From: Bacteroidetes bacterium HGW-Bacteroidetes-4
Lineage (GTDB): Bacteria > Bacteroidota > Bacteroidia > Bacteroidales > SZUA-534
Direction: 5' to 3'
Assembly (NCBI GenBank): GCA_002840905.1
Contig: PHDD01000012.1
Location: 80,144 to 144,143 of the forward strand
Length of the DNA: 64,000 nucleotides
Shown here: positions 1 through 64,000 of the stretch, piece by piece
Position numbering within the stretch: the first letter of the stretch is position 1
Layout: the number at the start of each line of letters is the position of its first letter
Translations under genes and position numbers: made by a program
The notes under the pieces: model-generated
The model's database searches: none
What the model was told of the DNA's origin: nothing
Seen by the model: the letters and a program-made list of their open reading frames with translations, nothing else

Positions 1-129
1 ACCAACCCGGAGCTTGCCAATAAGATTAAAGAGTTTGGAGAAGCCTGGGGATTGCCAACAGCTTTCTTAATTGTGTTGGGCTTTTTCTTTGGAAGCTACC
101 TCTTACGGGGTACTCCCTTAAAAAAATAG
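1..129 (+). CDS. 3' end of a phage gene (42 codons visible) with a C-terminal hydrophobic helix
   Basis: Frame 1 is open from the window edge to TAG at 127-129: TNPELANKIKEFGEAWGLPTAFLIVLGFFFGSYLLRGTPLKKK*. Confidence 0.4.
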   Translation, partial: TNPELANKIKEFGEAWGLPTAFLIVLGFFFGSYLLRGTPLKK

Positions 130-150
130 TAAAAATTTAAAACGTTAATT

Positions 151-792
151 ATGGAACGTAAATATGAAATTGCCAGGGGTGTTTTTGCACGAAACCCAAA
201 GTTAAAAGAAGTTTTTGTTTGTGACAATGGAAACGCTTTTGCAGCCGAGAGCCGAGCGCTTTCGCACAGTGCCGAGAATGAGACAAAGTTTTTGGGCGGC
301 GTAACTCGCGAGAAACTAAAAGGCGTACTCGTAAAAAGTGCCGAGTCTACAGTTAAAGAGGTTGAAGCAGCGCTTGACGAGGCTAAATCTCAAGTTGAAA
401 CCAGAACCGCAGCGGTTGAAAAAGCCAACGAGGCTTTTACCGAAGCTGTGAATAAGGGTAAGGAAGTTGACAGAGCGGCTGCCGACGCCTTAACCGAAGT
501 GGGCAAAGCTGCCGAGGCTAAAAAGCTGGCCGACTCGAAGGCTAAAGCCGAAAAAACAGACGAGGCAAAGCAAGCCGCCGAGCAAGCGGCTGCCGACCTG
601 TTGAAGGCAAAAAAAGACAGCGAGGCTGTTGAGAAAACCAAGCTTGAGCAAAACCAGGTAGTAATTAAAAAAGCCGAGGAGGCTGCTAATGATGCCGAGC
701 GTGAGCTTGTTGAGCTGAACAAGCGTATTGAAAAACTTACCGTTGCTTTAGAAGAGGCCACACAGGCGCTTGAGGAGCAACTTGAAGATTAA
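151..792 (+). CDS. Phage hypothetical protein with a long Ala/Glu/Lys-rich coiled-coil
   Basis: 213-aa ORF. About 50 aa at the N-terminus look globular, followed by a low-complexity helical A/E/K region. It lies upstream of the tail genes. The antisense ORF 390-761 is a compositional shadow. Confidence 0.6.
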   Translation: MERKYEIARGVFARNPKLKEVFVCDNGNAFAAESRALSHSAENETKFLGGVTREKLKGVLVKSAESTVKEVEAALDEAKSQVETRTAAVEKANEAFTEAVNKGKEVDRAAADALTEVGKAAEAKKLADSKAKAEKTDEAKQAAEQAAADLLKAKKDSEAVEKTKLEQNQVVIKKAEEAANDAERELVELNKRIEKLTVALEEATQALEEQLED

Positions 793-817
793 TTAGTAAC
801 CCTTAAAACCATTTCAA

Positions 818-1336
818 ATGTATATCAGAAATGTAAAATCGATTAAGATGGGGGATTGTGGCGCTGATGGCGCTATGGGAGCAGCACTCGACACCGTGTT
901 TGAGGACATTGTAAAGGACACCTGTATGATTGACTTTCCCAAGCCGGGCGTGAGTTTTATCACCCCGGACGACAAACCAAACCCCATTGTAGCGTTGATT
1001 GACGACAGTAACGCTGTTATGAAAATCTCCTTTTCAACGTTCAATTGTTCCTCAGCGTTGAAAGCCACTTTGTTTGGCGGCGAAGTCGTCCTAGGCAAAT
1101 GGAGCGCACCCACCACCCGGGTGTTGAAAAACCAAAGTGTTGAGATAACCTCAGGCGACACCGATGGAAAACACGAGGTGGCTACTGCCCCCAAAGTGAT
1201 TGTGGTACCCGGTTACTCGGGTAAGTACAACAAAACAGGCATGGCCGAAATATCGGTCGATATGTATGTTTTGGTTCCAAAGGATGCTCTGGGAGCAGAT
1301 TTGAGTCCATTCCAAAGCGCAGAGGTATCGGTATAG
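818..1336 (+). CDS. Putative major tail protein (call from position only)
   Basis: 172-aa ORF immediately upstream of the chaperone/tape-measure block and followed by a strong hairpin terminator, as is common for abundant structural genes. No motif was recognised. Confidence 0.45.
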   Translation: MYIRNVKSIKMGDCGADGAMGAALDTVFEDIVKDTCMIDFPKPGVSFITPDDKPNPIVALIDDSNAVMKISFSTFNCSSALKATLFGGEVVLGKWSAPTTRVLKNQSVEITSGDTDGKHEVATAPKVIVVPGYSGKYNKTGMAEISVDMYVLVPKDALGADLSPFQSAEVSV

Positions 1337-1344
1337 TATTAATT

Positions 1345-1374
1345 AAAGCCTCGGAATACCTCCGAGGCTTTTTA
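1345..1374 (+). terminator. Rho-independent terminator-like hairpin
   Basis: AAAGCCTCGGA (1345-1355), loop ATACC, then TCCGAGGCTTT (1361-1371). This is a perfect 11-bp stem followed by a T-run. Confidence 0.7.
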
Positions 1375-1385
1375 TACAATTAGCT

Positions 1386-1844
1386 ATGAACGGGAACGAC
1401 ATTCAAAAGAAAGCGGTTGCGGCCATGACCGGGAAAACTAAAAAGGTTACCATGAGGGTGAACCGGCTTACATGGCTGCACCGTTTAAAAATACGGCCTA
1501 AAGAGCGGGCCTTTTCTATTGGCCATTTAAGCCCTGGGAATTTGATGCGAATAAGCGGCTTGTTATTACAAGTTGGCTTTGATGCGAATAAGCCCGACCC
1601 TTGGCGCGAGGCTTTGCGGTGTATGAATCATTCCATGCCCGATTTGATTAAGATTTGTGCAATAGGCATTTCGAACTGCAAGGAGGAACCGCCCGATAAA
1701 CTGCTTGAGTTTATTACGAACGATACCGATTGGGAGTCGGTGTTTAATGTGTTTGTAGCCATAACCTCGAGCCTGGAGATTAAGTCTTTTATGACTTCTA
1801 TCACTTTGATAAAAGGAGTGAGCCTTCTGAATCAGGGGAGTTAA
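1386..1844 (+). CDS. Putative tail assembly chaperone (gpG-like, by position)
   Basis: 152-aa ORF directly upstream of the tape measure gene. Its 3' end overlaps an open -1 frame (see 1859-2026). Confidence 0.5.
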   Translation: MNGNDIQKKAVAAMTGKTKKVTMRVNRLTWLHRLKIRPKERAFSIGHLSPGNLMRISGLLLQVGFDANKPDPWREALRCMNHSMPDLIKICAIGISNCKEEPPDKLLEFITNDTDWESVFNVFVAITSSLEIKSFMTSITLIKGVSLLNQGS

Positions 1845-1858
1845 ATAGCCCCTGGCAC

Positions 1859-2026
1859 ATGTTTCAAGGTGTGGTTAAGTACTATGGATGGACTTTAGAC
1901 TATGTATTGTGGGAAATAAGTTTTGTAAACTTAATAATGCTGATAGCCGCTATTGAGGGCGACGAGGAACAAGGCGAAGAAATTACCCTGGGCGAATTAG
2001 CCGCCAGGGCCAGCAACGACAAATAA
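1859..2026 (+). CDS. Small ORF (55 aa) in the -1 frame relative to 1386-1844. It is either a candidate gpT-like frameshift extension or an independent small gene
   Basis: ATG at 1859 to TAA at 2024-2026, translating to MFQGVVKYYGWTLDYVLWEISFVNLIMLIAAIEGDEEQGEEITLGELAARASNDK. The frame is open back to 1784, giving a 61-nt overlap with the upstream ORF. It is below the ORF-track size cutoff. Confidence 0.35.
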   Translation: MFQGVVKYYGWTLDYVLWEISFVNLIMLIAAIEGDEEQGEEITLGELAARASNDK

Positions 2027-2035
2027 AAAAAAACA

Positions 2036-5000
2036 ATGAACGACCCGGGAGTTGAATATAGATTGTATTTAGACCAGTTTCGCCAGGATGTGGCCGAGCT
2101 TAAAGGTTTAATGGCGGGCGCCGGTGACCAGGTTGAACAGAAAGTGAACGACCTGGATTCGGTGCTTAAAAAGGTGGGTATTGGCATGGTTAGTTATTTC
2201 ACCTTTGACCAAATTAGGGAAATAACCGCCGAAATTAAAACCCTGACCGCCGATTTTGAAAAGTACGAAGCGGTGCTCACCAATTCGCTGGGCTCGCACG
2301 ACCGGGCGGTTGCTGCTATGGATAAGCTTCAGGAGTTTGCTGCAAAAACCCCCTTTCAATTAAATAACCTTACCGACTCCTTTGTTAAGATGGTAGGCCA
2401 GGGCTTTCAGCCAACCATGGAAGAAATGACAAACCTTGGCGACCTGGCGTCGAGCAAGGCCAAAGATTTTGACCAATTGGCAGAGGCGCTGCTCGATGCT
2501 GAAATGGGCGAAAATGAGCGTTTAAAAGAGTTTGGTATAAAAGCCCAAAAGAACGGCGACATTATTAAGTACACCTTTAAAGGCGTTACCACTGAGGTTG
2601 AGAACAACGCCCAGGCTATTCGCAATTATATACTTGGGCTGGGTAAAATGGAAGGCGTTGCCGGTTCCATGGCCGCCATATCGAAAACGCTGGGTGGCGC
2701 AATGAGTAACGCCGAGGACTCAACCGACGCCCTTTATGTGGCTATAGGTTCGCGCTTGAGCCCTAGTTTAACCGGGTTGTATGGGAATTACTCCAAACTA
2801 ATTGGCCGGGTTACCGAGTGGGTTAAAATTTCTCCAGCCGATAAAATAAGGCAGGAAAGCGAAGAGGTTAATAGGCTGGTTATGCAATTAACCGATTCAA
2901 ATACCAAGGAAGACCAGCGCCGCCATATTCTTGAGCAGCTAAAAGAGTTAAGCCCGGATATTGTCCGCGGCCTTGAGGCAGAAAATCTGAATACAGAAAA
3001 GCTGAAGGAAAACCTGCGCCTTTACAACGAGCAGCTTAGTAACCGCATTATTCTTGCGAATTTAAGCGAGGATGAGGAGTCGAAAGCGGCAAAGCTTGCT
3101 GACGCGAGAACAAAAGAGGCCAATGTGTGGCTCGACATTCAGGAAGCTATTTTAAAAGCCAATAAAGACATTGCCCTTTCGGAGGGTACTAAAGAGGAAA
3201 AGCTAAAAAAGACCGTTGAGTATTTAAGCAAACAGGTTCAATTACAAAAAGAGGCCGGACGCACGGGCTCTGTTCGCGATGTTGGCGGACAAACCATTGA
3301 CTCGAGAACAGAAGAACAAAAGCTTCTTAATTTTCTTAGTATACAAAAAGAGGTACTGGCTGTTCGCGAAAAAGAGCGCGAGGAGCTTGCCTCTGAAACA
3401 GAGGATTATCAAAAGCGCATTGAACAATTAAAGCTAATACTTGGTATAACCGCCGAGATAAACGCCGATGATGATGATGATGATGATGATGATGACGACG
3501 AATCCACCGCTTTTGATAAATGGAAAAAGAATATTCTGGCGCAAAAAGAAGCCTATAAGGAATATGAGGCGGTAAAGTCGCAAATTAGCCAGGACGAGGC
3601 AGACAAGCTTTATGCCGAGCTGCTTAAAAAAGCGGGTACCTATGCCGATTTGTTGAAAAAACTGCTTGCCGGTAAGCTTACCAAAGACCAAATTGGATTT
3701 GCAGCCCTGGAGCTTCAAAGTGTAACGAAAAAAGACGACGCAAAAGCCACCAAGGAGGAGGATAAAGAAGCTAAAAAGCAGCGCGATTACCTAAACAAGC
3801 TATTTGCCGACACAAAAAACCATTACCAAAAGCTTAACGCCCTTACTGAAAAGTACCTGAAGGATAAACAGCTTTTGCAGGAGCGCGGGCTTACCGGTCA
3901 TATTGAAGTGCTCGACGAACAATACCGGGCTGCTGTTTTTGCTCTGCAAAAAGAGAACGGCCTGTATAGCTGGCTGTTTAAGAATATCGAAAATTACAGC
4001 CGCAAGGAGTTAAAGGACTTTATTGCCCGGATTCAAAAGGAGCTTGAAGTTGCCGGAATGCCCGAGGAAAAGAAAATTGAGCTTCAGAAAAAGCTTGCTG
4101 AAGCAAACGAGAAGCTTGACCAAAAACTAGCGTCTAATCTTAGCGACGCTTCAGCTATTTTGGGCGACATGGCAGCACTGGCCGGCACCTTTAACGAAAA
4201 GCTTGCCGAGTCGATTAACACCGCTGCCGATTTAGCCGCCGGAGCGGCCAATATTGCCGCCGGTTTTGCATCGGGTAATTACGCCCAGGCTGTAGGTGGC
4301 ATTTTGCAAACGTTCACTTCAATAATAAAGCTGTTTGGAAACCTGTCGACCCTTGAGGAGAAACGCGCCGAGGCCGAGCGTATAAGAGCCTTCAACGAAG
4401 AGAAATATACCCGCCAGCTTCAGCTACAGAACGATTTTCTTGAGCGCCAAATTGACCTAATAAAGCAACTGAATGGGCTAAAGGCTGACGAATTAACTAG
4501 AAAAACTTTAGATGAAATTACCACACAAAAGAATGCGCTGGAAAACAAAACCTATTATTTGCCAGTATCAGACGAAAATGGGCCTATTGGTTCGGTTGAA
4601 GTTAGCGGCGTTGAAGAAGCCTATGCTTATGCTCAATCTTTAGTTAAAAGCGGATACAGCTTGCAAAGTGATGTCTGGGATATGATTAACCAGGACATGG
4701 AGCATTATGAAGGGCTTGTCGAAGCTTTTAATCAAATGATGGACGAGTGGAATGAGCGGGTTACCGGTACAACCGCCAGCTCGCTGGGCGATAAAATTGC
4801 CCAAATATGGCTCGACGCCCAGCTTGCTGGCGACGACTTTATTAAACGCTTTGGAGAAGGACTGAACGATGTGATGCGCGAGGCTTTGGTTGCCCAGTTC
4901 AAAGACCGCTTTATTATGGAGCAGGCTGCGCAATGGTATGAGAGTTTAGCCGAAGCCAGCCGCGACGCCGATGGACTTACAGCCGAGGAACGCACCGCAT

Positions 5001-5320
5001 TAAATCAGCAGTGGTTAGCCATGATTGCCGAAATGGACGAACAGTGGAAAACAATGGTTGAGAATTTTCCCGACCTTTTTAGCCCGTCGGCGCTTGCCGG
5101 AACCGACTCGCAATCGACCGCCGGAGCTGTTAAAAACATCCAGGAAGGAACTGCAAATATATTGGCCGGGCACACCGGAGCCATGCGGGTAGACCTGGCG
5201 AAATTGGTTATTAGTGCCAGTCAGCACCTCGACGTTTTAAACAAGATGGATAAAAAGCTGGGCAACATTGAAAAATACACCAAAGAAACCCGCGACGTTT
5301 TACAAAATTCAGGATTTTAG
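2036..5320 (+). CDS. Tail tape measure protein
   Basis: 1094 aa, the largest gene of the module, with extensive coiled-coil. It has a TMP core-like segment, KTPFQLNNLTDSFVKMVGQGFQPTMEEMTNLGDLASS. It sits after the chaperone pair and before the Dit/Tal-like genes. Confidence 0.9.
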   Translation: MNDPGVEYRLYLDQFRQDVAELKGLMAGAGDQVEQKVNDLDSVLKKVGIGMVSYFTFDQIREITAEIKTLTADFEKYEAVLTNSLGSHDRAVAAMDKLQEFAAKTPFQLNNLTDSFVKMVGQGFQPTMEEMTNLGDLASSKAKDFDQLAEALLDAEMGENERLKEFGIKAQKNGDIIKYTFKGVTTEVENNAQAIRNYILGLGKMEGVAGSMAAISKTLGGAMSNAEDSTDALYVAIGSRLSPSLTGLYGNYSKLIGRVTEWVKISPADKIRQESEEVNRLVMQLTDSNTKEDQRRHILEQLKELSPDIVRGLEAENLNTEKLKENLRLYNEQLSNRIILANLSEDEESKAAKLADARTKEANVWLDIQEAILKANKDIALSEGTKEEKLKKTVEYLSKQVQLQKEAGRTGSVRDVGGQTIDSRTEEQKLLNFLSIQKEVLAVREKEREELASETEDYQKRIEQLKLILGITAEINADDDDDDDDDDDESTAFDKWKKNILAQKEAYKEYEAVKSQISQDEADKLYAELLKKAGTYADLLKKLLAGKLTKDQIGFAALELQSVTKKDDAKATKEEDKEAKKQRDYLNKLFADTKNHYQKLNALTEKYLKDKQLLQERGLTGHIEVLDEQYRAAVFALQKENGLYSWLFKNIENYSRKELKDFIARIQKELEVAGMPEEKKIELQKKLAEANEKLDQKLASNLSDASAILGDMAALAGTFNEKLAESINTAADLAAGAANIAAGFASGNYAQAVGGILQTFTSIIKLFGNLSTLEEKRAEAERIRAFNEEKYTRQLQLQNDFLERQIDLIKQLNGLKADELTRKTLDEITTQKNALENKTYYLPVSDENGPIGSVEVSGVEEAYAYAQSLVKSGYSLQSDVWDMINQDMEHYEGLVEAFNQMMDEWNERVTGTTASSLGDKIAQIWLDAQLAGDDFIKRFGEGLNDVMREALVAQFKDRFIMEQAAQWYESLAEASRDADGLTAEERTALNQQWLAMIAEMDEQWKTMVENFPDLFSPSALAGTDSQSTAGAVKNIQEGTANILAGHTGAMRVDLAKLVISASQHLDVLNKMDKKLGNIEKYTKETRDVLQNSGF
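3467..3499 (+). repeat. (GAT)9(GAC)2 trinucleotide microsatellite encoding Asp11 inside the tape measure gene
   Basis: Read directly: nine GAT then two GAC codons, translated INADDDDDDDDDDDEST. Confidence 0.95.
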
Positions 5321-5322
5321 CT

Positions 5323-6492
5323 ATGCAATACTTAATTAATAATACCGATGTTTTTGCCGCCAATGGCATTGAGGTTATAAAAGTTACCGGGCTGCTCGAT
5401 GGAGCGGCTCAACGTATAAGTAAACGCGTTTGGGCAGACAAAAGCGGTGTAGACGTTGACTTTAATAACATCAGGCTAAAAGAGCAGGACTACACCTTTG
5501 AGTGTATTTGCCTGGCCGACAGCAAGCAGGCGCTTGTAGATAAAATGCAGGCCTTTAATAGTGCTTTTGCCGCCGGGTTGGTTGTACTTAGTGTTCGTGG
5601 CGATTATCGCAAAGGAATGCTTGTGTTTAAAGAGCCCGAGATTACCGGCAAATATTCGCCAGCTTCAGGCGGGCAACATGCCTATTTATTTAATCTGAAG
5701 CTTACCGACGCCAACCCGGCGGCAACGCGGTGGATTACTTACGGCAGTGGCGATGTGGTTAATACGATTACCTATGCCGGAACAGAGCCCGCCTATATAT
5801 TTTGGGGCGACGGAGCCAGGGAGTTATTGCCCGGCCCTGGTGATTATACGCACCAATACGCCAGCGCCGGAGAGGTTGATATTATTATAGATGCCGACGG
5901 AGTTACTACCGTGGGATATCCTTACACTTTAGACCCAACCGATGGCTTAAGCTTTACGGCAAACGACGACTTTACTTTTGCTGTTGACGCTGTAAAATAT
6001 GGTGCCTTTGGACACCCAACTTATGGCAATGCAATAGATTCAAAGTGGCAAATTATACGGGATGGTGTGGTTCTACTCGAAACCAACGCCAGTGTGCTTA
6101 ATTATAGCCAGGCTTTTACGGTTAATGAGCCAACGGTTTTTGAGCTCAGACTGTGGGCTTTGTATAATTACAATGGGGCAACCTTCTGGCTATCGAAGGA
6201 CCCATTTAATAAGACTCATACTGTTAATTTAGTTAACGCCGGCATCACTACTTATAGACATGGTAAGTTTCCGCCTTACCCGGCTTATGGAACGGCTCAC
6301 CTGAACCTAAGCGGTAATGCGTTGAGCCAGGCTTCAGTTGACGAGTTGTTGCTAAGCTCAGAGATTGTGGCCTCCGATAATGGGTATTTGAATATTTCAG
6401 GCGGAACCAACGCGGTACCCAACGCCTCGGGAATTTCGGCAATCAATACTTTAATAAGTAAAGGATGGGAGGTTTATTATAATGCTTCTTAA
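5323..6492 (+). CDS. Distal tail protein (Dit)-like, with a C-terminal extension
   Basis: 389-aa ORF starting 2 nt after the tape measure stop, which is the canonical Dit position. The C-terminus contains an LRR-like stretch, LNLSGNALSQASVDELL. Confidence 0.55.
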   Translation: MQYLINNTDVFAANGIEVIKVTGLLDGAAQRISKRVWADKSGVDVDFNNIRLKEQDYTFECICLADSKQALVDKMQAFNSAFAAGLVVLSVRGDYRKGMLVFKEPEITGKYSPASGGQHAYLFNLKLTDANPAATRWITYGSGDVVNTITYAGTEPAYIFWGDGARELLPGPGDYTHQYASAGEVDIIIDADGVTTVGYPYTLDPTDGLSFTANDDFTFAVDAVKYGAFGHPTYGNAIDSKWQIIRDGVVLLETNASVLNYSQAFTVNEPTVFELRLWALYNYNGATFWLSKDPFNKTHTVNLVNAGITTYRHGKFPPYPAYGTAHLNLSGNALSQASVDELLLSSEIVASDNGYLNISGGTNAVPNASGISAINTLISKGWEVYYNAS

Positions 6493-8047
6493 GATTTACA
6501 GAGATAGCGCAATTATTGCCTACGTTCGCCCTGATGACAATAGCGAGCTGGTTCAAAAGCTTATGACCGACGACCTGGTTAAATTGAGCTTTACCCACAG
6601 CTCGTATATTGATTTGCAAATTGGCGACAACCTACTATTGAACGGCCTTGAATACTGTTTGAACAGCTTGCCTAATTACACCAAGGCCAGCGCCAACGAG
6701 CACAAATACGAGTGTCAATTCCAGGGCGGTATTTACGAGCTTCAAAAAGCAAGCTTTTTGCTTTACTCCGATTTTTATTTCGATTTTACCGGCAACGCCC
6801 AGGGCTTTCTCGATTTGTGTATTACCAACCTTAACCGCGATTTGGGAGGCTATAGCGCCGGAACCTGCGATGTTACCGAGGTAAAAACACTCACCTTCGA
6901 CAATATGAGTGTGCTCGATGCCATAAACTACATTAAAGACGAGCTGGGCTTTGAGTTTTATCTTGTTGGTAAGGTGTTGCACTTTACCACTCCCGGCGTT
7001 GACACTGGGTTAACCTTTAAAGTGGGCCGGTTCCAGGGTCTTTATGAGCTCACGCGCAAAAAGGTTGAAAGCGCCAATATAATTACCCGGCTGTGGGCGT
7101 ATGGCAGTCAGAACAACCTACCGCCCGACTATGTAAGTCCGTTGGTATATAAGCGTCTGGCTTTTGAGAACCCGCTGCTTAACAACGAGAGCCGAGTAGA
7201 GAGTAATGTTGCTTTGTACGGCATCCGTGAAGCGGTAAAGGTATTCGACGACATTAAGCCCGAGCGCACTGGTACGGTTACTGGTATCGATACCGAAAAC
7301 AACCGGGTGTTTATCGATACCGCTATGGACTTCGATTTAAACGCCTACCTGCTGGCCGGACTTACACCCAAAGCCAACTTTAAAACCGGAGCTTTGGCCG
7401 GGATAACCTTCGATTTAAGTTACGACAACGCCACTCAGACCTTTACCGTTGATTACTTTACCGACGAGAGCGGAACCTACCCCAATGAAATCCTGAAGTT
7501 TGCCATTGGCGACCAGTATGTTTTGTTTGATATATGGCTCCCGCCTGCTTATGTTACCGATGCCAAAAGCCGCTTAAAAACAGCAGCCGAGGCGTGGCTG
7601 GCAAAATTTGACCACCCAAACGCAATGTATGAGCTGAATAACGACGAGGCTTATGTGCGCGACAATGCCATAAGCTTTACCCTTGGCGACTCCGTTACCA
7701 TAAGCGATACTGATTTAGCCATAAATGGGCTTATCCGCATTACCGGCATATCGCGGAACATTGCAAACCCATACAAATACAAGCTCGATGTGGGCGAACT
7801 TATGCCCACGCCCTTGCTGAAAAGCATCGGCACACAATTAAAGAACGCCCAGGCGGCCACACAAAGCAATACGGTAGAGGTTCAAACTGTGAAGCTAAAA
7901 AAAGCCGACACCGCCTCGGTATTTACACAGGCGCAGACGTTGGCGCTTATCGGTGATATTGATAGAAAATTTTATGGGGGACGGGCTGATGAGGTTTATC
8001 AGCTCCCAAACGACAATATTAACTGCGGAAACGCACTAAGAGAATAG
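6482..8047 (+). CDS. Tail-associated / baseplate hub (Tal-like) protein
   Basis: 521-aa ORF overlapping the Dit-like gene by 11 nt, in the canonical position after Dit. The call rests on synteny and size. Confidence 0.5.
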   Translation: MLLKIYRDSAIIAYVRPDDNSELVQKLMTDDLVKLSFTHSSYIDLQIGDNLLLNGLEYCLNSLPNYTKASANEHKYECQFQGGIYELQKASFLLYSDFYFDFTGNAQGFLDLCITNLNRDLGGYSAGTCDVTEVKTLTFDNMSVLDAINYIKDELGFEFYLVGKVLHFTTPGVDTGLTFKVGRFQGLYELTRKKVESANIITRLWAYGSQNNLPPDYVSPLVYKRLAFENPLLNNESRVESNVALYGIREAVKVFDDIKPERTGTVTGIDTENNRVFIDTAMDFDLNAYLLAGLTPKANFKTGALAGITFDLSYDNATQTFTVDYFTDESGTYPNEILKFAIGDQYVLFDIWLPPAYVTDAKSRLKTAAEAWLAKFDHPNAMYELNNDEAYVRDNAISFTLGDSVTISDTDLAINGLIRITGISRNIANPYKYKLDVGELMPTPLLKSIGTQLKNAQAATQSNTVEVQTVKLKKADTASVFTQAQTLALIGDIDRKFYGGRADEVYQLPNDNINCGNALRE

Positions 8048-8049
8048 AC

Positions 8050-8715
8050 ATGGCAGACCAAATTCAGATAAGATATGATACAGCCGAAAACTGGACGGCT
8101 GTTAATCCTGTGCTCGCAATTGCAGAGGAAGGACACGAACTTGTTACCAACAAGCGAAAAATAGGCGACGGCGTAACCGCATGGAATGCCCTGCCATATT
8201 TCGGCGGTGAAAATGGCCCGAGTACCGCAAATATAATTCACGGGGCCACGGCAAAAGAAACGCTCGCTGATGCCGACGAGTTGGCCCTTGTTGATAGTGA
8301 GGATGGCAATAGCTTAAAGAAGCTTAGCATTGCCAATCTAAATGCAATCTTTTTAGCCTGGCTAAAAACGTTTTTTACCAGCCGGAAAACCATTGAGGTT
8401 AGTGTAGCTGCCGGACAATTACAGTTTGATTTTGATAGCCTCCGCGAGGTGTGGGCAACCAAAACCGGGGGCGGTGCAATTGTAGTTAACGAGAATGTGA
8501 CTATTAGCTATGTGAACGCGACCAATTTCAAGAGCTTGTGGTTTCCGGTAAACGTAACCACCAGCGCCAGAACCTTCACGTTCCCAGGTGACCATATTTG
8601 CGGTGACGAGCGTTGGATAAGCCCGCTGCTTACCCTTGAGGTGGGAAAGTACCAAATATCGGTGATGAACGATGGGGTGAATAAACATGTGAGCTGTAGC
8701 CAAAAGGAGGTTTAG
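8050..8715 (+). CDS. Tail fibre protein with an Mtd_N / hyaluronidase-type N-terminal motif
   Basis: The N-terminus reads IQIRYDTAENWTAVNPVLAIAEEGHELVTNKRKIGDGVTAWNALPYFGG. This matches the widespread fibre motif (R..T...W...NP.L..GE.G.E.DT...KIGDG.T.WN.LPY). Confidence 0.6.
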   Translation: MADQIQIRYDTAENWTAVNPVLAIAEEGHELVTNKRKIGDGVTAWNALPYFGGENGPSTANIIHGATAKETLADADELALVDSEDGNSLKKLSIANLNAIFLAWLKTFFTSRKTIEVSVAAGQLQFDFDSLREVWATKTGGGAIVVNENVTISYVNATNFKSLWFPVNVTTSARTFTFPGDHICGDERWISPLLTLEVGKYQISVMNDGVNKHVSCSQKEV

Positions 8716-8716
8716 T

Positions 8717-9832
8717 ATGAGTTTGATTGTTGCCAATAACGCCAATTTGTGGGGCAAAGCCTCAAAGCCTTTCGTAACTGAATGGACTGTTCCCGACAAT
8801 ACAACGGTGACGCTCCCACATTTAAGCGGGTATGTTTATACCTATTTTGTTGACTGGGGGGATGGCTCCCCCCGCAAGTACGTAGCCGCTTATAATGACC
8901 CTAATGCCTCACACACCTATGCTGTAGCCGGAACCTACGAGGTTAAGATTGTGGGGACTTGTGAGAGCTTTTGGGTGAGCAATGGAGCTATGAAAGGTTA
9001 TATCACGAAGCATTTAAAATTTGGTGATATAGGTCTTGTGGCTTTGAATTTTTATGGTTGTTCTAATCTTACCGGCACTATACCGGATGATTCTGAGGGA
9101 CTCAATAAATTGGTAAATGGAGCCGCAATGTATTTTGGCACGAGTGTTTCCGGGTCAATTCCTTCAAACTTCCTTTATTATTCTCATTTAGTAACCAATC
9201 TATCATATGCGCTTGCTAGTACAGATTTAACAGGAATAGTTCCGGTAACATTTCTCGACCATTGCACCGAATTGACTAACATAAGTAATTTATTCTCAGG
9301 CTCACAAATTTCTGGGGGGATACCAGTTAATTTCCTTATCTACTGTACAAAGCTAACGAATGTTCGGTATTTGTTTAGAGAAACCCTGGTATCAGGAGCT
9401 ATTCCAGCAAACTTATTTATAAATTGTACTTTACTAACAGATGCCGCAGGAGTGTTTTGGATTTGCCCAAACATTACAGGGGCAATTCCGGCAGGTTATT
9501 TGTCAAATTGTACGCTACTAAACACAGTTTACGGCCATTTCAGAGATACTGGCATTTCTAATACAATTCCAAACGATTTTCTTTCAAATCACCCATATTT
9601 AGCAATAGTTTCTTATTTGTTTTATAACACTGATTTATCAGGTGATGTACCTGCCAATTTATTTGCAAACAGCCCAAATATTACTGAAATGATTGGAACG
9701 TTTAGGTTCCTGTCCTTATTGACTGGGGATGCCCCAGCTTATTGGCTCCGGGTGCCCGAACCGAACGGAACTACATGTTTTGGAAGCTGTAATTTTGATA
9801 ATCAAGCATTAATACCTGCAACATGGAAATAG
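8717..9832 (+). CDS. Putative receptor-binding protein: PKD-like domain plus ~9 LRR-like repeats of ~27 aa
   Basis: PKD-like signature FVDWGDGSPRKYVAAYNDPNASHTYAVAGTYEVKIVG. It is followed by repeats of the form F....(L/I)(S/T)G.IP.NF(L).NC..LT....., for example FSGSQISGGIPVNFLIYCTKLTNVRYL. It is the last large gene of the tail module. Confidence 0.6.
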   Translation: MSLIVANNANLWGKASKPFVTEWTVPDNTTVTLPHLSGYVYTYFVDWGDGSPRKYVAAYNDPNASHTYAVAGTYEVKIVGTCESFWVSNGAMKGYITKHLKFGDIGLVALNFYGCSNLTGTIPDDSEGLNKLVNGAAMYFGTSVSGSIPSNFLYYSHLVTNLSYALASTDLTGIVPVTFLDHCTELTNISNLFSGSQISGGIPVNFLIYCTKLTNVRYLFRETLVSGAIPANLFINCTLLTDAAGVFWICPNITGAIPAGYLSNCTLLNTVYGHFRDTGISNTIPNDFLSNHPYLAIVSYLFYNTDLSGDVPANLFANSPNITEMIGTFRFLSLLTGDAPAYWLRVPEPNGTTCFGSCNFDNQALIPATWK

Positions 9833-10035
9833 ACCTTATACAATCAGAGACAAGCGAGATGACACTAATTAACTTGGGTGATATATTACCCCCTGAAGTA
9901 ATTACTGAGGTGGTTAACCTTAGAGCCGGGTATGCTATCGATATCCGCGCCACAAACGAGAGTCCAAGGCTTTTGGTTAACCTGGGGGAGCTTATTGCCC
10001 CGGGTGTTATTACGCAGGTGTTTAACGCTAAATAA
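9823..10035 (+). CDS. Small phage protein (70 aa) with an internal duplication
   Basis: It overlaps the RBP gene end by 10 nt. LINLGDILPPEVITEVVNL and LVNLGELIAPGVITQVFNA are two copies of one motif. There is no TM segment. Confidence 0.4.
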   Translation: MEIDLIQSETSEMTLINLGDILPPEVITEVVNLRAGYAIDIRATNESPRLLVNLGELIAPGVITQVFNAK

Positions 10036-10040
10036 AAAGC

Positions 10041-10080
10041 TTTTAAAGGTAATACACGGGAAAAGTATTAACCTTTAAAA
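10041..10080 (+). terminator. Hairpin after the tail module
   Basis: TTTTAAAGGT (10041-10050) pairs perfectly with ACCTTTAAAA (10071-10080). The stem extends imperfectly through GGTAATAC/GTATTAACC. There is no clean T-run. Confidence 0.5.
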
Positions 10081-10089
10081 CTTAAAGTC

Positions 10090-10878
10090 ATGCGAATTTA
10101 TTTAAAAACGCCGGTAAGCTACTACGGCGGTAAACAAATGATGCTCAAGGAAATTTTACCGCTCATTCCTGAGCATTCGCTTTATTGCGAACCCTTTTGC
10201 GGCGGTGCAGCGGTGTTTTGGGCGAAAGAACCCAGCAAAGTAGAGGTAATAAACGACCTTAACACCGAAGTAATAAACTTTTACAGGGTTTTAAAGCTAC
10301 ATTTCGACGAGCTTTACAGCCTGGTTCAATCCACCATCCACAGTCGCCAGCTTTACGACGACGCACGGGTAATAAGTTCAAACCCTCATTTATTTTCTGA
10401 AGTAAAACGCGCCTGGGCCTTTTGGGTAAACACGTCGCAAAGCTTCAGTTCAATTATTGGCGGCGGCTGGGCTTATGCCCGCAAAGAAAACACTTGTGAG
10501 AAAAAGGTTGACAATGCAAAGCTTCGCTTTCAGGAGGTGTTTAGCAACCGTTTAAGCCGTGTTCAAATTGAAAGCCAGGACGCGCTCCGGGTGATAAAAA
10601 GCCGGGATAGTGTTGATACGTTCTTTTATTGCGATCCGCCCTACCCGGAAACTGACCAGGGTCATTATACGGGGTACACACAACATCATTTTAATGCCCT
10701 CCTGGAAACATTGTCGAATGTTAAGGGGAGGTTTCTTTTATCGTCGTTCCCTAACGCTGAGCTTAATAAATACGCACAGCGGTTTGGTTGGATTCAAACA
10801 GAGCACTCTAAAAACCTGTGTGCTACCAAAATAAATAAGGGTAAAAAGAAGGTGGAAGTATTGACCCGGAATTATTAA
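10090..10878 (+). CDS. dam: Orphan DNA adenine methyltransferase (Dam / D12 class N6-MTase)
   Basis: N-terminal YYGGKQMMLKEILPLIPEHSLYCEPFCGGAAVFW (SAM-binding FxGxG-type) and the catalytic DPPY in FFYCDPPYPETDQGHY. No adjacent restriction gene is present. Confidence 0.9.
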   Translation: MRIYLKTPVSYYGGKQMMLKEILPLIPEHSLYCEPFCGGAAVFWAKEPSKVEVINDLNTEVINFYRVLKLHFDELYSLVQSTIHSRQLYDDARVISSNPHLFSEVKRAWAFWVNTSQSFSSIIGGGWAYARKENTCEKKVDNAKLRFQEVFSNRLSRVQIESQDALRVIKSRDSVDTFFYCDPPYPETDQGHYTGYTQHHFNALLETLSNVKGRFLLSSFPNAELNKYAQRFGWIQTEHSKNLCATKINKGKKKVEVLTRNY

Positions 10879-10884
10879 TAAAAA

Positions 10885-11012
10885 GGTCAGAGTGCAAGCG
10901 CCAACTATCAAGGGAAACCCAGGGGGGCGTAAAAAGCCCCGCACTCTGACCCGTATTTTGGTAATACACGGGCAAAACGCGGGGTTTCCCTTTTAAAATT
11001 TTGATAGTTGGC
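10885..11012. repeat. Interleaved inverted repeats between convergent genes (terminator or structured element)
   Basis: IR-A: GGTCAGAGTGC 10885-10895 pairs with GCACTCTGACC 10941-10951. IR-B: GCCAACTATCAAGGGAAACCC 10900-10920 pairs with GGGTTTCCC 10982-10990 plus TTGATAGTTGGC 11001-11012. Inner hairpin: GGGGC-GTAAAAA-GCCCC at 10924-10940. Confidence 0.6.
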
Positions 11013-11032
11013 ACTACAAATATAGGCAGGTT

Positions 11033-11521
11033 TTAAAAGTTTTGAAGCTTTTTATTGAAAAAACTTAAAGCCTCCTTATCCTCCACACCCAGCAGGCGCA
11101 CAAACAAATAGATGCAATAGTAGGGTTTAGTAATTAAATCCTTGTAATCCTTCCAAACAACATCCCAAAGCTCCTCCATTCCCGAAAGCTTTAAGTGAGT
11201 AAGCTGCAAATAAATGTCTAAATATCGGGAGTATTCGCCGCCCTGGTTCCACGTCGCAGAGCTGCGGTACTTTCTGAACTCCGGCAATGATGCCTTTACC
11301 GTGTTTTTTGCTTCAATGTCCTGAATTACGTTTGACAAAGCAAAGAGGTTTTGCTTAGCAGTCAACAAAATAGCCTGCTCAATTTCATCGTTCATTCGGT
11401 CTGACTGCAATACAGCCTCAATAGTGCGCACCGATTTTTGAGTGTGCAAGCTTAGCTGTTGTTTATCAGCCTTGCTTATAAGCTGCCTAATGGCTTTCAT
11501 TTGAATTTCTGAGATTATCAT
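11033..11521 (-). CDS. Hypothetical protein, possibly a DNA-binding regulator at the prophage edge
   Basis: 162-aa ORF convergent with dam. The N-terminal segment LSLHTQKSVRTIEAVLQSD resembles a helix-turn-helix. Its promoter region contains a palindrome. Function is not recognised. Confidence 0.55.
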   Translation of the reverse strand: MIISEIQMKAIRQLISKADKQQLSLHTQKSVRTIEAVLQSDRMNDEIEQAILLTAKQNLFALSNVIQDIEAKNTVKASLPEFRKYRSSATWNQGGEYSRYLDIYLQLTHLKLSGMEELWDVVWKDYKDLITKPYYCIYLFVRLLGVEDKEALSFFNKKLQNF

Positions 11522-11529
11522 ACGTCAAG

Positions 11530-11555
11530 TTTGTAGTTTATTTACTACAAAAGTA
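11530..11555 (-). promoter_or_regulatory. Candidate Bacteroidota-type -7 promoter element overlapping an 8-bp palindrome
   Basis: The minus strand reads TACTTTTG (= TAnnTTTG) at 11555-11548, 27 nt upstream of the ATG at 11521. TTTGTAGT (11530-11537) and ACTACAAA (11544-11551) form an inverted repeat. Confidence 0.4.
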
Positions 11556-12018
11556 AGCTATTTTTAGTATCAATCCACAAATTGTAGAGTGATTCATTTT
11601 AAGCCTATTTACGGCACTAGTCAAAAATACCTACTAATACAGCTTCGATAAGATAAACCGTCTTATTCTCAGTGTATTTGCCTTAGAGCGGATAAATGTT
11701 AGATTATTTTCCCTGGATTGTCGGGTATTTACTACAAAAAGTAGCTATTTTCGTCGCGATTATAGGTGTGTTTTTCCATTGCAAAAGTGTACATTTGGAA
11801 TTGTTTAAATGTACATTTGAAATCGCGGATTATAAATAAGAATAAGTTTTTCACTGTACTATTTTTTTAGTTAGAAAACCCGAAAATAGAAATATTCTTT
11901 CACTAATTCAATTTTTACTCCCGCGCAAATTTTATGTTATGGGATTGCTTTGGGTATGTGCCGTGCTAAAATGCGATGAATTCTTCTGTTTGTTGGCTGC
12001 TTAGCCAGTCGGGTTCAA

Positions 12019-13932
12019 CTATTCCAGGTAATTCCTGAGCAGTTGTATAAATTGATTTTCGTCGATAGGGTTTTGTACTACCATATCGCCAATGGGTTCA
12101 GGAATAAACTCGACCAGTTCTTTTTCCACGTTATTGTGGGCTATAACCGGTATGTCGGGATAATTTTCTTTAAGGCTTTTTACCAGTTCCGAAGCAGGCA
12201 TGTAGGGAAGGTAGAGGTTTACTATTATCAGGGTTACCACTTGGTTTTGTTCCAGTAATTCGAGGGCTTGCCGGGCTCTTTCGGCAAAAACTAAAGTTGC
12301 CTGGGTTTTATGCAACAGGGCTTTTAGTTTTTCGTCCTCCCAGGAATGCTTTCCGATAATTAACAAGGTTTTACCTATTAAATTTAATTCGCTTGTTTGA
12401 ATTGATTTTTGCTTATTTAACTGGGGCTTTACCGGAATGCTCACACTAAACATGGTTTCTTTTCCGGGAATACTGACAAACTCGATGGTTCCGTTCAATA
12501 ATTCAACCAGTGCCTTTACAATGGACAAGCCGATTCCGGTTCCACCATACTTTCGGGTGTTTTGGTTGTCGAGTTGCCGAAACGATTCGTAAATTTCCGA
12601 TTTAATTTTTTTCGATATGCCGATACCCGTATCTTTTACCATTAAATTTAGCTTATTATTGGGTGTAATATCAATAAATACATCGATATGCCCCTCGTCG
12701 GTGAACTTAATGGCATTGTCGATGAGCTTGGTGGCAATTTGTTTTAATCCTTCCAGATCGCTTATAATAGGGCAGGGGTTGGGAATGTTATTGATAATGG
12801 AAAAAGTCAGTTTGTGTTCTTTAAGGATGAAAACTTCGCGGGTATAGCGATTGGCCAGCTCTTCAATCAGGATATTTATATCGAATAATTCAGGATGCAG
12901 GGTATATTGACCCGATTCGAGCCGAGCCATCATCATAATGTCGGAAATTACATGCAACAGGTTGTTGGTACTGGTTTGTATAATGTTGAGGTAGCGGTGG
13001 GCTTCGTTGGTGTTTATGTCATCGCCCTTGAGCAGGGTGGTAAACCCAACAATAGCATTCATGGGTGTACGAACCTCGTGCGACATGTTCGACAGGAAAC
13101 TCGACTTCAGTTGGTCGGCTGCCTGGGCTTTTTCTTTAGCCTCTTGCAGCAAACGGTTCGATTCTTCGAGTTGTTGGTTTGTTAGGTTGAGTTGTTGGTT
13201 TATTTGCTGATATTCCTGATTGATTTTTTTACTTTCGTCGATTTGTTTCTTTAAAAGCTGCTCGGTTTGTTTCCGGTTTTCAATCTCTTTCGACAACAAT
13301 CGGTTAATCCGTTGCAGGTTCACTTCATGCAGGTTGCTCAATTCTATTTTTTGGGTTAAAAATTGCAGGGTTTTATTCCAAAACATAAAAATTACTGCAG
13401 CTACTATCGAAAACAGCAGCAGTAGCATGGCCCAGCTCGAAAGGGAATCTACAAAAAGTTCCACATCGGCCTGAATGGTAAGTAGCTTAAAGCGGAATAA
13501 AAAGGCGCAGGCAATATAGAAAACTATAACCGTGGTAAGCGAAATAATGCCCCACAACTTGTTTATGAGAATGGCTGCAAGTACCACAAACAGTAATAAA
13601 AGTAAAACGCCCTGCGACAGCAATCCATAGGTTAATATTCCCCCGGCTCCTACGGTAAAGATTACCATTAACAGAATCCAGGCTCGGAGCTGCCACGACA
13701 TCAGGTTGCGCCACACAAAACTTGACAAAAGTACCATAGCCATAACCACATGGTAATAATTTAAGGGGGTAATGCCGAATTCACGAATACGCAGCAGGGT
13801 TCCCAGCAGGGCAAACCACATAAATATAATAACAATCCAACCCAGCAAATCGACCAATTTGGCTTTTATCTGGCTCAGTTCATTGATGGTAGCACTGGAA
13901 TCAGTTGTTGTTGGTTTTGTTCGTTTAATCAT
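12019..13932 (-). CDS. Membrane-bound sensor histidine kinase with a degenerate C-terminal receiver-like domain
   Basis: About 6 N-terminal TM helices, then a coiled-coil. H-box FLSNMSHEVRTPMNAIVGF. ATPase G-boxes DTGIGIS and GGTGIGLSIV. The C-terminal REC-like fold has N where the phospho-Asp is expected (LIIVNLYLPYM). Confidence 0.9.
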   Translation of the reverse strand: MIKRTKPTTTDSSATINELSQIKAKLVDLLGWIVIIFMWFALLGTLLRIREFGITPLNYYHVVMAMVLLSSFVWRNLMSWQLRAWILLMVIFTVGAGGILTYGLLSQGVLLLLLFVVLAAILINKLWGIISLTTVIVFYIACAFLFRFKLLTIQADVELFVDSLSSWAMLLLLFSIVAAVIFMFWNKTLQFLTQKIELSNLHEVNLQRINRLLSKEIENRKQTEQLLKKQIDESKKINQEYQQINQQLNLTNQQLEESNRLLQEAKEKAQAADQLKSSFLSNMSHEVRTPMNAIVGFTTLLKGDDINTNEAHRYLNIIQTSTNNLLHVISDIMMMARLESGQYTLHPELFDINILIEELANRYTREVFILKEHKLTFSIINNIPNPCPIISDLEGLKQIATKLIDNAIKFTDEGHIDVFIDITPNNKLNLMVKDTGIGISKKIKSEIYESFRQLDNQNTRKYGGTGIGLSIVKALVELLNGTIEFVSIPGKETMFSVSIPVKPQLNKQKSIQTSELNLIGKTLLIIGKHSWEDEKLKALLHKTQATLVFAERARQALELLEQNQVVTLIIVNLYLPYMPASELVKSLKENYPDIPVIAHNNVEKELVEFIPEPIGDMVVQNPIDENQFIQLLRNYLE

Positions 13933-15077
13933 GTGGTGCCTTAGCTCGCTTTGGTTGGTTAAATTTAAAACATTTTTGGTATTCTCAGCATTTATCCGGG
14001 CAATATTTATGGGCAGGTCCTATTTTTAGTACTTTGTACACCGGGTGGGTCCCGGTTATTTAAAACAGACGTAATTTGTTTACGTTTTCTTTCTGAGGTA
14101 CTTATCCTTTGTTTTGGAAACTGTTTTCAATTTAAATTTTTATTTGAATTTACAAAAATGGTTTAACTTGCATTTACTTTTTTAGACAACTGAAATTATT
14201 TGAAAATGAATTGTTTGTATTTTATTACTTAAGCAAATTAATGTGTGGTTTTACTACAAATTTGTTCAATAAAACCTGAGCTTATGAAAAAACTTCATCG
14301 CGAAAAAGCCAAATGCCGACTTACGGGCTTTTGAAAGCCCATACGCATACTTCAAACGTTTTTTGGATGAAACCGACAGTAGTTTTTGTGCTGCTGCAAC
14401 TTTTTTGTAAAAACCCGTCGTAGTTTTTTACTTTTGTTTTTTTCTCCAACTCACCGGTAATTTTCAAAATAAAATCATTTCAGGTATCTATTCTCAAATG
14501 GTAGCGGGCCGAAACAAATTTTTTTAAGCGGGGAGTGTAACGAAATAATATTAGTCTCGTCTATAACTCGAAACCTTGATAACAGAAACGTTCTAATTAA
14601 ATCATAAGATTATATAAAAGTATTTAAAATTAAGGAGTTGTATCATATTCCCGACCGGAAAAAATACGCTCGCATGTTGACCCTTAAAACCCAATATCAT
14701 GAAAGCTGAGTCTGATTTTCGAACCTATTTACCTAAGCCCCTTTTAGCCCTTTGGGTTTTGGCTATAGGTTTGAAGATTTGGCTCAAATCCTTTACTTTG
14801 TTGTTAATTAGCAGTCTACTCAAAGGAATTCAAGGTGCATACCGTTTGTATGTATTTGGTGATTGTACATTTGTATCCGTTTCCCGGGTAGCCTTTAATA
14901 CACCAAAGAACGCATCCGATCCTAAGCCCCGAACAGCTTTGGAAACAGCATCCGGAATTTTAGAATCAATAATGGTATTTATAAGTGGTTTTAAGGAAAC
15001 CCCATGGTTTAAATTATCACGTGTGGCATTTACCCTTGCCGGCACAAATAGTTATATACCCTTAAAACCAAATTATT

Positions 15078-15431
15078 ATGAAAAAACTTGTTTTATTGAT
15101 GGCAGGCCTGATGATTCTGGCTGCATCGAGTGTAAGTGCAAAACGGTTGCCAACAGCGGCAGCCAAGTTACCTGAGGCTTTCAAAAATAAAATTGAAAAG
15201 TCGATAGATTATCCTCAACAAGCTGTTAAAAACGGGCTTGAAGGCGATGTATGGCTTAAAGTATGTGTAAATGAGGAATCGCGGGTTAAAATTATCGATT
15301 TAAGTGCCACCCATCCCGAGTTGGGCGAACATGTTAAAAAAGAACTGGGTTCCCTTTATGTGAATAACCCGGGTTGCATGGCTGGAGAGACCTTTTACGT
15401 AAAAATACGATTTACGGTAACTAATTTGTAA
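15078..15431 (+). CDS. Secreted TonB C-terminal-like domain protein
   Basis: Signal peptide MKKLVLLMAGLMILAASSVSA, followed by YPQQAVKNGLEGDVWLKVCVNEESRVKIIDL, which is typical of the TonB_C fold. Confidence 0.6.
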   Translation: MKKLVLLMAGLMILAASSVSAKRLPTAAAKLPEAFKNKIEKSIDYPQQAVKNGLEGDVWLKVCVNEESRVKIIDLSATHPELGEHVKKELGSLYVNNPGCMAGETFYVKIRFTVTNL

Positions 15432-15498
15432 AGACTTCTTAGTGTTGTTGTTTGCATGCGACGAAGCGTTTCTCAGACGTGGAGCATAGTAGTTAAAG

Positions 15499-15530
15499 CG
15501 GATCAGAATAGCGATCCGTTTTTCTTTTTT
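15499..15530 (+). terminator. Rho-independent terminator (shared by convergent genes)
   Basis: CGGATC (15499-15504) pairs with GATCCG (15513-15518), followed by TTTTTCTTTTTTTT. Confidence 0.6.
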
Positions 15531-16547
15531 TTAGCGGTTCGACGAAGTACGTACAATTAAAGTAGCCGGAACTATAACTTCTTTGGTTTCGCCATGCCCC
15601 AGTTTGCCTTCAATTTGCTCAAACAATAGTTTGGCAGCAAGAATACCGATTTTCTCGGGATTTTGATCCATAGTGGTCAGCGTAGGTTCAATATAACGCG
15701 AGCGGTTGCTGTTCGAGAAACCCACCACAGCAATATCGTCAGGGATACTCAGCCCCATTTCTTTAATGGCAAACAAAGCGCCAATAGCTACTTCGTCGTT
15801 AATTCCAAAAATGGCATCGGGCGGGGTTTCCATTTTTAAGAGTTTCAGCGTAGCTTCTTTGGCATCTTCAACGGTTAAATTGCACCGGACTATCAACTTG
15901 GAGTCGATTTCCATTTGGTGGTTTTCAAGTGCTGCTTTATAGCCCCGGTAGCGGTTTCGCCCAATAAGCATGTGTTCGGGACCGGTTAGTAAGGCAATCC
16001 GTTTGCATTTTTTTTCAATCAGGTGCGAAACAGCAAGATAAGCCGCATCGGCATCGTTGGCCACCACTTTGGGGACGTTTATTTCTTTTGAGGTACGGTC
16101 GAAAAGCACTAGGGGAACATCGTTCTCCTGAATGTAGTGTATGTGATCAAATTTATCGGTAGCTTTCGAAAGGGAAACTATCATCCCGTCGACACGGTGA
16201 TCGATAAATCCATAGACGTTTTTCTGTTCTTTTTGTTTGTCTTCGTTTGATGAACTGACCAGAACCAGGTAACCCAGTCCGTTGGCAACCTGTTCAATGC
16301 CTTTAACCACCGATGCATAAAAGGCGCTTACAATTTGTGGAACAACCACACCAATGGAATACGATTTTTGGGTTTTTAGGGCTACTGCCATCGAATTGGG
16401 GCGGTATTTCAGCTTTTTGGCCATCTCGCGCACCAAAACTTTGGTATCTTCTGATATCTCCGGTTTGTCCTGGAGTGCCCGGGAAACGGTTGAAACCGAT
16501 ACGCCTAAGGCTTTTGCGATATCTTTTATGGTGGCTGCTTTTTTCAT
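15531..16547 (-). CDS. LacI-family transcriptional regulator
   Basis: N-terminal HTH ATIKDIAKALGVSVSTVSRALQDKPEISEDTKVLVREMAKKLKYRPNSMA, plus a periplasmic-binding-protein-like sugar-binding core. Confidence 0.9.
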   Translation of the reverse strand: MKKAATIKDIAKALGVSVSTVSRALQDKPEISEDTKVLVREMAKKLKYRPNSMAVALKTQKSYSIGVVVPQIVSAFYASVVKGIEQVANGLGYLVLVSSSNEDKQKEQKNVYGFIDHRVDGMIVSLSKATDKFDHIHYIQENDVPLVLFDRTSKEINVPKVVANDADAAYLAVSHLIEKKCKRIALLTGPEHMLIGRNRYRGYKAALENHQMEIDSKLIVRCNLTVEDAKEATLKLLKMETPPDAIFGINDEVAIGALFAIKEMGLSIPDDIAVVGFSNSNRSRYIEPTLTTMDQNPEKIGILAAKLLFEQIEGKLGHGETKEVIVPATLIVRTSSNR

Positions 16548-16727
16548 CTTATACTGGGAGTAAATATATTATAACATCAATAAAAACATGGTTTTTAAGA
16601 CACTAAGCTTAAAAAGCCGCTTTATTGCTTACAAAAATAGAAAAAAACCATCCACTTGGTTCGTAATGGATAGGAAAAACCAATGAATTGCAAAAAAATA
16701 TAATCTTACCCTTTATAAGCCGGGGGC

Positions 16728-17210
16728 TTATTCTGATAAATTACTTTTCAGAAAATTAAGGGGCAATAGTTGGGCGATGTTTTTTATTGCGTGTAAACGT
16801 TGTTTCCCAACCAGAATTACTTCGATGGGTGATTCAAAACGCATTTCGGTTTCGAGCAAAACCTGACGGCAAGCCCCGCATGGAGGAACCGGAGTATTTA
16901 AAATACCGTTGCTGTTCGATGCACAAACAGCAATGGCTTTAACAGGTACATCGGGGTAATTTGAATTGGCATAAAAGATGGCCACCCGCTCGGCACACAG
17001 TCCTGAAGGATAGGCTGCATTTTCCTGGTTGTTGGCACTGAAAACTTCGCCATTGGCCAGTAAAACACTGGCTCCTACACTGAAATTGGAATAAGGTGCG
17101 TAAGCTTTCAGGGTAGCTTCGCGAGCCAGCGAAATCAGCTGCTGATATTCAGTCGAAAGCTCTTTTTCTGATTCGTATTCAAATACGGTAGTTATGTATT
17201 CCTTTTTCAC
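16728..17210 (-). CDS. cdd: Cytidine deaminase
   Basis: Zinc motifs CAERVAIF and PCGACRQVLLE. Size is 160 aa. Confidence 0.9.
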   Translation of the reverse strand: MKKEYITTVFEYESEKELSTEYQQLISLAREATLKAYAPYSNFSVGASVLLANGEVFSANNQENAAYPSGLCAERVAIFYANSNYPDVPVKAIAVCASNSNGILNTPVPPCGACRQVLLETEMRFESPIEVILVGKQRLHAIKNIAQLLPLNFLKSNLSE

Positions 17211-17545
17211 AAATAATTAATTTAGTTAAATTCGTGGCTGAACCTTCCGGACAACCTGGTTTAAATTAAGGACGCGGTTTTTTTTTGTCATTATCAACCC
17301 GTTTCCGTGTTTTTTAGCCGCCAAATGTACGAATTTTAATGGAAATTATCCTGTAAAACGATGCAAAACAATGCCGTTTGCCAATTATTTTTATAAAACT
17401 CAGCAAATTTTCCTATAAAAATTGAATACAACAGCAAGCTGGCTTTATTTGGGTTAAGTTGTTAATTATTATTTTACAAGTTTTGTGTTTGGGTGGTCAG
17501 GGGTAAACATAAAAGCTTTATTTTGGCAGTTTAAAAGAAAAATAC

Positions 17546-18484
17546 ATGAAGTTAATACTATTCAGCCTCCTTTTGGGGATGGGAACCAATATAGGTGCCC
17601 AGATATTAACCCGCGATGCCTATGTGGCACAATACAGCGATTGGGCGGTGGCCGAAATGAAACGGACTGGTATTCCGGCCAGTATTACCCTGGCCCAGGG
17701 TATTCTGGAATCGAATAACGGGAACAGTACCCTGGCGGTAAAAGCAAACAATCATTTTGGAATTAAATGCCATAAAGACTGGACCGGACGTACGTTTATT
17801 CATGACGATGATCGTCCTAACGAATGTTTCCGCCGGTACCGTTCAGCTTATGATTCGTTTAAAGACCATTCCGATTTTTTAACGCGGCATCAGCGCTATG
17901 CTTTTTTGTTTGAGTACGAAGTTACCGATTATAAAAACTGGGCACAGGGTTTGAAAAAAGCAGGCTATGCCACCCATCCCAAATACGATAAGCTTTTGAT
18001 TAAGATTATTGAAGAAAATAAACTGTATCGTTTCGATGATAAGAAATACAAACCCGAGAAATTCCTGGCCGAACGTGCGCAAAACTACCTTCCGATTGAT
18101 ATTGACGATTATGAAATCAATCCGTTTGGAAACGATATCCAAACCTACAACCGGATTGATTATGTGGTAGCCAAACCCGGAGATACACATCTTTCGCTGG
18201 CTGAAAAACACGAAATGATGCCCTGGCAGATACTTAAATACAACGAACTGGACTCTGGGCGCGAAATAAAGCCGGGCATGCGCATTTACCTGCAACCCAA
18301 GCGCCGCAAAGCCGATGTAATTCACAAACACCACATTGTGCAGGAGGGTGAGGACATGTATTCTATATCGCAGGAATATGGCATTAAACTAAAGCATTTG
18401 TATCGGCTTAACAATATGGAACCGGGTACAGTACCCGAAGTGGGACAGGAGTTATCGCTTAGGAAACGAATCAGGGAAAAATAA
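17546..18484 (+). CDS. Peptidoglycan N-acetylglucosaminidase (FlgJ-type glucosaminidase domain) with C-terminal LysM repeats
   Basis: Signal peptide, then GIPASITLAQGILESNNGNSTLAVKANNHFGIKCH. Two LysM-like segments are present: YVVAKPGDTHLSLAEKH... and HIVQEGEDMYSISQEYGIKLKHLYRLN. Confidence 0.85.
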   Translation: MKLILFSLLLGMGTNIGAQILTRDAYVAQYSDWAVAEMKRTGIPASITLAQGILESNNGNSTLAVKANNHFGIKCHKDWTGRTFIHDDDRPNECFRRYRSAYDSFKDHSDFLTRHQRYAFLFEYEVTDYKNWAQGLKKAGYATHPKYDKLLIKIIEENKLYRFDDKKYKPEKFLAERAQNYLPIDIDDYEINPFGNDIQTYNRIDYVVAKPGDTHLSLAEKHEMMPWQILKYNELDSGREIKPGMRIYLQPKRRKADVIHKHHIVQEGEDMYSISQEYGIKLKHLYRLNNMEPGTVPEVGQELSLRKRIREK

Positions 18485-18496
18485 CTCCGTTTTGCT

Positions 18497-19465
18497 TTAC
18501 CGGTTTAGTTTAAGTTGGTCGGCATAAGGCATTCCCCGAAGTACTTCGGTCACAGACATCCTTTTTTTGCCCGATAGCTGTATCTCGTGCAGATAAATGT
18601 AACCATCGATAACCACTATTTTAAGTTGCGTCTTGTTTTCGATAATCAGGGTTCCGGGCTCGAGATTATGCGGGTGGTTTTCAAATGTTGACAGGTAAAT
18701 TTTAAACGGAAGCAGTGAACCGTCGGGTTTTAGGAATTCGCTCCAGGCTGCTGGATGGGGGCTTAACCCCCGGATTAGATTGTGAATATCGAAGCCGGAA
18801 ACTTCCCAGTTTACCCTGCAATCGTCTTTGAATAGTTTGGGAGCCTGTTTCAGCCGGTTTTCGGCAATTTGCGACTGGGGAAGCTCCTGGTAATTATTAT
18901 CGATAATGGATTGGACGGTTTTTACCATGAGTTTTGCTCCCAGGTACATCAGCTGGTCGTGAATGTAACCGGCCGTATCGTTTGGAGCAATGGGAATGGC
19001 TTCCTGAAAAAGAATGTTCCCGGTATCAATTTCGTGTTTTAAAAAAAAGGTGGTGACTCCGGTTTTTTGTTCTCCGTTAATTATTGCCCAGTTAATGGGG
19101 GCGGCTCCCCGGTAATGAGGAAGCAGGGAACCGTGCAGGTTGATGGAACCAAAGGTTGGCATGTTCCAAACGCTTTCGGGCAACATACGGAAAGCAACTA
19201 TTACATTGAGGTGGGCATTAAGCTGGCGCAATTCCCCAAGAAATGCGGGATTTTTTAGTTTTTCGGGCTGTAGTACGGTAAACCCTTGCTGTTCAGCGTA
19301 TTTTTTTACTGCCGACTGTTGCAGTTTTTGCCCGCGACCGGCGGGTTTGTCGCTGGCTGTTACTACTCCAACCACCTGATAGCCGTTTTCGACAAGTGTT
19401 TTAAGGCTTTCAACTGCAAAGTCGGGCGTTCCCATAAATACAATTCTGAAGTCAGCTTTATTCAT
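18497..19465 (-). CDS. fmt: Methionyl-tRNA formyltransferase
   Basis: RIVFMGTPDFAVESLKTLVENGYQVVGVVTASDKPAGRGQK and the formyl-transferase core HGSLLPHYRGAAPINWAIINGE. Confidence 0.95.
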   Translation of the reverse strand: MNKADFRIVFMGTPDFAVESLKTLVENGYQVVGVVTASDKPAGRGQKLQQSAVKKYAEQQGFTVLQPEKLKNPAFLGELRQLNAHLNVIVAFRMLPESVWNMPTFGSINLHGSLLPHYRGAAPINWAIINGEQKTGVTTFFLKHEIDTGNILFQEAIPIAPNDTAGYIHDQLMYLGAKLMVKTVQSIIDNNYQELPQSQIAENRLKQAPKLFKDDCRVNWEVSGFDIHNLIRGLSPHPAAWSEFLKPDGSLLPFKIYLSTFENHPHNLEPGTLIIENKTQLKIVVIDGYIYLHEIQLSGKKRMSVTEVLRGMPYADQLKLNR

Positions 19466-19533
19466 TGTGTAACTGATTTTGTTGTTTGTGGTGCAAAACT
19501 ATTTATTTTGTCTGAGTTTAGTTTAATTGAAAT

Positions 19534-19562
19534 AAAAAAAGCTGCTCTATGCAGCTTTTTCT
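19534..19562 (-). terminator. Bidirectional rho-independent terminator
   Basis: An A-run, then AGCTGC (19540-19545), loop TCTAT, then GCAGCT (19551-19556) and a T-run. It lies directly downstream of the 691-aa gene. Confidence 0.7.
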
Positions 19563-19568
19563 TTAGTA

Positions 19569-21644
19569 TTATTTGTGAGCTTTTTCGTAGCAGCGAACCC
19601 AGTCGATTTCCATAGTGGCCGGCAGGTTTTCGGGATGGGTTTTATTGGCGATACCCGACGAAAACAAAAGGTATAAAGGTTCGTTGGGAATTCCCTGCGA
19701 TGTTGAAAATACATCTGTATTATTTATTTTCCAGGTAATTTTTTCGGGGGTCCATTCCATGGTATAGATAAAAAAACCTTTGGTGAAAGTGCTTCCGCCT
19801 ACCGAAGTACTAATTTTTTTGGCAGCTTTGGGGTTTTGCGCATCGCCAAAGTGCGTTGCCAGCTGCATTTTGTTTCGTTTGCTCATATTGAATTTGAGCA
19901 CATCGATTTCGGGAAGGATTTTCTCTCCCTTTAACCAAAATGCCTGATACACCGGATAAGCATCGGAGAGTTTTATTTTGGCTTCGAATTTTCCGTACAG
20001 TTGTCTGAAACTATGGGCAGAACTTAACATTCCCGAAGTATATTCAAAGTCCTGTTCCGAAAATCCGTGAACCGGATGCCAGACTTTTCCCCGGGCTTTT
20101 TCATTGCGGGTAACCAGTTTAAGTGTGGTTTCGTTTAATTCTACGTTTTGGTTGTCGGTGTAATATTGTTTGTCGCCGGCCATTACATAGCGATCATTTA
20201 ACAACATTTTACCCCAAAAGAAACTGTTCATCCACTTGGTTTCGTCTACTGAACCCTGATTGAAATCGTCTTCGAAAGTTAATTTCCAGGCTTTTAATGT
20301 ATCAAACTTATTGGAGTCTTTAACTTTAAAATACCAAACCAGGGATTCACTTTTCTGAAGTGCTTCAAATTCCTGTTCTTTTTGGTAGTCGTCGGTTTTT
20401 TTCCACTTGTCTTTGTCGAGCATGTAGTTTTTGTGGTTAATAAATTCTTCTGAATTTATTTCATTTTCAAGTGTTTGGTATTCGTTTAATAGCTCTGAAC
20501 CCTCGGTTTCAACAAAAGCCCGGTAAGGTTTTGAACTGATGAATTTCTGATGAAATTTAATGGGTTCGCTGTTTTTAAGTTGCTTGAATTCCTGTTCACT
20601 GGTAAAAGTGTCGGTGTTTTTGTAGGTCAGTGATTTCAAGGTTTCCTGGTATTCTTCCGATTGTAGATAGGCTCCCAGTTCTTCAAAATGCTTTAGCTCA
20701 TCCGATTCTTTAAAGCTCAGGTATTGATTTAACTGTTGTGAGTTGGCAAATTTTAAATAGCTTTTAATTTTAGCATCTTTCTTCAATTTCTCATATTGTT
20801 GTTCCTTTTTGTATTCCTCGGTGTTGGCATATTGCAATTGCCTGAGTTTGGTTTTGTAATTGTCGGAGTTTAAGTATTCTTTTAGGGCTTCGTACTCAAC
20901 CAATGGGGTGGGCTTTACGGCTTCTTCCTTGTTTTTTAGTTTTTGGTAGGCTTTAACTTCAGGATTGGAGAGCAGTTGTTTTAATACCTGCTTTTTTGCG
21001 ATTTCATTTTTTAACTGTTCCTGAAGTTCGGTTTTAAAGTTTTTTATGTGGTCTGAATTTACAAAGTCTTCCAATTCTTTATATGTAGCCAGTAATTCCG
21101 AATCGTGCAGTTCGTTGTATATTTTTAATTCTTTGCTGTTCTGAATTTTATAAAATCTTTTAATGGCGCTTGATTTTTTTTGTTGTTTGTATTGTTTTTG
21201 TTTATCCTGTTCTGCTTTTAGCTTTTGGTTAAGTTGCGACACATATTCTTTATGCTCATTGCCTTCGAACTGGCTTTGCAGTTCAAGATATTTTGCCAGA
21301 TTGTCTGATTCATTTATCGATAAAAAGCGTTGATAGTCTTTCGATTGCACTACCTTAAAGTAATTGACAATACGTTTGTCTTTTTTCAAATGCAGGAACT
21401 TTTGTTCTTTTTGAAAGGCCTCGGTTTTTTTGTAATCGAGTTCGTTTATGTTTTTTTTGTTGGTTTTAAACGCTTCCGATTCAATTAACTCTTTTAGCTC
21501 GTTATAAGATTTCAGTTCCGAACTTTCAGCAAATTCCAAAAGTTTTTGATATTCTTCAACCAGGGCATTGTGTGCCGATTCAATTTTTTCTGTCGATGGG
21601 ATAAGCCCCAGAGATGCACGTATTGAAAAACTAAAATTTGCCAT
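19569..21644 (-). CDS. Repeat-rich protein with a C-terminal GH16 (laminarinase-fold)-like domain, probably non-canonical
   Basis: The C-terminus reads YTSGMLSSAHSFRQLYGKFEAKIKL...YQAFWLKGEKILPEIDVLKF, resembling the GH16 core. The N-terminal ~450 aa consist of roughly 6 helical repeats such as Y(K/A)NTE.(F/Y).KEQ.(F/Y)..LK. No signal peptide is present. Confidence 0.65.
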   Translation of the reverse strand: MANFSFSIRASLGLIPSTEKIESAHNALVEEYQKLLEFAESSELKSYNELKELIESEAFKTNKKNINELDYKKTEAFQKEQKFLHLKKDKRIVNYFKVVQSKDYQRFLSINESDNLAKYLELQSQFEGNEHKEYVSQLNQKLKAEQDKQKQYKQQKKSSAIKRFYKIQNSKELKIYNELHDSELLATYKELEDFVNSDHIKNFKTELQEQLKNEIAKKQVLKQLLSNPEVKAYQKLKNKEEAVKPTPLVEYEALKEYLNSDNYKTKLRQLQYANTEEYKKEQQYEKLKKDAKIKSYLKFANSQQLNQYLSFKESDELKHFEELGAYLQSEEYQETLKSLTYKNTDTFTSEQEFKQLKNSEPIKFHQKFISSKPYRAFVETEGSELLNEYQTLENEINSEEFINHKNYMLDKDKWKKTDDYQKEQEFEALQKSESLVWYFKVKDSNKFDTLKAWKLTFEDDFNQGSVDETKWMNSFFWGKMLLNDRYVMAGDKQYYTDNQNVELNETTLKLVTRNEKARGKVWHPVHGFSEQDFEYTSGMLSSAHSFRQLYGKFEAKIKLSDAYPVYQAFWLKGEKILPEIDVLKFNMSKRNKMQLATHFGDAQNPKAAKKISTSVGGSTFTKGFFIYTMEWTPEKITWKINNTDVFSTSQGIPNEPLYLLFSSGIANKTHPENLPATMEIDWVRCYEKAHK

Positions 21645-21675
21645 ATAATTACCTAATGTTTATACAAAGTTAATA

Positions 21676-22881
21676 TTAAAGAGCTTTAGGCAAGGTAAAA
21701 TAAAAGGTAGTTTCTTTGTTAACTTCACTTTCGACCCAAATTTCACCCCCATTTTTTAAAACAAACTCTTTGCAAATAATCAATCCCAGTCCGCTGCCTG
21801 GCGCATCTTCCTGCGAAAGGTGTTGTTTCATATCAATTTTAAATAACTGGTTTAAAAGTTCGGGCTCAATTCCTTTTCCATTATCCCAAACTTTTAACTG
21901 AAGCATATCGCCATCTTCTTTTGCTTCAATGCGAACCAGGCCATTTTTTGGTGTAAATTTTAAAGCGTTTGAAAGTAAGTTTCTAAAAATAGTTTTCACC
22001 ATATCCACATCGATGTAAGCATGCAAATGCTTGCTAATAGATGTTTCAACCTTTATTTGGTTTTGACTGGCGTTTACATCGAGCAATTCAACTACTTCAT
22101 TTACAATTTCACTTATGTTGGCCCGTTTAAAGCTTATTTTTAAACTTCCGGTTTGCGATTTGGCCCATTGCAATAAATTTTCCAGAAGGTTAAAAGCTCC
22201 CCGGGAATATTTGTTTATTTGCTTAATGTATTCATGTGCTTGTTCCGGTGCAATTTTTTCCTGTTTCTGAATTAATAAATCGGAAATGCTGATTACGGTA
22301 CTAAACGGGTTCTTTAAATCGTGAGCAATAATCGTGAAAAATTTGTCTTTTGTTGCATTAACATCTTCCAATTGTTTTTTTTGCGTCTTGATGTTCTCTT
22401 TTTCTTCTTCAAGGGCAAATTTGCTGCGTTGAATCTCAAGAGTTCGTTTGGTAAGTTTTTCTTCCAGAATATTGTAGTCGCGTAAGCGTTTTATTAGCGA
22501 TACCAGAACATTTTTCCATAGCTCTGGGCGTTGTTGGGTTACCTGGTTAAAAGTGCTTTGTTTTAACTCCAGTAGTTTGCTATCGCGAATGGCAGTAACG
22601 GTAGCAGAGCGCACCGCACTGTCGATGAGTGAATATTCACCAAAAAACTGTTTATTGTTGAGTGTGGTAAAAATATAATCGTTGTCGTGTATTTGTACCG
22701 AACCTTCAATTATAATATACATTGCGTTTCCAATATCGCCTTTTTTAAATAGCGCTTCGTCTTTTTTGAGGTGAACTTCGGTCATACTTTTAACAAACTC
22801 CATTAAAATAGAATCATCAAAAGCAGAGAAAATTTCAACTTCTTTTAAGAGAAATAAAACTTCGTTGTTTAAGGTGCTCAT
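21676..22881 (-). CDS. Cyclic-nucleotide-binding domain fused to a histidine kinase
   Basis: cNMP-binding fold (GDIGNAMYIIIEGSVQI...FFGEYSLIDSAVRSATVTAIRDSKLLEL). H-box FFTIIAHDLKNPF. ATPase motifs DNGKGIE and GSGLGLIICKEF. Confidence 0.85.
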   Translation of the reverse strand: MSTLNNEVLFLLKEVEIFSAFDDSILMEFVKSMTEVHLKKDEALFKKGDIGNAMYIIIEGSVQIHDNDYIFTTLNNKQFFGEYSLIDSAVRSATVTAIRDSKLLELKQSTFNQVTQQRPELWKNVLVSLIKRLRDYNILEEKLTKRTLEIQRSKFALEEEKENIKTQKKQLEDVNATKDKFFTIIAHDLKNPFSTVISISDLLIQKQEKIAPEQAHEYIKQINKYSRGAFNLLENLLQWAKSQTGSLKISFKRANISEIVNEVVELLDVNASQNQIKVETSISKHLHAYIDVDMVKTIFRNLLSNALKFTPKNGLVRIEAKEDGDMLQLKVWDNGKGIEPELLNQLFKIDMKQHLSQEDAPGSGLGLIICKEFVLKNGGEIWVESEVNKETTFYFTLPKAL

Positions 22882-23261
22882 TACAAAAAAATTGCATGAA
22901 ATGTTTTTCGATTTGTGTACTAAGATAATTGTAAATATGAAGTTTTCAAAGTATGGGTGAAGCTCTTTTATTCATTTTTTTTAATATTTAGTAGTTCATG
23001 TTTGCTTTTATTAAACGTTAAAATATATAAGTTGTTGTTTGTTAACAGGATGGAGTGTTTAATTTTGTAAGAATAAATTTTATCAACTGCAACTATTTTA
23101 ATTCGGTTTGAACAAAAAAATGAACCATTATTCGTGTTCTTGATACTTTGCTTAAACCGGCGTTATCAATACTAGATTCTTTTAACTTAATATTGTTTAT
23201 AATTAAGCCCGTAGTCGAACTAATTTTTTTATTTTTATGGAGAATTCATTAAAAAAATAAC

Positions 23262-25304
23262 ATGAAAACCCCAGTAATAGTTTCTCAGGATAATTGGCTT
23301 ACTCCCTATAAAGATGTGATAAAAAAACGCATGCTTAAATCCTCTGATAAGAGGGCCGAGCTTTTGAACAAAAAACATCGCCACCTGGCTGATTTTGCTA
23401 ATGGCTATTTCTCGTTTGGATGTTTTTATGAAAACGATCAACTAATTTTTCGGGACTGGTTACCCAATGCAACAGCGCTTTATCTGTTAGGACCTTTTTC
23501 AAATTGGCAAGCTGATGAAAGATTCGCTTTTTCCAAATTGGATCATGGCGTTTGGGAACTGCGTTTAAAAAAAGGTGTGGTTAACCATCAGGATTTGTAT
23601 AAGTATATGGTATACTGGGATGGAGGCCAGGGCGAAAGAATTCCGGCCTGGGCCCGGCGAGTAGTTCAGGATGAAAATACAAAAATATTTTCGGCTCAGG
23701 TTTGGCTACCACAACAAGAATTTTTTTGGCAACACCCGCTTAAGAATAGGAATCAGGCACCCATAATCTACGAGGCGCATATTGGTATGGCGGGTGAGAA
23801 TGAGAAAGTAACAACTTATAAGGAATTTAAAGATCAGGTGTTGCCCCGCATTGTATCTTTGGGTTATAATACCATTCAGTTGATGGCCATTCAGGAACAT
23901 CCGTATTATGGATCGTTTGGCTACCATGTAAGTAGTTTTTTTGCAGCAAGCTCTCGTTTTGGAACTCCCGAAGATTTAAAAGCTCTTATCGATGAAGCCC
24001 ACAAACAGGGAATTCGTGTAATTATGGATTTGGTTCATTCCCATGCGGTAAAAAACGAAGTTGAAGGTCTGGGAAATTACGATGGAACCCGTTACCAGTT
24101 TTTTCATGAAGGAGCAAGGGGCGAGCATCCTGCCTGGGATTCGTATTGTTTTAACTATGGAAAAAATGAAGTATTGCATTTTCTTCTTTCCAATGTAAAA
24201 TTTTGGATTGAAGAATACCATTTTGATGGCTTCCGTTTCGATGGTATTACCAGCATGTTGTATTATGATCATGGTTTGGGACGCGATTTTACCAGTTACG
24301 ACCATTATTTCGATGGGGGACAGGACGAAGATGCCATTGTGTATTTAATCCTGGCAAACCAATTACTGAATGAATTGAATCCAAATGCCCTCAGTATAGC
24401 TGAGGAAATGAGTGGTTATCCGGGATTAGCTGCTCCGGTGGAATGGGGAGGCTTGGGTTTTTCACACCGGCTGGCTATGGGAATTCCCGACTTCTGGATT
24501 AAAACCCTGAAAGAAACAAAAGACGAAGACTGGGATTTAGGTAAAATTTATCATGAATTGACATCGAAAAGAGACGAAGAACTGGTTATTTCGTACACTG
24601 AATCGCATGACCAGGCTTTGGTTGGTGATAAAACCATTGCTTTTCGGTTGATGGATAAAGAGATGTATTTTCACATGTTGATCGACGATTCCAATCTGGT
24701 TATTGACAGGGGAATTGCTTTGCACAAAATGATTCGTTTGGCTACAGCCGCTTCAGCTGGTGGGGGTTACCTTAATTTTATGGGGAACGAATTTGGGCAT
24801 CCGGAATGGATTGATTTTCCCCGAGAGGGAAACAACTGGTCGTTTAAATATGCTACCCGTCAATGGAGCCTGGTGGATAGAGAAGATTTGAAATACCGTT
24901 ACCTGAATGAATTTGATAAGGCCATGATACACTTGATTGCTTCCAAAAAGCTATTGACCATATTCCCATTTTATCCGCAAAAAGTTGACAATGGGGATAA
25001 AGTGCTCGCTTTTTCGCGTTCCGATTTATTTTTTGTGTTTAATTTTCATTCAACCAAAAGTTATACCGACTATGGCATTGAAGTGCCTGAAGGTAGGTAC
25101 AAATATATTTTGGGAACCGATGAACTTCAGTTTGGAGGCTTTGGCCGACTCGATGAAACGCAGTTATTTGCATCGCTACCCATAGAAAGAGAAAGTAAAA
25201 AACACCAGATAAAACTTTATTTACCCGCACGCACAGCTCTTGTGCTTGAAAGAATACCAATACCTAAAGTTTATCAACGACTGGGTCTATTGAAGAACAA
25301 ATAG
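23262..25304 (+). CDS. glgB: 1,4-alpha-glucan branching enzyme (GH13, eukaryote-like type)
   Basis: QLMAIQEHPYYGSFGYHVSSFFAASSRFGTPEDLKALIDEAHKQGIRVIMDLVHSHA, FDGFRFDGITSML and ESHDQALVGDKT. Confidence 0.9.
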   Translation: MKTPVIVSQDNWLTPYKDVIKKRMLKSSDKRAELLNKKHRHLADFANGYFSFGCFYENDQLIFRDWLPNATALYLLGPFSNWQADERFAFSKLDHGVWELRLKKGVVNHQDLYKYMVYWDGGQGERIPAWARRVVQDENTKIFSAQVWLPQQEFFWQHPLKNRNQAPIIYEAHIGMAGENEKVTTYKEFKDQVLPRIVSLGYNTIQLMAIQEHPYYGSFGYHVSSFFAASSRFGTPEDLKALIDEAHKQGIRVIMDLVHSHAVKNEVEGLGNYDGTRYQFFHEGARGEHPAWDSYCFNYGKNEVLHFLLSNVKFWIEEYHFDGFRFDGITSMLYYDHGLGRDFTSYDHYFDGGQDEDAIVYLILANQLLNELNPNALSIAEEMSGYPGLAAPVEWGGLGFSHRLAMGIPDFWIKTLKETKDEDWDLGKIYHELTSKRDEELVISYTESHDQALVGDKTIAFRLMDKEMYFHMLIDDSNLVIDRGIALHKMIRLATAASAGGGYLNFMGNEFGHPEWIDFPREGNNWSFKYATRQWSLVDREDLKYRYLNEFDKAMIHLIASKKLLTIFPFYPQKVDNGDKVLAFSRSDLFFVFNFHSTKSYTDYGIEVPEGRYKYILGTDELQFGGFGRLDETQLFASLPIERESKKHQIKLYLPARTALVLERIPIPKVYQRLGLLKNK

Positions 25305-25307
25305 CAT

Positions 25308-27017
25308 ATGAGTAAAATAACAATTTATCAGGTTTTTACACGCCTGTTTGGTAATAAAAACAGTAAATTAAAACCCCACGGAACTTTTATTGAAAATGGC
25401 GTTGGAACTTTTTCCGATTTTACCGACAAAGCTCTACAGGAAATAAAAAAGTTGGGAATAACCCATATTTGGTACACGGGAGTTATTGAACATGCTACTT
25501 GCATAGAATACCCGGAGCATCAGATTAAAGGGCAGCATCCGGCAACGGTTAAAGGCAGAGCCGGTTCACCCTATGCCATTACCGATTATTATGATGTAAA
25601 TCCCTATTTGGCAACCGACGTTGAAAAGCGAATGGAAGAATTTGAAAGTCTGGTTTCGCGGACGCATAAAAACGGATTGCAGGTAATTATCGATTTTGTG
25701 CCAAACCATGTAGCCCGGCAATACGGTTCCGATGTTTTTCCGGAAAAAGATTTTGGTTTAAACGACGATGCGCATCAGGCCTTTTTACCTACGAACGATT
25801 ATTATTACCTCCCGGGTCAGCCCCTGGTTTATTCCGATACATTGGGTACGCCTTTGCCCGAAGATAAATTGGAGCCTTATCAGGAATTTCCGGCAAAGGT
25901 TACCGGTAATAATCAGTTTCACGCACATCCTTCAATAAACGATTGGTACGAAACCGTAAAATTGAATTACGGAGTCGATTATTTTAATGGAGAGAGAACT
26001 TATTTTGATCCGATTCCGCCACTTTGGGATAAAATGCTCGATATTTTAACATATTGGGCATCAAAAAAAGTAGATGCTTTTAGATGTGATATGGCTGAAA
26101 TGGTTCCCCTGGAGTTTTGGAACTATGTAATTCCGAAACTTAAAAGTTTGTATCCAAATTTGTTGTTTATAGCTGAGGTCTATAATCCTCAGTTGTATCA
26201 AAGTTTTATCCATGACGGACATTTTGATTATTTGTATGATAAGGTGGGCTTGTACGATGCGCTTAGGCAGATTATAAATAACAGAGAGGATGCCAGTGCA
26301 ATTACTCAGTGCTGGCAACATTTGAATAATCTGGATCAATACATGCTTCGCTTTTTGGAGAATCACGATGAGCACCGCATTGCCAGTGCACAGTTTTGTT
26401 ACGACCCGTGGAAAGCAATTCCGGCCATGTTGGTTTCAGCAAGTTTACATACCGGGCCGGTGATGCTTTATTTTGGTCAGGAAGTTGGAGAACCGGCTAA
26501 AGGGGAAAGTGGTTATAGCAGCGATGATGGAAAAACCACCATCTTTGACTTTTGGAGAGTTCCCGAACATCAGAAATGGATGAACCAGGGGAAGTTTGAC
26601 GGAGGAGGTTTGGATGAAAACCAGAAAAAACTGCGTGAAACTTACCGTCAAATTTTGAATCTGGCCATAAATGAACCCGCTATTTCGCAAGGTAAGTTTT
26701 ACGATTTAATGTGGATGAACCATTTTGAAGGCGGCCCCGATCATCGGTTTAATTATGCTTACCTGCGTTATTTTGAAAAAGATACCCTGCTATTTGTTGT
26801 GAACTTCGATAATTTTTCGGAACACCGGTTTCGGTTAAAAATTCCTGAACATGCTTTAAACGAAATGGGTACTGATATTTATGGAACTTATGGTTTAATT
26901 CCTTTATTTGGCCAGGCAGATCCACAGGAAATAAAGATAGTTGATATTGCTTATGTAGGAATTGAAATTGTACTAAAACCAAACAGTGCTTTGGTTTATC
27001 GCTTGTCAAAGGTTTAA
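25308..27017 (+). CDS. Alpha-amylase family (GH13) protein, cytoplasmic
   Basis: The four GH13 regions are visible: VIIDFVPNHVA, VDAFRCDMAEMVP, FIAEVY and FLENHDEHR. No signal peptide. It starts 3 nt after glgB. Confidence 0.85.
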   Translation: MSKITIYQVFTRLFGNKNSKLKPHGTFIENGVGTFSDFTDKALQEIKKLGITHIWYTGVIEHATCIEYPEHQIKGQHPATVKGRAGSPYAITDYYDVNPYLATDVEKRMEEFESLVSRTHKNGLQVIIDFVPNHVARQYGSDVFPEKDFGLNDDAHQAFLPTNDYYYLPGQPLVYSDTLGTPLPEDKLEPYQEFPAKVTGNNQFHAHPSINDWYETVKLNYGVDYFNGERTYFDPIPPLWDKMLDILTYWASKKVDAFRCDMAEMVPLEFWNYVIPKLKSLYPNLLFIAEVYNPQLYQSFIHDGHFDYLYDKVGLYDALRQIINNREDASAITQCWQHLNNLDQYMLRFLENHDEHRIASAQFCYDPWKAIPAMLVSASLHTGPVMLYFGQEVGEPAKGESGYSSDDGKTTIFDFWRVPEHQKWMNQGKFDGGGLDENQKKLRETYRQILNLAINEPAISQGKFYDLMWMNHFEGGPDHRFNYAYLRYFEKDTLLFVVNFDNFSEHRFRLKIPEHALNEMGTDIYGTYGLIPLFGQADPQEIKIVDIAYVGIEIVLKPNSALVYRLSKV

Positions 27018-27038
27018 TTCCGATTTAAAATTCCGACT

Positions 27039-29474
27039 TTAGAAATTGAGGTTTGTATTGATAATTTTTAACAGTTCAATTCGATTGATAGGTTTGGAAA
27101 TAAAATCGGTACAACCAGCTTCTAAACAAACATCACGGTCTTCCTCGGAACTATTGGCGGTTTGCGCAATAATAGGCTTGTAGAATCCCAGTAAGCGAAT
27201 TTTTTTGGTAGCTTCAATTCCGTCGAGCCGTGGAAGCCTGATATCCATTAGAATAAGATCGATATCGGGGTGCAACCTGACTTTGTTTAATGCTTCGAAT
27301 CCATCAGTGGCATGAATAATTTTTGCATTACTGGGCAAGAGCAATGTATCTAAATAAGACTGATTAACTGAGTCGTCTTCAACAATCAGAATTTTTTTAT
27401 CGTTCCATTGCAAATCAAAACTCAGCTCGTCTGCTTGATTGTTTTTTTCCAATGATAATGCTGGCTCATAAGGAATGGTAAAATAAAATGTAGTTCCTTT
27501 TTGAGGTTCTGAATCAAGCCAAATAGTTCCCCCCATTAATTCAACAAACCCTTTGCAGATAGGCAAACCAAGACCAGCTCCCTCAAAATTCCGGGCATAG
27601 CCTTCTTCGGCCTGACCAAAACGTTCAAAAATTAAGCGATGCTTCGATTTAGGAATGCCAATCCCCGTATCTTTAACATGAAAGACAATGTTTGTGCCTT
27701 CTATCTCATAGCCCAATTCGATGAAGCCATTGTAAGTGAATTTTAAAGCGTTGTTTAACAGGTTGGTAATAACCTGTTGAATTCGGGAACTATCGCAATG
27801 TATAAATGCTTGACTTCCTTTTATGGGCAATAGGGTTTTAATCTCGACTTCAGATTCGTTAAAAAAATTGGGAGGCAGGGTTTGCAGCGCATCCAGTATG
27901 AGTTGGTTCAAATCGTAATCGTTTTTATTGATTTTGAGCTGTCCCACTTCAATTTTCGATAAATCGAGAATGTTGTTAATAATATTCAGCAATTGATTGC
28001 TCGATTTAAATATTACATCAAGGAATTGTTTTTGTTTATCGGGTGGTTGTTCTGTATTTCGCAGCAATTCGGTATAACCGGTTATTGCATTCATGGGCGA
28101 ACGTATTTCGTGGCTCATGTTTGCCAAAAAAGCCGATTTGAGTTTGTTGTTTTCTTCAGCTTCGTTTTTTGCTTTAATTAATTCACGCTCAATATTTAAT
28201 CGATAAATACTTAGTGCAAAAACGCTGGCTAGTTGTTTAAGAACTACTATATCGTGTTCCATGTAGGGTCTGTCGCTTCCGCTGACATATATTTGGCCAA
28301 TGAGTTCGTTATTAAAAGTAGCTGGCACCAGTAAGCAATTTTCGCGGGTCATGCTGCATTCAAAAATTTTATTCTCGGCCAAAAAATCTTTTAAATGGTT
28401 CGATATAAAAGGAACTTTTTTTGCCTGCATGCGATTAATCAGACAGTTGTATTTTTTATCGTTTAAACAGGGTTCGTGATCTTCGGTAATGGCTTTAAGC
28501 GAATAGTTTTCAGAAACCTGCCATTCCAATTGTTTGGTTTCGGTATTTAGCGAAGAAACAAATCCGGTGGAACTTTTAGTGATGGAAAGTGCAGTTGATA
28601 GAATTTTTTTTGCAATATTTTCTTCTGATAATTCGGGCAACAAAATGGTTTGACTAATTTCAGCCAGTACTTTATTAATGGTAGCCTCTTTTTTTAAGGC
28701 TTTTTCTATGTTTTTGCTTTCGGTAATATCGCGGTAGGTAATTACTGCACCTTCCAGTTGGTTTTTATTGTCGAAAACGGGAAATGTAACCGATAAAATA
28801 CTTGGTCCGTTTTTTATCGTGCGCACTGTTCGATGCGGAATGCTCGATTCCAAAACAATTTTAAGGGAACAATTTAAACAAGGATTATCCATGTTATGGA
28901 TAACTTTGTGGCATTTCTGACCTGACAAATCATTATTGTATAGTGGATATTGTTCTTTAAACTTATTGTTGGCATATTTAATTTTAAAGTCGGGACCAAT
29001 AAAAACGGCACTGTCAATCATGCTGTCGATAAACTGCATTTTTTCCTGTTCTGCTTTTAAAAGAGCTTCTTTAACCGTTTTTATTTCACTGATATCGCTT
29101 ATGAAACCCTGTAAGAGGATTTGCTTGTTGTTTAAAACCAGTACATTTCCCTTAAGTTGCAGCCAAAAAGTATTACCGTTGGTTCCAATTGCTGGCCATT
29201 CAAAACTAAACTTAGGTGAAGGGTTTTTAGTAAAGTTTTTAATAAACGGCTTAACGTATTCTTTATTAAAACTTTCGAGAAAATTAGGAGTATTGTTTAT
29301 TTGTTCGAGGTCAAATAAAAAAAATGTTGGTTGAGAATTGTAAAAATAGTTTTCGCCGGTTGTCAGGTTCCAGTCAAAACGAACCAATCCGCTTTGTTGC
29401 CATAGTTGTACATCGGATTCGGACAGGGTTCGTATTGTTTTTTTCATTAATGTTTCGGATTCAGGGTTTTTCAA
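27039..29474 (-). CDS. Hybrid sensor histidine kinase / response regulator (PAS-PAS-GAF-HisKA-HATPase-REC)
   Basis: H-box FLANMSHEIRSPMNAITGY. ATPase DTGIGIP and GAGLGLPICKGF. Intact receiver KILIVEDDSVNQ...DLILMDIRLPRLDG...KPIIAQTA. Confidence 0.9.
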   Translation of the reverse strand: MKNPESETLMKKTIRTLSESDVQLWQQSGLVRFDWNLTTGENYFYNSQPTFFLFDLEQINNTPNFLESFNKEYVKPFIKNFTKNPSPKFSFEWPAIGTNGNTFWLQLKGNVLVLNNKQILLQGFISDISEIKTVKEALLKAEQEKMQFIDSMIDSAVFIGPDFKIKYANNKFKEQYPLYNNDLSGQKCHKVIHNMDNPCLNCSLKIVLESSIPHRTVRTIKNGPSILSVTFPVFDNKNQLEGAVITYRDITESKNIEKALKKEATINKVLAEISQTILLPELSEENIAKKILSTALSITKSSTGFVSSLNTETKQLEWQVSENYSLKAITEDHEPCLNDKKYNCLINRMQAKKVPFISNHLKDFLAENKIFECSMTRENCLLVPATFNNELIGQIYVSGSDRPYMEHDIVVLKQLASVFALSIYRLNIERELIKAKNEAEENNKLKSAFLANMSHEIRSPMNAITGYTELLRNTEQPPDKQKQFLDVIFKSSNQLLNIINNILDLSKIEVGQLKINKNDYDLNQLILDALQTLPPNFFNESEVEIKTLLPIKGSQAFIHCDSSRIQQVITNLLNNALKFTYNGFIELGYEIEGTNIVFHVKDTGIGIPKSKHRLIFERFGQAEEGYARNFEGAGLGLPICKGFVELMGGTIWLDSEPQKGTTFYFTIPYEPALSLEKNNQADELSFDLQWNDKKILIVEDDSVNQSYLDTLLLPSNAKIIHATDGFEALNKVRLHPDIDLILMDIRLPRLDGIEATKKIRLLGFYKPIIAQTANSSEEDRDVCLEAGCTDFISKPINRIELLKIINTNLNF

Positions 29475-29513
29475 AGCTAAACGTATCCAAAAATAATTAG
29501 TTTCTTCGAATAA

Positions 29514-31550
29514 TTAATCCATATGTTCTAATTTTAATCGGGTGGGTTGGTAAGGAATGGTAAAATAAATACTGGAACCCATTCCCTGATAGGATTTTAT
29601 CCAGATTCTACCCCCCATCAATTCAACCAGACCTCTCGAAATGGGTAATCCAAGTCCGGTACCTCCCGTATTAATTGATATTGCCGGATTGCTTTGTACA
29701 AAACGATCGAAAATGTGTTTTTGATATTCAACAGGAATTCCGTCGCCGGTATCCTTTACATAAAACTCAATGTGTTGATTGTTTTCAATAGAATAGCCCA
29801 ACTCTACAAAACCTTTTTGTGTAAAGTTTAGTGCATTATCAATCAGGTTTATCAAAACCTGTTTAAGTCTCGATTCGTCGGCATTAATGTAGGTAAGCAG
29901 TTTATCGGTAAAAGGAATAATGCGCAATTCGAGTAAAGGGTTTTTTGCAAATGTTGGGGCAAAGTGTCTTTCAATATCTTCAAATAGTTCATTTATTGAA
30001 ACTTCGCGGTTAAACAATTGTAATTGCCTGGTCTCAAGTTTCGAAATATCGATAATATTATTCAACAGGGATAAGAGTTGATTGCTGCTTTTATAAATAA
30101 TTTCGAGATACTGATGTTTTTCAGAATCTGAAACCGTATTATTGTAAAGCAATTCAGCAAAGCCTGTTATACCATTCATGGGAGTCCTGATTTCATGGCT
30201 TACGTTGGCCAAAAATGCGGTTTTAAGTTTGTCGTTTTCTTCGGCTTTTTCTTTGGCTTTTATCAGTTCTTCTTCCACTTGTTTTTTTTGCGAAATATCC
30301 TGAATAATTCCAACCATAACCACCGGTTCTCCATTGTTGTCAACTTTGGTAACAATGCTCCAGTCGTTTATCCATTTGTAAGAACCATTCTTTGCTTTTA
30401 CCCTGTATTCCAGTGCATAAAAGTTTTGTTCACCCACGAGACACGATTCCAGGGTACTGAAATAATTGGCCATATCGGATGGATGCAGGTTATCTTTTAG
30501 CCAACCGGGAATACGGTTTATGGTATTGTTTGAGTATCCAAAAATATTGGCATAGCGTTCGTCAACGAAGTATTTCTGTTCCCGCAAATCGAACTCCCAG
30601 GTTCCCAGATTTCCGGCCAGCAGCGCAAACTGAAGCCGTTTTTCGCTTTGCTTTAAACGCTTAAATGTTACGTGTTGCTTTATAGTGTTACTAATTATAA
30701 GGCTGGTCATTTTTAAGATATGAATATCAGAAAAATCCCATTTTTGATTCATTTCAAAGCGGATGAGAACCAAAGCACCAATAGTTTGCCGGTCGTTTTG
30801 TATACCTGCAATAGCAAGCGATGAAGCCTGCTGCTCTTGTAATTTTTTTTTGATTCCATTAATTAACGGAGGAGTCTCGTCCAGGTTATGATAATATACC
30901 AGTTTTTGTTCTTTAATTACTTCTATCAGGTAATTTACCTCTTTTGGAGCCAACATATCGATAAATGGTTTGTTGGAGTGGTCGCCCAAACGGAATTCTT
31001 CAGAGACGGAGTTATTATCAATTCTTAACAGATATACCAATCCGGCCTGGCACAGTTCACCCACTTCGCTCATGGTCGATAACATGGCATTTTCGTAATC
31101 GTCGCTGTTTACAAAGCGTGAAGCAATTTCCGATATCTTACGTTCGAACAGCAGTTCTTTCTCTTTTAAGATATTATACTTTACTTTATCGGTAACTTCC
31201 TGAACGGTTCCCGCTATATAGGGCATTTGTTTGTCGTAAGTTAAATAGCAATTTAACTCGAAATGCCTGATGCGCTTATCAACCATTTGAAACGAAAATA
31301 TTTTCGATGCCGGAGGATTTCCTTTCTTAACCAGATGGATGTATTTTAAAAGCTCCAGGTAATCAACTTTTAAGTGGGTTGCTTTTATGTACTTTATGAT
31401 GGCTTTGGTGGTAATTTCCTCACTTATGAAGCTGAGAATGGTGTTAACTCCTTCAGAAAACCGGGCGGTGTTTTGTTTTGGCCACCATTCCCAATATCCA
31501 AGACTAGCTAATTGCTCAATATTTTTGTTTTGGATAATTAATCTATCCAT
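29514..31550 (-). CDS. PAS/GAF sensor histidine kinase (no receiver)
   Basis: H-box FLANVSHEIRTPMNGITGF. ATPase DTGDGIP and GTGLGLPISRGL. PAS- and GAF-like regions lie at the N-terminus. Confidence 0.9.
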   Translation of the reverse strand: MDRLIIQNKNIEQLASLGYWEWWPKQNTARFSEGVNTILSFISEEITTKAIIKYIKATHLKVDYLELLKYIHLVKKGNPPASKIFSFQMVDKRIRHFELNCYLTYDKQMPYIAGTVQEVTDKVKYNILKEKELLFERKISEIASRFVNSDDYENAMLSTMSEVGELCQAGLVYLLRIDNNSVSEEFRLGDHSNKPFIDMLAPKEVNYLIEVIKEQKLVYYHNLDETPPLINGIKKKLQEQQASSLAIAGIQNDRQTIGALVLIRFEMNQKWDFSDIHILKMTSLIISNTIKQHVTFKRLKQSEKRLQFALLAGNLGTWEFDLREQKYFVDERYANIFGYSNNTINRIPGWLKDNLHPSDMANYFSTLESCLVGEQNFYALEYRVKAKNGSYKWINDWSIVTKVDNNGEPVVMVGIIQDISQKKQVEEELIKAKEKAEENDKLKTAFLANVSHEIRTPMNGITGFAELLYNNTVSDSEKHQYLEIIYKSSNQLLSLLNNIIDISKLETRQLQLFNREVSINELFEDIERHFAPTFAKNPLLELRIIPFTDKLLTYINADESRLKQVLINLIDNALNFTQKGFVELGYSIENNQHIEFYVKDTGDGIPVEYQKHIFDRFVQSNPAISINTGGTGLGLPISRGLVELMGGRIWIKSYQGMGSSIYFTIPYQPTRLKLEHMD

Positions 31551-31726
31551 ATATACCCTTTAAGAATCCGTACTATTTTTTACAAATTTAATAGTAAAAA
31601 TGACTTTTCAAATTTATGCTAACAAAACTTTCTAAGGCCCTTATGGCAGGAAGAGTTTTAAAATATTTACTTTTAATCGTTATTTTACTGCACTTTAAGC
31701 CTTTGCTAAGTGTAAAACCTGTTCAT

Positions 31727-31773
31727 AAAAAAAGGTTCCTAATCTTTAGTATCAGGAACCTTTTTGTTTTTTT
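31727..31773 (-). terminator. Bidirectional rho-independent terminator after the GT3-GT35 gene
   Basis: An A-run, then GGTTCCT (31734-31740), a 13-nt loop, then AGGAACC (31754-31760) and TTTTTGTTTTTTT. On the minus strand the stem is followed by T7. Confidence 0.75.
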
Positions 31774-31781
31774 CAAATTTA

Positions 31782-34700
31782 TTAAATCCACCGTAAATAG
31801 GCAAAATCCTGCCGGTGTGGGAGTTCCTTATTTTTTGGGAATATACGCAAACCATAATCGTAGGTCCCAGGTTTTTTAAGTTCAAAGTTTATTTCGTAAA
31901 AAGCCAGGGTATCTACTTTTTTTGTTAGTTTAAGTTCCTTAATGTCAATAATTTTTTGACCGCCCTGTAGCGCAAAAACCAATTCTACGCCTAAATCATC
32001 TTCTGACAGTCCTTTTAAGTCGAGTACAACTTCACCACGGTAATTTTCACCCATTTTAAAAGCTGCTTTCATGGTATTGGGAAAATCGACCGAAACCAAA
32101 TCTATTTGATCCCAGGAAGCTCTTATTTTGTTTTTCCATTGCGAAAGTTCCATGGCCAATTTATAGCCATTGGCTTGAATTCGAGTGGTTCGTTTATGGA
32201 GTTTAAGGTAAAATTTATTGATGTAATCATCGAGCATGCGTTTGGTGGTAAAGTGCGGTGCAATTCCGGCAATCGAACGTTTAATGTATTGTACCCATTC
32301 AACAGGAATATCGTTTTTATCGCGGGTGTAGTATAAAGGCGTAATTTCGTTTTCAAGAATACTATAAATGGTAGCTGCATCAAGTTCATTCTGGAAGTCC
32401 TGATTTGCGTAGGTACGTTTTTCGGGTAAAGCCCAACCGGCTTTTTCTTTGTAGCCTTCAACCCACCATCCGTCGAGAACGCTGAAGTTCAGTACGCCAT
32501 TCATTTCGGCTTTTTGTCCGCTGGTTCCGCTGGCCTCTAACGGACGGGTAGGATTATTTAGCCAAATATCCACACCTCGTACCAAACGTTTAGCTAATTC
32601 CATGTCGTAGTTTTCAAGGAAAAGTATTTTTCCGATAAACTCAGGACGACGCGAAATTTCAATAATATGTTTTATCAAATCCTGGCCTGCTTTATCGTTC
32701 GGATGTGCTTTTCCGGCAAAAAGAAATTGAACCGGGCGATCCGGATTATTGGCTATGCGGGCCAAACGTTCAATATCACTAAATATCAGATGGGCTCGTT
32801 TGTAAGTGGCAAACCTTCGGGCAAAACCAATGGTTAAGGTTTTTTCATTCACCGAGTTTAAAATATCAACAATTAGTTTAGGATTTTCGTGCCGGCGTAT
32901 AAATGATTCGTGGTACCTTTCTTTAACATAGTCAATTAAGCGTTTTCGGTACTGGTTCCGGGTTTCCCATATTGTTTTATCATCAACTTCGAATATTTTT
33001 TCCCAGTACGATGGATTCGATAAATCGTTCAGAAATCCTTCGCCAAACTGCGATTCATATAGCTTCCGCCATTTACTGGCGGTCCAGGTAGGGTAATGAA
33101 CCCCGTTGGTCACATAGTCAATATGTAGTTCACTGGCAGAAAAACCTTTCCACATGTATTGAAACATTTCTTTCGACACATCGCCGTGGAGCCGGCTAAC
33201 TCCATTCATTTCCTGCGAAGTTTTGGTGGCCAGCACACTCATTGAAAATTTTTCGCCATGGGCATTATCCACACCCCGGCCTAAATTGAGGAAGGTTTCC
33301 CAATCAATTTTCAAACGTTCGGGCAAATGGCGCATGTAGGTGCGAATCAATTCTTCATCGAATGCATCGTGGCCGGCTGGAACTGGTGTATGAGTGGTGA
33401 ACAGGGAACTGGAGCGAACCACTTCCATAGCTTCATCAAAGGTTAGGTTTTCGTGTTGAATCAGGTCCGAAAGTCGCTCTACGTTTATCATAGCAGCATG
33501 ACCTTCGTTGCAATGATAAATATCGGGATTCAGGTTTAATTCTCCTAAAGCCCTGATGCCACCAAAACCTAATATAATTTCTTGCTTTAAACGGTTTTCC
33601 CAGTCTCCTCCATAAAGCTGGTGGCTAATGGTGCGGTCTTCGGGGCTGTTTTCCAGGTAATCGGTATCGAGTAGAAAAAGAGGAATTCGACCTACCATTA
33701 CTTTCCAGATGCGCGCTTTTACAATACGTCCGGGTAGATTTACCGATACGGTTACCAGTTGTTTTAATTCATCGTAAATGGGCTCAATGGGCAGGTCGGC
33801 AAATTTTTGTGGTACAAGACTGGCTTGCTGCTCACCCGAAACAGAAAGGTGTTGGGTAAAGTATCCGTACTTATACAGAAAACCAACAGCAATCATTGGA
33901 ATGTTGCAATCGCTGGCCTCTTTCAGGTAATCGCCTGCCAAAATTCCCAAACCACCGGAATATATTTTAAGGTTGTCGGTAAGCCCGTATTCCATGCTAA
34001 AATAGCCAATCTTAGGCATGTTTTTTTGGACCGGTGTGTCCATGTAGTTCCTGAAATCGGTATATACTTTATCAAGATGTTTCAGAAAGCTTTTATCTTT
34101 GGTTAACTCTTCAAAGCGGTCCGATGATACCGTTTTTAATAAAACAACCGGGTTTTTCTGGCACTTTTTCCAGGTATCGGGTGACACACTTTCAAAAAGT
34201 TCCATGGCCTCATAATTCCAACACCACCATAGGTTCATCGACAACTCATCGAGTTGTTTGAGTGCTCCCGGAAGGTTGGAATGAATTATCATTTTTTTCC
34301 AGATTGGTTCGTTACTGGTTTGTTTGTTTTCCATTGGTTTATATGCTATTTTGGATAAATAATTCGTTTTTTCACGTTTTGATGCGGTTTGAGTTGCTTT
34401 CTCGTAAGCATCGTAATAATATTTACTAAAATTTTGCCATACGGTATCGGTTGTAAGGGCTTTGGCTTTAATGCTTATGGTTTTTCGTTCATTTTTTGAT
34501 AAATTACTCATGCTAAGTGTCCAGGATTCAATTTGTTCCACTACCTGGTTGTAATTGTCTTCGGTTCGTTTAACCACACCCAGACCATCCATCAAATCGG
34601 TCGATTTTTTTTGCATCCATTGCCCAAAACCCGAAAGACTGGTGGTAACTGTAGGAACTCCAACTGCCAGACTTTCCATGGGGGTATATCCCCAGGGTTC

Positions 34701-35993
34701 GTAATACGAGGGAAAGGCTGACATATGGAATCCGCTTAACAAATGATAATAATCGGTATTAAAAATTCCGTCGTTTCCGTTGAGGTACACGGGTGCAAAA
34801 ATTACTTTTACCTTTTGTTCCGGTTTATTCCACAGATTCAATTGTTGGCATCGATCAATAATGGGATCGTATCGGTTTGGGTTTAAGCTGTGTGTGGTAA
34901 AAGGATTGGGTAAGGGTTGAAACTGCCCTGATTTCAGGTTTTCCAGCAATTCTTTACGTGGGCCGTATTGTTCATTCGGAACTAAAATAAAAGCCACTAC
35001 CTGATTGTTTAATGCCGGGTTTTGATTTAATTTTCCCAGAGAATCTAAAAAAACATCAATACCTTTATTTTTAAATTCATACCGTCCGCTGGTGGCTATA
35101 AAAAGTGTGTTTTCGTTGCAACTGCCTCCGGTTAAAGCATTGGTAACTTTGCAAAGTATAGTGCGTGCTGAATTAATAGTACTTTCAGTTATTTTTTCCA
35201 GATGCTCCAAGGCAAATCCATTGGGAGTAATAAAGTCGGGCTCATTATTCAGCAAAAATTCACATTCGTTGGCTGTAACTTTACTAACGGTAGTAAATAC
35301 ATCGGACAGAATGGAAGCGTTTTTTTCTAAGGAATGTTTGGCCGAAACGCCAATATCTTTGGCTTTTTGGTCGGGATCGAACGAGCCGATTGAACTGTAA
35401 AGTGGCAAACCATTTCCAGCTATTGAACGGCCTAGAACTGTAGCATGTGTGGTAAAAACTGTGGCTATTTGTGGTGCATTTTCTTTGAGAAAAAGCACGC
35501 CGGCTCCGGTCATCCACTCATGGAATTGAGCAACCACTTTTTTATCGATCAGATAAAATTCTGAGAAGCTTTTAATAACCATTCCGGTAGCATATCCAAA
35601 TAAGGCAGATTCAACATAATCCCATTCTCCGCTTAGTGAATCAAGTTTAAAAACTTCCCATAAGTGTGTAAATATTTCATCTTTTTGGGGGATTAATGCA
35701 GTGAAATCGACCAGAAGGGCTTTGGGTTTGTTGGGTACATTCCAATATCCGGTTCTAAATCGTACTTCATGGCAATTTGCAGTAGCTTTCCAGTCCTGAA
35801 AAAGGTTTTTATCTTCAATAAATTCAGGATGAGTTTGTTTGTTGCTAAGAATATCGGGGCCAATAAATATCATGTTTTCACCAAACACCTGATAGTATGA
35901 GGGTAGTTTTGAAGTGATTACTGTATGAATTCCACCAACTTTATTGCATACTTCCCAACTTGTTTCAAATAAAAACATTCCGTTCTCTTCCAT
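31782..35993 (-). CDS. Fusion protein: GT3 (eukaryote-type) glycogen synthase domain plus GT35 alpha-glucan phosphorylase domain
   Basis: N-terminus: MFLFETSWEVCNKVGGIHTVITSK (GT3 hallmark). C-terminal ~830 aa: GYFSMEYGL..LKIYSGGLGILAGDYLKEASD and the PLP-Lys motif EASGTSGQKAEMNG. It is one uninterrupted 1403-codon ORF. Confidence 0.9.
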   Translation of the reverse strand: MEENGMFLFETSWEVCNKVGGIHTVITSKLPSYYQVFGENMIFIGPDILSNKQTHPEFIEDKNLFQDWKATANCHEVRFRTGYWNVPNKPKALLVDFTALIPQKDEIFTHLWEVFKLDSLSGEWDYVESALFGYATGMVIKSFSEFYLIDKKVVAQFHEWMTGAGVLFLKENAPQIATVFTTHATVLGRSIAGNGLPLYSSIGSFDPDQKAKDIGVSAKHSLEKNASILSDVFTTVSKVTANECEFLLNNEPDFITPNGFALEHLEKITESTINSARTILCKVTNALTGGSCNENTLFIATSGRYEFKNKGIDVFLDSLGKLNQNPALNNQVVAFILVPNEQYGPRKELLENLKSGQFQPLPNPFTTHSLNPNRYDPIIDRCQQLNLWNKPEQKVKVIFAPVYLNGNDGIFNTDYYHLLSGFHMSAFPSYYEPWGYTPMESLAVGVPTVTTSLSGFGQWMQKKSTDLMDGLGVVKRTEDNYNQVVEQIESWTLSMSNLSKNERKTISIKAKALTTDTVWQNFSKYYYDAYEKATQTASKREKTNYLSKIAYKPMENKQTSNEPIWKKMIIHSNLPGALKQLDELSMNLWWCWNYEAMELFESVSPDTWKKCQKNPVVLLKTVSSDRFEELTKDKSFLKHLDKVYTDFRNYMDTPVQKNMPKIGYFSMEYGLTDNLKIYSGGLGILAGDYLKEASDCNIPMIAVGFLYKYGYFTQHLSVSGEQQASLVPQKFADLPIEPIYDELKQLVTVSVNLPGRIVKARIWKVMVGRIPLFLLDTDYLENSPEDRTISHQLYGGDWENRLKQEIILGFGGIRALGELNLNPDIYHCNEGHAAMINVERLSDLIQHENLTFDEAMEVVRSSSLFTTHTPVPAGHDAFDEELIRTYMRHLPERLKIDWETFLNLGRGVDNAHGEKFSMSVLATKTSQEMNGVSRLHGDVSKEMFQYMWKGFSASELHIDYVTNGVHYPTWTASKWRKLYESQFGEGFLNDLSNPSYWEKIFEVDDKTIWETRNQYRKRLIDYVKERYHESFIRRHENPKLIVDILNSVNEKTLTIGFARRFATYKRAHLIFSDIERLARIANNPDRPVQFLFAGKAHPNDKAGQDLIKHIIEISRRPEFIGKILFLENYDMELAKRLVRGVDIWLNNPTRPLEASGTSGQKAEMNGVLNFSVLDGWWVEGYKEKAGWALPEKRTYANQDFQNELDAATIYSILENEITPLYYTRDKNDIPVEWVQYIKRSIAGIAPHFTTKRMLDDYINKFYLKLHKRTTRIQANGYKLAMELSQWKNKIRASWDQIDLVSVDFPNTMKAAFKMGENYRGEVVLDLKGLSEDDLGVELVFALQGGQKIIDIKELKLTKKVDTLAFYEINFELKKPGTYDYGLRIFPKNKELPHRQDFAYLRWI

Positions 35994-36147
35994 AGTTTCA
36001 GGTTTTACTGGTGCAAATTAAATAAATAAAAGTGGTATATAACATGTTTTTGATTTCTGATATCTGGTGTTTATGGTATTTACAAGGGTCGAAAAGCATC
36101 TCTAAGTCATAATGAAAACGATTGTGGTTAATTTAAAAAATTACTGA

Positions 36148-37452
36148 TTAATCAGCTGTTTTTTGTTTTTTCTTTTGTAGTTTTTCCTTTAGTCGTAATA
36201 TTTCTCGATCCTTTTTTTGAATGATATTGAGTAAATATTTGAATTCAGGAATTTGCTTCTCATTGGGTAAGAGCAGGTTTAAACGCAGGTTAAAATCGCT
36301 TAAAATATTCATGTAGTTTATAAACGCTTCATATGGATTTTGGTATGGATTGACATAGGAATGAACCGTACCGTCGGAGAACCATTTGGTACTCATGTAG
36401 TAGAAATGGTCGCTGTTTTGGAGGTAGTTCCAATCCTGATTCAGTTCTAAATCAGTAACTTTTTCCATTTTATCAGCAAGTTTATACAATTTGTTATAAG
36501 CTTCCTGTTGCATGTCGTTTCCGAGCCATGCGGTTAAATCACGTTCTTCGTCGGCCCACGAAATGGGATAGGGAACATTGGCAACGGCCACGGGTTGAAG
36601 TTTTTTAATAAGGTTCGATGGGGTTTCGAAAATAAAACCGGTTTTTTTAAAAAGTATTTCTGGCAGATGTTCCATAAAATCAAAGATTCCGGTTTCAGCC
36701 CATTGGTGTTCGCCTAATGTTTCATAATCCAAAAACAAATTTATTAATTCTTCTTGTGGATTTAGCTCATTGAGCCAGTCAATATATTTATCGGCGGTTA
36801 AGGGATATTTATCCCAATTTTTGTCGGAAAAACGAAAAGCAATATCAACGCTGAGTTTGTAATTGCGCATCAGCACTTTTAATTTGGGTTGAATGGCATT
36901 GTAATATAGAAAATTGGGAGATTTCCATCCCAACACATGTTTGGCTCCTTCGGTAAGCATGCCTTTAAACCCCATTTTATAAACTTCGGCTCCAATGCTA
37001 TCGGAGTATATGAGCTCGGTATTCCGAAACACTTGGGGCTTTTGTCCAAACAAATCCTCGATACGAAGGGTATGTTCCTGAACCTGAGCTCTAAACAAAG
37101 CCATGTTTTGTTGCGAAACCAGGGAGTGTGGATAGGTTTCAGCCAGGAATTCAACATTACCTGTGGCGGCTAATTCCTTAAAAATATCGATAACTTCGGG
37201 AGCATAAAGTTCAAACTGATCGAGTGCGCTGCCTGAAATAGAAAAGCTTATTCTGAATTTATTTCCCCATTTATGTATTAGTTTTAACATTAATTTGCCT
37301 GCGGGCAAATAGCATTTTTGAGCTACGCGACGGAGTATCGATTCATTCAGGTAATCATCGTAATAATAATGGTCGTTCCCAATATCAAAAAAAGGATAAT
37401 TCCTAAAGCGGAACGGTTGATGAACCTGAAAATAAAGGCAAATGTATTTCAT
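36148..37452 (-). CDS. GH57 family glycoside hydrolase
   Basis: N-terminal ICLYFQVHQPFRF (GH57 region I) and 434 aa in length. Its start overlaps the GT4 stop (ATGA). Confidence 0.85.
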   Translation of the reverse strand: MKYICLYFQVHQPFRFRNYPFFDIGNDHYYYDDYLNESILRRVAQKCYLPAGKLMLKLIHKWGNKFRISFSISGSALDQFELYAPEVIDIFKELAATGNVEFLAETYPHSLVSQQNMALFRAQVQEHTLRIEDLFGQKPQVFRNTELIYSDSIGAEVYKMGFKGMLTEGAKHVLGWKSPNFLYYNAIQPKLKVLMRNYKLSVDIAFRFSDKNWDKYPLTADKYIDWLNELNPQEELINLFLDYETLGEHQWAETGIFDFMEHLPEILFKKTGFIFETPSNLIKKLQPVAVANVPYPISWADEERDLTAWLGNDMQQEAYNKLYKLADKMEKVTDLELNQDWNYLQNSDHFYYMSTKWFSDGTVHSYVNPYQNPYEAFINYMNILSDFNLRLNLLLPNEKQIPEFKYLLNIIQKKDREILRLKEKLQKKKQKTAD

Positions 37453-38780
37453 GCTTTTACATTTCTTAGTGTTTTTTTGTATACCTGATAAACTTTTTTT
37501 GCCGGTTTATCCCATATTAAATTATTGGCTTCGGCAAGTCCGTTTTGTTTAATAAAATTGCTAAGTGCCGGATAACTTAGTATGGAATAAATGGCATTGG
37601 CCATTTTATCGATGTCCCAAAAGTCGATTTTTATGGCATGCTTAAGAATTTCGCTTACGCCCGATTGTTTTGAGATGATAACAGGAACTCCCGATTGCAT
37701 GGCTTCTAATGGTGAAATACCGAATGGTTCCGAAACCGAAGGCATAATATAAAGGTCGCTTTTAGAAAACATTTTAAGTACATCAGCTCCTTTTAAAAAT
37801 CCGGTAAAATGAAATTTGTCGGTAATGCCTAAACGAGCAGCCCGTTCTACCATTTTATGCATCATATCTCCACTTCCCGCCATAACAAAGCGAACATTTT
37901 CCATTTTTTGGAGTACTTTGTTTGCTGCTTCAATAAAATACTCGGGGCCTTTTTGTAAGGTTATTCTGCCTAAAAAGGTTACAATTTTTTCATCAATGCC
38001 ATTTTTTAAATTTGTTTGCTTGATGGGTAAACCAATTGGCTCCACCGCATTGTGGATGGTTACAACTTTTTTTGGTGAAATGGAATAATTGGCTATGACA
38101 GTGTTTCGGGTCAGATTACTAACAGTAATAATGGCATCGGCCCGATTCATTCCTTCTTTTTCTATGGCATATACTGTTGGGTTTACACTTCCGCCACTGC
38201 GATCGAAATCGGTAGCATGTACATGCAAAACCAATGGTTTGCCTGATGCTTGTTTAGCGGCAATTCCGGCGGGATAAGTTAGCCAGTCGTGTGCATGAAT
38301 TATATCAAAATCATAAATTTTGGATAACTGAGCAGCAACCAGACTGTAATTGTTTATTTCATTGTAAAGATTGGTGCCGTAACCTCCCGAAAAAGGAATT
38401 CGTCCCTGCGAATCGGTTTGCAACAAAAGTTGTTTTTCATTTGAGGATTCTCGTTTCAGTTGGTAATAATCTTCGGGCGAGGTATAAGGAATTATTTTTG
38501 AACCCACTTCGACCCATTCCATTAATTTACCATAGTTTAATTCATAAGCTACCTGAGTAATTTTAACCGGAATCTGGTTTGCACCAATTAATTGCACGTG
38601 TTTGGATTCTTCATCACCAAAATATTTTGGCACCACAAAAATTACTTCAATGTTTTTTATTTTAGAAAGCCCCTTGGTAAGTCCATAACAGGCAGTACCC
38701 AATCCACCTGAAATATGAGGAGGAAATTCCCAACCAAACATTAGTACTTTCAACATGCTATTTTCTCTTACTTTATCCAA
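37449..38780 (-). CDS. GT4-family glycosyltransferase (glucan synthase-like)
   Basis: KVLMFGWEFPPHISGGLGTACYGLTKGL (N-terminal glycogen-synthase-like motif) and the C-terminal GT-B motif PSVSEPFGISPLEAMQSGVPVI. The start may instead be Met9 at 38756. Confidence 0.85.
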   Translation of the reverse strand: MDKVRENSMLKVLMFGWEFPPHISGGLGTACYGLTKGLSKIKNIEVIFVVPKYFGDEESKHVQLIGANQIPVKITQVAYELNYGKLMEWVEVGSKIIPYTSPEDYYQLKRESSNEKQLLLQTDSQGRIPFSGGYGTNLYNEINNYSLVAAQLSKIYDFDIIHAHDWLTYPAGIAAKQASGKPLVLHVHATDFDRSGGSVNPTVYAIEKEGMNRADAIITVSNLTRNTVIANYSISPKKVVTIHNAVEPIGLPIKQTNLKNGIDEKIVTFLGRITLQKGPEYFIEAANKVLQKMENVRFVMAGSGDMMHKMVERAARLGITDKFHFTGFLKGADVLKMFSKSDLYIMPSVSEPFGISPLEAMQSGVPVIISKQSGVSEILKHAIKIDFWDIDKMANAIYSILSYPALSNFIKQNGLAEANNLIWDKPAKKVYQVYKKTLRNVKA

Positions 38781-38942
38781 ATTCCTTTTTTTTAATCGAG
38801 TTGATTTGTTTAAACACTTACTTTTTCGCTGCTTGGTTATTATAACTCTTTGTTGAATCAGGTATTTAAAATGTTATTATTTTGTAAACAAACAATAACT
38901 GTTTTTGATGTGTAAATAGCTTAAAATATAAAGCTAAGATAA

Positions 38943-40898
38943 CTAAGGTTTTGTGTTGCGTTTGGTTAAAGCAATAAGCATCATCCGTAAACGGATAAGT
39001 TCTCCGGTATTCATGGCAAATGCAATGGCTCCTTTTGCTTTATGGGGAGGATTACCATTATATAATTCCGAGATGGAACAAAGACCATGTTGCAGAAATT
39101 CTGGTTCAAAGAATTGCAACAGACGCGAAGCAGCCCTTAGTGCACTTTTGGGATATACTTTAACCAGAGCATCGAAATACTGTGTAAACAACCAGGGCCA
39201 AACCGAACCGTTGTAAGCGGCTAATTCCCTTTCCATATGATTGCCAAAGTAATCAGGGCAATAATCGGGATCAACTGGTGACAAACTACGAATCCCTTTT
39301 TGAGTTAGCAATTGATTCTTAGCTACATCAAGAATTGTTTTTATTTGTTCATTATTTAGTGGGCTGTATGGCAATGCTGCTGCAATTAGCTGATTTGGTC
39401 TTACCTGTTGGTTGGGTTTTTCTTCAACAACAAAATCGTACAAATATCCCAAATCCTGATTCCAAAAAACTTGATTGAACGATTTTTTAACTTTGGGTTC
39501 CAGTTTTTCGAGTGTTGATACAAACGATTTGTTCTTAATTTGAGTTTTGTTTTCTAATACAAAACATAAGGCATTGTACCATAACGAAGCTAATTCGACC
39601 AGATACCCAAAACGTTTTACTAAGGCTTTTCCTTCAAATTCAGCCTGCATCCAGGAATTTTGTGGATGAGGTTTTTCAATAAAGGGTAATCCATTTGTAT
39701 GGATTTTGAAATGCTCTTTTTCAACCAGGTAAGCACTAATAATTTTTAGCACCTGTTTACCGAATAGCTTCCATAAATCCATTGCTGGAAACAGACTTTG
39801 GTATTTTTGCAAGGTCCATATAAACCATAACGGTGTGTCGGGAGCATAGGTTTTTTCCTTACACGAACTTAAGATTTCAGGAATTAGATGCCCTTGAAAG
39901 TGTATGCTTATGCTTTGTAAAAATTCAAGCGCTAATTCAGGCTTGTTAATGGGTTGCATAAGACCGGGTAATGCTATTAACGCATCGCGTGAGCGGATGG
40001 GTAACCAGGGATATCCGGCAATTACATAACGTTCTTTTTCTTTTTTTATAAAAAATTGATTGATGGTATTATGCAGGCAATTTTCAAACGTATCGCGCGG
40101 AATCTGTTTGTTAATTTCGGAATTTACTTTTTTAAGTAAACCGTTACTTTTAACAGGCTCCAGGCCGGCAGTGAATACTATTGTTTCGCCTTTTTTCAGC
40201 TGCAGTTCAAAATAACCCGGAACATATAAATCTTCTTTGTAATCGTACCCTCTTTGTTGCTCCTCGGGATATTCAATGTTGTAATACCAATCGGGCGATG
40301 CAACAAATTCGTTTTTTTTTGAAAACTGTAAAAATAATTCGGGATAATTGGTATAAATTTTTGATGAAATTCCGTTTTCTACTTTTTGATAGTGATGATT
40401 TACCTCCATATTAGCTTTTCTCAGCGTATGAATGTTTCTAAAAGCCAGAAATGGCTTTATTCGGATCAGCATAGGCTTCCGGGCTTGTTCAACTGTGTAT
40501 TTAATGTAAATCCGGTTTTCGTTGGAAGCTAATACTTTTTCTTTCGATAGTATTACATCTCCAACACGATAAACCAGCTTTGGAACCGGACTGTTCGAAA
40601 AATCGTGAAGGTATTTATGTCCTTTAGGATTATAGTTATCTCCGGCATATTTGTGCATGCCAAGGTTAAAAACCGAATGGTATTCTACAAAAGATTCCTG
40701 CACATTCGAAAGCAATACATGATGGCAATTGTCCGGTTCAGGGAGGTGACAAATAAGTAAACCATGGTACTTTCGGGTATTGCATTCCACAAGTGTTGTA
40801 CATGAATAAGAACCCAAATTATTGGTCCTTAGAATTTCACATTTAAGTGAGTATTCCAGATTAATGAGCTTTGTTTTATCTATAAGATAATTAGTCAT
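38943..40898 (-). CDS. Glycogen debranching enzyme family protein (GDE N-terminal domain plus amylo-alpha-1,6-glucosidase domain)
   Basis: Hallmark CNTRKYHGLLI near the N-terminus and an (alpha/alpha)6-type C-terminal half. I chose the start at Met28 (40898); the ORF is open up to 40979. Confidence 0.8.
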   Translation of the reverse strand: MTNYLIDKTKLINLEYSLKCEILRTNNLGSYSCTTLVECNTRKYHGLLICHLPEPDNCHHVLLSNVQESFVEYHSVFNLGMHKYAGDNYNPKGHKYLHDFSNSPVPKLVYRVGDVILSKEKVLASNENRIYIKYTVEQARKPMLIRIKPFLAFRNIHTLRKANMEVNHHYQKVENGISSKIYTNYPELFLQFSKKNEFVASPDWYYNIEYPEEQQRGYDYKEDLYVPGYFELQLKKGETIVFTAGLEPVKSNGLLKKVNSEINKQIPRDTFENCLHNTINQFFIKKEKERYVIAGYPWLPIRSRDALIALPGLMQPINKPELALEFLQSISIHFQGHLIPEILSSCKEKTYAPDTPLWFIWTLQKYQSLFPAMDLWKLFGKQVLKIISAYLVEKEHFKIHTNGLPFIEKPHPQNSWMQAEFEGKALVKRFGYLVELASLWYNALCFVLENKTQIKNKSFVSTLEKLEPKVKKSFNQVFWNQDLGYLYDFVVEEKPNQQVRPNQLIAAALPYSPLNNEQIKTILDVAKNQLLTQKGIRSLSPVDPDYCPDYFGNHMERELAAYNGSVWPWLFTQYFDALVKVYPKSALRAASRLLQFFEPEFLQHGLCSISELYNGNPPHKAKGAIAFAMNTGELIRLRMMLIALTKRNTKP

Positions 40899-41177
40899 AG
40901 CTATTTTGGGTTTATACAAATTTATGAAAAAAGCACGTAGGAGTTTGGTGTTTTTATTAAATAAAATGAATGCTGTCAAAAACTGTTAGAAATTGATTTT
41001 AGATGAATTATAACTTTAAGCGATTGTTTGAAAGGGAGTAAGAGCTTTATGCCATAAAACAGCCTGACAGAAAGCTTTTGAAAGGTAAAATATAATAGCA
41101 AAAATGTGCCTGTTCCATAAGATAAATTCTTATCTTGGTGGGAAATCAGAATTATAAATTTTTAAAACTATAGAGCT

Positions 41178-42638
41178 ATGAGTGTATTTCAAGGATTAGA
41201 ACCCAAAGACGTCTGGCACTATTTCGGCGAAATTTGTCAGGTACCGCGACCTTCGAAAAAGGAAGAAAAAATAATTGCCTACCTGATGGATTTCGGAAAA
41301 AAACACAATCTGGATACAAAAACAGATGCCGCCGGAAATGTATTGATTAGTAAGCCAGCCACAAAAGGGTTCGAAAACAAAAAACCCGTAGTTTTGCAAA
41401 GCCATATGGATATGGTTTGCGAAAAGAACAGCGAAACCAAACACGATTTTTTTAAAGACCCTATTATCCCTAAAGTTGAGGGCGATTGGGTAAAAGCAGC
41501 GGGAACTACGCTGGGCGCCGACGACGGTATTGGTATGGCTGCTCAAATGGCAATTTTAGCTTCCAATTCAATTGAACACCCGGCTCTTGAATGCTTATTT
41601 ACTGTTGACGAAGAAACAGGTCTTACCGGTGCTTTTGCCCTGGAAAAAGATTTTATTAAAGGCCGTATATTACTAAATCTTGATTCGGAAGACGAAGGCG
41701 AACTTTTTATCGGATGTGCCGGTGGTGTAGACACCATTGCCACCTATAACTTTAGAACCCGTCCGGTTCCCCCAAAATCAATTGCTTTTAAATTGTGTGT
41801 TAAAGGGTTGCGTGGCGGTCACTCGGGCGACGATATTCACAAAGGTTACGGAAATTCCAATAAAATAATCAACCGCTTTTTGTGGATGGCGACTCAAAAA
41901 TACAACATCAGAGTAAATAAAATTGAAGGTGGAAATCTTAGAAATGCCATTCCCCGTGAAGCTTTTGCCATAGTTACGGTTAAAGAAAAATATGTGGTTG
42001 ATTTTGAAAAAGATTTTTCGAACTATTGTAAGATGATCTTTAAAGAATACAAAGGAGTGGAGACAAAAATGACTTTCGACTTGAATAAAGTTGAAATGCC
42101 CCGCTTTGTAATGAAAATGAAAGATCAGTGGTCCTTACTCGATTCACTGTATGCTTGTCCACATGGAGTAATTGCCATGAGCCGCGATCTCCCCGGATTG
42201 GTTGAAACATCAACCAACCTGGCATCGGTAAAATTTTTCGAAGGGAATCTTATTGAAGTAGTTACCAGCCAGCGCAGTAGTGTTGATTCAGCAAAAACCG
42301 ATATTGCCAATCGGGTGGCCAGCGTATTTCATTTAGCCGGGGCTCAGGTGCAACATTCCGACGGATATCCCGGTTGGAATCCCAATAAGGACTCTGAAAT
42401 TCTGAAGGTTTCAGAAGAAAGTTATGAGCGCTTGTTCGGCCGAAAACCCATTGTAAGGGCTATACACGCTGGTCTGGAGTGTGGATTATTCCTTGAGAAA
42501 TATCCTGACATGGATATGGTTTCATTTGGTCCTACTTTACGCAATGTGCATTCACCCGATGAAAAAATTCATATCGGCACCGTTGAAAAATTCTGGAATC
42601 ACCTGCTCGATGTGTTAAAAAATATTCCGAATAAGTAA
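41178..42638 (+). CDS. pepD: Aminoacyl-histidine dipeptidase (M20 family)
   Basis: LQSHMDMVCEK, GADDGIGMA, FTVDEETGLTGA and IHAGLECG. Confidence 0.9.
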   Translation: MSVFQGLEPKDVWHYFGEICQVPRPSKKEEKIIAYLMDFGKKHNLDTKTDAAGNVLISKPATKGFENKKPVVLQSHMDMVCEKNSETKHDFFKDPIIPKVEGDWVKAAGTTLGADDGIGMAAQMAILASNSIEHPALECLFTVDEETGLTGAFALEKDFIKGRILLNLDSEDEGELFIGCAGGVDTIATYNFRTRPVPPKSIAFKLCVKGLRGGHSGDDIHKGYGNSNKIINRFLWMATQKYNIRVNKIEGGNLRNAIPREAFAIVTVKEKYVVDFEKDFSNYCKMIFKEYKGVETKMTFDLNKVEMPRFVMKMKDQWSLLDSLYACPHGVIAMSRDLPGLVETSTNLASVKFFEGNLIEVVTSQRSSVDSAKTDIANRVASVFHLAGAQVQHSDGYPGWNPNKDSEILKVSEESYERLFGRKPIVRAIHAGLECGLFLEKYPDMDMVSFGPTLRNVHSPDEKIHIGTVEKFWNHLLDVLKNIPNK

Positions 42639-42657
42639 GGATATAACCTATATTTGT

Positions 42658-42695
42658 ATTCCTGCCCAAAACCCTGTTGAGCAGGAATTTTTTTA
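42658..42695 (+). terminator. Rho-independent terminator
   Basis: ATTCCTGC (42658-42665), a 15-nt loop, then GCAGGAAT (42681-42688) followed by TTTTTTT. Confidence 0.7.
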
Positions 42696-42701
42696 TAAAC
42701 T

Positions 42702-43508
42702 ATGTGGAACTATCTGGTTCAGAGTTTTTCGATTAATCCGGCAACAGGTCTGGTCGATTTGAGTACACCGGTAATTATTGTACTGGTTGTGGCCGGATTC
42801 ATGGTTGGAATCATAAACACCTTTGCCGGTTCGGGCACGGTAATTACCTACAGTTTGTTTATGTTGCTGGGAGTTCCTCCGGTTGTAGCCAATGGTACCA
42901 TTCGCTTTGGTGTAATCATGCAAACACTGGCTGCATCAGCAACCTTTTGGCAAAATGGAAAACTCGATATAAAAAAAGGGTTGTGGCTTAGTGTGCCGAT
43001 AATTTTGGGAACTATATTAGGAGCACAAATAGCCGTTCACCTAAATCAGGATGTTTTTAAAATTGTATTGGTCGTTGTAATGCTTCTGATGCTTTTCTTT
43101 ATGTTTTACGATCCAAAAAAATGGCTTCAGGAGCAATTGGAGCTTACCCAAAAACGGGTGAGTTTAAAACAACACCTGATGTTCTTTACGTTGGGCTTGT
43201 ATGGCGGTTTTATTCATATAGGTGTGGGCATTTTTTTATTGGCAGTTCTGGTTCTCAATGCCGGATACGATTTGGTGAAAGCCAATGCCTTAAAAGTATT
43301 TCTGGTGTTTTTGTACAGCCCTTTTGCTTTAGGCGTTTTTATTCTAAATGATCAGGTCGCATTCAGCTACGGTTTGATATCGGCAGTGGGAAATGTTTTC
43401 GGAGGAATTCTGGCATCGCACATGGCTATTAAACGGGGCGCTGGTTTCGTTCGCTGGTTTTTGGTGATAGTTATCATTTTTTTTAGTATAAAACTGCTGT
43501 TTTTCTAG
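42702..43508 (+). CDS. TauE/SafE (TSUP) family membrane permease
   Basis: 268 aa with ~8 TM helices and an internal two-fold repeat carrying G-rich helices (FAGSGTVITYSL; LGLYGGFIHIGVG). Confidence 0.7.
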   Translation: MWNYLVQSFSINPATGLVDLSTPVIIVLVVAGFMVGIINTFAGSGTVITYSLFMLLGVPPVVANGTIRFGVIMQTLAASATFWQNGKLDIKKGLWLSVPIILGTILGAQIAVHLNQDVFKIVLVVVMLLMLFFMFYDPKKWLQEQLELTQKRVSLKQHLMFFTLGLYGGFIHIGVGIFLLAVLVLNAGYDLVKANALKVFLVFLYSPFALGVFILNDQVAFSYGLISAVGNVFGGILASHMAIKRGAGFVRWFLVIVIIFFSIKLLFF

Positions 43509-43670
43509 GAATACAGACTATTTCACAAATCTTAATTTAACTTAACTTTACAATCAAACTAAACCAATGGCAACCAATGTTGTTATTGACAGATGCAAAA
43601 TAGTTTGAAAAACTATTTGCAGATAATATGGATTTTTTGAATTTTGCGCATTAATAGTAACCCGGGCAAT

Positions 43671-44735
43671 ATGGCTAAGAAAAAAAATAAATCGACAAAA
43701 AAAATTCGCACCTTTTTTATTACACTTGGATTGGTGGTTCTGGTAGGTGGAGGATTTAAAATCTTTCAACTTTACCGTCAGGTCGAAGAGACTAACATAA
43801 ATCTTGATGGTAAAAAAGAAGTTTACATCTATATTCCAACCGGCTCCGATTATAAAGACGTAACTAATATTCTTTATGCTAATAATTACATAATTAACCG
43901 GGCATCGTTTGAGTGGGTTGCCGAGAAAAAAGGTTATGCTGGATTGGTGAAACCCGGAAAGTATAAGCTCAAAGACGGAATGAGCAATAATCAATTGATT
44001 AATTTGTTACGAAGCGGGAAACAGGTTCCTGTAAAGTTGGTATTTAATAAAATCCGAACCAAAGATCGTTTTGCAGGCATCATATCCAATCAAATTGAAG
44101 CGGATTCGCTTGAACTGTTGAAATTACTAAATAACGAAAGCTTTTTATCTGATTATGGCTTGAATCGGGAAACCGCTTTATGTCTTTTTATTCCAAACAC
44201 CTACGAGTTATATTGGAATACCGATGCCAAAGCCTTTGTAAAACGAATGGATAAGGAATTCGAAAACTTCTGGAATAAAACACGGCTCGAGAAAGCCAAT
44301 AGCATGGGACTTAGCCGTGAAGAAGTGATAACCATGGCCTCAATTGTTGAGGAAGAAACCGTGAAAAACGATGAAAAGCCGCGTGTGGCCGGGGTTTATT
44401 ATAACCGTATTAAAAAGGGCATGCGCCTGCAGGCCGACCCAACGGTTCGCTTTGCTGTGGGCGATTTTGAAATTAAAAGAATTTTAACCAAGCACCTTTC
44501 GATCGACAGTCCTTACAATACCTATCGTAAGGCAGGTTTGCCTCCTGGGCCCATCTGCATTCCAACAATTTCAAGTATTGATGCGGTATTAAATTACGAA
44601 AAACACAGCTATTTGTATTTTTGTGCCAAAGATGATTTCTCGGGTTATCATGCCTTTGCAAAAACCCTGCAGCAGCACAATGTAAATGCCGAAAAATACC
44701 GTAAGGCTTTAAATAAAAACCGCATATACCGGTAA
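43671..44735 (+). CDS. mltG: Endolytic murein transglycosylase MltG (YceG-like)
   Basis: N-terminal TM anchor, ASIVEEETVKNDEKPRVAGVYYNRIKKGMRLQADPTV and YNTYRKAGLPPGPICIPTISSIDAVLN. I prefer the ATG at 43671 over the TTG at 43644. Confidence 0.85.
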   Translation: MAKKKNKSTKKIRTFFITLGLVVLVGGGFKIFQLYRQVEETNINLDGKKEVYIYIPTGSDYKDVTNILYANNYIINRASFEWVAEKKGYAGLVKPGKYKLKDGMSNNQLINLLRSGKQVPVKLVFNKIRTKDRFAGIISNQIEADSLELLKLLNNESFLSDYGLNRETALCLFIPNTYELYWNTDAKAFVKRMDKEFENFWNKTRLEKANSMGLSREEVITMASIVEEETVKNDEKPRVAGVYYNRIKKGMRLQADPTVRFAVGDFEIKRILTKHLSIDSPYNTYRKAGLPPGPICIPTISSIDAVLNYEKHSYLYFCAKDDFSGYHAFAKTLQQHNVNAEKYRKALNKNRIYR

Positions 44736-44741
44736 TAAAAA

Positions 44742-45530
44742 CTACTTACTTTCTTCAATTTTTTTATACGCGGTAATCATTCCACGAATAAGTGCCGCAC
44801 TAAAACCCTGATGCTCCATTTCGTTTAAGCCCGTAATGGTAATTCCTTTGGGAGTGGTAACGGTATCAATTAATGCTTCCGGATGTTTTCCACTGCTGAG
44901 CAGCAATTCTGCAGCTCCTTTTACGGTTTGATTGGCAATTTGTGTCGCCGTTTTTGAGTCGAAGCCAATTTGAACACCAGCCTGAACCATGGCCCGGATA
45001 AACCGTAAGGCAAAAGCGGTTCCACAGGCACCCAATACCGTGGCCGACTCCATCAGTTCTTCGTTTATTACCACCGTTTCGCCAATAGCATTGAATACTT
45101 TTTTAACTTGCTCTAATTTGAGTGCATCAGCGCCATTTTTACTCAAACAAGTTGCCGATTGCCCCACACTTGCTGCCACATTGGGCATGGCCCGGAATAC
45201 GTTTGTAGTTTGTCCGGCATGTTGCTTAAGTTCATTCAGGGTAACTCCGGTAGCAGTAGAAACAATGATGTGTTCGTCGGTAAAATAAGGGCTGAGTTCG
45301 GCAATTACTTTCAATATGCGATAGGGCTTTAAGGTAAAAAAAAGGATTTTATTTTCTTTAACGGCTTTAATATTGTCCGATGTAACCTGAACACTTTTCT
45401 GTTCAAGCCATTCAAGGGCTTCGGTGTTTCTGCGGGTAGCTGTAAGCTGAAACGCTTCTCCGCTTTTAATAAAACCTTCAACCAAACTTAATCCCAGGTT
45501 TCCGCAGCCAATTATTGCAATTTTAGTCAT
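44742..45530 (-). CDS. proC: Pyrroline-5-carboxylate reductase
   Basis: Rossmann KIAIIGCGNLGLSLVEGF, a C-terminal dimerisation domain and VTTPKGITITGL. I chose the start at Met16 (45530). Confidence 0.9.
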   Translation of the reverse strand: MTKIAIIGCGNLGLSLVEGFIKSGEAFQLTATRRNTEALEWLEQKSVQVTSDNIKAVKENKILFFTLKPYRILKVIAELSPYFTDEHIIVSTATGVTLNELKQHAGQTTNVFRAMPNVAASVGQSATCLSKNGADALKLEQVKKVFNAIGETVVINEELMESATVLGACGTAFALRFIRAMVQAGVQIGFDSKTATQIANQTVKGAAELLLSSGKHPEALIDTVTTPKGITITGLNEMEHQGFSAALIRGMITAYKKIEESK

Positions 45531-45780
45531 TAGTATATTATATATTAATATAAATATGAGATAAAAAGAGAACAAATATAACTAAATATTGCAAAACGAT
45601 TATAAAATGAATTATTATAGATGCAATTTGTAGCAATATGCATTTTGTATGTCGAAAGGAGAGAGGTTCTTTCTGATGAACTGAACCATTGAATTTAAGT
45701 TCAAATAGAATGACTGGAAAAGCGGGTACCAGTAAGCGGAATATGGGAACTGGATGAGGATTTTAGGGTATAAACCCTGA

Positions 45781-45969
45781 ATCAATGGAATTATAGGTCA
45801 AATCAACCGGGATAATTGCCTAATCAACGTGGATAAATGCTTGATTAACGGAGATAAATGGTTAATCAACAGGGATAAATGCTTGATCAACGGGGAGATT
45901 TACCGTATTAATAGGGATATTTGCCTGATCAACGGGGATAATTTGAAAATCAACAGGGTAAAAAGTTGC
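45781..45969 (+). repeat. Nine contiguous 21-bp tandem repeats, consensus ATCAACNGGGATAAATGCYTG
   Basis: Read directly. Units start at 45781, 45802, 45823, 45844, 45865, 45886, 45907, 45928 and 45949, with no indels or spacers. Confidence 0.95.
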
Positions 45970-46571
45970 TAGGTCTCAAACACCTCGGTATTTCCTTTGG
46001 TAGCCTTTTTTCGAAGGGTTTTTATGAATTTTATATCGCAACGACTAAGCTCGTCCGACTTCAGTAATTCAAGGCAACGGGCAAAACGCCCCAAATGACG
46101 GTTTGCTTCAGCTTTTAGTAACACCTGTTCCGGATTTTCAGCATCGAGTAAGTCTTCCAGTGCCTCCAGATTGTCAATCCAATGCATCTTAAAATCGGGA
46201 TTATTCAAAAGTTCATCATTGCCCAAAGGATGATGCGTTCCAAAATACCAAAGCTCTTTTCGTAAATAAATTTGCTGGTCAAGGCTGAGCTCTTTTGAGT
46301 TCTTTAGTAACTCAAAATAGTGTTCCATCGATGGTTCAGCAGCTTTAGTATAACTTTCCTTTTCATTTAAATGAAGTCGTATTTCCAACGATTCATAGAA
46401 AAATACTTCGTCGCAAACGGGGCATTGCACCAGCTTTGATACGTTGGGTAAATTAGGCCCGATAGCAAAACCATCGCTGTAGAAAATGGCATCTTCAGTA
46501 GTACTATTTGTTGGTATGGAATGGCTTAAATTCACACAACAATAGGGGCACTCAAAAGCTATGGTTTTCAT
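45969..46571 (-). CDS. Hypothetical protein with an N-terminal CxxC...CxxC zinc-ribbon
   Basis: 200 aa. It has ECPYCC...QCPVCD cysteine pairs followed by a helical C-terminal domain. No family was recognised. Confidence 0.6.
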   Translation of the reverse strand: MKTIAFECPYCCVNLSHSIPTNSTTEDAIFYSDGFAIGPNLPNVSKLVQCPVCDEVFFYESLEIRLHLNEKESYTKAAEPSMEHYFELLKNSKELSLDQQIYLRKELWYFGTHHPLGNDELLNNPDFKMHWIDNLEALEDLLDAENPEQVLLKAEANRHLGRFARCLELLKSDELSRCDIKFIKTLRKKATKGNTEVFET

Positions 46572-46647
46572 GTGTTTTAGATTAAAGGTAAAAAAAATGG
46601 TTACCTTTTTTAAAGATAACCATTTTTATGTTTTTATATGTCTTTGC

Positions 46648-48300
46648 TTAGTTTTTAGTTAAACCCAAAACATCTAACCCTTGTTTAAATATAATATCGC
46701 GTGGAATACCGGCTGCACCAATTCTGTCGAGGTCGGCCTGAAGTTGGGGTTGTATGGTTCCCAAATTATCAATCATAGCTTTGGCTTTATTGTAATCCCC
46801 GTCGCCCTGAATGGTAATTATTTCTTTGGCCAGACTGTTCATGGCTTCGGTCATTTTATCGAAATCAACTTGGTAAGTTCCGGTTTCTGTATCGCGGGTA
46901 AAAGCGCCTTTTTCCATAAAATAATTAAAGCGTACCATGTTTGCTTTTCCGTGGGCGCTTGAGGCTCCAAAACGGATAGAGCGGAATATTCCGGCCATAA
47001 AGGTAACGTAGTTATCCATCAAATTTTTGTCTTTGTATTCGCCCATTTCGTGCAGCTGATTTACAAAGAATAATCCAAGAATATCGGCTTTACCTTCTTC
47101 AATCGATGAGTAAAGATCTTTAAGGTTATCTTTTACAAATCCTTTTCCGTTGATGGTCGATTTTACGCCCAGTCCGTGAGCTACTTCGTGAAACATTACA
47201 TTTTCGAAAAACGCATCGAAAGTTATGTTTTTACGCTGCGATTCGTCGATAAGCAAATCGCTGATGGGGACCAGAATTTTATTGAATTTGGCCTGCATAG
47301 CATTGCGTAGTTGCAGTTTACGGCTACCTTTTTGCTCGTGTACCCGGGGATCGTTGGGCAGGTTGATGGCAATGTTTTTGCTGGCAGCATTGCAGTCGCC
47401 TGCATAATAAACTACATCGTACACGTTATTGTCGGAATCAGCTGCAGGTTCTTCTTTTTTATAGTCATCAGGAACCGGTAAGCGCTTTTGTAATTCCGGT
47501 AACAGACTGTTAAAGCGTTCCACTTTATTGCTCCATTCCCTGTCTTTAATCAGAATCTGACCTGAGTGTGCTGCACGTGCTCCCATAAATGCGTCTTCAT
47601 AGCTTTCAATAGGGCCAACCACAAAATCGATGGTATTGGTTTTCATGTCCATCCATGCCAAATCGGAGGCCAGGTAGTCATCGGTTAACAGAGCTTCAGC
47701 ACGCAAAAGTAAATAGTTTTTTAAGCCATCATCGTCGGCAAAAGCGGCAGCTTTTTTTAGCAGTTCGGCAGCTTTGGTAACTTCAGCGCTATAGGCTTCA
47801 TGATAAGGGACATTGATTAGCTGACCATTTTCGTTGCGACGGATAAGGCTGTACCAACTCTGTTTTACATCGGCGGGAGCATCCCAGGCTTCAAATTCTT
47901 CTTTGGTGATATCGGCAGGATAATAATTGGCTCCGGCAGGTTTCTCACCAAATCCGGCAATAAACGGTTCGTCGTTGCGCAGGCGATCCCAGGGGCCATA
48001 ATGAATTTCGGCAAAGGTTTTAAGTGCGGGATCCTGAATTTTGTTTAAAAAAGTGGTTTTATCACCTATGGCATCTTTCCAGAACAGTTCTTCCATAATA
48101 TCGGCACATTCAAAAAGGTAGGGGAGCATCTGTTTTTCATTTTCAGAAAGCTTGCTCATGTTGGTGGTCAAGGTAAACTCGGCATATTCGTTTACCCTGT
48201 CCTGAATATTTTCTACGGAAGCCTTATAAACTTCCTTTTGCTTACACGATGCAAAAAGTGCAGCGATTAGAATACTCATAAAAAAATAGTTTTTATACAT
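46648..48300 (-). CDS. Lipoprotein zinc metallopeptidase, DPP III (M49)-like with an HExxH variant motif
   Basis: Lipobox LFASC. Zinc motifs FHEVAHGLG (HExxH) and EEGKADILG (compare the M49 second motif EExK/RAE/D). Confidence 0.55.
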   Translation of the reverse strand: MYKNYFFMSILIAALFASCKQKEVYKASVENIQDRVNEYAEFTLTTNMSKLSENEKQMLPYLFECADIMEELFWKDAIGDKTTFLNKIQDPALKTFAEIHYGPWDRLRNDEPFIAGFGEKPAGANYYPADITKEEFEAWDAPADVKQSWYSLIRRNENGQLINVPYHEAYSAEVTKAAELLKKAAAFADDDGLKNYLLLRAEALLTDDYLASDLAWMDMKTNTIDFVVGPIESYEDAFMGARAAHSGQILIKDREWSNKVERFNSLLPELQKRLPVPDDYKKEEPAADSDNNVYDVVYYAGDCNAASKNIAINLPNDPRVHEQKGSRKLQLRNAMQAKFNKILVPISDLLIDESQRKNITFDAFFENVMFHEVAHGLGVKSTINGKGFVKDNLKDLYSSIEEGKADILGLFFVNQLHEMGEYKDKNLMDNYVTFMAGIFRSIRFGASSAHGKANMVRFNYFMEKGAFTRDTETGTYQVDFDKMTEAMNSLAKEIITIQGDGDYNKAKAMIDNLGTIQPQLQADLDRIGAAGIPRDIIFKQGLDVLGLTKN

Positions 48301-48316
48301 AGTTTATTTGTTTGAT

Positions 48317-49012
48317 TTATTTAATGTTAGTATTCGCTCTTGATTGAAATCCCAGCGGTTTGCCAATTTCTATTTTTGATGAATTGCGCTTATCCATCAT
48401 TTGTTCTACCGAAGCCACCTGCATACTTTCGAGGGGTGGAACAACCAAATCTACTTCTAAGGCATACTGAATAATGGATTGAATAATTTCGCGCATGCGG
48501 GCCATATCAATTTTTTGTTTTCCAAAATCGTCATTAAACGAACCAAAATTAGGATTTCCTTCTAAAAAGTAATAACCCTCGCGATTAATGAAAATACGTG
48601 CCACAATAAAGCCGTAATCGGTAAGTCGGTTGTATTTAAACGAATCGGCTAAAAAATTATAGACATTAATCACCCCGCAATAGCCGTTTAGTTGGTTGTT
48701 TTTTACATATTCATTTTCCCATATCCAGTGCTTGGGGTCGAATGTAAAAACATTGGTGTGCATGTTGAATATTATCATATCGCCGGCCACCTGCATCGAC
48801 GATTCAAATACTCCGGTTTCGGAAAAGCTTAAATTAATTTTTTGTGATGAGTTGCTTAATTGCTTTTTATAGTTGCTGATTATATACTGGCTTACTTTTT
48901 TTAGCTGTATAAAGTTTTCAAGGGTTTCCAGATAAGTTTCCTGCTTAACTATGGATTTCTCGATAAGGGTATCGAGAATGTAGGTAGTTTGATCTATTTT
49001 TTCTGTATTCAT
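48317..49012 (-). CDS. Hypothetical protein
   Basis: 231-aa ORF co-directional with and 16 nt from the upstream gene. No motif was recognised. Confidence 0.55.
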   Translation of the reverse strand: MNTEKIDQTTYILDTLIEKSIVKQETYLETLENFIQLKKVSQYIISNYKKQLSNSSQKINLSFSETGVFESSMQVAGDMIIFNMHTNVFTFDPKHWIWENEYVKNNQLNGYCGVINVYNFLADSFKYNRLTDYGFIVARIFINREGYYFLEGNPNFGSFNDDFGKQKIDMARMREIIQSIIQYALEVDLVVPPLESMQVASVEQMMDKRNSSKIEIGKPLGFQSRANTNIK

Positions 49013-49112
49013 ATTTTTCAGTTTTTAGACAACCAAAGTAAGCATTTTTTAGGTTTATATAAACATGCTCGCTGACATAAGCGATAAAGATAAACAGAAA
49101 GTTTTGGCTCGA

Positions 49113-49149
49113 TAAAAACAAAAAATGCTGCCTTGTAGAGCAGCATTTT
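49113..49149 (-). terminator. Rho-independent terminator of proS
   Basis: AAAATGCTGC (49122-49131) pairs with GCAGCATTTT (49140-49149). On the minus strand the stem is followed by TTTTTTGTTTTT. Confidence 0.7.
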
Positions 49150-49169
49150 ATTTTAAAATGAGTTGATTA

Positions 49170-50645
49170 TTAATAGGCTCTGGCAAAAAGAACCCTTTGT
49201 TTCGATGGTTTTCCGCTTAATATGCATTTTCCATCTTCTATAGGATTGTCTACCGGAATGCAACGAATGGTGGCCTTTGTTTTTTCTTTAATCAAATCTT
49301 CGGTTTCGTTGGTACCATCCCAATGTGCATAAACAAAACCCCCTTTGTTTTCAATAATATCCACAAATTCTTCCCAGGTATCGGCATGGTAGGTTTTTTG
49401 ATTGCGGAAGTTGAGTGCTTTCTGATAAATATTGTTTTGAATTTCATCGAGCAAGTCTTTAACAACACGAACAATGTTATCCATCGGATAAGTTTTTTTC
49501 TCCAGCGTGTCGCGACGGGCCAGTTCAATGGTTCCGTTTTCCAAATCGCGGGCACCCAAAGCAAGACGAATAGGGAATCCTTTTAATTCGTATTCGGCAA
49601 ATTTCCATCCCGGTTTATGGGTATCGCGGTCGTCGAACAAAACTGAAATACCGGCATTTTTTAATTCTGTTTTTAATTTGTTTCCGGCTTCGCGCATCAG
49701 GTCGTATTGGTCGTTTCCTTTATAAATTGGTACAATAACTACCTGATGAGGGGCTAATTTGGGAGGCAGCACCAATCCATTGTCGTCGGAATGAGCCATT
49801 ATTAAGGCGCCAATTAATCGGGTCGATACGCCCCACGAGCTGGCCCATACATATTCGAGGTTGCCTTCTTTTGAGGTGAATTTTACATCGAAAGCTTTGG
49901 CAAAATTTTGTCCCAAAAAGTGCGATGTTCCCGATTGAAGGGCTTTACCATCCTGCATCATGGCTTCTATGGTATAGGTATCAAGCGCACCGGCAAAGCG
50001 TTCGTTTTCGGTTTTATGTCCTTTAATCACGGGCATAGCCATAAATTTCTCGGCAAATTCCGCATAAACATTAATCATTTGCACGGTTTCGTCAATGGCT
50101 TCCTGTTGGGTTGCATGTGCTGTGTGCCCTTCCTGCCATAAAAATTCAGCGGTTCTCAGGAACAAACGGGTACGCATTTCCCACCGAACCACATTGGCCC
50201 ATTGATTTATTAATATAGGCAGGTCGCGGTATGACTGTATCCAATTTTTATAAGTATTCCAGATTATTGTTTCTGAGGTTGGACGAACAATTAGTTCTTC
50301 TTCCAGTTTGGCGTCCGGGTCAACTTCAATTCCTTTTCCATCGGCTTTATTTCTGAGACGGTAGTGGGTAACTACGGCACATTCTTTGGCAAAGCCTTCC
50401 ACATGATCCGCTTCTTTGCTAAAAAACGATTTGGGAATAAACAGGGGAAAGTAGGCATTTACGTGACCGGTATCTTTAAACATGGCATCCAGGGCATCGC
50501 GCATTTTTTCCCAAATGGCATAACCATAAGGCTTTATAACCATGCAGCCTCGAACTGCTGAATTCTCAGCCAAATCAGCTTTTAGCACCAACTCGTTGTA
50601 CCATTGTGAATAATTTTCTTCCCTTGTAGTTAAAAACTTTCCCAT
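49170..50645 (-). CDS. proS: Proline--tRNA ligase (archaeal/eukaryote-like class II type)
   Basis: [39 protein letters not shown], and the class II motifs [15 protein letters not shown] and [17 protein letters not shown]. Confidence 0.95.
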
Positions 50646-50745
50646 AATCAGTTTTGGTATAGTATTTGTTTATTTTTTTACGTATATTTTGATTTGCAAA
50701 TTAAATCAAAAAAAACATGATTAAAAACTCAAATACGATGCCGCT

Positions 50746-52017
50746 ATGAAAAATTACTTACCCATTTTCTTATTATTTTCAGCAGGCGCTTTTATACTTA
50801 ATTCCTGTGCAACCCTTTCAACAGCTTATGTAGACGATGTGTATTACAATCCGGCTACAGCTATAAGCACACCTACTGAAAAAAGGCATACTTCTAACGA
50901 ACGTATGGTGGATCAGGCATTGGTGATTCCTGAAGAAGATTCCTCTTATAGCTATAAGAAGGATACCCTTGAGGATTATGAATATGCCAAACGACTTCAG
51001 CGTTTTCATGATGATTCCTATCAGGGCGACTATTATGTAGAAGATGATACGCAATGGAATATGCAATTTGGTATGGGCTATGGTATGTATGGATCATCGT
51101 GGGGTATAGGTTTTGGTTATGGATACCCGTATAGTTATTGGAATTATCCTCCATATTATTGGGGCTATAATCCCTGGTTATGGCATTCACCCTGGTATTA
51201 CAACTGGTATTACCCCTATGGATATTATGATTCGTTTTCATATTATGGCTGGGGAGGCCGTGGTTATTACACCGTTGATGATGAACGCGGATACCATTAC
51301 GGTCCCCGTCATGGAGTGTCGAGCAATACCGGAGGAAGTAATGTAGCCATTGGTGGTGCAAACAATTTTGGAAGACAGGCCGGTTCTCAAACAAGTGGTA
51401 CAGCGGTTAAAACTACGGGTTCGGCTTCAGGAACACCTACCGGAGTAGTTCGGACAACAAATTCGAGTGGGGGTTCGGTAAAAACCACATCGGGAAGTTC
51501 TTCTGGCAGGGTAAGTGGTTCCTCCGTTCGTTCGGGATCAGGAGCTAATACCTCAAGTTCTGGTAGTTCGTATGGTAAAAGTGATGGAACTTCGGTTAAA
51601 ACAACAGTAAGAACCCGTTCAGGTTATACACCAAGTTATACCCGCCCCAGTTCAAGTACTACCCGTACATATAATAATTCTGGTTCAAATGCAAGGTATT
51701 CGGGAAGTTCTTATCGGTCTTCGAATCAGACAGGGGGATCAAGTGTACGTTCGGGTTCACCTAGTTCTCAGCCAGCAAATTATACTCCACCAAGAACTTC
51801 AGGTCGGGCTTCTGGAACAGGTTATACAACTCCAAGAAGCACAAATACCCGTTCTTCGGGCTCAAATTACACCGCACCACGCAGTTCTGGATCGAGTAGT
51901 TCAACTCCACGTAGTTCGGGTTCAAGTTATTCTGCTCCGAGAAGCTCGGGAAGCAGTTCATCATCAGGTAGCAGTTCCGGATCAAGTTCTTCCGGTTCAT
52001 CGAGTAGGAAAAGGTAA
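50746..52017 (+). CDS. Low-complexity lipoprotein: a Tyr/Trp/Gly-rich segment followed by a Ser/Gly/Thr-rich tail with PRSSGSS repeats
   Basis: Lipobox FILNSC. Aromatic block WGIGFGYGYPYSYWNYPPYYWGYNPWLWHSPWYYNWYYPYGYY. The C-terminus reads YTAPRSSGSSSSTPRSSGSSYSAPRSSGSSSSSGSSSGSSSSGSSSRKR. Confidence 0.6.
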   Translation: MKNYLPIFLLFSAGAFILNSCATLSTAYVDDVYYNPATAISTPTEKRHTSNERMVDQALVIPEEDSSYSYKKDTLEDYEYAKRLQRFHDDSYQGDYYVEDDTQWNMQFGMGYGMYGSSWGIGFGYGYPYSYWNYPPYYWGYNPWLWHSPWYYNWYYPYGYYDSFSYYGWGGRGYYTVDDERGYHYGPRHGVSSNTGGSNVAIGGANNFGRQAGSQTSGTAVKTTGSASGTPTGVVRTTNSSGGSVKTTSGSSSGRVSGSSVRSGSGANTSSSGSSYGKSDGTSVKTTVRTRSGYTPSYTRPSSSTTRTYNNSGSNARYSGSSYRSSNQTGGSSVRSGSPSSQPANYTPPRTSGRASGTGYTTPRSTNTRSSGSNYTAPRSSGSSSSTPRSSGSSYSAPRSSGSSSSSGSSSGSSSSGSSSRKR

Positions 52018-52046
52018 TATTGTTTTAACGGATTAAAACTGAGTTT

Positions 52047-53486
52047 ATGAAAAAATCTATTTATATTCTGATTGCTTTACTGGGCGTTAATTTGGGTTTG
52101 TCCGCTCAAAACGAGGTGGATGCCCTACGTTATGGTCAATTTAATTCCGTAGGAACCGCACGTTATACAGCTATGGGTGGAGCATTAGGTGCTATGGGTG
52201 CCGATTTATCTGTAATGTCAAATAATCCGGCAGGACTTGGGGTTTACCGGTCCAGTCAATTGGTGTTTTCTTTTGGGCAATTCAATAACAACGCTCAATC
52301 AAACTTTATTGGTAATTCATCTACTATTAATGAGTTTAGTCTGAAACCAACAGTTTTAGGTTTTGTAGTTGCCGATGTGGCGGTTAGTAATTCCGACTGG
52401 AAGTTTATTAACGTAGGTTTTTCGTACAATCAGTTGCAAAACTTCAACAGCAGGTTTAGTGTTCGCGGAACCAATACTGAGAGTTCTTTGCTCGATTACG
52501 AAGTGCAGAAACTAAATGAAGGCATAGTTGATGAGGATTACAGTTCGTATTATCAGGCAAACGTATTTCTTTGGGATGATGTAAATAAATCTTATGTTAA
52601 CGATTATCAGGATGCCGGTGGTAATTATAATTTGTACCAGAGCCATTCGTTCAGTAGTTCGGGTTTTGCCGGGGAATACAATTTTACGGTTGCCGGAAAT
52701 TATCTTGATAAACTTTATTTAGGTGGTTCCATTGGATTGCAGCAGGTTCGCTACGAACAGGTAATTGAGCATTATGAAGAGCCAAATAATGATATAGCGC
52801 TTATTGAATTTAGTTCTGAGGATTACCTGTATTCCAAAGGTTCCGGAATCAATTTAAAGCTTGGTTTTTTGTACAAAGCCAGCCAGGAACTACGATTGGG
52901 TGCAGCAATTCATACCCCGACTATTTACAGTTTTAGCGATGAATTTCACACCGATGTTTATGCTTATTACATTGATGGCGGTGAAGTTGTTAAAGGGGTT
53001 GGGAAAGCTCCCAGGGGTAAGTTCAATTGGAATTATCGCTCTCCCTTAAAAATTCAAACCAGTCTGGCTTATGTTTTTGGAACCCATGGTTTGCTATCAG
53101 CCGAATATGAATTTATCAACTATAAAGGTATGTTGTTGTCGTCAGAAAATTACTTTTTTGATGAAGAGAATGAAAACATACGGACTTTCTATAAAAACGG
53201 ACACAATATACGCTTAGGTGGAGAATACCGTCTGGGACTGGTTAATTTAAGGGGCGGATTTGCTTATTACGGAAGTGCTTTCGATGAAAATACAGTTAAT
53301 AATGACGCACATACCCTGGTTTATTCGGGAGGTGCCGGAATAAACCTGGGTAATGCTTTTGTTGATTTGGCCTATCAATATACTACCCTTAGTGAAAAAT
53401 ATTTTATGTATAATTATGCCAGTTCAATGGTTGAACTCGATAAAATACGAAGCACCTTTTTATTAACACTTGGTTTAAAGTTTTAG
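52047..53486 (+). CDS. Outer-membrane beta-barrel protein (FadL/PorV-like)
   Basis: Signal peptide, then GTARYTAMGGALGAMGADLSVMSNNPAGL near the N-terminus. Alternating aromatic/aliphatic beta-strand pattern, with a C-terminal ...TFLLTLGLKF. Confidence 0.55.
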   Translation: MKKSIYILIALLGVNLGLSAQNEVDALRYGQFNSVGTARYTAMGGALGAMGADLSVMSNNPAGLGVYRSSQLVFSFGQFNNNAQSNFIGNSSTINEFSLKPTVLGFVVADVAVSNSDWKFINVGFSYNQLQNFNSRFSVRGTNTESSLLDYEVQKLNEGIVDEDYSSYYQANVFLWDDVNKSYVNDYQDAGGNYNLYQSHSFSSSGFAGEYNFTVAGNYLDKLYLGGSIGLQQVRYEQVIEHYEEPNNDIALIEFSSEDYLYSKGSGINLKLGFLYKASQELRLGAAIHTPTIYSFSDEFHTDVYAYYIDGGEVVKGVGKAPRGKFNWNYRSPLKIQTSLAYVFGTHGLLSAEYEFINYKGMLLSSENYFFDEENENIRTFYKNGHNIRLGGEYRLGLVNLRGGFAYYGSAFDENTVNNDAHTLVYSGGAGINLGNAFVDLAYQYTTLSEKYFMYNYASSMVELDKIRSTFLLTLGLKF

Positions 53487-53617
53487 TATTCTATACAATA
53501 AAGTTAGCTGTAAAGTTCCCGGTGAGTTTTTTTAACCTGCCGGGTTTTTTATTTTATTCTATTCACAATGGATTCGTAATTAATATTAGTTTTGTAAGTA
53601 TTGAAAACTACACCTAT

Positions 53618-53998
53618 ATGGAACAAAAAAAGCAAATTACCATTGCTCTGGTGGCTCACGACAAGAAGAAACAGGTAATGCTGGAATGGGCTAAAGAAAA
53701 GTCAGAAACCTTAAAAAAACGACGGTTACTTGGGACATCAAATACAGCCAGGTTATTAAAAAGCGTACTCGATTTAGATGTGGAACCCTATGGACACGGG
53801 CCTTCGGGTGGTGATATTTATTTAGCGGCTAAAATTCTGGATAACGAAATCGATAAAGTCATCTTTTTTATCGATTCCGAAACCCCGCAGGGACATGAGC
53901 ACGACATTCAGACCTTAATTCGCACAGCGGTTATAAATAACATTCCTATTGCTTTAAACCGGGCAACGGCCAATTTTATTATTCAGGAGGAGCAATAA
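53618..53998 (+). CDS. mgsA: Methylglyoxal synthase
   Basis: IALVAHDKKK...LLGTSNTARLL...GHGPSGGDIYLAAKI...VIFFIDSETPQGHEHDIQTLIRTAV. I chose the ATG at 53618; the GTG-initiated extension from 53522 looks non-coding. Confidence 0.9.
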   Translation: MEQKKQITIALVAHDKKKQVMLEWAKEKSETLKKRRLLGTSNTARLLKSVLDLDVEPYGHGPSGGDIYLAAKILDNEIDKVIFFIDSETPQGHEHDIQTLIRTAVINNIPIALNRATANFIIQEEQ

Positions 53999-54099
53999 GC
54001 CCTATGCATTTGAATTTTTCAGTACGTTTTAATAGGTTATTGAAAAATTAAAAAAATGGTGGTTAATTTGCCCAACTTAAGCCAAAAAATTTATTTATT

Positions 54100-55197
54100 A
54101 TGCGAGTAGGGATGCTTTATTTTGTAGGTTGTTTGCTATTAATGCAGCCAATTATCACAAAATCCCAGGAACTTAACGAAAGAAAATATACTCCCCGGTT
54201 GGAGTATTCCGCTTATGCAGGTGCATTGGTTATTCATCGCGAAGCCATGAAAGGACTGGGCAATCATCCTTACCTGGGTCAGGAAATACGTTTGGGGTTT
54301 CAAACTACCGGCAGCGATTACTGGCATCGGCTGTATAAATATCCGGTGTTTGGTGCGGGAGTGTATTCGGGCTATTTTAATAATCCGGCTATTGGTAACC
54401 CCTTTGCTTTTTTTGGATTTATCGAGATTCCTTTTTTACGTACCGATAAATCGTTGCTAAGTACTAGTTGGGCCAGTGGGGTTGCTTTTCATATTAACGA
54501 ATACAATTCTATTACAAATCCCGAAAATATTGCCATAGGAACCGATATCAATGTGTACATCGATTTTAGTATATTTTACCGTCAGCAGTTAAGCGAGCGG
54601 CTCGATATGGGTTGGGGATTAAAATTTCAACACTTTAGCAATGGAGCCATTCAACATCCCAATCTGGGTTTGAATATGGTAAGCGGTCTTGTTACTTTAA
54701 ATTTTGCGCTTAGCCCAAATCATCCTCAATTTTTTAATCCTGAACCGGAAGTTTCGGATAAAAAATTTGAATGGAACTTTATGTATGCCTTGGGAATTAA
54801 TGGTAAAAACCAGGAAGAACCCGATGTACGTTATATAAACCACACTATTTCGTTGGGAATAAATAAACGGGTAAGCGAAAAAAGGACCCTGGGATTAGGA
54901 GTCGATGTGTTTCACAACGAAGAGTTAAAAGAAGATATTCCCTCAGGTGATAATATTCAGTTAAGCGATTTGTTGAGTTCTGCAGCTTATGCATCGAGCG
55001 ATTTAATCATTCATAAATTTCGTATTGCGGTTCAATTGGGATTTTACCTGTACCGGCCTACGGATTATAGCCTTCCTTTTTATGAGCGGGTGGCATTCCG
55101 CTATTACCTTACTCCAAATTTATTTACCAACGTTTCAATTAAGGCCCATGCTGCCAAAGCGCAGTATTTTGAATGGGGTCTTGGTATTTCGTTTTAA
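54100..55197 (+). CDS. Outer-membrane acyloxyacyl hydrolase / PagL-like beta-barrel protein (tentative)
   Basis: Signal peptide, beta-barrel-like sequence, and the motif KFQHFSNGAIQHPNLGLN, which resembles the H-x-S-N-G catalytic region of lipid A deacylases. Confidence 0.4.
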   Translation: MRVGMLYFVGCLLLMQPIITKSQELNERKYTPRLEYSAYAGALVIHREAMKGLGNHPYLGQEIRLGFQTTGSDYWHRLYKYPVFGAGVYSGYFNNPAIGNPFAFFGFIEIPFLRTDKSLLSTSWASGVAFHINEYNSITNPENIAIGTDINVYIDFSIFYRQQLSERLDMGWGLKFQHFSNGAIQHPNLGLNMVSGLVTLNFALSPNHPQFFNPEPEVSDKKFEWNFMYALGINGKNQEEPDVRYINHTISLGINKRVSEKRTLGLGVDVFHNEELKEDIPSGDNIQLSDLLSSAAYASSDLIIHKFRIAVQLGFYLYRPTDYSLPFYERVAFRYYLTPNLFTNVSIKAHAAKAQYFEWGLGISF

Positions 55198-55208
55198 TTT
55201 TTAATGGA

Positions 55209-56090
55209 ATGGATGCAAAAATAAAAGCCTGGATACTGCTCACATTTACCATGTTGTTCTGGGGTATGTCGTTTGTCTGGACCCGCCAGTTGCTCGATTA
55301 TTTTTCGCCTATTACCATAATCACCTTACGATTGGTTTTATCGTCCATTTTTTTGGTGATTTTTTCCTTTGTTATTGGAAGGTTAAAAACCATAAAACGC
55401 AACGATATTAAATGGTTTTTTCTATTGGCATTTTTCCAACCCTTTCTTTACTTTATTTTTGAAGGTTATGGTATTAAGGCTACTTCAGCTTCGTTTGCAG
55501 CCATAATTATTGCTACCATTCCCTTGTTTACTCCTTTAGGTGCCTGGCTGGTTTTAAAAGAACGCATTACGGTAATGAATTTTATTGGTTTGTTTATTTC
55601 TTTTGGTGGAGTAGCCCTTATCATTTTTAACGATAAATACGGTATTGCTTTTTCATTCGCAGGTTTTCTCATTTTACTTGGAGCGGTAATTAGTGCCGTG
55701 GGTTATATGCTGGTACTAAAAAAACTAACCGGAAACTACAACTCGTTTACCATTGCCACCTGGCAGAATGTAATAGGTATTGTACTTTTTTCACCTTTTT
55801 TTTTATCGATGAGTTTGCCCGAATTTCATGATTTGCAACTTACCAAAACTATTGTTTGGCCTTTACTTGCCTTAGCCATACTGGCCTCATCGCTGGCTTT
55901 TATTTTTAATACCTACGGAGTTCGCGAATTGGGTCCCAGCAAAGCTTCGGCATTTACCAACAGTGTTCCGGTGTTTACCGTAGTTTTTGCGTTTTTATTA
56001 CTGAACGAACCCATTGGCTGGGTTAAAGTTACCGGAATGGCCACGGTAATTGTTGGACTGGTTCTGGCACAGCAAAGCAAAAAGCGTTAA
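55209..56090 (+). CDS. DMT superfamily transporter (two EamA domains)
   Basis: 10 predicted TM helices arranged as two similar halves. I chose the start at the ATG at 55209. Confidence 0.8.
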   Translation: MDAKIKAWILLTFTMLFWGMSFVWTRQLLDYFSPITIITLRLVLSSIFLVIFSFVIGRLKTIKRNDIKWFFLLAFFQPFLYFIFEGYGIKATSASFAAIIIATIPLFTPLGAWLVLKERITVMNFIGLFISFGGVALIIFNDKYGIAFSFAGFLILLGAVISAVGYMLVLKKLTGNYNSFTIATWQNVIGIVLFSPFFLSMSLPEFHDLQLTKTIVWPLLALAILASSLAFIFNTYGVRELGPSKASAFTNSVPVFTVVFAFLLLNEPIGWVKVTGMATVIVGLVLAQQSKKR

Positions 56091-56136
56091 TTTTGGAATT
56101 ACACTACAGCAAAATCACAATTTACAGGAGAGTTTC

Positions 56137-57189
56137 ATGCAACTAAAATTTAACACAAAAATACTTCTAAGCGTTTTTTTGTTCTGTATTTCAGGCTGTA
56201 CCGGTTCAAAAATTCCAGCACCACAAAAGGCAACAGTTTTTTATTCCGGAATGGTAGAACTGGGAAATTTTCAACAGGCAGTAACCATTCGTGGACAAAA
56301 TGCCGACAATCCTGTTTTGATTCATCTGCACGGAGGCCCCGGATATCCATTGTATCCTTTTATTAACGATTTGCAGCCGCTCGAAGAGTATTTTACTTTA
56401 GTTTACTGGGAACAAAGGGGTACAGCTAAATCATTCAGTAAAAATTTGCCTGAATCCAGTATGACTACCGATACCCTTTTGCGTGATTTGCATGAACTGA
56501 TTGTCTGGACCCAACAAAAACTGGGCGTTTCAAAAGTCTTTATCTGGGGACACAGTTGGGGAACTAACCTGGGATTGTTGTATGCCGCCAAATATCCTGA
56601 AGATGTGCTGGCTTATGTAGGAACCGGACAATCGGTTAACCTGATGCAAAACGAGCGCTTGTGCTATCAGTTTGCCTGCCAACAGGCACAGGTACACGAA
56701 AATGCAGAAGCCTTGCGCGAATTGGAACGAATTGATACTACTAATTATTCGTTAAATAATGCTTTATTGGTACGAAAATGGATTTATACTTATGGAGGAG
56801 TGGTTCATCAAAACGATAAAGAACGCAGGTATGTTAGCAGGGAGCTTTTTGCTAAAGTGATGCAAACGCCGGAATACACCTTAAAAAACAAAATAAACCT
56901 GATTCGGAATCGAAATTTCTCAGGCGAAACGCTTTGGGACGATATGATGCAAATCAATTTATTTCATCAGGTGCCAAAGGTTGAGGTGCCCGTGTATTTT
57001 CTTTTGGGAAAACACGATCATCTTGTTTCAAGCATTTTAGCAGCTGAATATTTTAATGTTCTGGAAGCTCCTGCAGGTAAGCAATTAATTTGGTTTAACA
57101 TATCGGCACACCGGCCACATACTGAGGAATCTGAAAAATTCCTGGAGTGGATGTTAAAGATTAGATACGCACATAGTGAACTTCACTAA
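56137..57189 (+). CDS. Alpha/beta hydrolase lipoprotein (proline iminopeptidase-like)
   Basis: Lipobox FCISGC, oxyanion HLHGGPG, and the nucleophile elbow GHSWGT. I chose the start at the ATG at 56137. Confidence 0.8.
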   Translation: MQLKFNTKILLSVFLFCISGCTGSKIPAPQKATVFYSGMVELGNFQQAVTIRGQNADNPVLIHLHGGPGYPLYPFINDLQPLEEYFTLVYWEQRGTAKSFSKNLPESSMTTDTLLRDLHELIVWTQQKLGVSKVFIWGHSWGTNLGLLYAAKYPEDVLAYVGTGQSVNLMQNERLCYQFACQQAQVHENAEALRELERIDTTNYSLNNALLVRKWIYTYGGVVHQNDKERRYVSRELFAKVMQTPEYTLKNKINLIRNRNFSGETLWDDMMQINLFHQVPKVEVPVYFLLGKHDHLVSSILAAEYFNVLEAPAGKQLIWFNISAHRPHTEESEKFLEWMLKIRYAHSELH

Positions 57190-57220
57190 CTTTTTATTTC
57201 GATTTAATACTTTTTAGACA

Positions 57221-57874
57221 ATGGACGATGAAAGATTAATAAACAAAACGGTGTCTTTTGTAAAAGCTCAATTGCAATCGGCTGAAGGAGGGCACGATTG
57301 GTGGCACATCCTTCGGGTATGGAATAATGCCAAAACCATTGGAGCAGTGGAAGGTGGAAACTTATTGCTTATAGAACTTGCAGCTCTATTGCACGATATT
57401 GCTGATTCCAAATTTCACCAGGGCGATGAAAGCCTGGGACCAAAAGTAGCTTATGAGTTTTTATCGTCGTTGGGACTTAATGAAAAGCTAATCAGTCAGG
57501 TAGTTTATATTATTGCCCATATGTCGTTTAAAGGAGGACAGGAGCAACCCGAAAATAAGTCGCTTGAATTCGAAATTGTACAGGACGCCGATCGGCTCGA
57601 TGCTATGGGAGCCATTGGTATAGCACGCACATTTAATTACGGGGGGTTTAAAAACCGCGAAATGTATAATCCTGAAGTTTTGCCCAACCTGAATCAAAGC
57701 AAAGAAGCTTATAAAAATTCCAAAGCCCCAACCATCAATCATTTTTATGAGAAACTACTTCTGTTAAAAGATTTGATGAACACCCAAACAGGAAAAAAAA
57801 TGGCTGAGCAACGACATCAGTTTATGGAACTTTACCTGGAGCAATTTTTTGCTGAATGGAATGGTAAACTATAA
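57221..57874 (+). CDS. HD-domain phosphohydrolase
   Basis: GHDWWHILRVWNN ... LLHDIADSKF ... DADRLDAMGAIGIAR. Confidence 0.8.
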   Translation: MDDERLINKTVSFVKAQLQSAEGGHDWWHILRVWNNAKTIGAVEGGNLLLIELAALLHDIADSKFHQGDESLGPKVAYEFLSSLGLNEKLISQVVYIIAHMSFKGGQEQPENKSLEFEIVQDADRLDAMGAIGIARTFNYGGFKNREMYNPEVLPNLNQSKEAYKNSKAPTINHFYEKLLLLKDLMNTQTGKKMAEQRHQFMELYLEQFFAEWNGKL

Positions 57875-57880
57875 TAAAAA

Positions 57881-58561
57881 ATGAAATTTAAAGGGATAAT
57901 TTTCGATTTTAACGGTACCTTATTGCTCGATTCGCCTTTGCATGAGGAAGCCTGGATTACTATGGCGGCCAAACTGCGTAGCAAACCCCTCAGTATTGCC
58001 GAATTTCAGCAATATGGTCATGGACGTACCAACAAGGCCATCATTACGTATCTTTTAGGGCGGGAACCGGAACAAACCGAATTAGAATACATAGTGGAAG
58101 AAAAGGAAAGTCAGTATCGTACCATGTGCCTGAATCATCCGGAAACTTTTTGCCTGGCTCCCGGAGTTATTCCCTTCTTAAACGAAATCAAATCAGCAGG
58201 TATTCCCATTACCATTGCAACCGGTTCGTATAAGCCGAATGTCGATTTTTATTTTAAACAACTGAATCTGGATGTTTGGTTTGATCGTTCCAGGGTGGTA
58301 CTCGACGATGGTACGTATCCGGGAAAACCGGCTCCCGATATTTTCTTTTTAGCAGCTCAAAAATTAAATCTACCGGTTAACGACTGTCTGGTTTTCGAGG
58401 ACAGTTATTCAGGAATTCAGGCAGCATACGAAGCAGGAGTTGCAAAAATTTTGGCCGTTGAACCTACCTTAGAAAAATCAAAAATTGCTCATCCAATTAA
58501 CAACCTTGTTTATTGTAAGGGCTTTTCGGAAATTAAACTTGATTTTTTGAAACAAATATAA
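57881..58561 (+). CDS. HAD-superfamily hydrolase (beta-phosphoglucomutase-like subfamily IA)
   Basis: Motif I IIFDFNGTL (Asn at the D+2 position), motif II IATGS, and motif IV VFEDSYSGIQAA. Confidence 0.8.
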   Translation: MKFKGIIFDFNGTLLLDSPLHEEAWITMAAKLRSKPLSIAEFQQYGHGRTNKAIITYLLGREPEQTELEYIVEEKESQYRTMCLNHPETFCLAPGVIPFLNEIKSAGIPITIATGSYKPNVDFYFKQLNLDVWFDRSRVVLDDGTYPGKPAPDIFFLAAQKLNLPVNDCLVFEDSYSGIQAAYEAGVAKILAVEPTLEKSKIAHPINNLVYCKGFSEIKLDFLKQI

Positions 58562-58592
58562 CCCTAAGGGGGTTCTAAACCCTCGTAGGGTT
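58560..58592 (+). repeat. REP-like element, left copy
   Basis: AACCCTAAGGGGGTTCTAAACCCTCGTAGGGTT. It contains the hairpin AACCCT-CGT-AGGGTT and starts inside the HAD gene stop codon. Confidence 0.8.
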
Positions 58593-58603
58593 AACTATTT
58601 ATT

Positions 58604-59188
58604 ATGGCTGATTCAAAAACACCACTCGAGGCAGATAGATTTTATCATATCTACAACCATGCTGTTGGAAATGAGTTGCTATTCTATAGAAATGAAAACT
58701 ATTTACTTTTTTTAAGATTAATACAAAAATACCTTGTTAATTATTTCGATTTTTATGCTTATTGCTTAATGCCCAATCACTTTCACTTAGTTGTTCAGGT
58801 TAAGAATCCCAATGAAAACAATTTTTACGATTACAAAGGAAATAAACCAGAAGAGTTGTATTATTTTTTAAGCCGTAAGTTATCGCATCTGTTTAATAGT
58901 TATGCACAATCAATTAATAAACAACAAAACCGAAAAGGGAGTCTTTTTTATAATCGATATAAACGTCAGCAAATTAACAATGAATCTTATTTTAAGAAAC
59001 TAATACATTATGTTCATTATAATCCAGTTAGCGCGCGATTATGCAATGATATTAGTGATTGGATGTTTTCGTCTTATAATGCCTATTTAACAAGCTCAAA
59101 ATCTTTAATAAAAAGAGATTATGTTATTGATTTGTTTGGTGATTTGAATAATTTTATTCATTGCCATAAAACAATACCCGAAATATAA
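58604..59188 (+). CDS. IS200/IS605-type Y1 (HUH) transposase-like protein, RAYT class
   Basis: HUH motif CLMPNHFHLVVQV and the catalytic-Tyr region KLIHYVHYNPV. Size is 194 aa. Confidence 0.85.
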   Translation: MADSKTPLEADRFYHIYNHAVGNELLFYRNENYLLFLRLIQKYLVNYFDFYAYCLMPNHFHLVVQVKNPNENNFYDYKGNKPEELYYFLSRKLSHLFNSYAQSINKQQNRKGSLFYNRYKRQQINNESYFKKLIHYVHYNPVSARLCNDISDWMFSSYNAYLTSSKSLIKRDYVIDLFGDLNNFIHCHKTIPEI

Positions 59189-59196
59189 GGAATATG

Positions 59197-59229
59197 AACC
59201 CTACGAGGGTTCTAAACCTTCTTAGGGTT
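59197..59229 (-). repeat. REP-like element, right copy (inverted)
   Basis: AACCCTACGAGGGTTCTAAACCTTCTTAGGGTT. Its reverse complement, AACCCTAAGAAGGTTTAGAACCCTCGTAGGGTT, matches the left copy at most positions. Confidence 0.8.
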
Positions 59230-59256
59230 AGGGTTAAAGAATTAAAAATTAAGTAT

Positions 59257-60282
59257 ATGAAAGCTCTTTTTATTGGAGGAACTGGAAACATCAGCACAGC
59301 GGTAAGTCGGTTGGCAGTAGCCAAAGGAATCGACTTGTACCATCTAAACCGGGGAAAAACCGAAACAGAACGCGTTGCCGGAGTAAAAACTTTGCGGGCC
59401 GATATAAATGATGTAGCGGCTGTAAAAAAGCTTCTGGAAAACCAACAATGGGATGTGGTAGTTAATTGGATTGCTTTTGTGCCGGAACATATTCAACGCG
59501 ATTTTGAATTGTTTGCCGGACTTACCCGGCAGTATATTTTTATAAGCTCGGCCTCAGTTTACCAAAAACCCTTGTTGCATGCCACGGTGAACGAATCAAC
59601 GCCCTTAAAAAACCCGTATTGGAAATATTCGCGCGATAAGATAGCCTGTGAAGATCTACTGATGCAATACTACCGCGAAAGCGATTTTCCGATAACCATT
59701 GTTCGCCCTTCGCACACTTACCGGAATTTTATTCCCTCCTGTTTTGGCTTCGATCATCATTATACTTTGGTGAACCGGATTTTAAACGATAAACCCATTC
59801 TGGTTCCCGGAACCGGACTCAGCCGATGGACTTTAACCCATGCCGACGATTTTGCCAAAGGTTTTGTGGGATTGATGGGACATCAGGATACTTACGGACA
59901 TGCTTTTCAGATTACCAGCGATGAGCAATTAACCTGGAACCAGATTTACAACGAGATTGGTGCAGCATTGGGTAAAACCCCAAAGTTGGTGCATGTTCCT
60001 TTGGATGCTTTGGTAAAATATACACGCGAAAATGGGGGAAGCCAGGCTGAGGTGGTTGAACTGATAGGCGGATTGGAAGGTGATAAGCTAACCAATGTTA
60101 ATTTTGACAATTCAAAAATAAAAACCTTTGTTCCAGGTTTCGAAGCTACCATTCCTTTTCGGGAAGGTATCCGAAGGGCTTTAGCCTGGTTTGCTGCCGA
60201 TGCTTCTCGAAAAATTATAAATCATCAGGCCGATGCGGCCATGGATAGGCTGATAGCACAATGGCAGAAAACGTTGAAATAA
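59257..60282 (+). CDS. NAD-dependent epimerase/dehydratase (extended SDR)
   Basis: Rossmann motif ALFIGGTGNIS and catalytic YSRDK (YxxxK). I chose the ATG at 59257 because the upstream extension runs through the REP element. Confidence 0.85.
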   Translation: MKALFIGGTGNISTAVSRLAVAKGIDLYHLNRGKTETERVAGVKTLRADINDVAAVKKLLENQQWDVVVNWIAFVPEHIQRDFELFAGLTRQYIFISSASVYQKPLLHATVNESTPLKNPYWKYSRDKIACEDLLMQYYRESDFPITIVRPSHTYRNFIPSCFGFDHHYTLVNRILNDKPILVPGTGLSRWTLTHADDFAKGFVGLMGHQDTYGHAFQITSDEQLTWNQIYNEIGAALGKTPKLVHVPLDALVKYTRENGGSQAEVVELIGGLEGDKLTNVNFDNSKIKTFVPGFEATIPFREGIRRALAWFAADASRKIINHQADAAMDRLIAQWQKTLK

Positions 60283-60286
60283 GGTG

Positions 60287-60880
60287 TTATTTTTTTACCA
60301 CACAACGTATTACTGATGCTGGTCCCTGGTGTCCCGGTCCTTCATCGAGCGTGATAATCTTTTCTTCAATTCGAATGCTTTTTGCTCCCTTAAAATCGGC
60401 TTTCAATTGTTCGCGGGTAAAAAGCATTTCCAGAGCTTTGGGTCCGCCCGACGAATAATTCAGTTGTTCCGGTGTAAAGGCTTCCAATAGTATAGTTCCT
60501 CCGGGTTTTAACCATTCCAGGTATTTTTGGTGCATGGTACTGCGCAAGGGGGGAAGCAGGTGGGTAAAAACCAATCCGATGGCATCAAATGTTTCCGGTT
60601 CAAAGGCCGCCATTTGATAGTCGAGCAGACGAAAATCGAGGCTAATGTTTTTTGAATCTGCCAGTTTAAGCGCTTTTTTACGAGCTTCGTTGCTGGTGTC
60701 AAAGGCAAGCACATTCCAGCCCAATTGTGCTGCATACACGGCATTTCGGCCTTCGCCTTCGGCAGGGAATAAAATATTACCGGGCTGTAAATCTTGCAAT
60801 TGTTCTTTTATAAATGCATTGGGGTCTACTCCGTATAAATAGTCGGGAGTTCCGTATTTTTGATTCCAGAATTCACTCAT
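60287..60880 (-). CDS. Class I SAM-dependent methyltransferase
   Basis: Motif I-like ILFPAEGEGRNAVYAAQLGWNVLAFD. Size is 197 aa. Confidence 0.8.
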   Translation of the reverse strand: MSEFWNQKYGTPDYLYGVDPNAFIKEQLQDLQPGNILFPAEGEGRNAVYAAQLGWNVLAFDTSNEARKKALKLADSKNISLDFRLLDYQMAAFEPETFDAIGLVFTHLLPPLRSTMHQKYLEWLKPGGTILLEAFTPEQLNYSSGGPKALEMLFTREQLKADFKGAKSIRIEEKIITLDEGPGHQGPASVIRCVVKK

Positions 60881-60966
60881 CGTTCATTTTTTTGAGGATA
60901 AACACGCATTGAGTAATAAAGTTTAGAAGGATTATTTGGCTAGTGGCTTTTTGTTAACTTTGCTTC

Positions 60967-61200
60967 ATGGAAAATCAACAGCAAAATAATCCCTTACACG
61001 GGGTAACGCTTGAAAAAACACTGACCGATTTGGTGGAATATTACGACTGGGACATGCTGGCCCGACTGGTGCCCATCAACTGTTTTATTAACGAACCCAG
61101 CATGAAATCGAGCCTGAAGTTCCTGCGTCGGACGCCCTGGGCACGTAAAAAGGTGGAAGCGCTTTACCTTGAGAATCTTGATAAATTCAGGCAACAATAA
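60967..61200 (+). CDS. VF530/DUF2132-like small DNA-binding protein
   Basis: [60 protein letters not shown] matches my memory of this family. Confidence 0.65.
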
Positions 61201-61211
61201 AATTTATAAAA

Positions 61212-61254
61212 CATCGGGACATGCCTAATTAAACCTTTGTATGCATGCCCGATG
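61212..61254. terminator. Imperfect hairpin between convergent genes
   Basis: CATCGGGACATGC (61212-61224) pairs with GCATGCCCGATG (61243-61254), with one bulged A. Confidence 0.5.
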
Positions 61255-61267
61255 CCTTGCTTATTTT

Positions 61268-61597
61268 CTACTCCATATCCTTTTCTGCTTTATCAGCTTT
61301 ATCAGATACTGCTTTTTCTTTAGCGGTATAACCCAAATCCTCAATGGCTTTTTGTAAAAGGGCCACGCTGTTTTTATCGTCGCGAAAAAGAAAGGTAATT
61401 TCTTTTTTTTCAAGGTCAACCTTTACATCTTTCACTCCTTTTTCGTAAGGCAGGTTTTTCATCATCACCTTTTCACAGTGGTGACAGGTTAAATTTACTT
61501 CAAAGGTTACCTTCTTTATCAGTTCGGTTTTTTGAGCTGTTGTGCTTATGGTTACAAGCATCAATAAAGCTCCAATTACATATCCTAAGTTTTTCAT
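61268..61597 (-). CDS. Secreted heavy-metal-associated (HMA) domain protein
   Basis: Signal peptide MKNLGYVIGALLMLVTISTTAQ and the metal site LTCHHCEKV in a ferredoxin-like fold. I chose the start at the ATG at 61597. Confidence 0.75.
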   Translation of the reverse strand: MKNLGYVIGALLMLVTISTTAQKTELIKKVTFEVNLTCHHCEKVMMKNLPYEKGVKDVKVDLEKKEITFLFRDDKNSVALLQKAIEDLGYTAKEKAVSDKADKAEKDME

Positions 61598-61628
61598 TTC
61601 AAATATATTTAATTGGTTCAACAGATTA

Positions 61629-63836
61629 TTATCTTTTGTCGAGTGTGTATTTAATTCCCACGTAAAACATACGTCCGTAAATCGGTCCCCAAATCTGGCT
61701 GGCATCGAATTCGTCGCCAAACGGAAGCGAAGGATCGATTATGGGGTTTTCCTGAACAATTCCGGTCAGGTTTTCGCCTCCGGCATAAAAACTCCAGTTG
61801 CGGTAATTTTTGGTTACCTGGGCAATTAAGGTGGCGTAGTTTACTGAAGTTTCGGGGCGTATGTTTTCTGTCCGGTTTCCCGATGTATTGGGCAAAGTAC
61901 TTTGTCCATGAAGCTGAAGCGTGGCATCGAACTGCCATTTATCCATGTGGGTACGGTATTGGGCCGACAACATACCTTTATACCGGCTAATCATGGGAAC
62001 ATTTCTCAATTCGCCATTGTAAGTAGCTTTCACATCGTTGTAGCGAAAAGCTGTAGTTACTTCAAAACGTTCAAACAGTTCATAGAATAGCTCTGCCTGT
62101 GCACTTTGGGCGTACGATTTCCCGTTCAGTGCATCGAAATAGGCAAAACCGGTGGTGCGGTCCAGGTCAACAATCAGTTGTTGTTCAAAATCGGTACGGA
62201 AGTATTCCAGGGTTACTTGCATATTGCGTAGTCCTAAGGGAATTTCGTTTACCAGACTAACGCCGTAATTCCAGGCTTCTTCGAGTAGTTGGGTTTCGTT
62301 CAGCACCAATTGACGCGAACTGGCCAGTAACTGGGAGTTTTCATTAATTGCCGAAGCGGTGCGGTAGCCTTTTCCTACCGATGCCCGAAGTGTGGTAAAG
62401 GCCTCAAAATGGTATTTGGAATGCAGGCGCGGTGTAAACATGTTTCCGTGCAAAGAGCTGTAATCGTAACGCATACCGGCTAAAAATGAAAAGCGTTCCG
62501 AGGGAATGTAATTGTATTCCAGAAAAGCACCGGGAACCCATTCTTCGTAGCCTTCTTTGCTTGAATTCAATACCTCGTTGTTCTTATCGGCGGTAAGACT
62601 AAGTCCGGTATTGAAAGTATGTGCTGTATTTCCGATATACGATTGAAAAATCAGGTTCGAATAAAGGTTTTGTTGTACAGCATCGTAAGCATTTGTTCCA
62701 TAAAACGATTGGCGTTCGAAGTGGTTAAAACTGTTAATCCAGCCAATGCTGGTCGCTGGTCGGTCGAATACGTGTCCCAGTTTGGCAAAGGCATTCCAGC
62801 GGGTTACATCCACGTTTATGCCATAAGCACTTTGTTCGTCAGCTGTTTTGTTATGGTCAAAAGCAGTTTGACCGCCTTTACGGCTTTCATCCACCACCGA
62901 AATTCCCATTTTTAGCGTGGTATTTTCGTTGGTATAATTCCAACGATTCATAAGGTTTATTTGATTCGACAAAGGCCGGTCCAGAAAGCCATCGTTGTTC
63001 ATGTCGATTTCACGTAGGCTGCTGCCGCCATGCAATAGGAGCGAAGTACTCCATTTATCGTTCAGCGGTAAAGCATAGGTTACATTGCTTTCAATTTTGC
63101 CGTCCTGATTACCGTAGGCATAAAAGCTCAGCTTTTCCAGTCCGTCGGGTTCTTTGTACTGAATGTTTATTTGTCCGGTTAGCGATTCGTAACCGTTTTT
63201 AACCGCGGCTGAACCTTTTGATACCTGAATGCTATGCAACCAGGTTCCCGGAATATATTCCAGTCCAAAAGCCGATTCAGCTCCGCGTAAGATGGGAATG
63301 TTTTCCATCATTAGTTGTGAGTAACGTCCGCTTAAACCCAGTAGTTTAATTTGTTTGATGCCTGAAACTGCATCGGCAAACGAAACATCGACCGATGCGT
63401 TGGTTTCAAAACTTTCCGACAGGTTACAGCAGGCGAATTTTGTAAGCTCTTTATTGGTGATGGTTTGCGTCATGATGGGGTTTATTTTTGACAAATGCGT
63501 CGATTGCACGCGCTCGCTTACCGTAACTTCGTTTAGTTTGCTGCCCGCACTCAAATGAACCCTAAGCTGGCTTTTACCTGAAACATCGATAGTATCGGTT
63601 TGATACCCCACATAACTGAACACAAGCGTGTTCTTTCCTTCGGGTTGTTCCAGTTTAAAGTAACCCTCGGCATTGCTAACTGTTCCCACGGTGGTCCCCG
63701 CCCAAAATATATTTACACCAATAAGCGGCTCGTGTTGATGTTGATCGAAGACCCAACCTTCGACCGGTTTTGCCTCCATACTTTTAGAGTTTAATAATGC
63801 TACCCACAATAGCATTACATAACATGTATTTCTCAT
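61629..63836 (-). CDS. TonB-dependent receptor with an N-terminal carboxypeptidase-regulatory-like domain
   Basis: Signal peptide, then a CarbopepD_reg-like segment (GWVFDQHQHEPLIGVNIFWAGTTVGTVSNAEGYFKL). Plug motifs follow (GIKQIKLLGLSGRYSQLMMENIPILRG), then a long beta-barrel. Confidence 0.9.
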   Translation of the reverse strand: MRNTCYVMLLWVALLNSKSMEAKPVEGWVFDQHQHEPLIGVNIFWAGTTVGTVSNAEGYFKLEQPEGKNTLVFSYVGYQTDTIDVSGKSQLRVHLSAGSKLNEVTVSERVQSTHLSKINPIMTQTITNKELTKFACCNLSESFETNASVDVSFADAVSGIKQIKLLGLSGRYSQLMMENIPILRGAESAFGLEYIPGTWLHSIQVSKGSAAVKNGYESLTGQINIQYKEPDGLEKLSFYAYGNQDGKIESNVTYALPLNDKWSTSLLLHGGSSLREIDMNNDGFLDRPLSNQINLMNRWNYTNENTTLKMGISVVDESRKGGQTAFDHNKTADEQSAYGINVDVTRWNAFAKLGHVFDRPATSIGWINSFNHFERQSFYGTNAYDAVQQNLYSNLIFQSYIGNTAHTFNTGLSLTADKNNEVLNSSKEGYEEWVPGAFLEYNYIPSERFSFLAGMRYDYSSLHGNMFTPRLHSKYHFEAFTTLRASVGKGYRTASAINENSQLLASSRQLVLNETQLLEEAWNYGVSLVNEIPLGLRNMQVTLEYFRTDFEQQLIVDLDRTTGFAYFDALNGKSYAQSAQAELFYELFERFEVTTAFRYNDVKATYNGELRNVPMISRYKGMLSAQYRTHMDKWQFDATLQLHGQSTLPNTSGNRTENIRPETSVNYATLIAQVTKNYRNWSFYAGGENLTGIVQENPIIDPSLPFGDEFDASQIWGPIYGRMFYVGIKYTLDKR

Positions 63837-64000
63837 TAACTTCTTCTTTATTTTATTTATGAAACGCAAATTTCAAAAAAGCAAAACTTTCGTTTTTCAC
63901 TTCAGTTAAATCCATAGAATTTTTAGAAACAGCCGTTCTACAAGACGTCAGAAAGCAGTCTCACTAAGTAATCAAAGAAGAAATACCTGAATCATCACCA

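What the first reader, a model, noticed from the sequence alone, without database searches (positions are those of the whole stretch)
8717..9832. Phage receptor-binding gene built from a PKD-like domain plus nine LRR-like repeats, with the repeats in a sharp low-GC trough
Seen: the N-terminus has a PKD-like WGDG...HTY..GTY.V signature. About nine 27-aa repeats with a G-x-IP-x-N-F/L core follow. Hand counts of G+C on 60-nt lines give 50% (8761-8820) and 45% (8941-9000). Counts then drop to 32% (9001-9060), 40% (9061-9120), 33% (9181-9240), 38% (9301-9360) and 32% (9541-9600). They rise back to 58% at 9721-9780. The ~700-bp repeat cassette therefore has host-like or lower GC inside a ~50% GC phage gene. 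Inference: the specificity module was acquired by recombination or exchanged as a cassette. LRR/BspA-like folds are unusual as siphophage receptor-binding domains.
Basis: partly seen in the sequence, partly recalled or inferred. Interest (0 to 1): 0.55.

Follow-up and report, generated by a model that had tools for sequence, protein, structure and literature searches.

The report
Swapped leucine-rich-repeat phage tail adhesin
The last large gene of a prophage's tail module encodes a small beta-sandwich followed by a leucine-rich-repeat solenoid, and the solenoid part has been replaced by recombination with low-GC DNA; this is a clear but fairly ordinary case of phages swapping their host-recognition modules.

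Summary
ORF 8717-9832 (371 aa) sits in a siphophage-type tail module (tape measure, Dit, Tal, Mtd_N-like fibre, this gene, a 70-aa ORF). The prophage lies in a Bacteroidales MAG. All eight hand GC counts reproduce exactly. The trough (8972-9661) has GC 0.370 and GC3 0.283. The rest of the phage has GC 0.466±0.017 and GC3 0.50±0.05, so the shift is synonymous and not an amino-acid effect. AlphaFold (pLDDT 95) gives a beta-sandwich plus a nine-turn LRR solenoid with a 27-aa period. A sister prophage (L001) is 87.5% identical in DNA up to about nt 9010 and again from about 9805. The LRR part in between does not align at DNA level and is 38% identical in protein, with sharp mosaic breakpoints. A third phage (L002) carries DUF285 repeats after the same N-domain. 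A fourth (L067) has an unrelated repeat protein in the same slot. Cassette exchange is therefore supported. The donor is unknown, and its codon usage fits low-GC phages best. The receptor-binding role is inferred from synteny only. The PKD label rests on a sub-threshold motif. LRR or DUF285 tail proteins are already annotated in many phages, so this is a new member of a known kind.

The parts
2036..5320 (+). Tail tape measure protein (1094 aa)
   Evidence: PHROG tape-measure families, E down to 1.9e-39
5323..6492 (+). Dit-like distal tail protein (389 aa). It carries its own PKD-like motif (YIFWGDG..YTHQY) and a C-terminal ISGGTNAVP..GWEVYYN motif.
   Evidence: phrog_14220 E 2.9e-12 and phrog_6305 'tail protein'; translation; 32% identical to the L067 Dit
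6482..8047 (+). Tal / Prophage_tail-type tail tip protein (521 aa)
   Evidence: Pfam PF06605 Prophage_tail E 1.5e-10, above its cutoff; phrog_19846 E 7e-95
8050..8715 (+). Fibre-like protein (221 aa). It has an Mtd_N-type N-terminus. Its C-terminal domain (aa 111-221) precedes the slot in all four related phages.
   Evidence: Pfam Mtd_N E 2.6e-4 (below cutoff); PHROG tail-fibre families, E to 6e-15; 75% identical in L067, and 51% identical to the C-terminus of the 578-aa protein of L002
8717..9832 (+). The gene in question: a 371-aa candidate distal tail adhesin / receptor-binding protein
   Evidence: ORF; AlphaFold2 pLDDT 95.0, pTM 0.92; position in the tail module
8717..8770 (+). N-terminal peptide aa 1-18 (MSLIVANNANLWGKASKP). 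It is disordered or helical in the model. Proposed docking peptide (inferred).
   Evidence: pLDDT below 50 for aa 1-11; identical in L001, MSLLTTNHNL.. in L002, MSLLANNGLQFG in the otherwise unrelated L067 protein
8771..8974 (+). Beta-sandwich aa 19-86 with a PKD-type motif (WGDG..HTY..GTYEV)
   Evidence: Strands E19-25, 29-32, 41-46, 54-56, 65-68 and 72-82; Pfam PKD/PKD_4 sub-threshold; ColH PKD domain by profile E 5.8e-6; Foldseek not significant
9044..9091 (+). Conserved junction NFYGCSNLTGTIPDD (first LRR turn). It forms a DNA identity island at the left edge of the exchanged block.
   Evidence: DNA alignment of window, L001 and L002; F and C of the FYGC motif are at least 90% conserved across 18 homologues with three repeat classes
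9032..9763 (+). Nine LRR turns of 26-28 aa (aa 106-349)
   Evidence: Repeat table; profile hits to LRR structures, E 5e-22; Foldseek top hits are plant LRR receptor ectodomains, E 1.5e-10, TM up to 0.55, rmsd 2.6 Å over 260 columns
9764..9829 (+). C-terminal cap (aa 350-371) ending in the conserved ..LIPATWK
   Evidence: N263, I267, P268, A269 and W271 are invariant in the IP-type cassette alignment; DNA identity with L001 resumes at about 9805
9012..9805 (+). Block replaced relative to sister prophage L001 (the exchanged cassette)
   Evidence: blastn gap 9110-9798 between segments of 87.5% and 80% identity; sliding identity; fine alignments
8972..9661 (+). Low-GC trough (GC 0.370, GC3 0.283)
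   Evidence: codon-usage likelihood
9823..10035 (+). 70-aa ORF whose start overlaps the stop of the gene. It travels with the slot gene in L001 and L002. Function unknown.
   Evidence: translations; 59% identical in L002; no Pfam, PHROG or NCBIfam hit

Best explanation
The gene encodes the most distal protein of a siphophage-type tail. The prophage sits in a Bacteroidales (Salinivirgaceae-related) genome.

The protein has five parts:
- a short N-terminal peptide;
- a small beta-sandwich with a PKD-type motif;
- a conserved FYGCSNL junction;
- a nine-turn leucine-rich-repeat solenoid with a 27-aa period;
- a short C-terminal cap.

Proposed mechanism (inferred). The N-terminal peptide, possibly with the beta-sandwich, docks the protein onto the conserved C-terminal domain of the upstream Mtd_N-like fibre. 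The LRR solenoid then presents a variable surface that binds a host cell-surface structure.

Shown here. The solenoid plus cap (about nt 9012-9805) is a recombination cassette. Relative to a sister prophage it has been replaced by a distantly related allele. The flanks remain about 87% identical in DNA. The left crossover lies next to the conserved junction. The right crossover lies in the last seven codons, which overlap the start of the next ORF.

The cassette carries the codon usage of a lower-GC gene pool. That usage is closest to low-GC phages, which demonstrably share another tail module with this phage. This explains the GC trough.
For: **Tail context.** The order is tape measure, Dit, Tal, Mtd_N-like fibre, this gene. 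The same order is seen in L001. Related arrangements end the tail modules of L002, L051 and L067.

**Coupling and export signals.** The gene is tightly coupled to its neighbours. It has no convincing promoter or terminator of its own. By reading the sequence, it has no signal peptide and no long C-terminal sorting domain.

**Fold.** AlphaFold2 pLDDT is 95. The profile matches LRR structures in the PDB at E 5e-22. Foldseek matches plant LRR ectodomains at E 1e-10 and phage 'leucine-rich repeat' and 'PKD domain-containing' proteins at E down to 3.5e-18.

**Cassette.** Alternative cassette classes follow the same N-domain.

**Composition.** GC3 is 0.283 against 0.50±0.05. The codon-usage log-likelihood difference is -0.038. 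Phage windows give 0.097±0.025 (minimum 0.030) and host windows give -0.078±0.025. The best fit is the L067 phage model.

**Low GC is not intrinsic to such repeats.** In 20 other loci the GC3 of the N-domain and of the repeats track each other and the locus, for example 0.79/0.84 and 0.12/0.11.

**Gene flow with low-GC phages.** The Mtd_N-like gene is 77.7% identical in DNA to L067 (36.7% GC), where it is the high-GC outlier.

**Docking hypothesis.** The same C-terminal domain precedes the slot in the window, L001, L002 and L067, and the slot gene always starts MSL(I/L).

**Precedent.** Klebsiella phage ST16-OXA48phi5.4 gp35 fuses a P2 gpI-like baseplate domain to a beta-sandwich plus LRR array.
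Against: - There is no experimental or proteomic evidence that the protein is in the virion or binds a receptor.
- The upstream Mtd_N-like fibre could be the primary receptor binder, with this protein an accessory adhesin.
- Only one close sister phage (L001) defines the breakpoints.
- No donor was found. The best cassette relative is 41% identical or less among 1.84 billion representatives, and nothing turned up in viral or metagenome contig scans.
- The L001 and L002 alleles are also low-GC, so the trough does not date the exchange.
- The N-terminal peptide match to L067 is too short to be statistically significant.
- A variant with a 31-nt frameshifting deletion exists in another assembly. 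The gene may therefore be dispensable or decaying in part of the population.
Confidence: 0.62

Rival explanations
1. The protein is on the virion but is an accessory adhesin, for reversible binding to glycans or environmental surfaces. The Mtd_N-like fibre (8050-8715) or Tal is the true receptor-binding protein. The cassette exchange still applies.
For: PHROG annotates relatives of the 221-aa protein as tail fibre proteins. That gene is itself mosaic. Ig/PKD-like domains on phages are often accessory adhesion modules (established knowledge). A frameshifted variant of the LRR gene exists in another assembly, which suggests the gene may be dispensable.
Against: It is the last and most variable protein of the module, which is the usual signature of the specificity determinant. 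The 221-aa fibre protein is much more conserved between phages with different slot proteins (75% identical in L067).
Confidence: 0.2
2. The gene is a lysogenic-conversion 'moron': a BspA-like surface adhesin expressed by the lysogen, acquired from the host gene pool. This would explain the host-like GC and the position near the prophage end.
For: Total GC of the cassette (0.370) lies within the host range (0.391±0.036; 30% of host windows are as low or lower). The closest cassette relatives are giant cellular surface-type proteins, such as P0188 next to gdpP-rplI-dnaB. Cellular homologues such as P0020 have signal peptides. The gene lies about 2 kb from the prophage/host junction.
Against: There is no signal peptide, lipobox or T9SS-type C-terminal domain (sequence). 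The start lies 1 nt after the upstream tail gene's stop, and the end overlaps the next ORF. There is no promoter or terminator signal above background. The N-terminal third has phage-type codon usage. The slot is conserved inside the tail modules of four phages.
Confidence: 0.07
3. There was no exchange. The solenoid diverged in place under strong diversifying selection, with an AT-biased mutation spectrum.
For: Both alleles keep the same repeat type, register and C-terminal motif. Receptor-binding domains do evolve fast.
Against: Identity drops abruptly within about 50 nt at both edges while the flanks remain 80-95% identical. Synonymous composition shifts by 0.23 in GC3. Repeat number differs, with 371 against 345 aa. 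L002 and L067 carry non-homologous modules at the same place. Another module has been exchanged with a low-GC phage.
Confidence: 0.06
4. The GC trough is only a by-product of the amino-acid composition of the repeats, which are rich in N, I, F, L, T and S.
For: GC1 and GC2 are slightly lower in the repeats: 0.404 and 0.422 against 0.471 and 0.459.
Against: About 70% of the drop is at third positions, with GC3 at 0.283 against 0.518. In 20 other loci the same kinds of repeats have the GC3 of their genome, up to 0.84.
Confidence: 0.02

Closest known systems
BspA-like / TpLRR surface proteins (Pfam LRR_5, PF13306) and DUF285 'bacterial surface protein 26-residue repeat' proteins (PF03382)
   Same: - The repeat logic is the same (..F..C..L..hydrophobic..).
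- The same N-terminal beta-sandwich and FYGCSNL junction precede DUF285 or LRR_5 arrays in homologues P0003, P0018, P0020, P0021, P0044 and L051.
- hhalign of the IP-type cassette against the DUF285 cassette gives 92.7% probability.
- The profile also hits the Bacteroides LRR_5 structures 4gt6 and 4fs7.
   Different: - The query itself does not hit LRR_5 or DUF285, even at E ≤ 1.
- The period is 27 aa with an (S/T)GxIP motif.
- There is no signal peptide.
- The gene is encoded in a phage tail operon.
Plant LRR receptor-kinase ectodomains (BRI1, BRL2, MIK2, ERL1, FLS2)
   Same: They are the best structural matches: Foldseek E 1.5e-10 to 1e-8, TM up to 0.55, rmsd 2.6-3 Å over about 260 columns. 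They share the L(S/T)GxIP motif.
   Different: Sequence identity is only 17-26%. The period here is 27 aa, not 24. The canonical LxxLxLxxN segment is absent. This is structural convergence or distant superfamily membership, not family membership.
Klebsiella phage ST16-OXA48phi5.4 gp35 'tail protein I' (YP_009882546.1), plus Bacillus phage G gp353 and Klebsiella jumbo-phage gp353-like proteins
   Same: These are phage-encoded proteins with a beta-sandwich carrying a (W/Y)GDG motif followed by LRR turns with IP..LF motifs. tblastn/BLASTP E is 1e-13 to 3e-11. Foldseek against BFVD gives 6.9e-13 for phage G gp353. In the Klebsiella phage the array is covalently fused to a baseplate gpI-like domain and is followed by a 70-aa ORF.
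   Different: Identity is 23-27%. The repeat periods and lengths differ. The phages are a myovirus and jumbo phages. None has a demonstrated function.
Modular receptor-binding proteins of siphophages with exchangeable C-terminal head domains, such as lactococcal p2/TP901-1-type RBPs and lambda-like side tail fibres (established knowledge, not tested here)
   Same: The virion-proximal part is conserved. The distal part is hypervariable and exchanged by recombination at conserved linker sequences. The gene sits at the end of the tail module.
   Different: Those heads are trimeric beta-barrel, beta-prism or fibre folds. Here the head is an LRR solenoid, a fold that normally acts as a monomer.
Bordetella phage BPP-1 Mtd / diversity-generating retroelement targets
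   Same: The upstream neighbour has a weak Mtd_N N-terminal match. Both systems concern variation in tail specificity.
   Different: No template/variable repeat pair occurs in window 1-12500. No C-type-lectin fold is present. Variation here is by whole-cassette replacement.

Membership tests
Leucine-rich repeat (LRR) superfamily | Tandem 20-30-aa units with a conserved hydrophobic pattern that fold into a curved solenoid, one short beta-strand per turn on the concave face | tested here: met
   Nine units of 26-28 aa. The AlphaFold2 solenoid has pLDDT above 95 throughout. The profile matches LRR structures at E 5e-22. The top 50 Foldseek PDB hits are LRR ectodomains.
Pfam LRR_5 (PF13306, BspA type) | Score at or above the Pfam gathering threshold | tested here: not met
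   No LRR_5 hit at E ≤ 1 on the query. Some homologues carry it.
Pfam DUF285 (PF03382) | Score at or above the Pfam gathering threshold (25 bits) | tested here: not met
   No hit at E ≤ 1 on the query. L051 scores 586 bits, and P0003 and others carry it after the same N-domain. A distant relationship is supported by hhalign, 92.7% probability, E 4e-7.
Plant-specific LRR class | 24-residue unit LxxLxLxxNxL(S/T)GxIPxxLGxLxx | tested here: not met
   The unit is 27 aa. The (S/T)GxIP motif is present, but the LxxLxLxxN segment is replaced by LTNxxx(L/F)F. The resemblance is structural only.
PKD domain (PF00801 / PF18911) | Score at or above the gathering threshold | tested here: not met
   PKD_4 scores 21.6 bits against 27, and PKD scores 19.9 against 23.5. 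The profile of homologues reaches the ColH PKD domain at E 5.8e-6 over about 40 positions.
PKD domain (PF00801 / PF18911) | PKD-type beta-sandwich fold | tested here: inconclusive
   The model of the N-domain alone has pLDDT 79. The best Foldseek PDB hit has E 0.19. ColH PKD 2b appears only at rank 31, with E 1.0 and TM 0.33-0.37.
Phage receptor-binding / distal tail protein | Encoded in the tail module downstream of tape measure, Dit and Tal, and co-oriented and coupled with them | tested here: met
   the same order is seen in L001.
Phage receptor-binding / distal tail protein | Present in the virion and required for adsorption to a defined receptor | not testable with these tools
   This needs virion proteomics or cryo-EM and adsorption assays.
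Phage receptor-binding / distal tail protein | Mosaic pattern of a conserved proximal part and an exchanged distal part among related phages | tested here: met
Diversity-generating retroelement target | A variable repeat in the gene paired with a nearby template repeat, plus a reverse transcriptase | tested here: not met
   No direct repeat of 25 nt or more involves 8050-9832 within window 1-12500. A reverse transcriptase further left in the prophage cannot be excluded, because the window starts inside the phage.
Prophage moron / lysogenic-conversion surface protein | An autonomous transcription unit (own promoter and terminator) whose product has an export signal | tested here: not met
   Promoter-like and terminator-like sites are not above shuffled expectation and none brackets the gene. 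The N-terminus MSLIVANNANLWGKASKPF has no signal-peptide features (sequence).

The most novel reading that the evidence does not exclude
LRR-type solenoids are a distinct and so far uncharacterised class of receptor-binding heads in tailed phages of Bacteroidota. They probably act as monomers. A conserved adaptor consists of an N-terminal peptide, a small beta-sandwich and the FYGCSNL junction. This adaptor accepts at least three interchangeable solenoid classes: the 27-aa 'GxIP' LRR, DUF285 and LRR_5. These are drawn from a low-GC pool shared with bacterial surface proteins, and whole-solenoid swapping at that junction retargets the phage. This would be a phage analogue of LRR-based recognition repertoires such as lamprey VLRs and plant receptors.
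Probability: 0.3. Interest if true: 0.6.

Novelty: new member of a known kind. Interest (0 to 1): 0.35.

Why it matters
Host recognition by phages of Bacteroidales and other Bacteroidota is poorly understood. I found no LRR-type phage receptor-binding protein that has been characterised experimentally.

This locus offers a compact 371-aa protein that is modelled with confidence, with mapped exchange boundaries and natural alternative cassettes (L001, L002, L067). That makes it a practical starting point for two things:
- testing whether LRR solenoids can serve as phage specificity modules;
- engineering host range by swapping cassettes at the FYGCSNL junction.

It also shows gene flow between phages of about 47% and about 30-37% GC at the tail tip.

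As a phenomenon, mosaic exchange of the distal part of a tail protein is classical. LRR/DUF285 proteins are already annotated in many phage genomes, so the conceptual novelty is modest.

Tried and rejected
- **Tandem repeats.** Tandem Repeats Finder found no DNA-level repeats in the gene. The repeats are ancient, so recent repeat expansion is rejected.
- **DGR hypothesis.** It was prompted by the Mtd_N hit. No template/variable repeat pair was found.
- **Donor search.** Scans with the cassette found no relatives in viral contigs or metagenome contigs. The exhaustive HMMER search gave 41% identity or less, apart from a fragment of the same gene. The donor remains unknown.
- **Isolated phages.** Megablast of the whole tail region against GenBank phages gave no match.
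- **Genome scan with the N-domain.** It returned only relatives at 49% identity or less, mostly marine Bacteroidota proteins. No further sister prophage was found.
- **PKD fold.** The N-domain model gave no significant Foldseek hit.
- **L067 slot protein.** It has no Pfam hit and no PDB sequence hit, so its fold is untested. Its LRR-like look is only a reading of its repeats.
- **Amino-acid-composition explanation of the trough.** Rejected.
- **Moron hypothesis.** Rejected as the main explanation.
- **Literature.** Searches for LRR/BspA/DUF285 phage receptor-binding proteins found only genome annotations and one structural prediction for phage Goslar.
Full report
**What is there.**
The window begins inside a prophage of about 46-48% GC that ends near nt 11,900. 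From 12,019 onward there are ordinary chromosomal genes: a hybrid histidine kinase, a LacI-type regulator, cytidine deaminase, fmt and GH16, at about 39% GC.

The fmt protein is 100% identical to that of 'Bacteroidetes bacterium HGW-Bacteroidetes-4'. It is 89% identical to a Salinivirgaceae MAG protein, so the host is a Bacteroidales bacterium.

The prophage part is a siphophage-type tail module:
- tape measure, 2036-5320;
- Dit-like protein, 5323-6492;
- Prophage_tail/Tal protein, 6482-8047;
- a 221-aa fibre-like protein with a weak Mtd_N N-terminus, 8050-8715;
- the gene in question, 8717-9832;
- an overlapping 70-aa ORF, 9823-10035;
- a Dam-type methyltransferase, 10090-10878.

**Checking the observation.**
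The trough 8972-9661 has GC 0.370. Windows of 690 nt in the upstream phage DNA give 0.466±0.017 and never fall below 0.423. Host windows give 0.391±0.036.

The decisive point is where in the codon the drop sits. GC3 falls from 0.518 (codons 1-85) to 0.283 (codons 86-315), whereas GC1 and GC2 change little. No 230-codon window in the other phage ORFs goes below GC3 0.413.

A codon-usage likelihood test places the first 98 codons with the phage and the cassette outside the phage range:

| Sequence | Log-likelihood difference (phage minus host model) |
|---|---|
| Target codons 1-98 | +0.084 |
| Cassette (codons 99-363) | -0.038 |
| Phage windows | 0.097±0.025 (minimum 0.030) |
| Host windows | -0.078±0.025 |

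The cassette is fitted best by a codon model built from the low-GC phage L067.

As a control I examined 20 other loci that encode the same N-domain followed by repeats. There the N-domain and the repeats have the same GC3 as each other and as their genome, from 0.11 up to 0.84. Low GC is therefore not a property of such repeats.

**The protein.**
Nine xIP anchors spaced 26-28 aa apart define nine repeats, with consensus LTNvsy(L/F)Fxx(T/S)x(L/I)(S/T)GxIPxNFLxNCTx. They are old. TRF finds nothing at DNA level, and the repeats are on average 41% identical in DNA.

AlphaFold2, run with 32 homologues, gives pLDDT 95.0 and pTM 0.92. The model shows:
- a disordered or helical N-terminal peptide;
- a beta-sandwich at aa 19-86;
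- a continuous solenoid;
- a short cap.

A profile of the family matches solved LRR proteins (LRRTM, Toll, VLRs) at E down to 5e-22. It also matches the Bacteroides BspA-type structures 4gt6 and 4fs7. Foldseek's best PDB matches are plant LRR receptor ectodomains, with E 1.5e-10 and rmsd 2.6 Å over about 260 columns. Among predicted viral structures it finds 'leucine-rich repeat protein', 'PKD domain-containing protein', 'BspA family' and '26-residue repeat' proteins of uncultured phages, plus Bacillus phage G gp353.

The query itself reaches no Pfam LRR family. It belongs to an unmodelled 27-aa subtype that nevertheless has 1506 relatives at E ≤ 1e-3 among 1.84 billion representative proteins. 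Most of these are giant multi-repeat proteins. The best of them, P0188, is a 2231-aa cellular protein next to gdpP-rplI-dnaB.

The 'PKD-like' label rests on the WGDG..HTY..GTY.V motif and on sub-threshold Pfam hits. A model of the N-domain alone found no significant structural neighbour. I therefore call it a beta-sandwich with a PKD-type motif.

**Evidence for cassette exchange.**
The closest homologue, P0001 (54% overall), comes from a sister prophage, L001, with the same gene order.

Comparison of the window with L001:

| Window coordinates | Relation to L001 |
|---|---|
| 3509-9109 | 87.5% DNA identity |
| 9110-9798 | no DNA match |
| 9799-10064 | 80% DNA identity |
| 10065-10959 (methyltransferase) | absent from L001 |
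| 10960-11836 | 90.6% DNA identity |

- Sliding identity and direct alignment put the left break at about 9010-9015. An identity island covers 9044-9091 (NFYGCSNLTGTIPDD).
- The right break is at about 9805, in the last seven codons (LIPATWK), which overlap the ATG of the 70-aa ORF.
- Protein identity is about 92% before the break and about 38% after it.
- L001 has fewer repeats (345 aa).

A more distant phage, L002, keeps the N-domain (61% identical up to aa 131) and the 70-aa ORF (59%), but carries canonical DUF285 repeats. P0044 carries LRR_5 repeats after the same N-domain. L051, a prophage in a Salinivirgaceae MAG, has the N-domain plus about 20 DUF285 units at the end of its tail module, next to the integrase.

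The F and C of the FYGCSNL junction are at least 90% conserved across 18 homologues with all three repeat classes.

Phage L067 (36.7% GC) has the Mtd_N-like gene at 75% protein and 77.7% DNA identity. In L067 that gene is the high-GC outlier. Immediately after it, L067 has an unrelated 489-aa repeat protein that starts MSLLANNG...

The tail tip of this phage group is thus a mosaic, and modules demonstrably move between phages of about 47% GC and those of about 30-37% GC. That is the simplest source for the low-GC cassette. The L001 and L002 alleles are also low in GC3 (0.34 and 0.29). The slot as a whole draws on the low-GC pool, and the trough does not date a recent event in this phage.

**How it most likely works.**

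*Shown:*
- the LRR fold;
- the position in the tail operon;
- tight coupling to the neighbouring genes;
- the recombinational replacement of the solenoid.

*Read from the sequence:*
- There is no signal peptide and no long C-terminal sorting domain. This argues for a virion protein rather than a protein exported by the lysogen.

*Inferred:*
- The protein is the distal adhesin or receptor-binding protein.
- The gene before the slot ends with the same roughly 110-aa domain in the window and L002 (51% identical) and in L067 (75% over the whole protein). L001 has a colinear 221-aa gene at that position.
- The slot gene always begins MSL(I/L).
- I therefore propose that the N-terminal peptide, perhaps with the beta-sandwich, docks onto the C-terminal domain of the fibre, and that the solenoid surface binds the host.

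A cultured precedent for the virion attachment of such a module is Klebsiella phage ST16-OXA48phi5.4 gp35. There a P2 gpI-like baseplate domain is fused to a (Y)GDG beta-sandwich and about 20 LRR turns, followed by a 70-aa ORF and a tail collar fibre.

**Rivals.**
- *Accessory adhesin.* The protein may be accessory, with the Mtd_N-like fibre as the primary binder. This cannot be separated with these tools (about 0.2).
- *Moron-type surface protein of the lysogen.* This fits the host-like total GC and the cellular relatives. It is contradicted by the missing export signals, the coupling to neighbouring genes, the absence of a transcription unit of its own and the conserved slot.
- *In-place divergence.* This is contradicted by the abrupt edges, the synonymous composition shift and the non-homologous alternatives.
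- *Amino-acid-composition artefact.* This is refuted.
- *DGR.* A diversity-generating retroelement is not supported.

**Comparison with what is known, and novelty.**
Exchange of the distal, specificity-determining part of phage tail proteins at conserved junctions is classical. LRR, BspA and DUF285 proteins are annotated in many phage genomes (PMC7765460). They have been proposed as host-recognition elements in phage Goslar on the basis of structure prediction (bioRxiv 10.64898/2026.04.21.720040). My literature searches found no such protein that has been characterised experimentally as a receptor-binding protein.

The finding is therefore a well-documented new member of a known kind. What it adds:
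- mapped breakpoints;
- a conserved adaptor and junction that accepts three solenoid classes;
- evidence for a low-GC donor pool.

Interest is moderate to low (0.35).

Noticed in passing
window 9252-9282; loci L094 and L095: Another assembly (GCA_017973775.1, L094) carries the same phage segment (window 7483-9493). It is identical except for a 31-nt deletion between short TAACAT direct repeats. The deletion frameshifts the gene to 178 aa. A third assembly's contig (L095) is 100% identical and ends at window 9250, exactly at the edge of the deletion. This suggests that both variants coexist in that metagenome.
   Followed up: partly
window 10065-10959: The Dam-type N6-adenine methyltransferase gene (10090-10878, Pfam E 1e-24) is an insertion relative to sister prophage L001. 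An imperfect 38-nt inverted repeat (10858-10895 / 10941-10978) lies at its 3' side.
   Followed up: partly
window 8050-8715: The Mtd_N-like fibre gene is itself mosaic. Its first 120 nt or so are only 50-60% identical to L001, while the rest is 80-95% identical. The gene is 77.7% identical in DNA to a 36.7%-GC phage (L067), which shares no other substantial DNA with the window (only a 32-nt match at 5264-5295).
   Followed up: partly
window 5323-6492: The Dit-like protein carries its own PKD-type motif (YIFWGDG..YTHQY..GEVDIII, aa ~158-190). Its C-terminal ISGGTNAVP...GWEVYYN segment is 49% identical to the C-terminus of L067's 489-aa slot protein. It also resembles the C-termini of DUF285 proteins.
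   Followed up: partly
window 9823-10035: A 70-aa ORF overlaps the stop of the LRR gene. It is conserved after different cassettes in L001 and in L002 (59% identical). It has no hit in any family library. A 70-aa ORF of the same size, but dissimilar in sequence, follows the LRR-bearing gp35 of Klebsiella phage ST16-OXA48phi5.4.
   Followed up: partly
window 11531-11564 and 11718-11751: A 34-nt direct repeat (82% identical, 187 nt apart) lies in the AT-rich stretch between the last phage ORF and the first host gene. It may be related to the attachment site or to regulation.
   Followed up: no
window 58604-59188 and 50746-52017: ORF 58604-59188 has very low GC (0.279, GC3 0.236) compared with its neighbours. 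ORF 50746-52017 has an odd codon-position profile (GC2 0.627, GC3 0.290), which suggests an unusual composition or a wrongly chosen frame.
   Followed up: no
L096 1592-8287: The closest relative of the cassette (P0188, 39% identical) is a 2231-aa protein that combines Flg_new, PKD, DUF285 and LRR_5 signatures. It lies next to gdpP, rplI and dnaB on a 39-kb metagenomic contig. It is therefore a cellular giant surface-type protein that mixes several solenoid repeat classes in one chain.
   Followed up: no

Follow-up and report, generated by a model that had tools for sequence, protein, structure and literature searches.

The window is a 64-kb stretch of DNA (64,000 nucleotides) from Bacteroidetes bacterium HGW-Bacteroidetes-4, and its source is a metagenome-assembled genome. 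A single open reading frame occupies positions 31782..35993 on the minus strand, with an ATG start and a TAA stop codon at 31782-31784, and encodes a 1403-aa protein. An earlier note on this DNA had described the ORF, with no strand given, as a fusion of a GT3 glycogen synthase to a GT35 alpha-glucan phosphorylase. Pfam and NCBIfam profile searches agreed with the assignment of both halves, and every motif quoted for them is present in the translation. Three conserved partner genes lie upstream on the same strand: a GH57 family gene (36148..37452; Pfam PF03065, 243 bits), a gene encoding a GT4 glycosyltransferase with a starch-synthase-like N-terminus (37449..38780, overlapping the GH57 gene by 4 nt), and a gene whose product matches the GDE_N and GDE_C profiles of debranching amylo-alpha-1,6-glucosidases (38943..40979). 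This GDE-GT4-GH57 group adjoins the fusion in 35 of the 39 fused loci with full flanks. Two further alpha-glucan genes, encoding a CBM48-GH13 branching-enzyme-like protein (23262-25304) and a GH13 protein (25308-27017), are found on the plus strand within 23262..27017.

The GenBank/JGI protein of this organism is 100% identical to the 1403-aa fusion, and more than 120 full-length homologs of 1399-1433 aa were identified by protein database comparison, many of them annotated in other Bacteroidota, as the earlier note had believed. The frame is uninterrupted in 70 of 80 species-representative genomes, including those of the isolates Dysgonomonas sp. HGC4, Anaerophaga, Carboxylicivirga, Marinilabilia, and Sulfidibacter, and it is also open in the closest relative, the independent assembly L001 (dS ~0.47). 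At this distance, dN/dS was 0.083 for GT3, 0.020 for GT35, and 0.031 for the C-terminal beta domain, and both halves are shown to be under purifying selection. The fusion was also found in Sulfidibacter corallicola and in Planctomycetota MAGs and is retained in at least three phyla. A 4.2-kb open frame at 40% GC is not a product of chance. The earlier note had singled out a stop or frameshift at ~34.2-34.4 kb, or the loss of catalytic residues from either half, as fatal to the fusion; neither was encountered: the junction, which lies inside that interval, is free of stops in the 70 independent genomes, and the alignments show every catalytic residue in place. The fusion is thus confirmed as a real single polypeptide rather than an artefact.

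The GT3 glycogen synthase domain, predicted to adopt a GT-B fold, spans aa 1-548 (34350..35993, minus strand). It matched Pfam Glycogen_syn PF05693 with 343.1 bits (cut-off 27) and the eukaryotic glycogen synthases Gsy2p and GYS1 with E~1e-78 at 27-28% identity; in the AF2 model, this half has a pLDDT of ~90 and a Foldseek TM of 0.73-0.80 to the same enzymes. The GT3 hallmark FETSWEVCNKVGGIHTV is at aa 9-25. The nucleotide-sugar binding motif K18-V-G-G21 (35931..35942, minus strand) corresponds to K39/G41 of human GYS1, and the catalytic motif E432-X7-E440 (34674..34700, minus strand) corresponds to E510/E518. Based on the catalytic and UDP-Glc residues listed for human GYS1 (PMC9287172), K39, G41, H205, R211, R331, and K337 are conserved as K18, G20, H183, R189, R304, and K310, and Y493, E510, Y514, and E518 as Y415, E432, Y436, and E440, with W512 and G513 conserved as well. 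Among 65 fusions, K18 was kept in 54 and each of the remaining residues in 59-65 (G20 and E432 in 64, E440 in all 65). The donor is most likely UDP-glucose, by analogy to eukaryotic GT3 enzymes and to extracts of Prevotella bryantii, for which PMC7935935 and PMC4432691 cite UDP-glucose as the glycogen precursor.

The regulatory features of the eukaryotic enzymes are largely missing from this domain. The eukaryotic Glc6P allosteric site (R579, R582, R586, K301, and H501) was not recovered by alignment. The helix equivalent to the Glc6P/phospho-sensing arginine cluster (aa 500-512, KNERKTISIKAKA; 34458..34496, minus strand) is largely degenerate, with GYS1 R579, R580, R582, R586, R588, and R591 aligned to K500, N, R503, S507, K, and A, respectively. 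These columns vary among the 65 fusions (the R586 equivalent is R in 40), the H501 equivalent is H in the window protein and D in 60 of 65, and R277, in the K301 region, is the only Glc6P-site position conserved across fusions. Phosphorylation tails are absent from both ends, since alignment to GYS1/Gsy2p starts as early as aa 3-7 and the domain runs straight into the tether; its start is 5 residues ahead of the first strand. Human residues 371-436 align to only ~17 residues here, a segment that we presume may correspond to the eukaryotic tetramerization helices, mostly missing from the window protein. A Chem Rev review ties extra helices to tetramerization of eukaryotic synthases. Having neither a conserved Glc6P arginine cluster nor phospho-tails, the GT3 half is predicted to be out of reach of the eukaryotic controls.

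The phosphorylase half carries the hallmarks YFSMEYGL (aa 664-671) and YSGGLGILAGDYLKEASD (aa 678-695) and the PLP-lysine motif EASGTSGQKAEMNG (aa 1153-1166). No experimental paper on the fused protein was found in the literature searched, in line with the earlier note, which knew of no biochemical characterization; for the phosphorylase half, however, an orthologue has been characterized, the clade 2 glycogen phosphorylase of Segatella copri, ScGP (PDB 9L6I and related; Shobu et al., PNAS 2026, PMC12912991). ScGP is 53% identical to the fusion over 841 aa, aligning end to end with aa 560-1403, to the last residue, and the two share a DUF3417 helical domain, a GT35 core, and a C-terminal beta-sheet domain. 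The first of these, the alpha-helical domain of clade-2 phosphorylases, was assigned to aa 576-674 (33972..34268, minus strand; PF11897, 114 bits over aa 574-674). The catalytic core covers aa 675-1264 (32202..33971, minus strand) and matched NCBIfam TIGR02094, alpha-glucan family phosphorylase, with 845.7 bits (cut-off 191.7) and Pfam Phosphorylase PF00343 with 113 bits; Foldseek superposed the AF2 model on 9l6i with an rmsd of 2.2 A. The beta-sheet domain typical of clade-2 GPs (GlgP_C) comprises aa 1265-1403 (31785..32201, minus strand), where PF28476 is precomputed on homologs. ScGP H316, R507, R508, and K513 correspond to H868, R1059, R1060, and K1065, which are invariant or nearly so in fusions, and E278, R508, and Y512 of the proximal AMP site are kept as well. 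The putative pyridoxal-phosphate lysine K1161 (codon at 32511..32513, minus strand; ScGP K609) is invariant in 65 of 65 fusions. With all catalytic residues of GT3 and GT35 intact, both halves look active.

Between the two halves lies a tether predicted to be disordered (aa 549-575; 34269..34349, minus strand). Its sequence is poorly conserved, and its length between conserved anchors ranges from 26 to 44 residues across fusions. The AF2 model (mean pLDDT 87.6, pTM 0.60, pLDDT <50 at 545-568) consists of two confident bodies with no confident GT3-GT35 interface, although, as a monomer of aa 1-1200, it cannot speak to interfaces formed only in an oligomer, such as a ScGP-like pentamer. In this model, the bodies are joined by a flexible tether of ~27 residues and not by a fixed interface. 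AF2 and AF3 both fail to reproduce the true ScGP pentamer (PMC12912991).

The cryo-EM structure and kinetics of ScGP describe an asymmetric pentamer, built by the alpha-helical domain, that wraps around glycogen; ScGP binds and phosphorolyses glycogen and by itself is stable and active in this form (PMC12912991). Oligomer changes driven by AMP regulate the enzyme by gating glycogen access, and R583 of the distal AMP site is needed for decamer formation in this pentamer-to-decamer switch (PMC12912991). The equivalent of R583 is K1135 in the window fusion, and among 65 fusions it is K in 41, R in 15, Q in 5, A in 2, and G in 2; since Lys occupies this position here and the family varies at it, AMP control may not carry over to the fusion.

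Unlike the one-polypeptide fusion, ScGP is a stand-alone protein of 852 aa, and its gene is preceded, after a gap of 21 nt, by a separate gene encoding a 551-aa GT3 protein. Judged by sequence, ScGP is the naturally split form of the GT3-GT35 fusion. Such split pairs, adjacent and in the same order, strand, and reading frame, occur in Segatella, Prevotella bivia, and related Bacteroidales, where they form a Prevotellaceae/Bacteroidaceae-like clade. They share 42-44% (GT3 half) and 52-53% (GP half) identity with the window protein, and within their linker lie a new ATG ('MKIK...') and between one and three stop codons. A clade with separate proteins leans toward the covalent linkage being dispensable. 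In contrast to fused loci, however, the split pairs are without GDE-GT4-GH57 linkage (0 of 5 loci), so that their glycogen system may be rewired, which weakens this argument.

The fusion is probably a bifunctional glycogen enzyme, tethered for co-expression and for co-localization on glycogen. The N-terminal GT3 would add glucose at alpha-1,4 chain ends, most likely from UDP-glucose, and the C-terminal GT35, with PLP on K1161, would release glucose from the same chain ends as glucose-1-phosphate. Fusion would enforce strict 1:1 co-expression and place both activities on one glycogen particle, with particle binding and oligomerization probably contributed by the GT35 half, given that its orthologue ScGP wraps glycogen as a pentamer. 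Metabolite supply (UDP-glucose versus Pi/G1P) would decide whether glycogen is, on balance, built up or broken down, and AMP may act on the phosphorylase half. We infer the donor specificity, the simultaneous activity of both halves, the oligomeric state, and the way in which the enzyme is regulated.

Other readings of the locus were weighed against this one. Because the stops of the split versions lie exactly in the linker, an error at one base might in principle look like a fusion, and the source of the window is a metagenome-assembled genome, but a stop or frameshift lost by sequencing or assembly, or one half reduced to a dead scaffold, is exceedingly improbable. Artefact and pseudoenzyme are effectively refuted by 70 independent genomes with an open frame, isolates included, by the open frame of the relative at dS 0.47, and by catalytic residues that are invariant or nearly so in both halves at dN/dS 0.02-0.08. 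A reciprocal allosteric machine, in which the halves communicate and activity of one turns the other off so that no futile cycle runs on a particle, we consider rather unlikely. Such a machine fits with a fusion that at least three phyla have kept under strong purifying selection; a GT3 half devoid of eukaryotic regulatory devices would need some other control, and AMP-driven oligomer changes of the ScGP type could, in the fusion, move five synthase domains. Against it stand the disordered, poorly conserved, length-variable linker, the lack of confidently predicted inter-domain packing (pTM 0.60), an entire clade with separate halves, and the stability and activity of the ScGP pentamer on its own. 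The tether, the lack of a confidently predicted interface, and the split clade together lean against intramolecular allostery being obligatory, and this strict form of the idea is not supported; the earlier note's suggestions of reciprocal allosteric control, avoidance of a futile cycle, and editing of chain length are speculation.

It is quite improbable that GT35 supplies primers, working in the synthetic direction from G1P and short maltodextrins to make or extend chains that the tethered GT3 elongates. Cellular Pi/G1P ratios favor phosphorolysis. No glycogenin-like gene was seen within the 64-kb window, but initiation could be assigned with at least equal reason to the conserved neighboring GT4, whose N-terminus is starch-synthase-like. 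According to the Chem Rev review, GT3 enzymes depend on a primer, and glycogenin is not known from archaea or bacteria. ScGP does run the reverse reaction, with a Km for G1P slightly better than that of known GPs, but its kcat in this direction is much below that of other GPs and its degradation of glycogen is clear (PMC12912991). We also regard as unlikely an arrangement in which a ScGP-like pentamer ring grips glycogen with five synthases on ~27-residue tethers, and AMP-driven pairing of rings occludes the phosphorylase sites for large glycogen and leaves the synthases free, or the reverse. If true, it would constitute a single-particle switch or a machine for controlled glycogen cycling and energy spilling, with a regulatory logic unlike anything in the paradigms drawn from E. 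coli or eukaryotes.

The GT3-GT35 architecture is already catalogued in many Bacteroidales. JGI/IMG names the full-length homologs 'glycogen phosphorylase/synthase' (KEGG K16153), an annotation label; the window protein, with an N-terminal GT3 and a GT35 in one uninterrupted polypeptide, fits this class, and K16153 serves as a marker of alpha-glucan synthesis (PMC11093988). The NCBI name for the same proteins, 'alpha-glucan family phosphorylase', hides the synthase half. The eukaryotic synthases (Gsy2p, 3NB0; human GYS1, 7Q0B/8CVX; C. elegans, 4QLB) have the fold and all UDP-Glc and catalytic residues in common with the window GT3, which differs from them in having no phospho-regulatory tails, a largely lost Glc6P site and arginine cluster, and no known glycogenin partner. 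The profile of the Thermococcales maltodextrin phosphorylase (NCBIfam NF041129) spans aa 570-1395 at 798.6 bits, below its equivalog cut-off of 1500, and this near end-to-end match places it in the same GT35 subfamily; unlike the fusion, that enzyme stands alone, comes from archaea, and takes its name from maltodextrin, not glycogen. TreS-Mak/Pep2, GlgB-MalQ, and GlgA-GlgB also combine two glucan enzymes per polypeptide, as described in the available part of PMC11046441, where the GT3-GT35 fusion is unmentioned. The fusions described there link consecutive or cooperating steps, whereas the GT3-GT35 fusion links opposing reactions at chain ends.

The gene at 31782..35993 (minus strand) is an uninterrupted ORF that starts with ATG, stops with TAA, and encodes 1403 aa. 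All motifs quoted in the earlier note, which had proposed a single polypeptide joining a GT3 glycogen synthase to a GT35 phosphorylase, were found in this ORF at the relative positions described, and the domain architecture was borne out by Pfam and NCBIfam profile matches. Glycogen_syn (PF05693) matched aa 10-341 and a second stretch (343 bits; cut-off, 27), DUF3417 matched aa 574-674 (114 bits; cut-off, 25), and Phosphorylase (PF00343) matched aa 827-1179 (113 bits; cut-off, 27). The NCBIfam model TIGR02094, 'alpha-glucan family phosphorylase', covered aa 663-1264 with 846 bits (cut-off, 191.7), and NF041129, the Thermococcales maltodextrin phosphorylase model, scored 799 bits over aa 570-1395, below its cut-off of 1500. 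The GT3/GT35 junction (aa 549-575) corresponds to nt 34269-34349, a spot flagged for checking in the earlier note as a possible assembly error.

A public GenBank/JGI protein of 'Bacteroidetes bacterium HGW-Bacteroidetes-4' is 100% identical to the fusion. Nearly all of its best 120 homologues are 1399-1433 aa long, with 53-95% identity, and these include proteins from isolates (Anaerophaga thermohalophila, Carboxylicivirga spp., Marinilabilia rubra, Ancylomarina spp., and Balneicella halophila). We surveyed one genome per species and translated 80 homologous loci through the junction; among the matches listed, the frame was open in 70 of 80 loci and closed in 10. Synonymous divergence from the closest genome (L001, Salinivirgaceae) was ~0.47, with dN/dS lowest in the GT35 core (0.020), then the C-terminal domain (0.031), the linker (0.071), and the GT3 half (0.083). 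Searched with the GT3 half, 31 of the 150 nearest 50%-identity clusters were at least 1250 aa long, with GT3 identity as low as 33%, and fusions were found outside Bacteroidota in the Acidobacteriota isolate Sulfidibacter corallicola (1448 aa) and in several Planctomycetota MAGs. The identical public protein, the open frames, the low dN/dS values, and the distant fused homologues together exclude an assembly artefact. The single polypeptide is thus real, and the belief that similar ORFs are annotated in other Bacteroidota proved correct, since full-length homologues are present under JGI and NCBI names.

Both halves look catalytically competent from their residues. The GT3 half matched eukaryotic glycogen synthases with E~1e-78 and, in the alignment, retains every mapped UDP-glucose or catalytic residue listed in the human GYS1 cryo-EM paper (PMC9287172). 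The equivalents (GYS1/fusion) are K39/K18, G41/G20, H205/H183, A206/A184, R211/R189, R331/R304, K337/K310, Y493/Y415, E510/E432, Y514/Y436, and E518/E440, with P511, W512, and G513 also kept; His287 and Arg311 were left out because of a residue mismatch at those numbers in the alignment. Most of these positions are kept in 59-65 of 65 diverse fusions, the exception being K18 (54/65). The GT35 half (aa 560-1403) shares 53% identity over 841 residues with the Segatella copri 'clade 2' glycogen phosphorylase (ScGP), which has been studied by cryo-EM (PMC12912991). Its catalytic residues (ScGP/fusion H316/H868, R507/R1059, R508/R1060, and K513/K1065; ScGP list from PMC12912991) and the PLP residue (K609/K1161) are kept in 62-65 of 65 fusions. 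The loss of catalytic residues that the earlier note named as evidence against two active enzymes was therefore found in neither half when aligned to GYS1 and ScGP. An AF2 monomer model (aa 1-1200, built from a 65-sequence alignment and ending before the last ~64 core residues and the beta domain) superposed on ScGP at 2.2 A and on Gsy2p/GYS1 with TM 0.73-0.80; structure comparison of this model returned no solved chain with both GT3 and GT35 folds.

Judged from its sequence, the regulatory apparatus of eukaryotic enzymes is missing from the GT3 half. This half begins a few residues ahead of the first beta-strand and terminates in the tether, and thus has no phospho-tails. The helix that carries the arginine cluster in eukaryotes reads KNERKTISIKAKA in the fusion, corresponding to R579→K, R580→N, R582→R, R586→S, R588→K, and R591→A relative to GYS1, and these columns are variable across the fusion family. 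At the position of the Glc6P ligand H501, 60 of 65 fusions have Asp, yet the window fusion has His (H423, nt 34725-34727), the eukaryotic state. S507 (nt 34473-34475) lies at another Glc6P-site-homologous position, which is Arg in 40 of 65 fusions. Human GYS1 371-436 is matched by just ~17 residues, a short stretch that may stand in place of extra helices of eukaryotic GT3. A Chem Rev review (PMC11046441) ties extra helices to eukaryotic GT3 tetramerisation. Of the AMP-site residues of ScGP, the proximal ones are kept in the GT35 half. ScGP R583, at the distal AMP site, is needed for AMP-induced decamerisation (PMC12912991); its equivalent is Lys in the window fusion and variable across the family.

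Alignments of 20 and of 65 fusions show conservation to be lowest in the stretch from the last GT3 helix to DUF3417, which measures 26-44 residues. The AF2 model had a mean pLDDT of 87.6, values below 50 at residues 545-568, and a pTM of just 0.60. The fusion is thus predicted to be two confident rigid bodies whose mutual orientation is not confidently fixed.

Some relatives encode the two halves as separate genes. On contigs of S. copri-like bacteria and S. albensis, a GT3 gene (550-551 aa) lies directly upstream of a phosphorylase gene (852-853 aa) on the same strand, 21-27 nt apart, and the GT3 end and the phosphorylase start ('MKIKADY…') both fall within the region equivalent to the tether. 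We identified 13 split loci (L037, L053, L063, L069, L070, L074, L075, L078, L079, L080, and L081-L083), made up of three Segatella contigs, Prevotella bivia DSM 20514, and nine further bins. In all 13, the halves share a reading frame with one to three stops in the linker, and tblastn therefore reports them as full-length matches, so that automated surveys could miscount fused and split loci; the 10 interrupted loci of the survey, Prevotella bivia among them, had tblastn coverage of residues 7-1403. Among the loci listed, the split ones are exactly those nearest ScGP in the phosphorylase half (at least 59% identity, versus at most 52% for fused loci). The fused state occurs across Bacteroidales, Marinilabiliales-type taxa, and other phyla, so the simplest reading, drawn here from distribution rather than a rooted tree, is that the split pairs arose by one fission of an ancestral fusion. 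ScGP is a naturally split version of the fusion and would be a product of that fission; the PNAS paper (PMC12912991) mentions neither a synthase partner nor a fusion. L037 and L075 carry Bacteroidales-type split genes in bins titled Acutalibacteraceae and Lachnospiraceae (Bacillota), L075 being 80-82% identical to S. copri; these titles likely reflect bin contamination or mislabelling.

The fusion gene is the final gene of a same-strand block (minus) comprising a GDE_N + GDE_C debranching enzyme (GDE; 38943-40979), a GT4 (37449-38780), a GH57 (36148-37452), and the fusion (31782-35993). Among the matches listed, GDE-GT4-GH57 adjoins the fusion in 35 of 39 fused loci with at least 5 kb on both flanks, lying downstream of it in Alistipes, and adjoins the split genes in none of five split loci. 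The GT4 N-terminus resembles a starch-synthase catalytic domain (Glyco_transf_5), and the nearest relatives of the GT4 with solved structures are BshA-like GT4s, the maltose-1-phosphate synthase GlgM, and Pyrococcus GlgA. What such GT4s do in glycogen metabolism is described as unclear in the 2024 review (PMC11046441). In a GT3 system that has no glycogenin, this GT4 is a candidate for the initiating or primer-making role. The GH57 and GT4 genes overlap by 4 nt; the former encodes a 434-aa protein (strong Pfam match, 243 bits) for which neither an NCBIfam family nor a PDB sequence match at E<=1e-5 was found, and which may be a branching enzyme or have another GH57 activity. Two further alpha-glucan genes, one CBM48-GH13 and branching-enzyme-like, the other GH13, occupy 23262-27017, and neither glgC nor galU was seen within the window. 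Promoter-like sites were fewer than in shuffled sequences, with a tool whose models do not include Bacteroidota promoters, and terminator-like sites were about equal to shuffles.

Directly downstream of the fusion, 27039-31550 (minus) encodes two large PAS/GAF sensor histidine kinases, one a hybrid with a receiver domain. This adjacency recurs in L001, with one weak match (25% identity) at locus L025, and the kinases are probably outside the conserved system. Elsewhere, a GH16 gene (19569-21644) adjoins a gene for a histidine kinase that bears a cyclic-nucleotide-binding domain at its N-terminus (cNMP_binding + HisKA + HATPase_c; 21676-22881, minus), and 2036-10878 (plus) holds a prophage-like tail module (a weak tape-measure match, a Prophage_tail endopeptidase, and several family-less ORFs) followed by a D12-class N6-adenine DNA methyltransferase.

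GT3 enzymes use a nucleotide sugar to add glucose at the non-reducing end, and GT35 enzymes catalyze reversible phosphorolysis of that end, with Pi/G1P setting the direction. Two opposing chain-end enzymes, intact by their residues, are thus carried on one chain with a flexible tether in a conserved glycogen operon. Such a fusion would secure 1:1 expression of synthase and phosphorylase and could hold the synthase on the glycogen particle bound by the phosphorylase half; in ScGP, it is the bottom of the pentamer that wraps glycogen (PMC12912991). With the classical GT3 controls missing, substrate supply would probably govern net flux; fructose-1,6-bisphosphate is reported to activate the UDP-glucose pyrophosphorylase of P. 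bryantii (PMC4432691). An effect of AMP on the phosphorylase half is also possible.

The earlier note suggested that the fusion could allow reciprocal allosteric control. Contacts between GT3 and GT35 that form solely in an oligomer are compatible with the monomer model, but the properties of the tether and the viability of the split clade make obligatory cis-allostery less likely. Possibly the phosphorylase half supplies primers to the synthase, against which stand the low synthetic kcat of ScGP (PMC12912991) and the conserved GT4 neighbour. Glycogen futile cycling was rejected as evidence for the fusion, since Fibrobacter, where cycling has been shown, uses the classical GlgC/GlgA and cycling therefore does not need a fusion. 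Coexpression and retention on the particle, with flux set by supply, remain our favoured account.

The architecture is already known as a catalogued feature: JGI names the class 'glycogen phosphorylase/synthase' or 'phosphorylase/glycogen(starch) synthase', K16153 serves as an alpha-glucan synthesis marker (PMC11093988), and the protein is in GenBank. NCBI names the fusion and its relatives solely 'alpha-glucan family phosphorylase', so the 548-aa synthase half is invisible in the product name. Our literature search found no paper describing a GT3-GT35 fusion; the 'GT3…' strings in PMC10294740 are strain numbers, and the fusions treated in the relevant part of the 2024 Chem Rev review (PMC11046441) are other glucan-enzyme fusions. 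The earlier statement that biochemical characterisation is lacking holds for the fused protein in the literature searched; it does not hold for the phosphorylase half, since ScGP has been studied. Added here are residue-level indications of two active halves without eukaryotic regulation, a tether predicted to be disordered, the operon association, and the recognition of ScGP as a putative fission product.

Bacteroidales are dominant in gut and rumen communities and, to our knowledge, do not rely on GlgC or GlgA to store glycogen. The synthase–phosphorylase fusion, or the split form derived from it, appears to serve as their core glycogen enzyme. The fusion will not surprise a CAZy-aware specialist, yet it offers a clean experimental system: natural fused and split pairs allow a direct test of tethering opposing enzymes, including its bearing on glycogen cycling or energy spilling. 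ScGP (2026), the sole structural and kinetic work on the phosphorylase, describes the split form; in most relatives a synthase is covalently attached at the N-terminus, which changes how the ScGP pentamer, decamer, and AMP regulation are to be read.

Follow-up and report, generated by a model that had tools for sequence, protein, structure and literature searches.

We found that the intergenic region upstream of proC in an uncultured Bacteroidales genome (Bacteroidetes bacterium HGW-Bacteroidetes-4) carries an array of nine 21-bp direct repeats, which is well supported as a conserved non-coding element. As judged from substitution rates, the core of the repeat unit is under purifying selection, and selection has maintained the array in a small number of related, uncultured Bacteroidales. 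Action at the level of DNA is the likeliest reading, though we stop short of calling it probable. The features below are numbered along the window, i.e. the whole 64,000-nt stretch of DNA that was analysed:

44742..45533, minus strand: proC (pyrroline-5-carboxylate reductase; P5CR_dimer 7.5e-33, F420_oxidored 1.9e-16), downstream of the array
45534..45757, minus strand: conserved spacer from the array to the proC start codon
45573..45580, minus strand: TATATTTG, putative, matching the Bacteroidota -7 promoter element TAnnTTTG
45758..45778, minus strand: degenerate tenth unit, with a small hairpin (AGGGT-TTAT-ACCCT) followed by AAAA; kept in relatives
45779..45967, minus strand: nine 21-bp direct repeats, gene-strand register RGCAWW-TATCCC-YR-TTGAT-YA, motif matches at exact 21-nt spacing
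45969..46571, minus strand: 200-aa gene whose stop codon abuts the array; small family without known function

A first-pass annotation, made from the sequence alone, had described nine perfectly phased 21-bp units, and this description held. In its register (45781-45969, corresponding to 45779-45967 in that of the gene strand) all of the units it listed are present, head to tail, with neither spacers nor indels. Tandem Repeats Finder reported a period of 21 with 72% matches and 0% indels (45801-45943), as well as a second row with a period of 42 (45802-45962), and a repeat search of the array returned copies spaced exactly 21 nt apart. The program counts only 6.8 copies because the outer units, 45947-45967 (adjoining the stop codon) and 45779-45799 (closest to proC), are degenerate. 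Information content of the unit peaks at positions 7-12 and 15-19, which delimit an asymmetric 13-nt core, TATCCC-NN-TTGAT, found in one orientation in every copy. The AT content of the unit has a dominant harmonic of 10.5 bp (P=0.005), i.e. AT and GC alternate every 10.5 bp, as is seen in DNA with unidirectional bending or wrapping. When the remaining 63.8 kb of the window was searched for the motif, copies were found at chance level only, and there is thus no sign of a regulon in the window.

The array is flanked by genes for an M49 peptidase, the 200-aa protein, proC and yceG. As the first-pass annotation had it, the array abuts the stop codon of the 200-aa gene and lies about 250 bp upstream of proC; the distance to the proC ATG (45533) is 248 bp. 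This stretch, spacer plus degenerate tenth unit, is 248 nt in the window and 252-254 nt in relatives; the spacer shows 78-85% identity when genomes are compared, each pair differing by 3-7 small indel events. Within it, TATATTTG, 40 nt before the proC ATG, is unchanged in every array-bearing relative; it is the only conserved match to TAnnTTTG, the -7 consensus of Bacteroides promoters. The array sits about 200-390 bp upstream of this putative promoter element, the nearest copy being about 200 bp from the -7 box.

The array was found at the same site in every examined relative whose 200-aa protein is at least 80% identical; these array-bearing relatives are Salinivirgaceae MAGs, among them JBFXEW01, JBFWMB01 and CAZLIU01, and metagenome contigs. 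Five further relatives at the species level (L001, L002/L079, L010, L011/L012 and L014) have it in the same place and phase, although roughly half of it has decayed in L014. Syntenic relatives with a 200-aa protein 52-62% identical do not have it, and have long hairpins in the corresponding intergenic region; proC can therefore do without the array. Relatives differ by gains or losses of whole units, and so do L002 and L079, which belong to one species and whose short-read assemblies are both interrupted within the array or close to it. Where the array is intact (five genomes), length changes inside it involve whole 21-nt units only, never 1-2 nt, and the same unit order persists across species. 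A metagenome scan for further copies gave a single match (L003), in unrelated coding sequence, from a collection evidently without the samples that hold L010-L012.

Substitution rates point to selection on the core. Between orthologous units the core positions show 0.03-0.09 differences per site and the linker positions 0.17-0.30, against 0.19-0.41 at fourfold sites of three flanking genes, the unit rates being biased downward because the core was defined from the measured units and orthologous units were paired by similarity. The core thus evolves 3-10 times slower than fourfold sites (P from 6e-3 to 1.5e-12, six genome pairs) and 2-6 times slower than the linkers of the same units, and three unit positions are invariant in 165 paralogous and 66 orthologous comparisons. 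Units are 69% identical within a genome and 86% identical between orthologues, indicating that the array is old and is not being homogenised.

These data bear on a rival explanation, namely that the array is a frozen minisatellite without sequence-specific function, amplified once in an ancestor of the clade and now drifting, its apparent conservation arising from the little time since divergence, from mutation bias and, on occasion, from unequal exchange. Consistent with this, the array is confined to a narrow clade with array-less syntenic relatives, is partly decayed in L014, and gains and loses whole units; the positions that vary most do so by transitions, among them a CpG at unit positions 13-14, and neither a partner protein nor a regulon was found. 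Drift, however, would not readily produce the slow core and the invariant positions described above, nor the lack of 1-2-nt indels in five genomes when indels are common next door, and homogenisation would affect all positions alike, and the paralogues share only 69% identity. We consider this explanation unlikely. The array resembles bacterial VNTRs and minisatellites in being an intergenic head-to-tail array that changes by whole copies and breaks short-read assemblies, but differs in that its units are old, diverged and in the same order across species, with a core under purifying selection. The earlier suggestion of a slippage-prone contingency locus is not supported: the units are only 69% identical, and the array lies between genes, with about 200 bp separating it from the -7 element, and so in neither an ORF nor a promoter spacer, although whole-unit changes do occur.

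The array could also be read as coding. As the first-pass annotation stated, only the unit-phased plus-strand frame (I-N-x-D-x-C-L) is free of stops, the other five containing 8, 8, 2, 2 and 10, and it is bounded by TGA at 45778-80 and TAG at 45970-72. The accompanying statement that no ATG, GTG or TTG lies inside the array was incorrect, since in-frame GTG (45829) and TTG (45841, 45883 and 45943) are present. The GTG, which falls in a unit variant specific to the window, opens one further feature:

45829..45972, plus strand: 47-aa ORF starting with GTG in the I-N-x-D-x-C-L frame; not considered a gene, the frame being not conserved and without homologues

An open frame is weak evidence here because a seven-codon period keeps any stop-free consensus frame open throughout. 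Indeed, three of the six frames have at most two stops in every examined genome, except for one frame of L011 with three. The I-N-x-D-x-C-L frame itself is stopped once each in L001, L002 and L010 and three times in L011; a TGG-TAA stop is common to all four of these relatives and, being present in four of five genomes, is probably ancestral. A six-frame comparison of the five genomes found no frame open in all of them. The proposed bias towards synonymous sites is not significant: differences at codon positions 1, 2 and 3 number 60, 39 and 97, and permutation of unit positions gives P=0.09 for orthologous and P=0.36 for paralogous comparisons. An exhaustive phmmer search with the 63-aa peptide against 1.84 billion representatives gave 37 matches at E up to 1e-3, all 37 of them unrelated, heterogeneous low-complexity translations with heptad periodicity, and none of the relatives has a gene call on the array. 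A heptad-repeat micro-protein, functional or recently pseudogenised, has in its favour the frame that stays open across the window array with an in-frame start and the third codon position being the most variable. Against it stand the stops in all four relatives, the non-significant codon periodicity and the lack of homologues and gene calls; the corresponding gene-strand frame (L-S-P-L-I-K-H) holds a TAA conserved in all genomes, and conservation comes in blocks (6+5 conserved bases and an 8-nt variable linker) rather than in a codon-like manner. We, accordingly, give almost no credence to such a product, and the earlier proposal of a pseudogenised or readthrough micro-protein is not supported. 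Readthrough of the 200-aa gene into the array was likewise rejected, since the stop codon and the array do not keep one phase to each other from genome to genome. A proline-codon leader peptide for proC was also discarded: there is at most one Pro codon per heptad, and both sense frames contain stops. The array also illustrates that, when the period of a repeat is a multiple of three, an open frame running through it is no evidence of coding.

Alternatively, the array might act as RNA, either within a 3' UTR belonging to the 200-aa gene or within a proC leader made by read-through, and bind an RNA-binding protein or, in a rut-like manner, Rho. No intrinsic terminator was found after the 200-aa gene; the gene strand of the array is C-rich, G-poor (44 C and 25 G of 189 nt) and weakly structured, which are properties of rut sites; and array-less relatives have their long hairpins at this place instead. 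A rut site, however, requires no conserved 13-nt core, and strict 21-nt spacing together with 10.5-bp alternation has no obvious meaning for flexible single-stranded RNA. There is, moreover, no Rfam family and no covarying structure: Rfam gave no match in the window at gathering score and none at E up to 5 in 45500-46000, and the folds of the two strands of the array are not notable (z = -1.5 and -1.0), so that a structured RNA was dropped as a candidate. We regard an RNA-level role in general as rather improbable.

The slow core, the restriction of length changes to whole units and the 10.5-bp alternation, taken together, point to the DNA-level reading, in which the array may be a helix-phased row of putative protein-binding sites; from these sequence features we hold this reading, the likeliest of those considered, to be tentative but quite possible. 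Copies are exactly two helical turns apart and would, therefore, all lie on one face of the double helix. A candidate sequence-specific DNA-binding protein would bind them cooperatively, head to tail, coating or wrapping about 190 bp of DNA. In view of the location of the array, just past the upstream stop codon and some 200-390 bp before the proC promoter element, the effect would likely be on transcription around proC, either distal regulation of the promoter or a block of read-through from the upstream genes. A precedent for the need for helical phase comes from iterons, where a half-turn shift between two sites abolishes cooperativity (PMC4980987). The distance of about 200 bp from the -7 box, the absence of the array from syntenic relatives and its half-decayed state in L014 count against such a row of sites. 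The suggestion of the first-pass annotation that the array could be a landing pad for a multimeric regulator is, in this general form, supported by purifying selection on the core, the strict 21-bp phase and the 10.5-bp alternation. Known regulators use two to six sites, usually near the promoter.

The more specific suggestion, that the binder is a response regulator of the LytTR type, with the unit made up of a 9-bp box (CCYRTTGAT) and a 12-bp spacer, was less successful. The sites of PlnC and PlnD consist of a 9-bp direct repeat with a 12-bp spacer, giving a 21-bp period on one helix face (PMC2714321). This 9+12 geometry equals that of the array, whose units all keep a period of exactly 21 bp. 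Regulators of the LytTR type are widespread in Bacteroidota, and the family consensus is [TA][AC][CA]GTTN[AG][TG]. The units match the degenerate consensus at 5-9 of 9 positions, mostly 6-8, but a 21-nt unit of random sequence would match 8 of 9 somewhere with P=0.33; matches to PlnC/D TACGTTAAT amount to 4-8 of 9. In a third of the units the G of the box GTT is replaced by A, and the best-conserved bases, TATCCC, fall largely outside the 9-mer. Published LytTR layouts have two repeats directly upstream of the -35 box (PMC2714321), whereas the array has nine copies, the nearest of them still about 200 bp away from the -7 box. Sites of PlnC/PlnD, AgrA and ComE share the 21-bp period but are promoter-adjacent pairs rather than nine far-upstream copies. 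Direct repeats two turns apart are also used by AraC-type and other regulators. Scans of roughly 45 ORFs of the window with Pfam, together with motif and phmmer searches, turned up neither a LytTR protein nor any other response regulator that has a DNA-binding domain. With a consensus likeness not clearly above chance, a different layout and no LytTR protein among the scanned ORFs, we find this attribution very doubtful.

Several other binders were considered and rejected. By eye, neither the unit nor the spacer fits IHF (WATCAANNNNTTR), FNR (TTGAT-N4-ATCAA) or sigma-54 (-24/-12). Phasing of GATC as for SeqA or Dam is not seen, GATC occurring in only 1-5 of 9 units and at a variable position. 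The 200-aa protein, in which a beta part with four Cys (zinc-ribbon-like) at the N-terminus is followed by helices at the C-terminus, was modelled with AlphaFold at a pLDDT of 78; the model has no fold match in the PDB, and its gene is also present without the array, so that it was discarded as a DNA-binding partner.

Among known systems, iterons of theta-replicating plasmids and phages (RK2, R6K, P1 and F) are alike in having several to nine tandem repeats of about 17-22 bp, about two turns, in the same orientation. They are bound cooperatively, depending on helical phase, by a monomeric winged-helix initiator, and iteron origins contain an adjacent initiator gene, DnaA boxes and an AT-rich unwinding element (PMC4980987). 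The array, in contrast, has no adjacent rep gene, DnaA boxes or 13-mer unwinding element and is located among housekeeping genes in a synteny also found without it; cumulative GC skew rises steadily through the locus, without a switch. Blastn against PLSDB and INPHARED revealed no plasmid or phage similarity, and, with no rep gene nearby, plasmid or phage iterons were rejected. So was an oriC-type cluster of DnaA boxes: units match TTATCCACA at only 4-8 of 9 positions, none perfectly, and have a conserved C where the DnaA box has A (position 7). Lrp at ilvIH and ParR at R1 parC also bind many helix-phased sites over about 200 bp in one large nucleoprotein complex. Lrp sites, however, have dyad symmetry, are spaced by about three turns and extend as far as the promoter, parC adjoins parMR on plasmids, and the motifs and partner genes of both systems are not present at the array.

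The core layout TATCCC-NN-TTGAT recurs in a phage array, IMGVR_UViG_3300044731_000789 (L019 6849-7036), with at least nine tandem 21-bp units in a phage of 30% GC; three permuted control patterns found no array. It is located in a repeat-rich non-coding region, the phage DNA record ends inside it, and the genes beside it have no annotation or known function. Its units differ from those of the window in being 98% identical to one another, in having another linker, and in containing a dyad (GCTATC-N6-GATAGC) that the window unit does not have. The likeness may be due to chance.

As a long shot, the array might be the platform of an undescribed chromosomal nucleoprotein complex, in which a candidate regulator would polymerise head to tail on nine sites phased at two turns and wrap about 190 bp. 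In Salinivirgaceae living in saline habitats, such a complex would switch proC (proline being a compatible solute) or shield it from transcription entering from upstream. More speculatively still, the array would be a chromosomal decoy titrating a phage protein that binds the TATCCC-NN-TTGAT core seen in the L019 array.

If a protein does bind, the array would be an operator of unusual length, with nine sites phased strictly at two turns, set in a housekeeping region of an uncultured Bacteroidales lineage in which, to our knowledge, almost nothing is known of transcription factors or their sites. As a conserved non-coding element the array is a useful lead rather than a surprise, and its array-bearing, array-decayed and array-less relatives offer a clean natural comparison in identical synteny.

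The first-pass annotation reported nine head-to-tail 21-nt units at 45781–45969 without spacer or indel, and all of them are indeed present in the window. Tandem Repeats Finder gave a period of 21 with 72% matches and no indels, and a repeat search of the window placed the copies exactly 21 nt apart. The array lies among the following features:

45969–46571, minus strand: 200-aa gene, whose stop codon abuts the array
44742–45533, minus strand: proC (P5CR_dimer, 7.5e-33), whose ATG is 248 bp past the array
45573–45580, minus strand: Bacteroidota-type −7 element TATATTTG, the only conserved one; the array ends ~200 bp from it

As both neighbours are on the minus strand, that (gene) strand gives the best reading of the array, with RGCAWW-TATCCC-YR-TTGAT-YA as the unit; eight units are good and one is degenerate. 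The array is directly 3′ of the 200-aa gene and ~200–390 bp upstream of the proC promoter element.

Homologues of the 200-aa protein form only 13 clusters (among 5.8 billion). The array was found in two Salinivirgaceae MAGs (L001 and L002) and on metagenome contigs whose 200-aa homologues are 80–88% identical (L010, L011/L012, L014 and L078/L079). In all carriers it begins 10–35 nt past the stop codon of the 200-aa gene, and every core copy (TATCCC plus TTGAT) keeps a single 21-nt phase in all of them except L014, where ~four units are good, the phase slips once by 1 nt and the proC-proximal units survive as decayed remnants. Nine units each were counted in L001, L010, L011 and L079, though all such counts, and the seeming constancy at nine, are provisional, since the related sequences are short-read assemblies, some breaking in the array. 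The L002 contig (4595–4786) ends inside the array, and L078 (2098–2655) has a 100-N gap there. L002 (4595–4786) and L079 (1951–2276) are apparently one species, yet are two whole units apart, either because copy number is truly polymorphic or because an assembly collapsed. The gene order M49 peptidase, 200-aa gene, proC, yceG is also kept in more distant relatives; no array was found in the 148–249-bp intergenic regions of L004, L006–L008, L009 and L080 (200-aa proteins 52–62% identical), nor in L015 (62% identity) within the 84 nt covered. This presence in near relatives and absence from syntenic distant ones places the origin of the array in the ancestor of a narrow uncultured Bacteroidales clade. 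The array has persisted across a divergence of 0.18–0.48 differences per fourfold site. Two array-less relatives, L006 (3603–3836) and L009 (3666–3916), have long inverted repeats (candidate hairpins) after the 200-aa gene in the same intergenic region, where no terminator-like hairpin was found in the array clade.

Units are 69% identical within a genome and 86% identical between orthologous units of different genomes; the array is thus old and is not being homogenised. The eleven core positions showed 0.03–0.09 differences per site over six genome pairs, compared with 0.17–0.30 at the ten linker positions and 0.19–0.41 at fourfold sites pooled from the M49, 200-aa and proC genes. Core and fourfold sites differed with P from 6e-3 to 1.5e-12 in the six pairs, and core and linker with P < 0.05 in five of them; defining the core on these very data and pairing units by similarity are two caveats, but neither is large enough to explain the contrast between core and fourfold sites. 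Three unit positions were invariant in 231 comparisons. The array core is, judged from these rates, under selection. A functionless minisatellite frozen in this clade would agree with the narrow distribution and with the decay in L014, but is weakened by the constraint specific to the core and by the retained phase, and we consider it unlikely. The spacer between array and proC (45534–45757, minus strand) is 78–85% identical between genomes (window, L001, L010, L011, L014 and L078), a conservation above that of fourfold sites, with invariant blocks such as GCTTTTCCAGTCAT, ATTTGAA and the −7 box TATATTTG, and may contain further regulatory elements. A small conserved hairpin is located at 45758–45778, just upstream of this spacer.

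The array had been proposed to hide a heptad peptide, I-N-x-D-x-C-L, and its unit-phased + frame is, as claimed, the sole stop-free frame of the six across the window array. The frame was also said to have no start codon; however, it contains an in-frame GTG at 45829 and TTG at 45841, 45883 and 45943, and the ORF listing of the window includes a 47-aa ORF at 45829–45972. Openness itself carries little weight, because the seven-codon period keeps a frame open wherever the consensus unit is stop-free, and three of the six frames are nearly open everywhere. In the relatives the heptad frame has one stop each in L001, L002 and L010 and three in L011. All four have a TGG-TAA stop in common, which makes TTA, as found in the window, the probable derived state. 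On the gene strand, the two frames without a stop in the consensus unit are broken as well, in one case by a TAA that every genome retains. Differences at the codon positions of the heptad frame (60/39/97) do peak at the third, but the peak behind the suggested synonymous-site constraint was not significant when the 21 unit positions were permuted (orthologous units, P=0.09; paralogous units, P=0.36). Conservation falls in blocks, not codons, with 6 + 5 bases conserved and a variable linker of 8 nt. Searched by phmmer against 1.84 billion representative proteins, the 63-aa peptide gave 37 weak matches, all unrelated heptad low-complexity translations; the one traced to DNA (metagenome contig L016) is an unrelated 21-bp satellite. 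Gene-caller annotations have no gene on the array in any relative. The stops in relatives and the lack of real homologues and of a called gene refute the hidden peptide; a coding micro-protein is extremely improbable, and the comparisons indicate that the array is non-coding.

In the genomes with an intact array, its length changes only by whole units: the window cleanly lacks 21 nt that L001, L010 and L011 have, and L002 and L079 also differ by whole units. The adjacent 250-nt spacer has 3–7 small indel events per genome pair. Since 21 bp is two turns of B-DNA, all cores are on one side of the helix. AT-rich and GC-rich blocks alternate within the unit with a dominant 10.5-bp harmonic (P=0.005 versus permuted positions), and such alternation is a signature of DNA bending or wrapping one way. 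The whole-unit indels, the two-turn period and the harmonic favour double-stranded DNA as the acting form. An element acting in RNA, either a Rho loading region or a 3′ UTR element, would suit the C-rich, G-poor gene strand of the array and the lack of an intrinsic terminator after the 200-aa gene. It would, however, leave the strict spacing unexplained, neither strand folds beyond shuffles (z = −1.5 and −1.0), and there was no Rfam match even at E up to 5; we regard such an element as quite improbable.

The asymmetric core, with all copies in the same orientation, implies head-to-tail binding. The first-pass annotation suggested a LytTR-type landing pad, and the 9+12 geometry on which this was based is real, as in the PlnC/PlnD sites (PMC2714321). 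The consensus match, however, is mostly 6–8 of 9, which a random 21-nt unit equals with P=0.33, and the best-conserved unit bases are largely outside the 9-mer. Described LytTR sites are pairs abutting the −35 box (PMC2714321), whereas the nine copies here end ~200 bp from the −7 element. The ~45 window ORFs scanned yielded neither a LytTR protein nor any DNA-binding response regulator, and a LytTR-specific pad is very unlikely. Four histidine kinases lie within 20 kb (12019–13932, 21676–22881, 27039–29474 and 29514–31550), of which one carries a cNMP-binding domain and another, a hybrid kinase, a receiver domain; none is accompanied in the window by a cognate response regulator that binds DNA. 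The array shares the geometry of iterons, for which cooperative, phase-dependent binding is documented (PMC4980987). Unlike iterons, it has no rep gene, DnaA box, unwinding element or GC-skew switch, and blastn against PLSDB and INPHARED gave no plasmid or phage match.

The neighbouring 200-aa protein was rejected as the binder, because it occurs also without the array and nothing links it to the repeats. Its model has a four-Cys beta domain and a helical domain (pLDDT 78), with no fold match in PDB. The family (13 clusters) is always encoded between the M49 peptidase gene and proC, has four conserved Cys in its N-terminal part and an invariant C-terminal motif, RKK-x2-KG-x-T-x-VF, and gave no Pfam family above threshold.

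A scan of viral contigs for core pairs with 21-bp spacing revealed one true array (6849–7036 of L019, the 30% GC phage contig IMGVR_UViG_3300044731_000789), while three permuted control patterns gave 52 single matches and 0 arrays. It has at least nine copies of GCAAGGCTATCCCACTTGATA, the available sequence ending inside it, and has the TATCCC-NN-TTGAT core layout in common with the window array. The phage unit, however, has a dyad, GCTATC-N6-GATAGC, with no counterpart in the window unit; the genes beside it carry no annotation, and the likeness is possibly due to chance. Non-coding positions 6462–7036 of this contig carry repeats of 19 bp (×4.1), 11 bp (×2.8) and 21 bp (×9, the units 98% identical) and look like an origin or operator region. 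The 1.2-kb contig L016 has, at 295–597, a 21-bp array of ATTCATAAACAGAGATAACTG (×8.9) immediately followed by its inverted copy (×5.8), as well as terminal inverted repeats; its recorded 232-aa product translates only with TGA read as sense.

Elsewhere, window positions 1–10900 are a prophage end (GC 0.46–0.48 versus ~0.38 outside it), and ~23–41 kb is a glycogen-metabolism cluster (GH13 enzymes, GH57, GT4, debranching enzyme) that includes the last of these features:

2036–5320: ORF of 1094 aa, weak tape-measure match, with a perfect (GAT)x9.7 repeat at 3467–3495
6482–8047: ORF, Prophage_tail match
10090–10878: ORF, D12-class (Dam-like) type II or orphan adenine methyltransferase
31782–35993, minus strand: 1403-aa fusion of glycogen synthase, DUF3417 and glycogen phosphorylase domain

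The above comparisons show a clade-specific, non-coding array in which a 13-nt core under selection is repeated ~nine times, always in the same orientation and in strict two-turn phase. We infer that a sequence-specific protein may bind the copies cooperatively on one helix face, forming a filament or wrap over ~190 bp that would act on transcription around proC, through activation or repression from a distance or by blocking read-through from upstream genes; we hold this reading as plausible but tentative. Protein-binding phased direct-repeat arrays are a known kind of element, as are minisatellites. The window array fits none of the described families in its motif, partner or placement, and a row of nine sites placed at a distance upstream of a housekeeping biosynthetic gene is an unusual layout.
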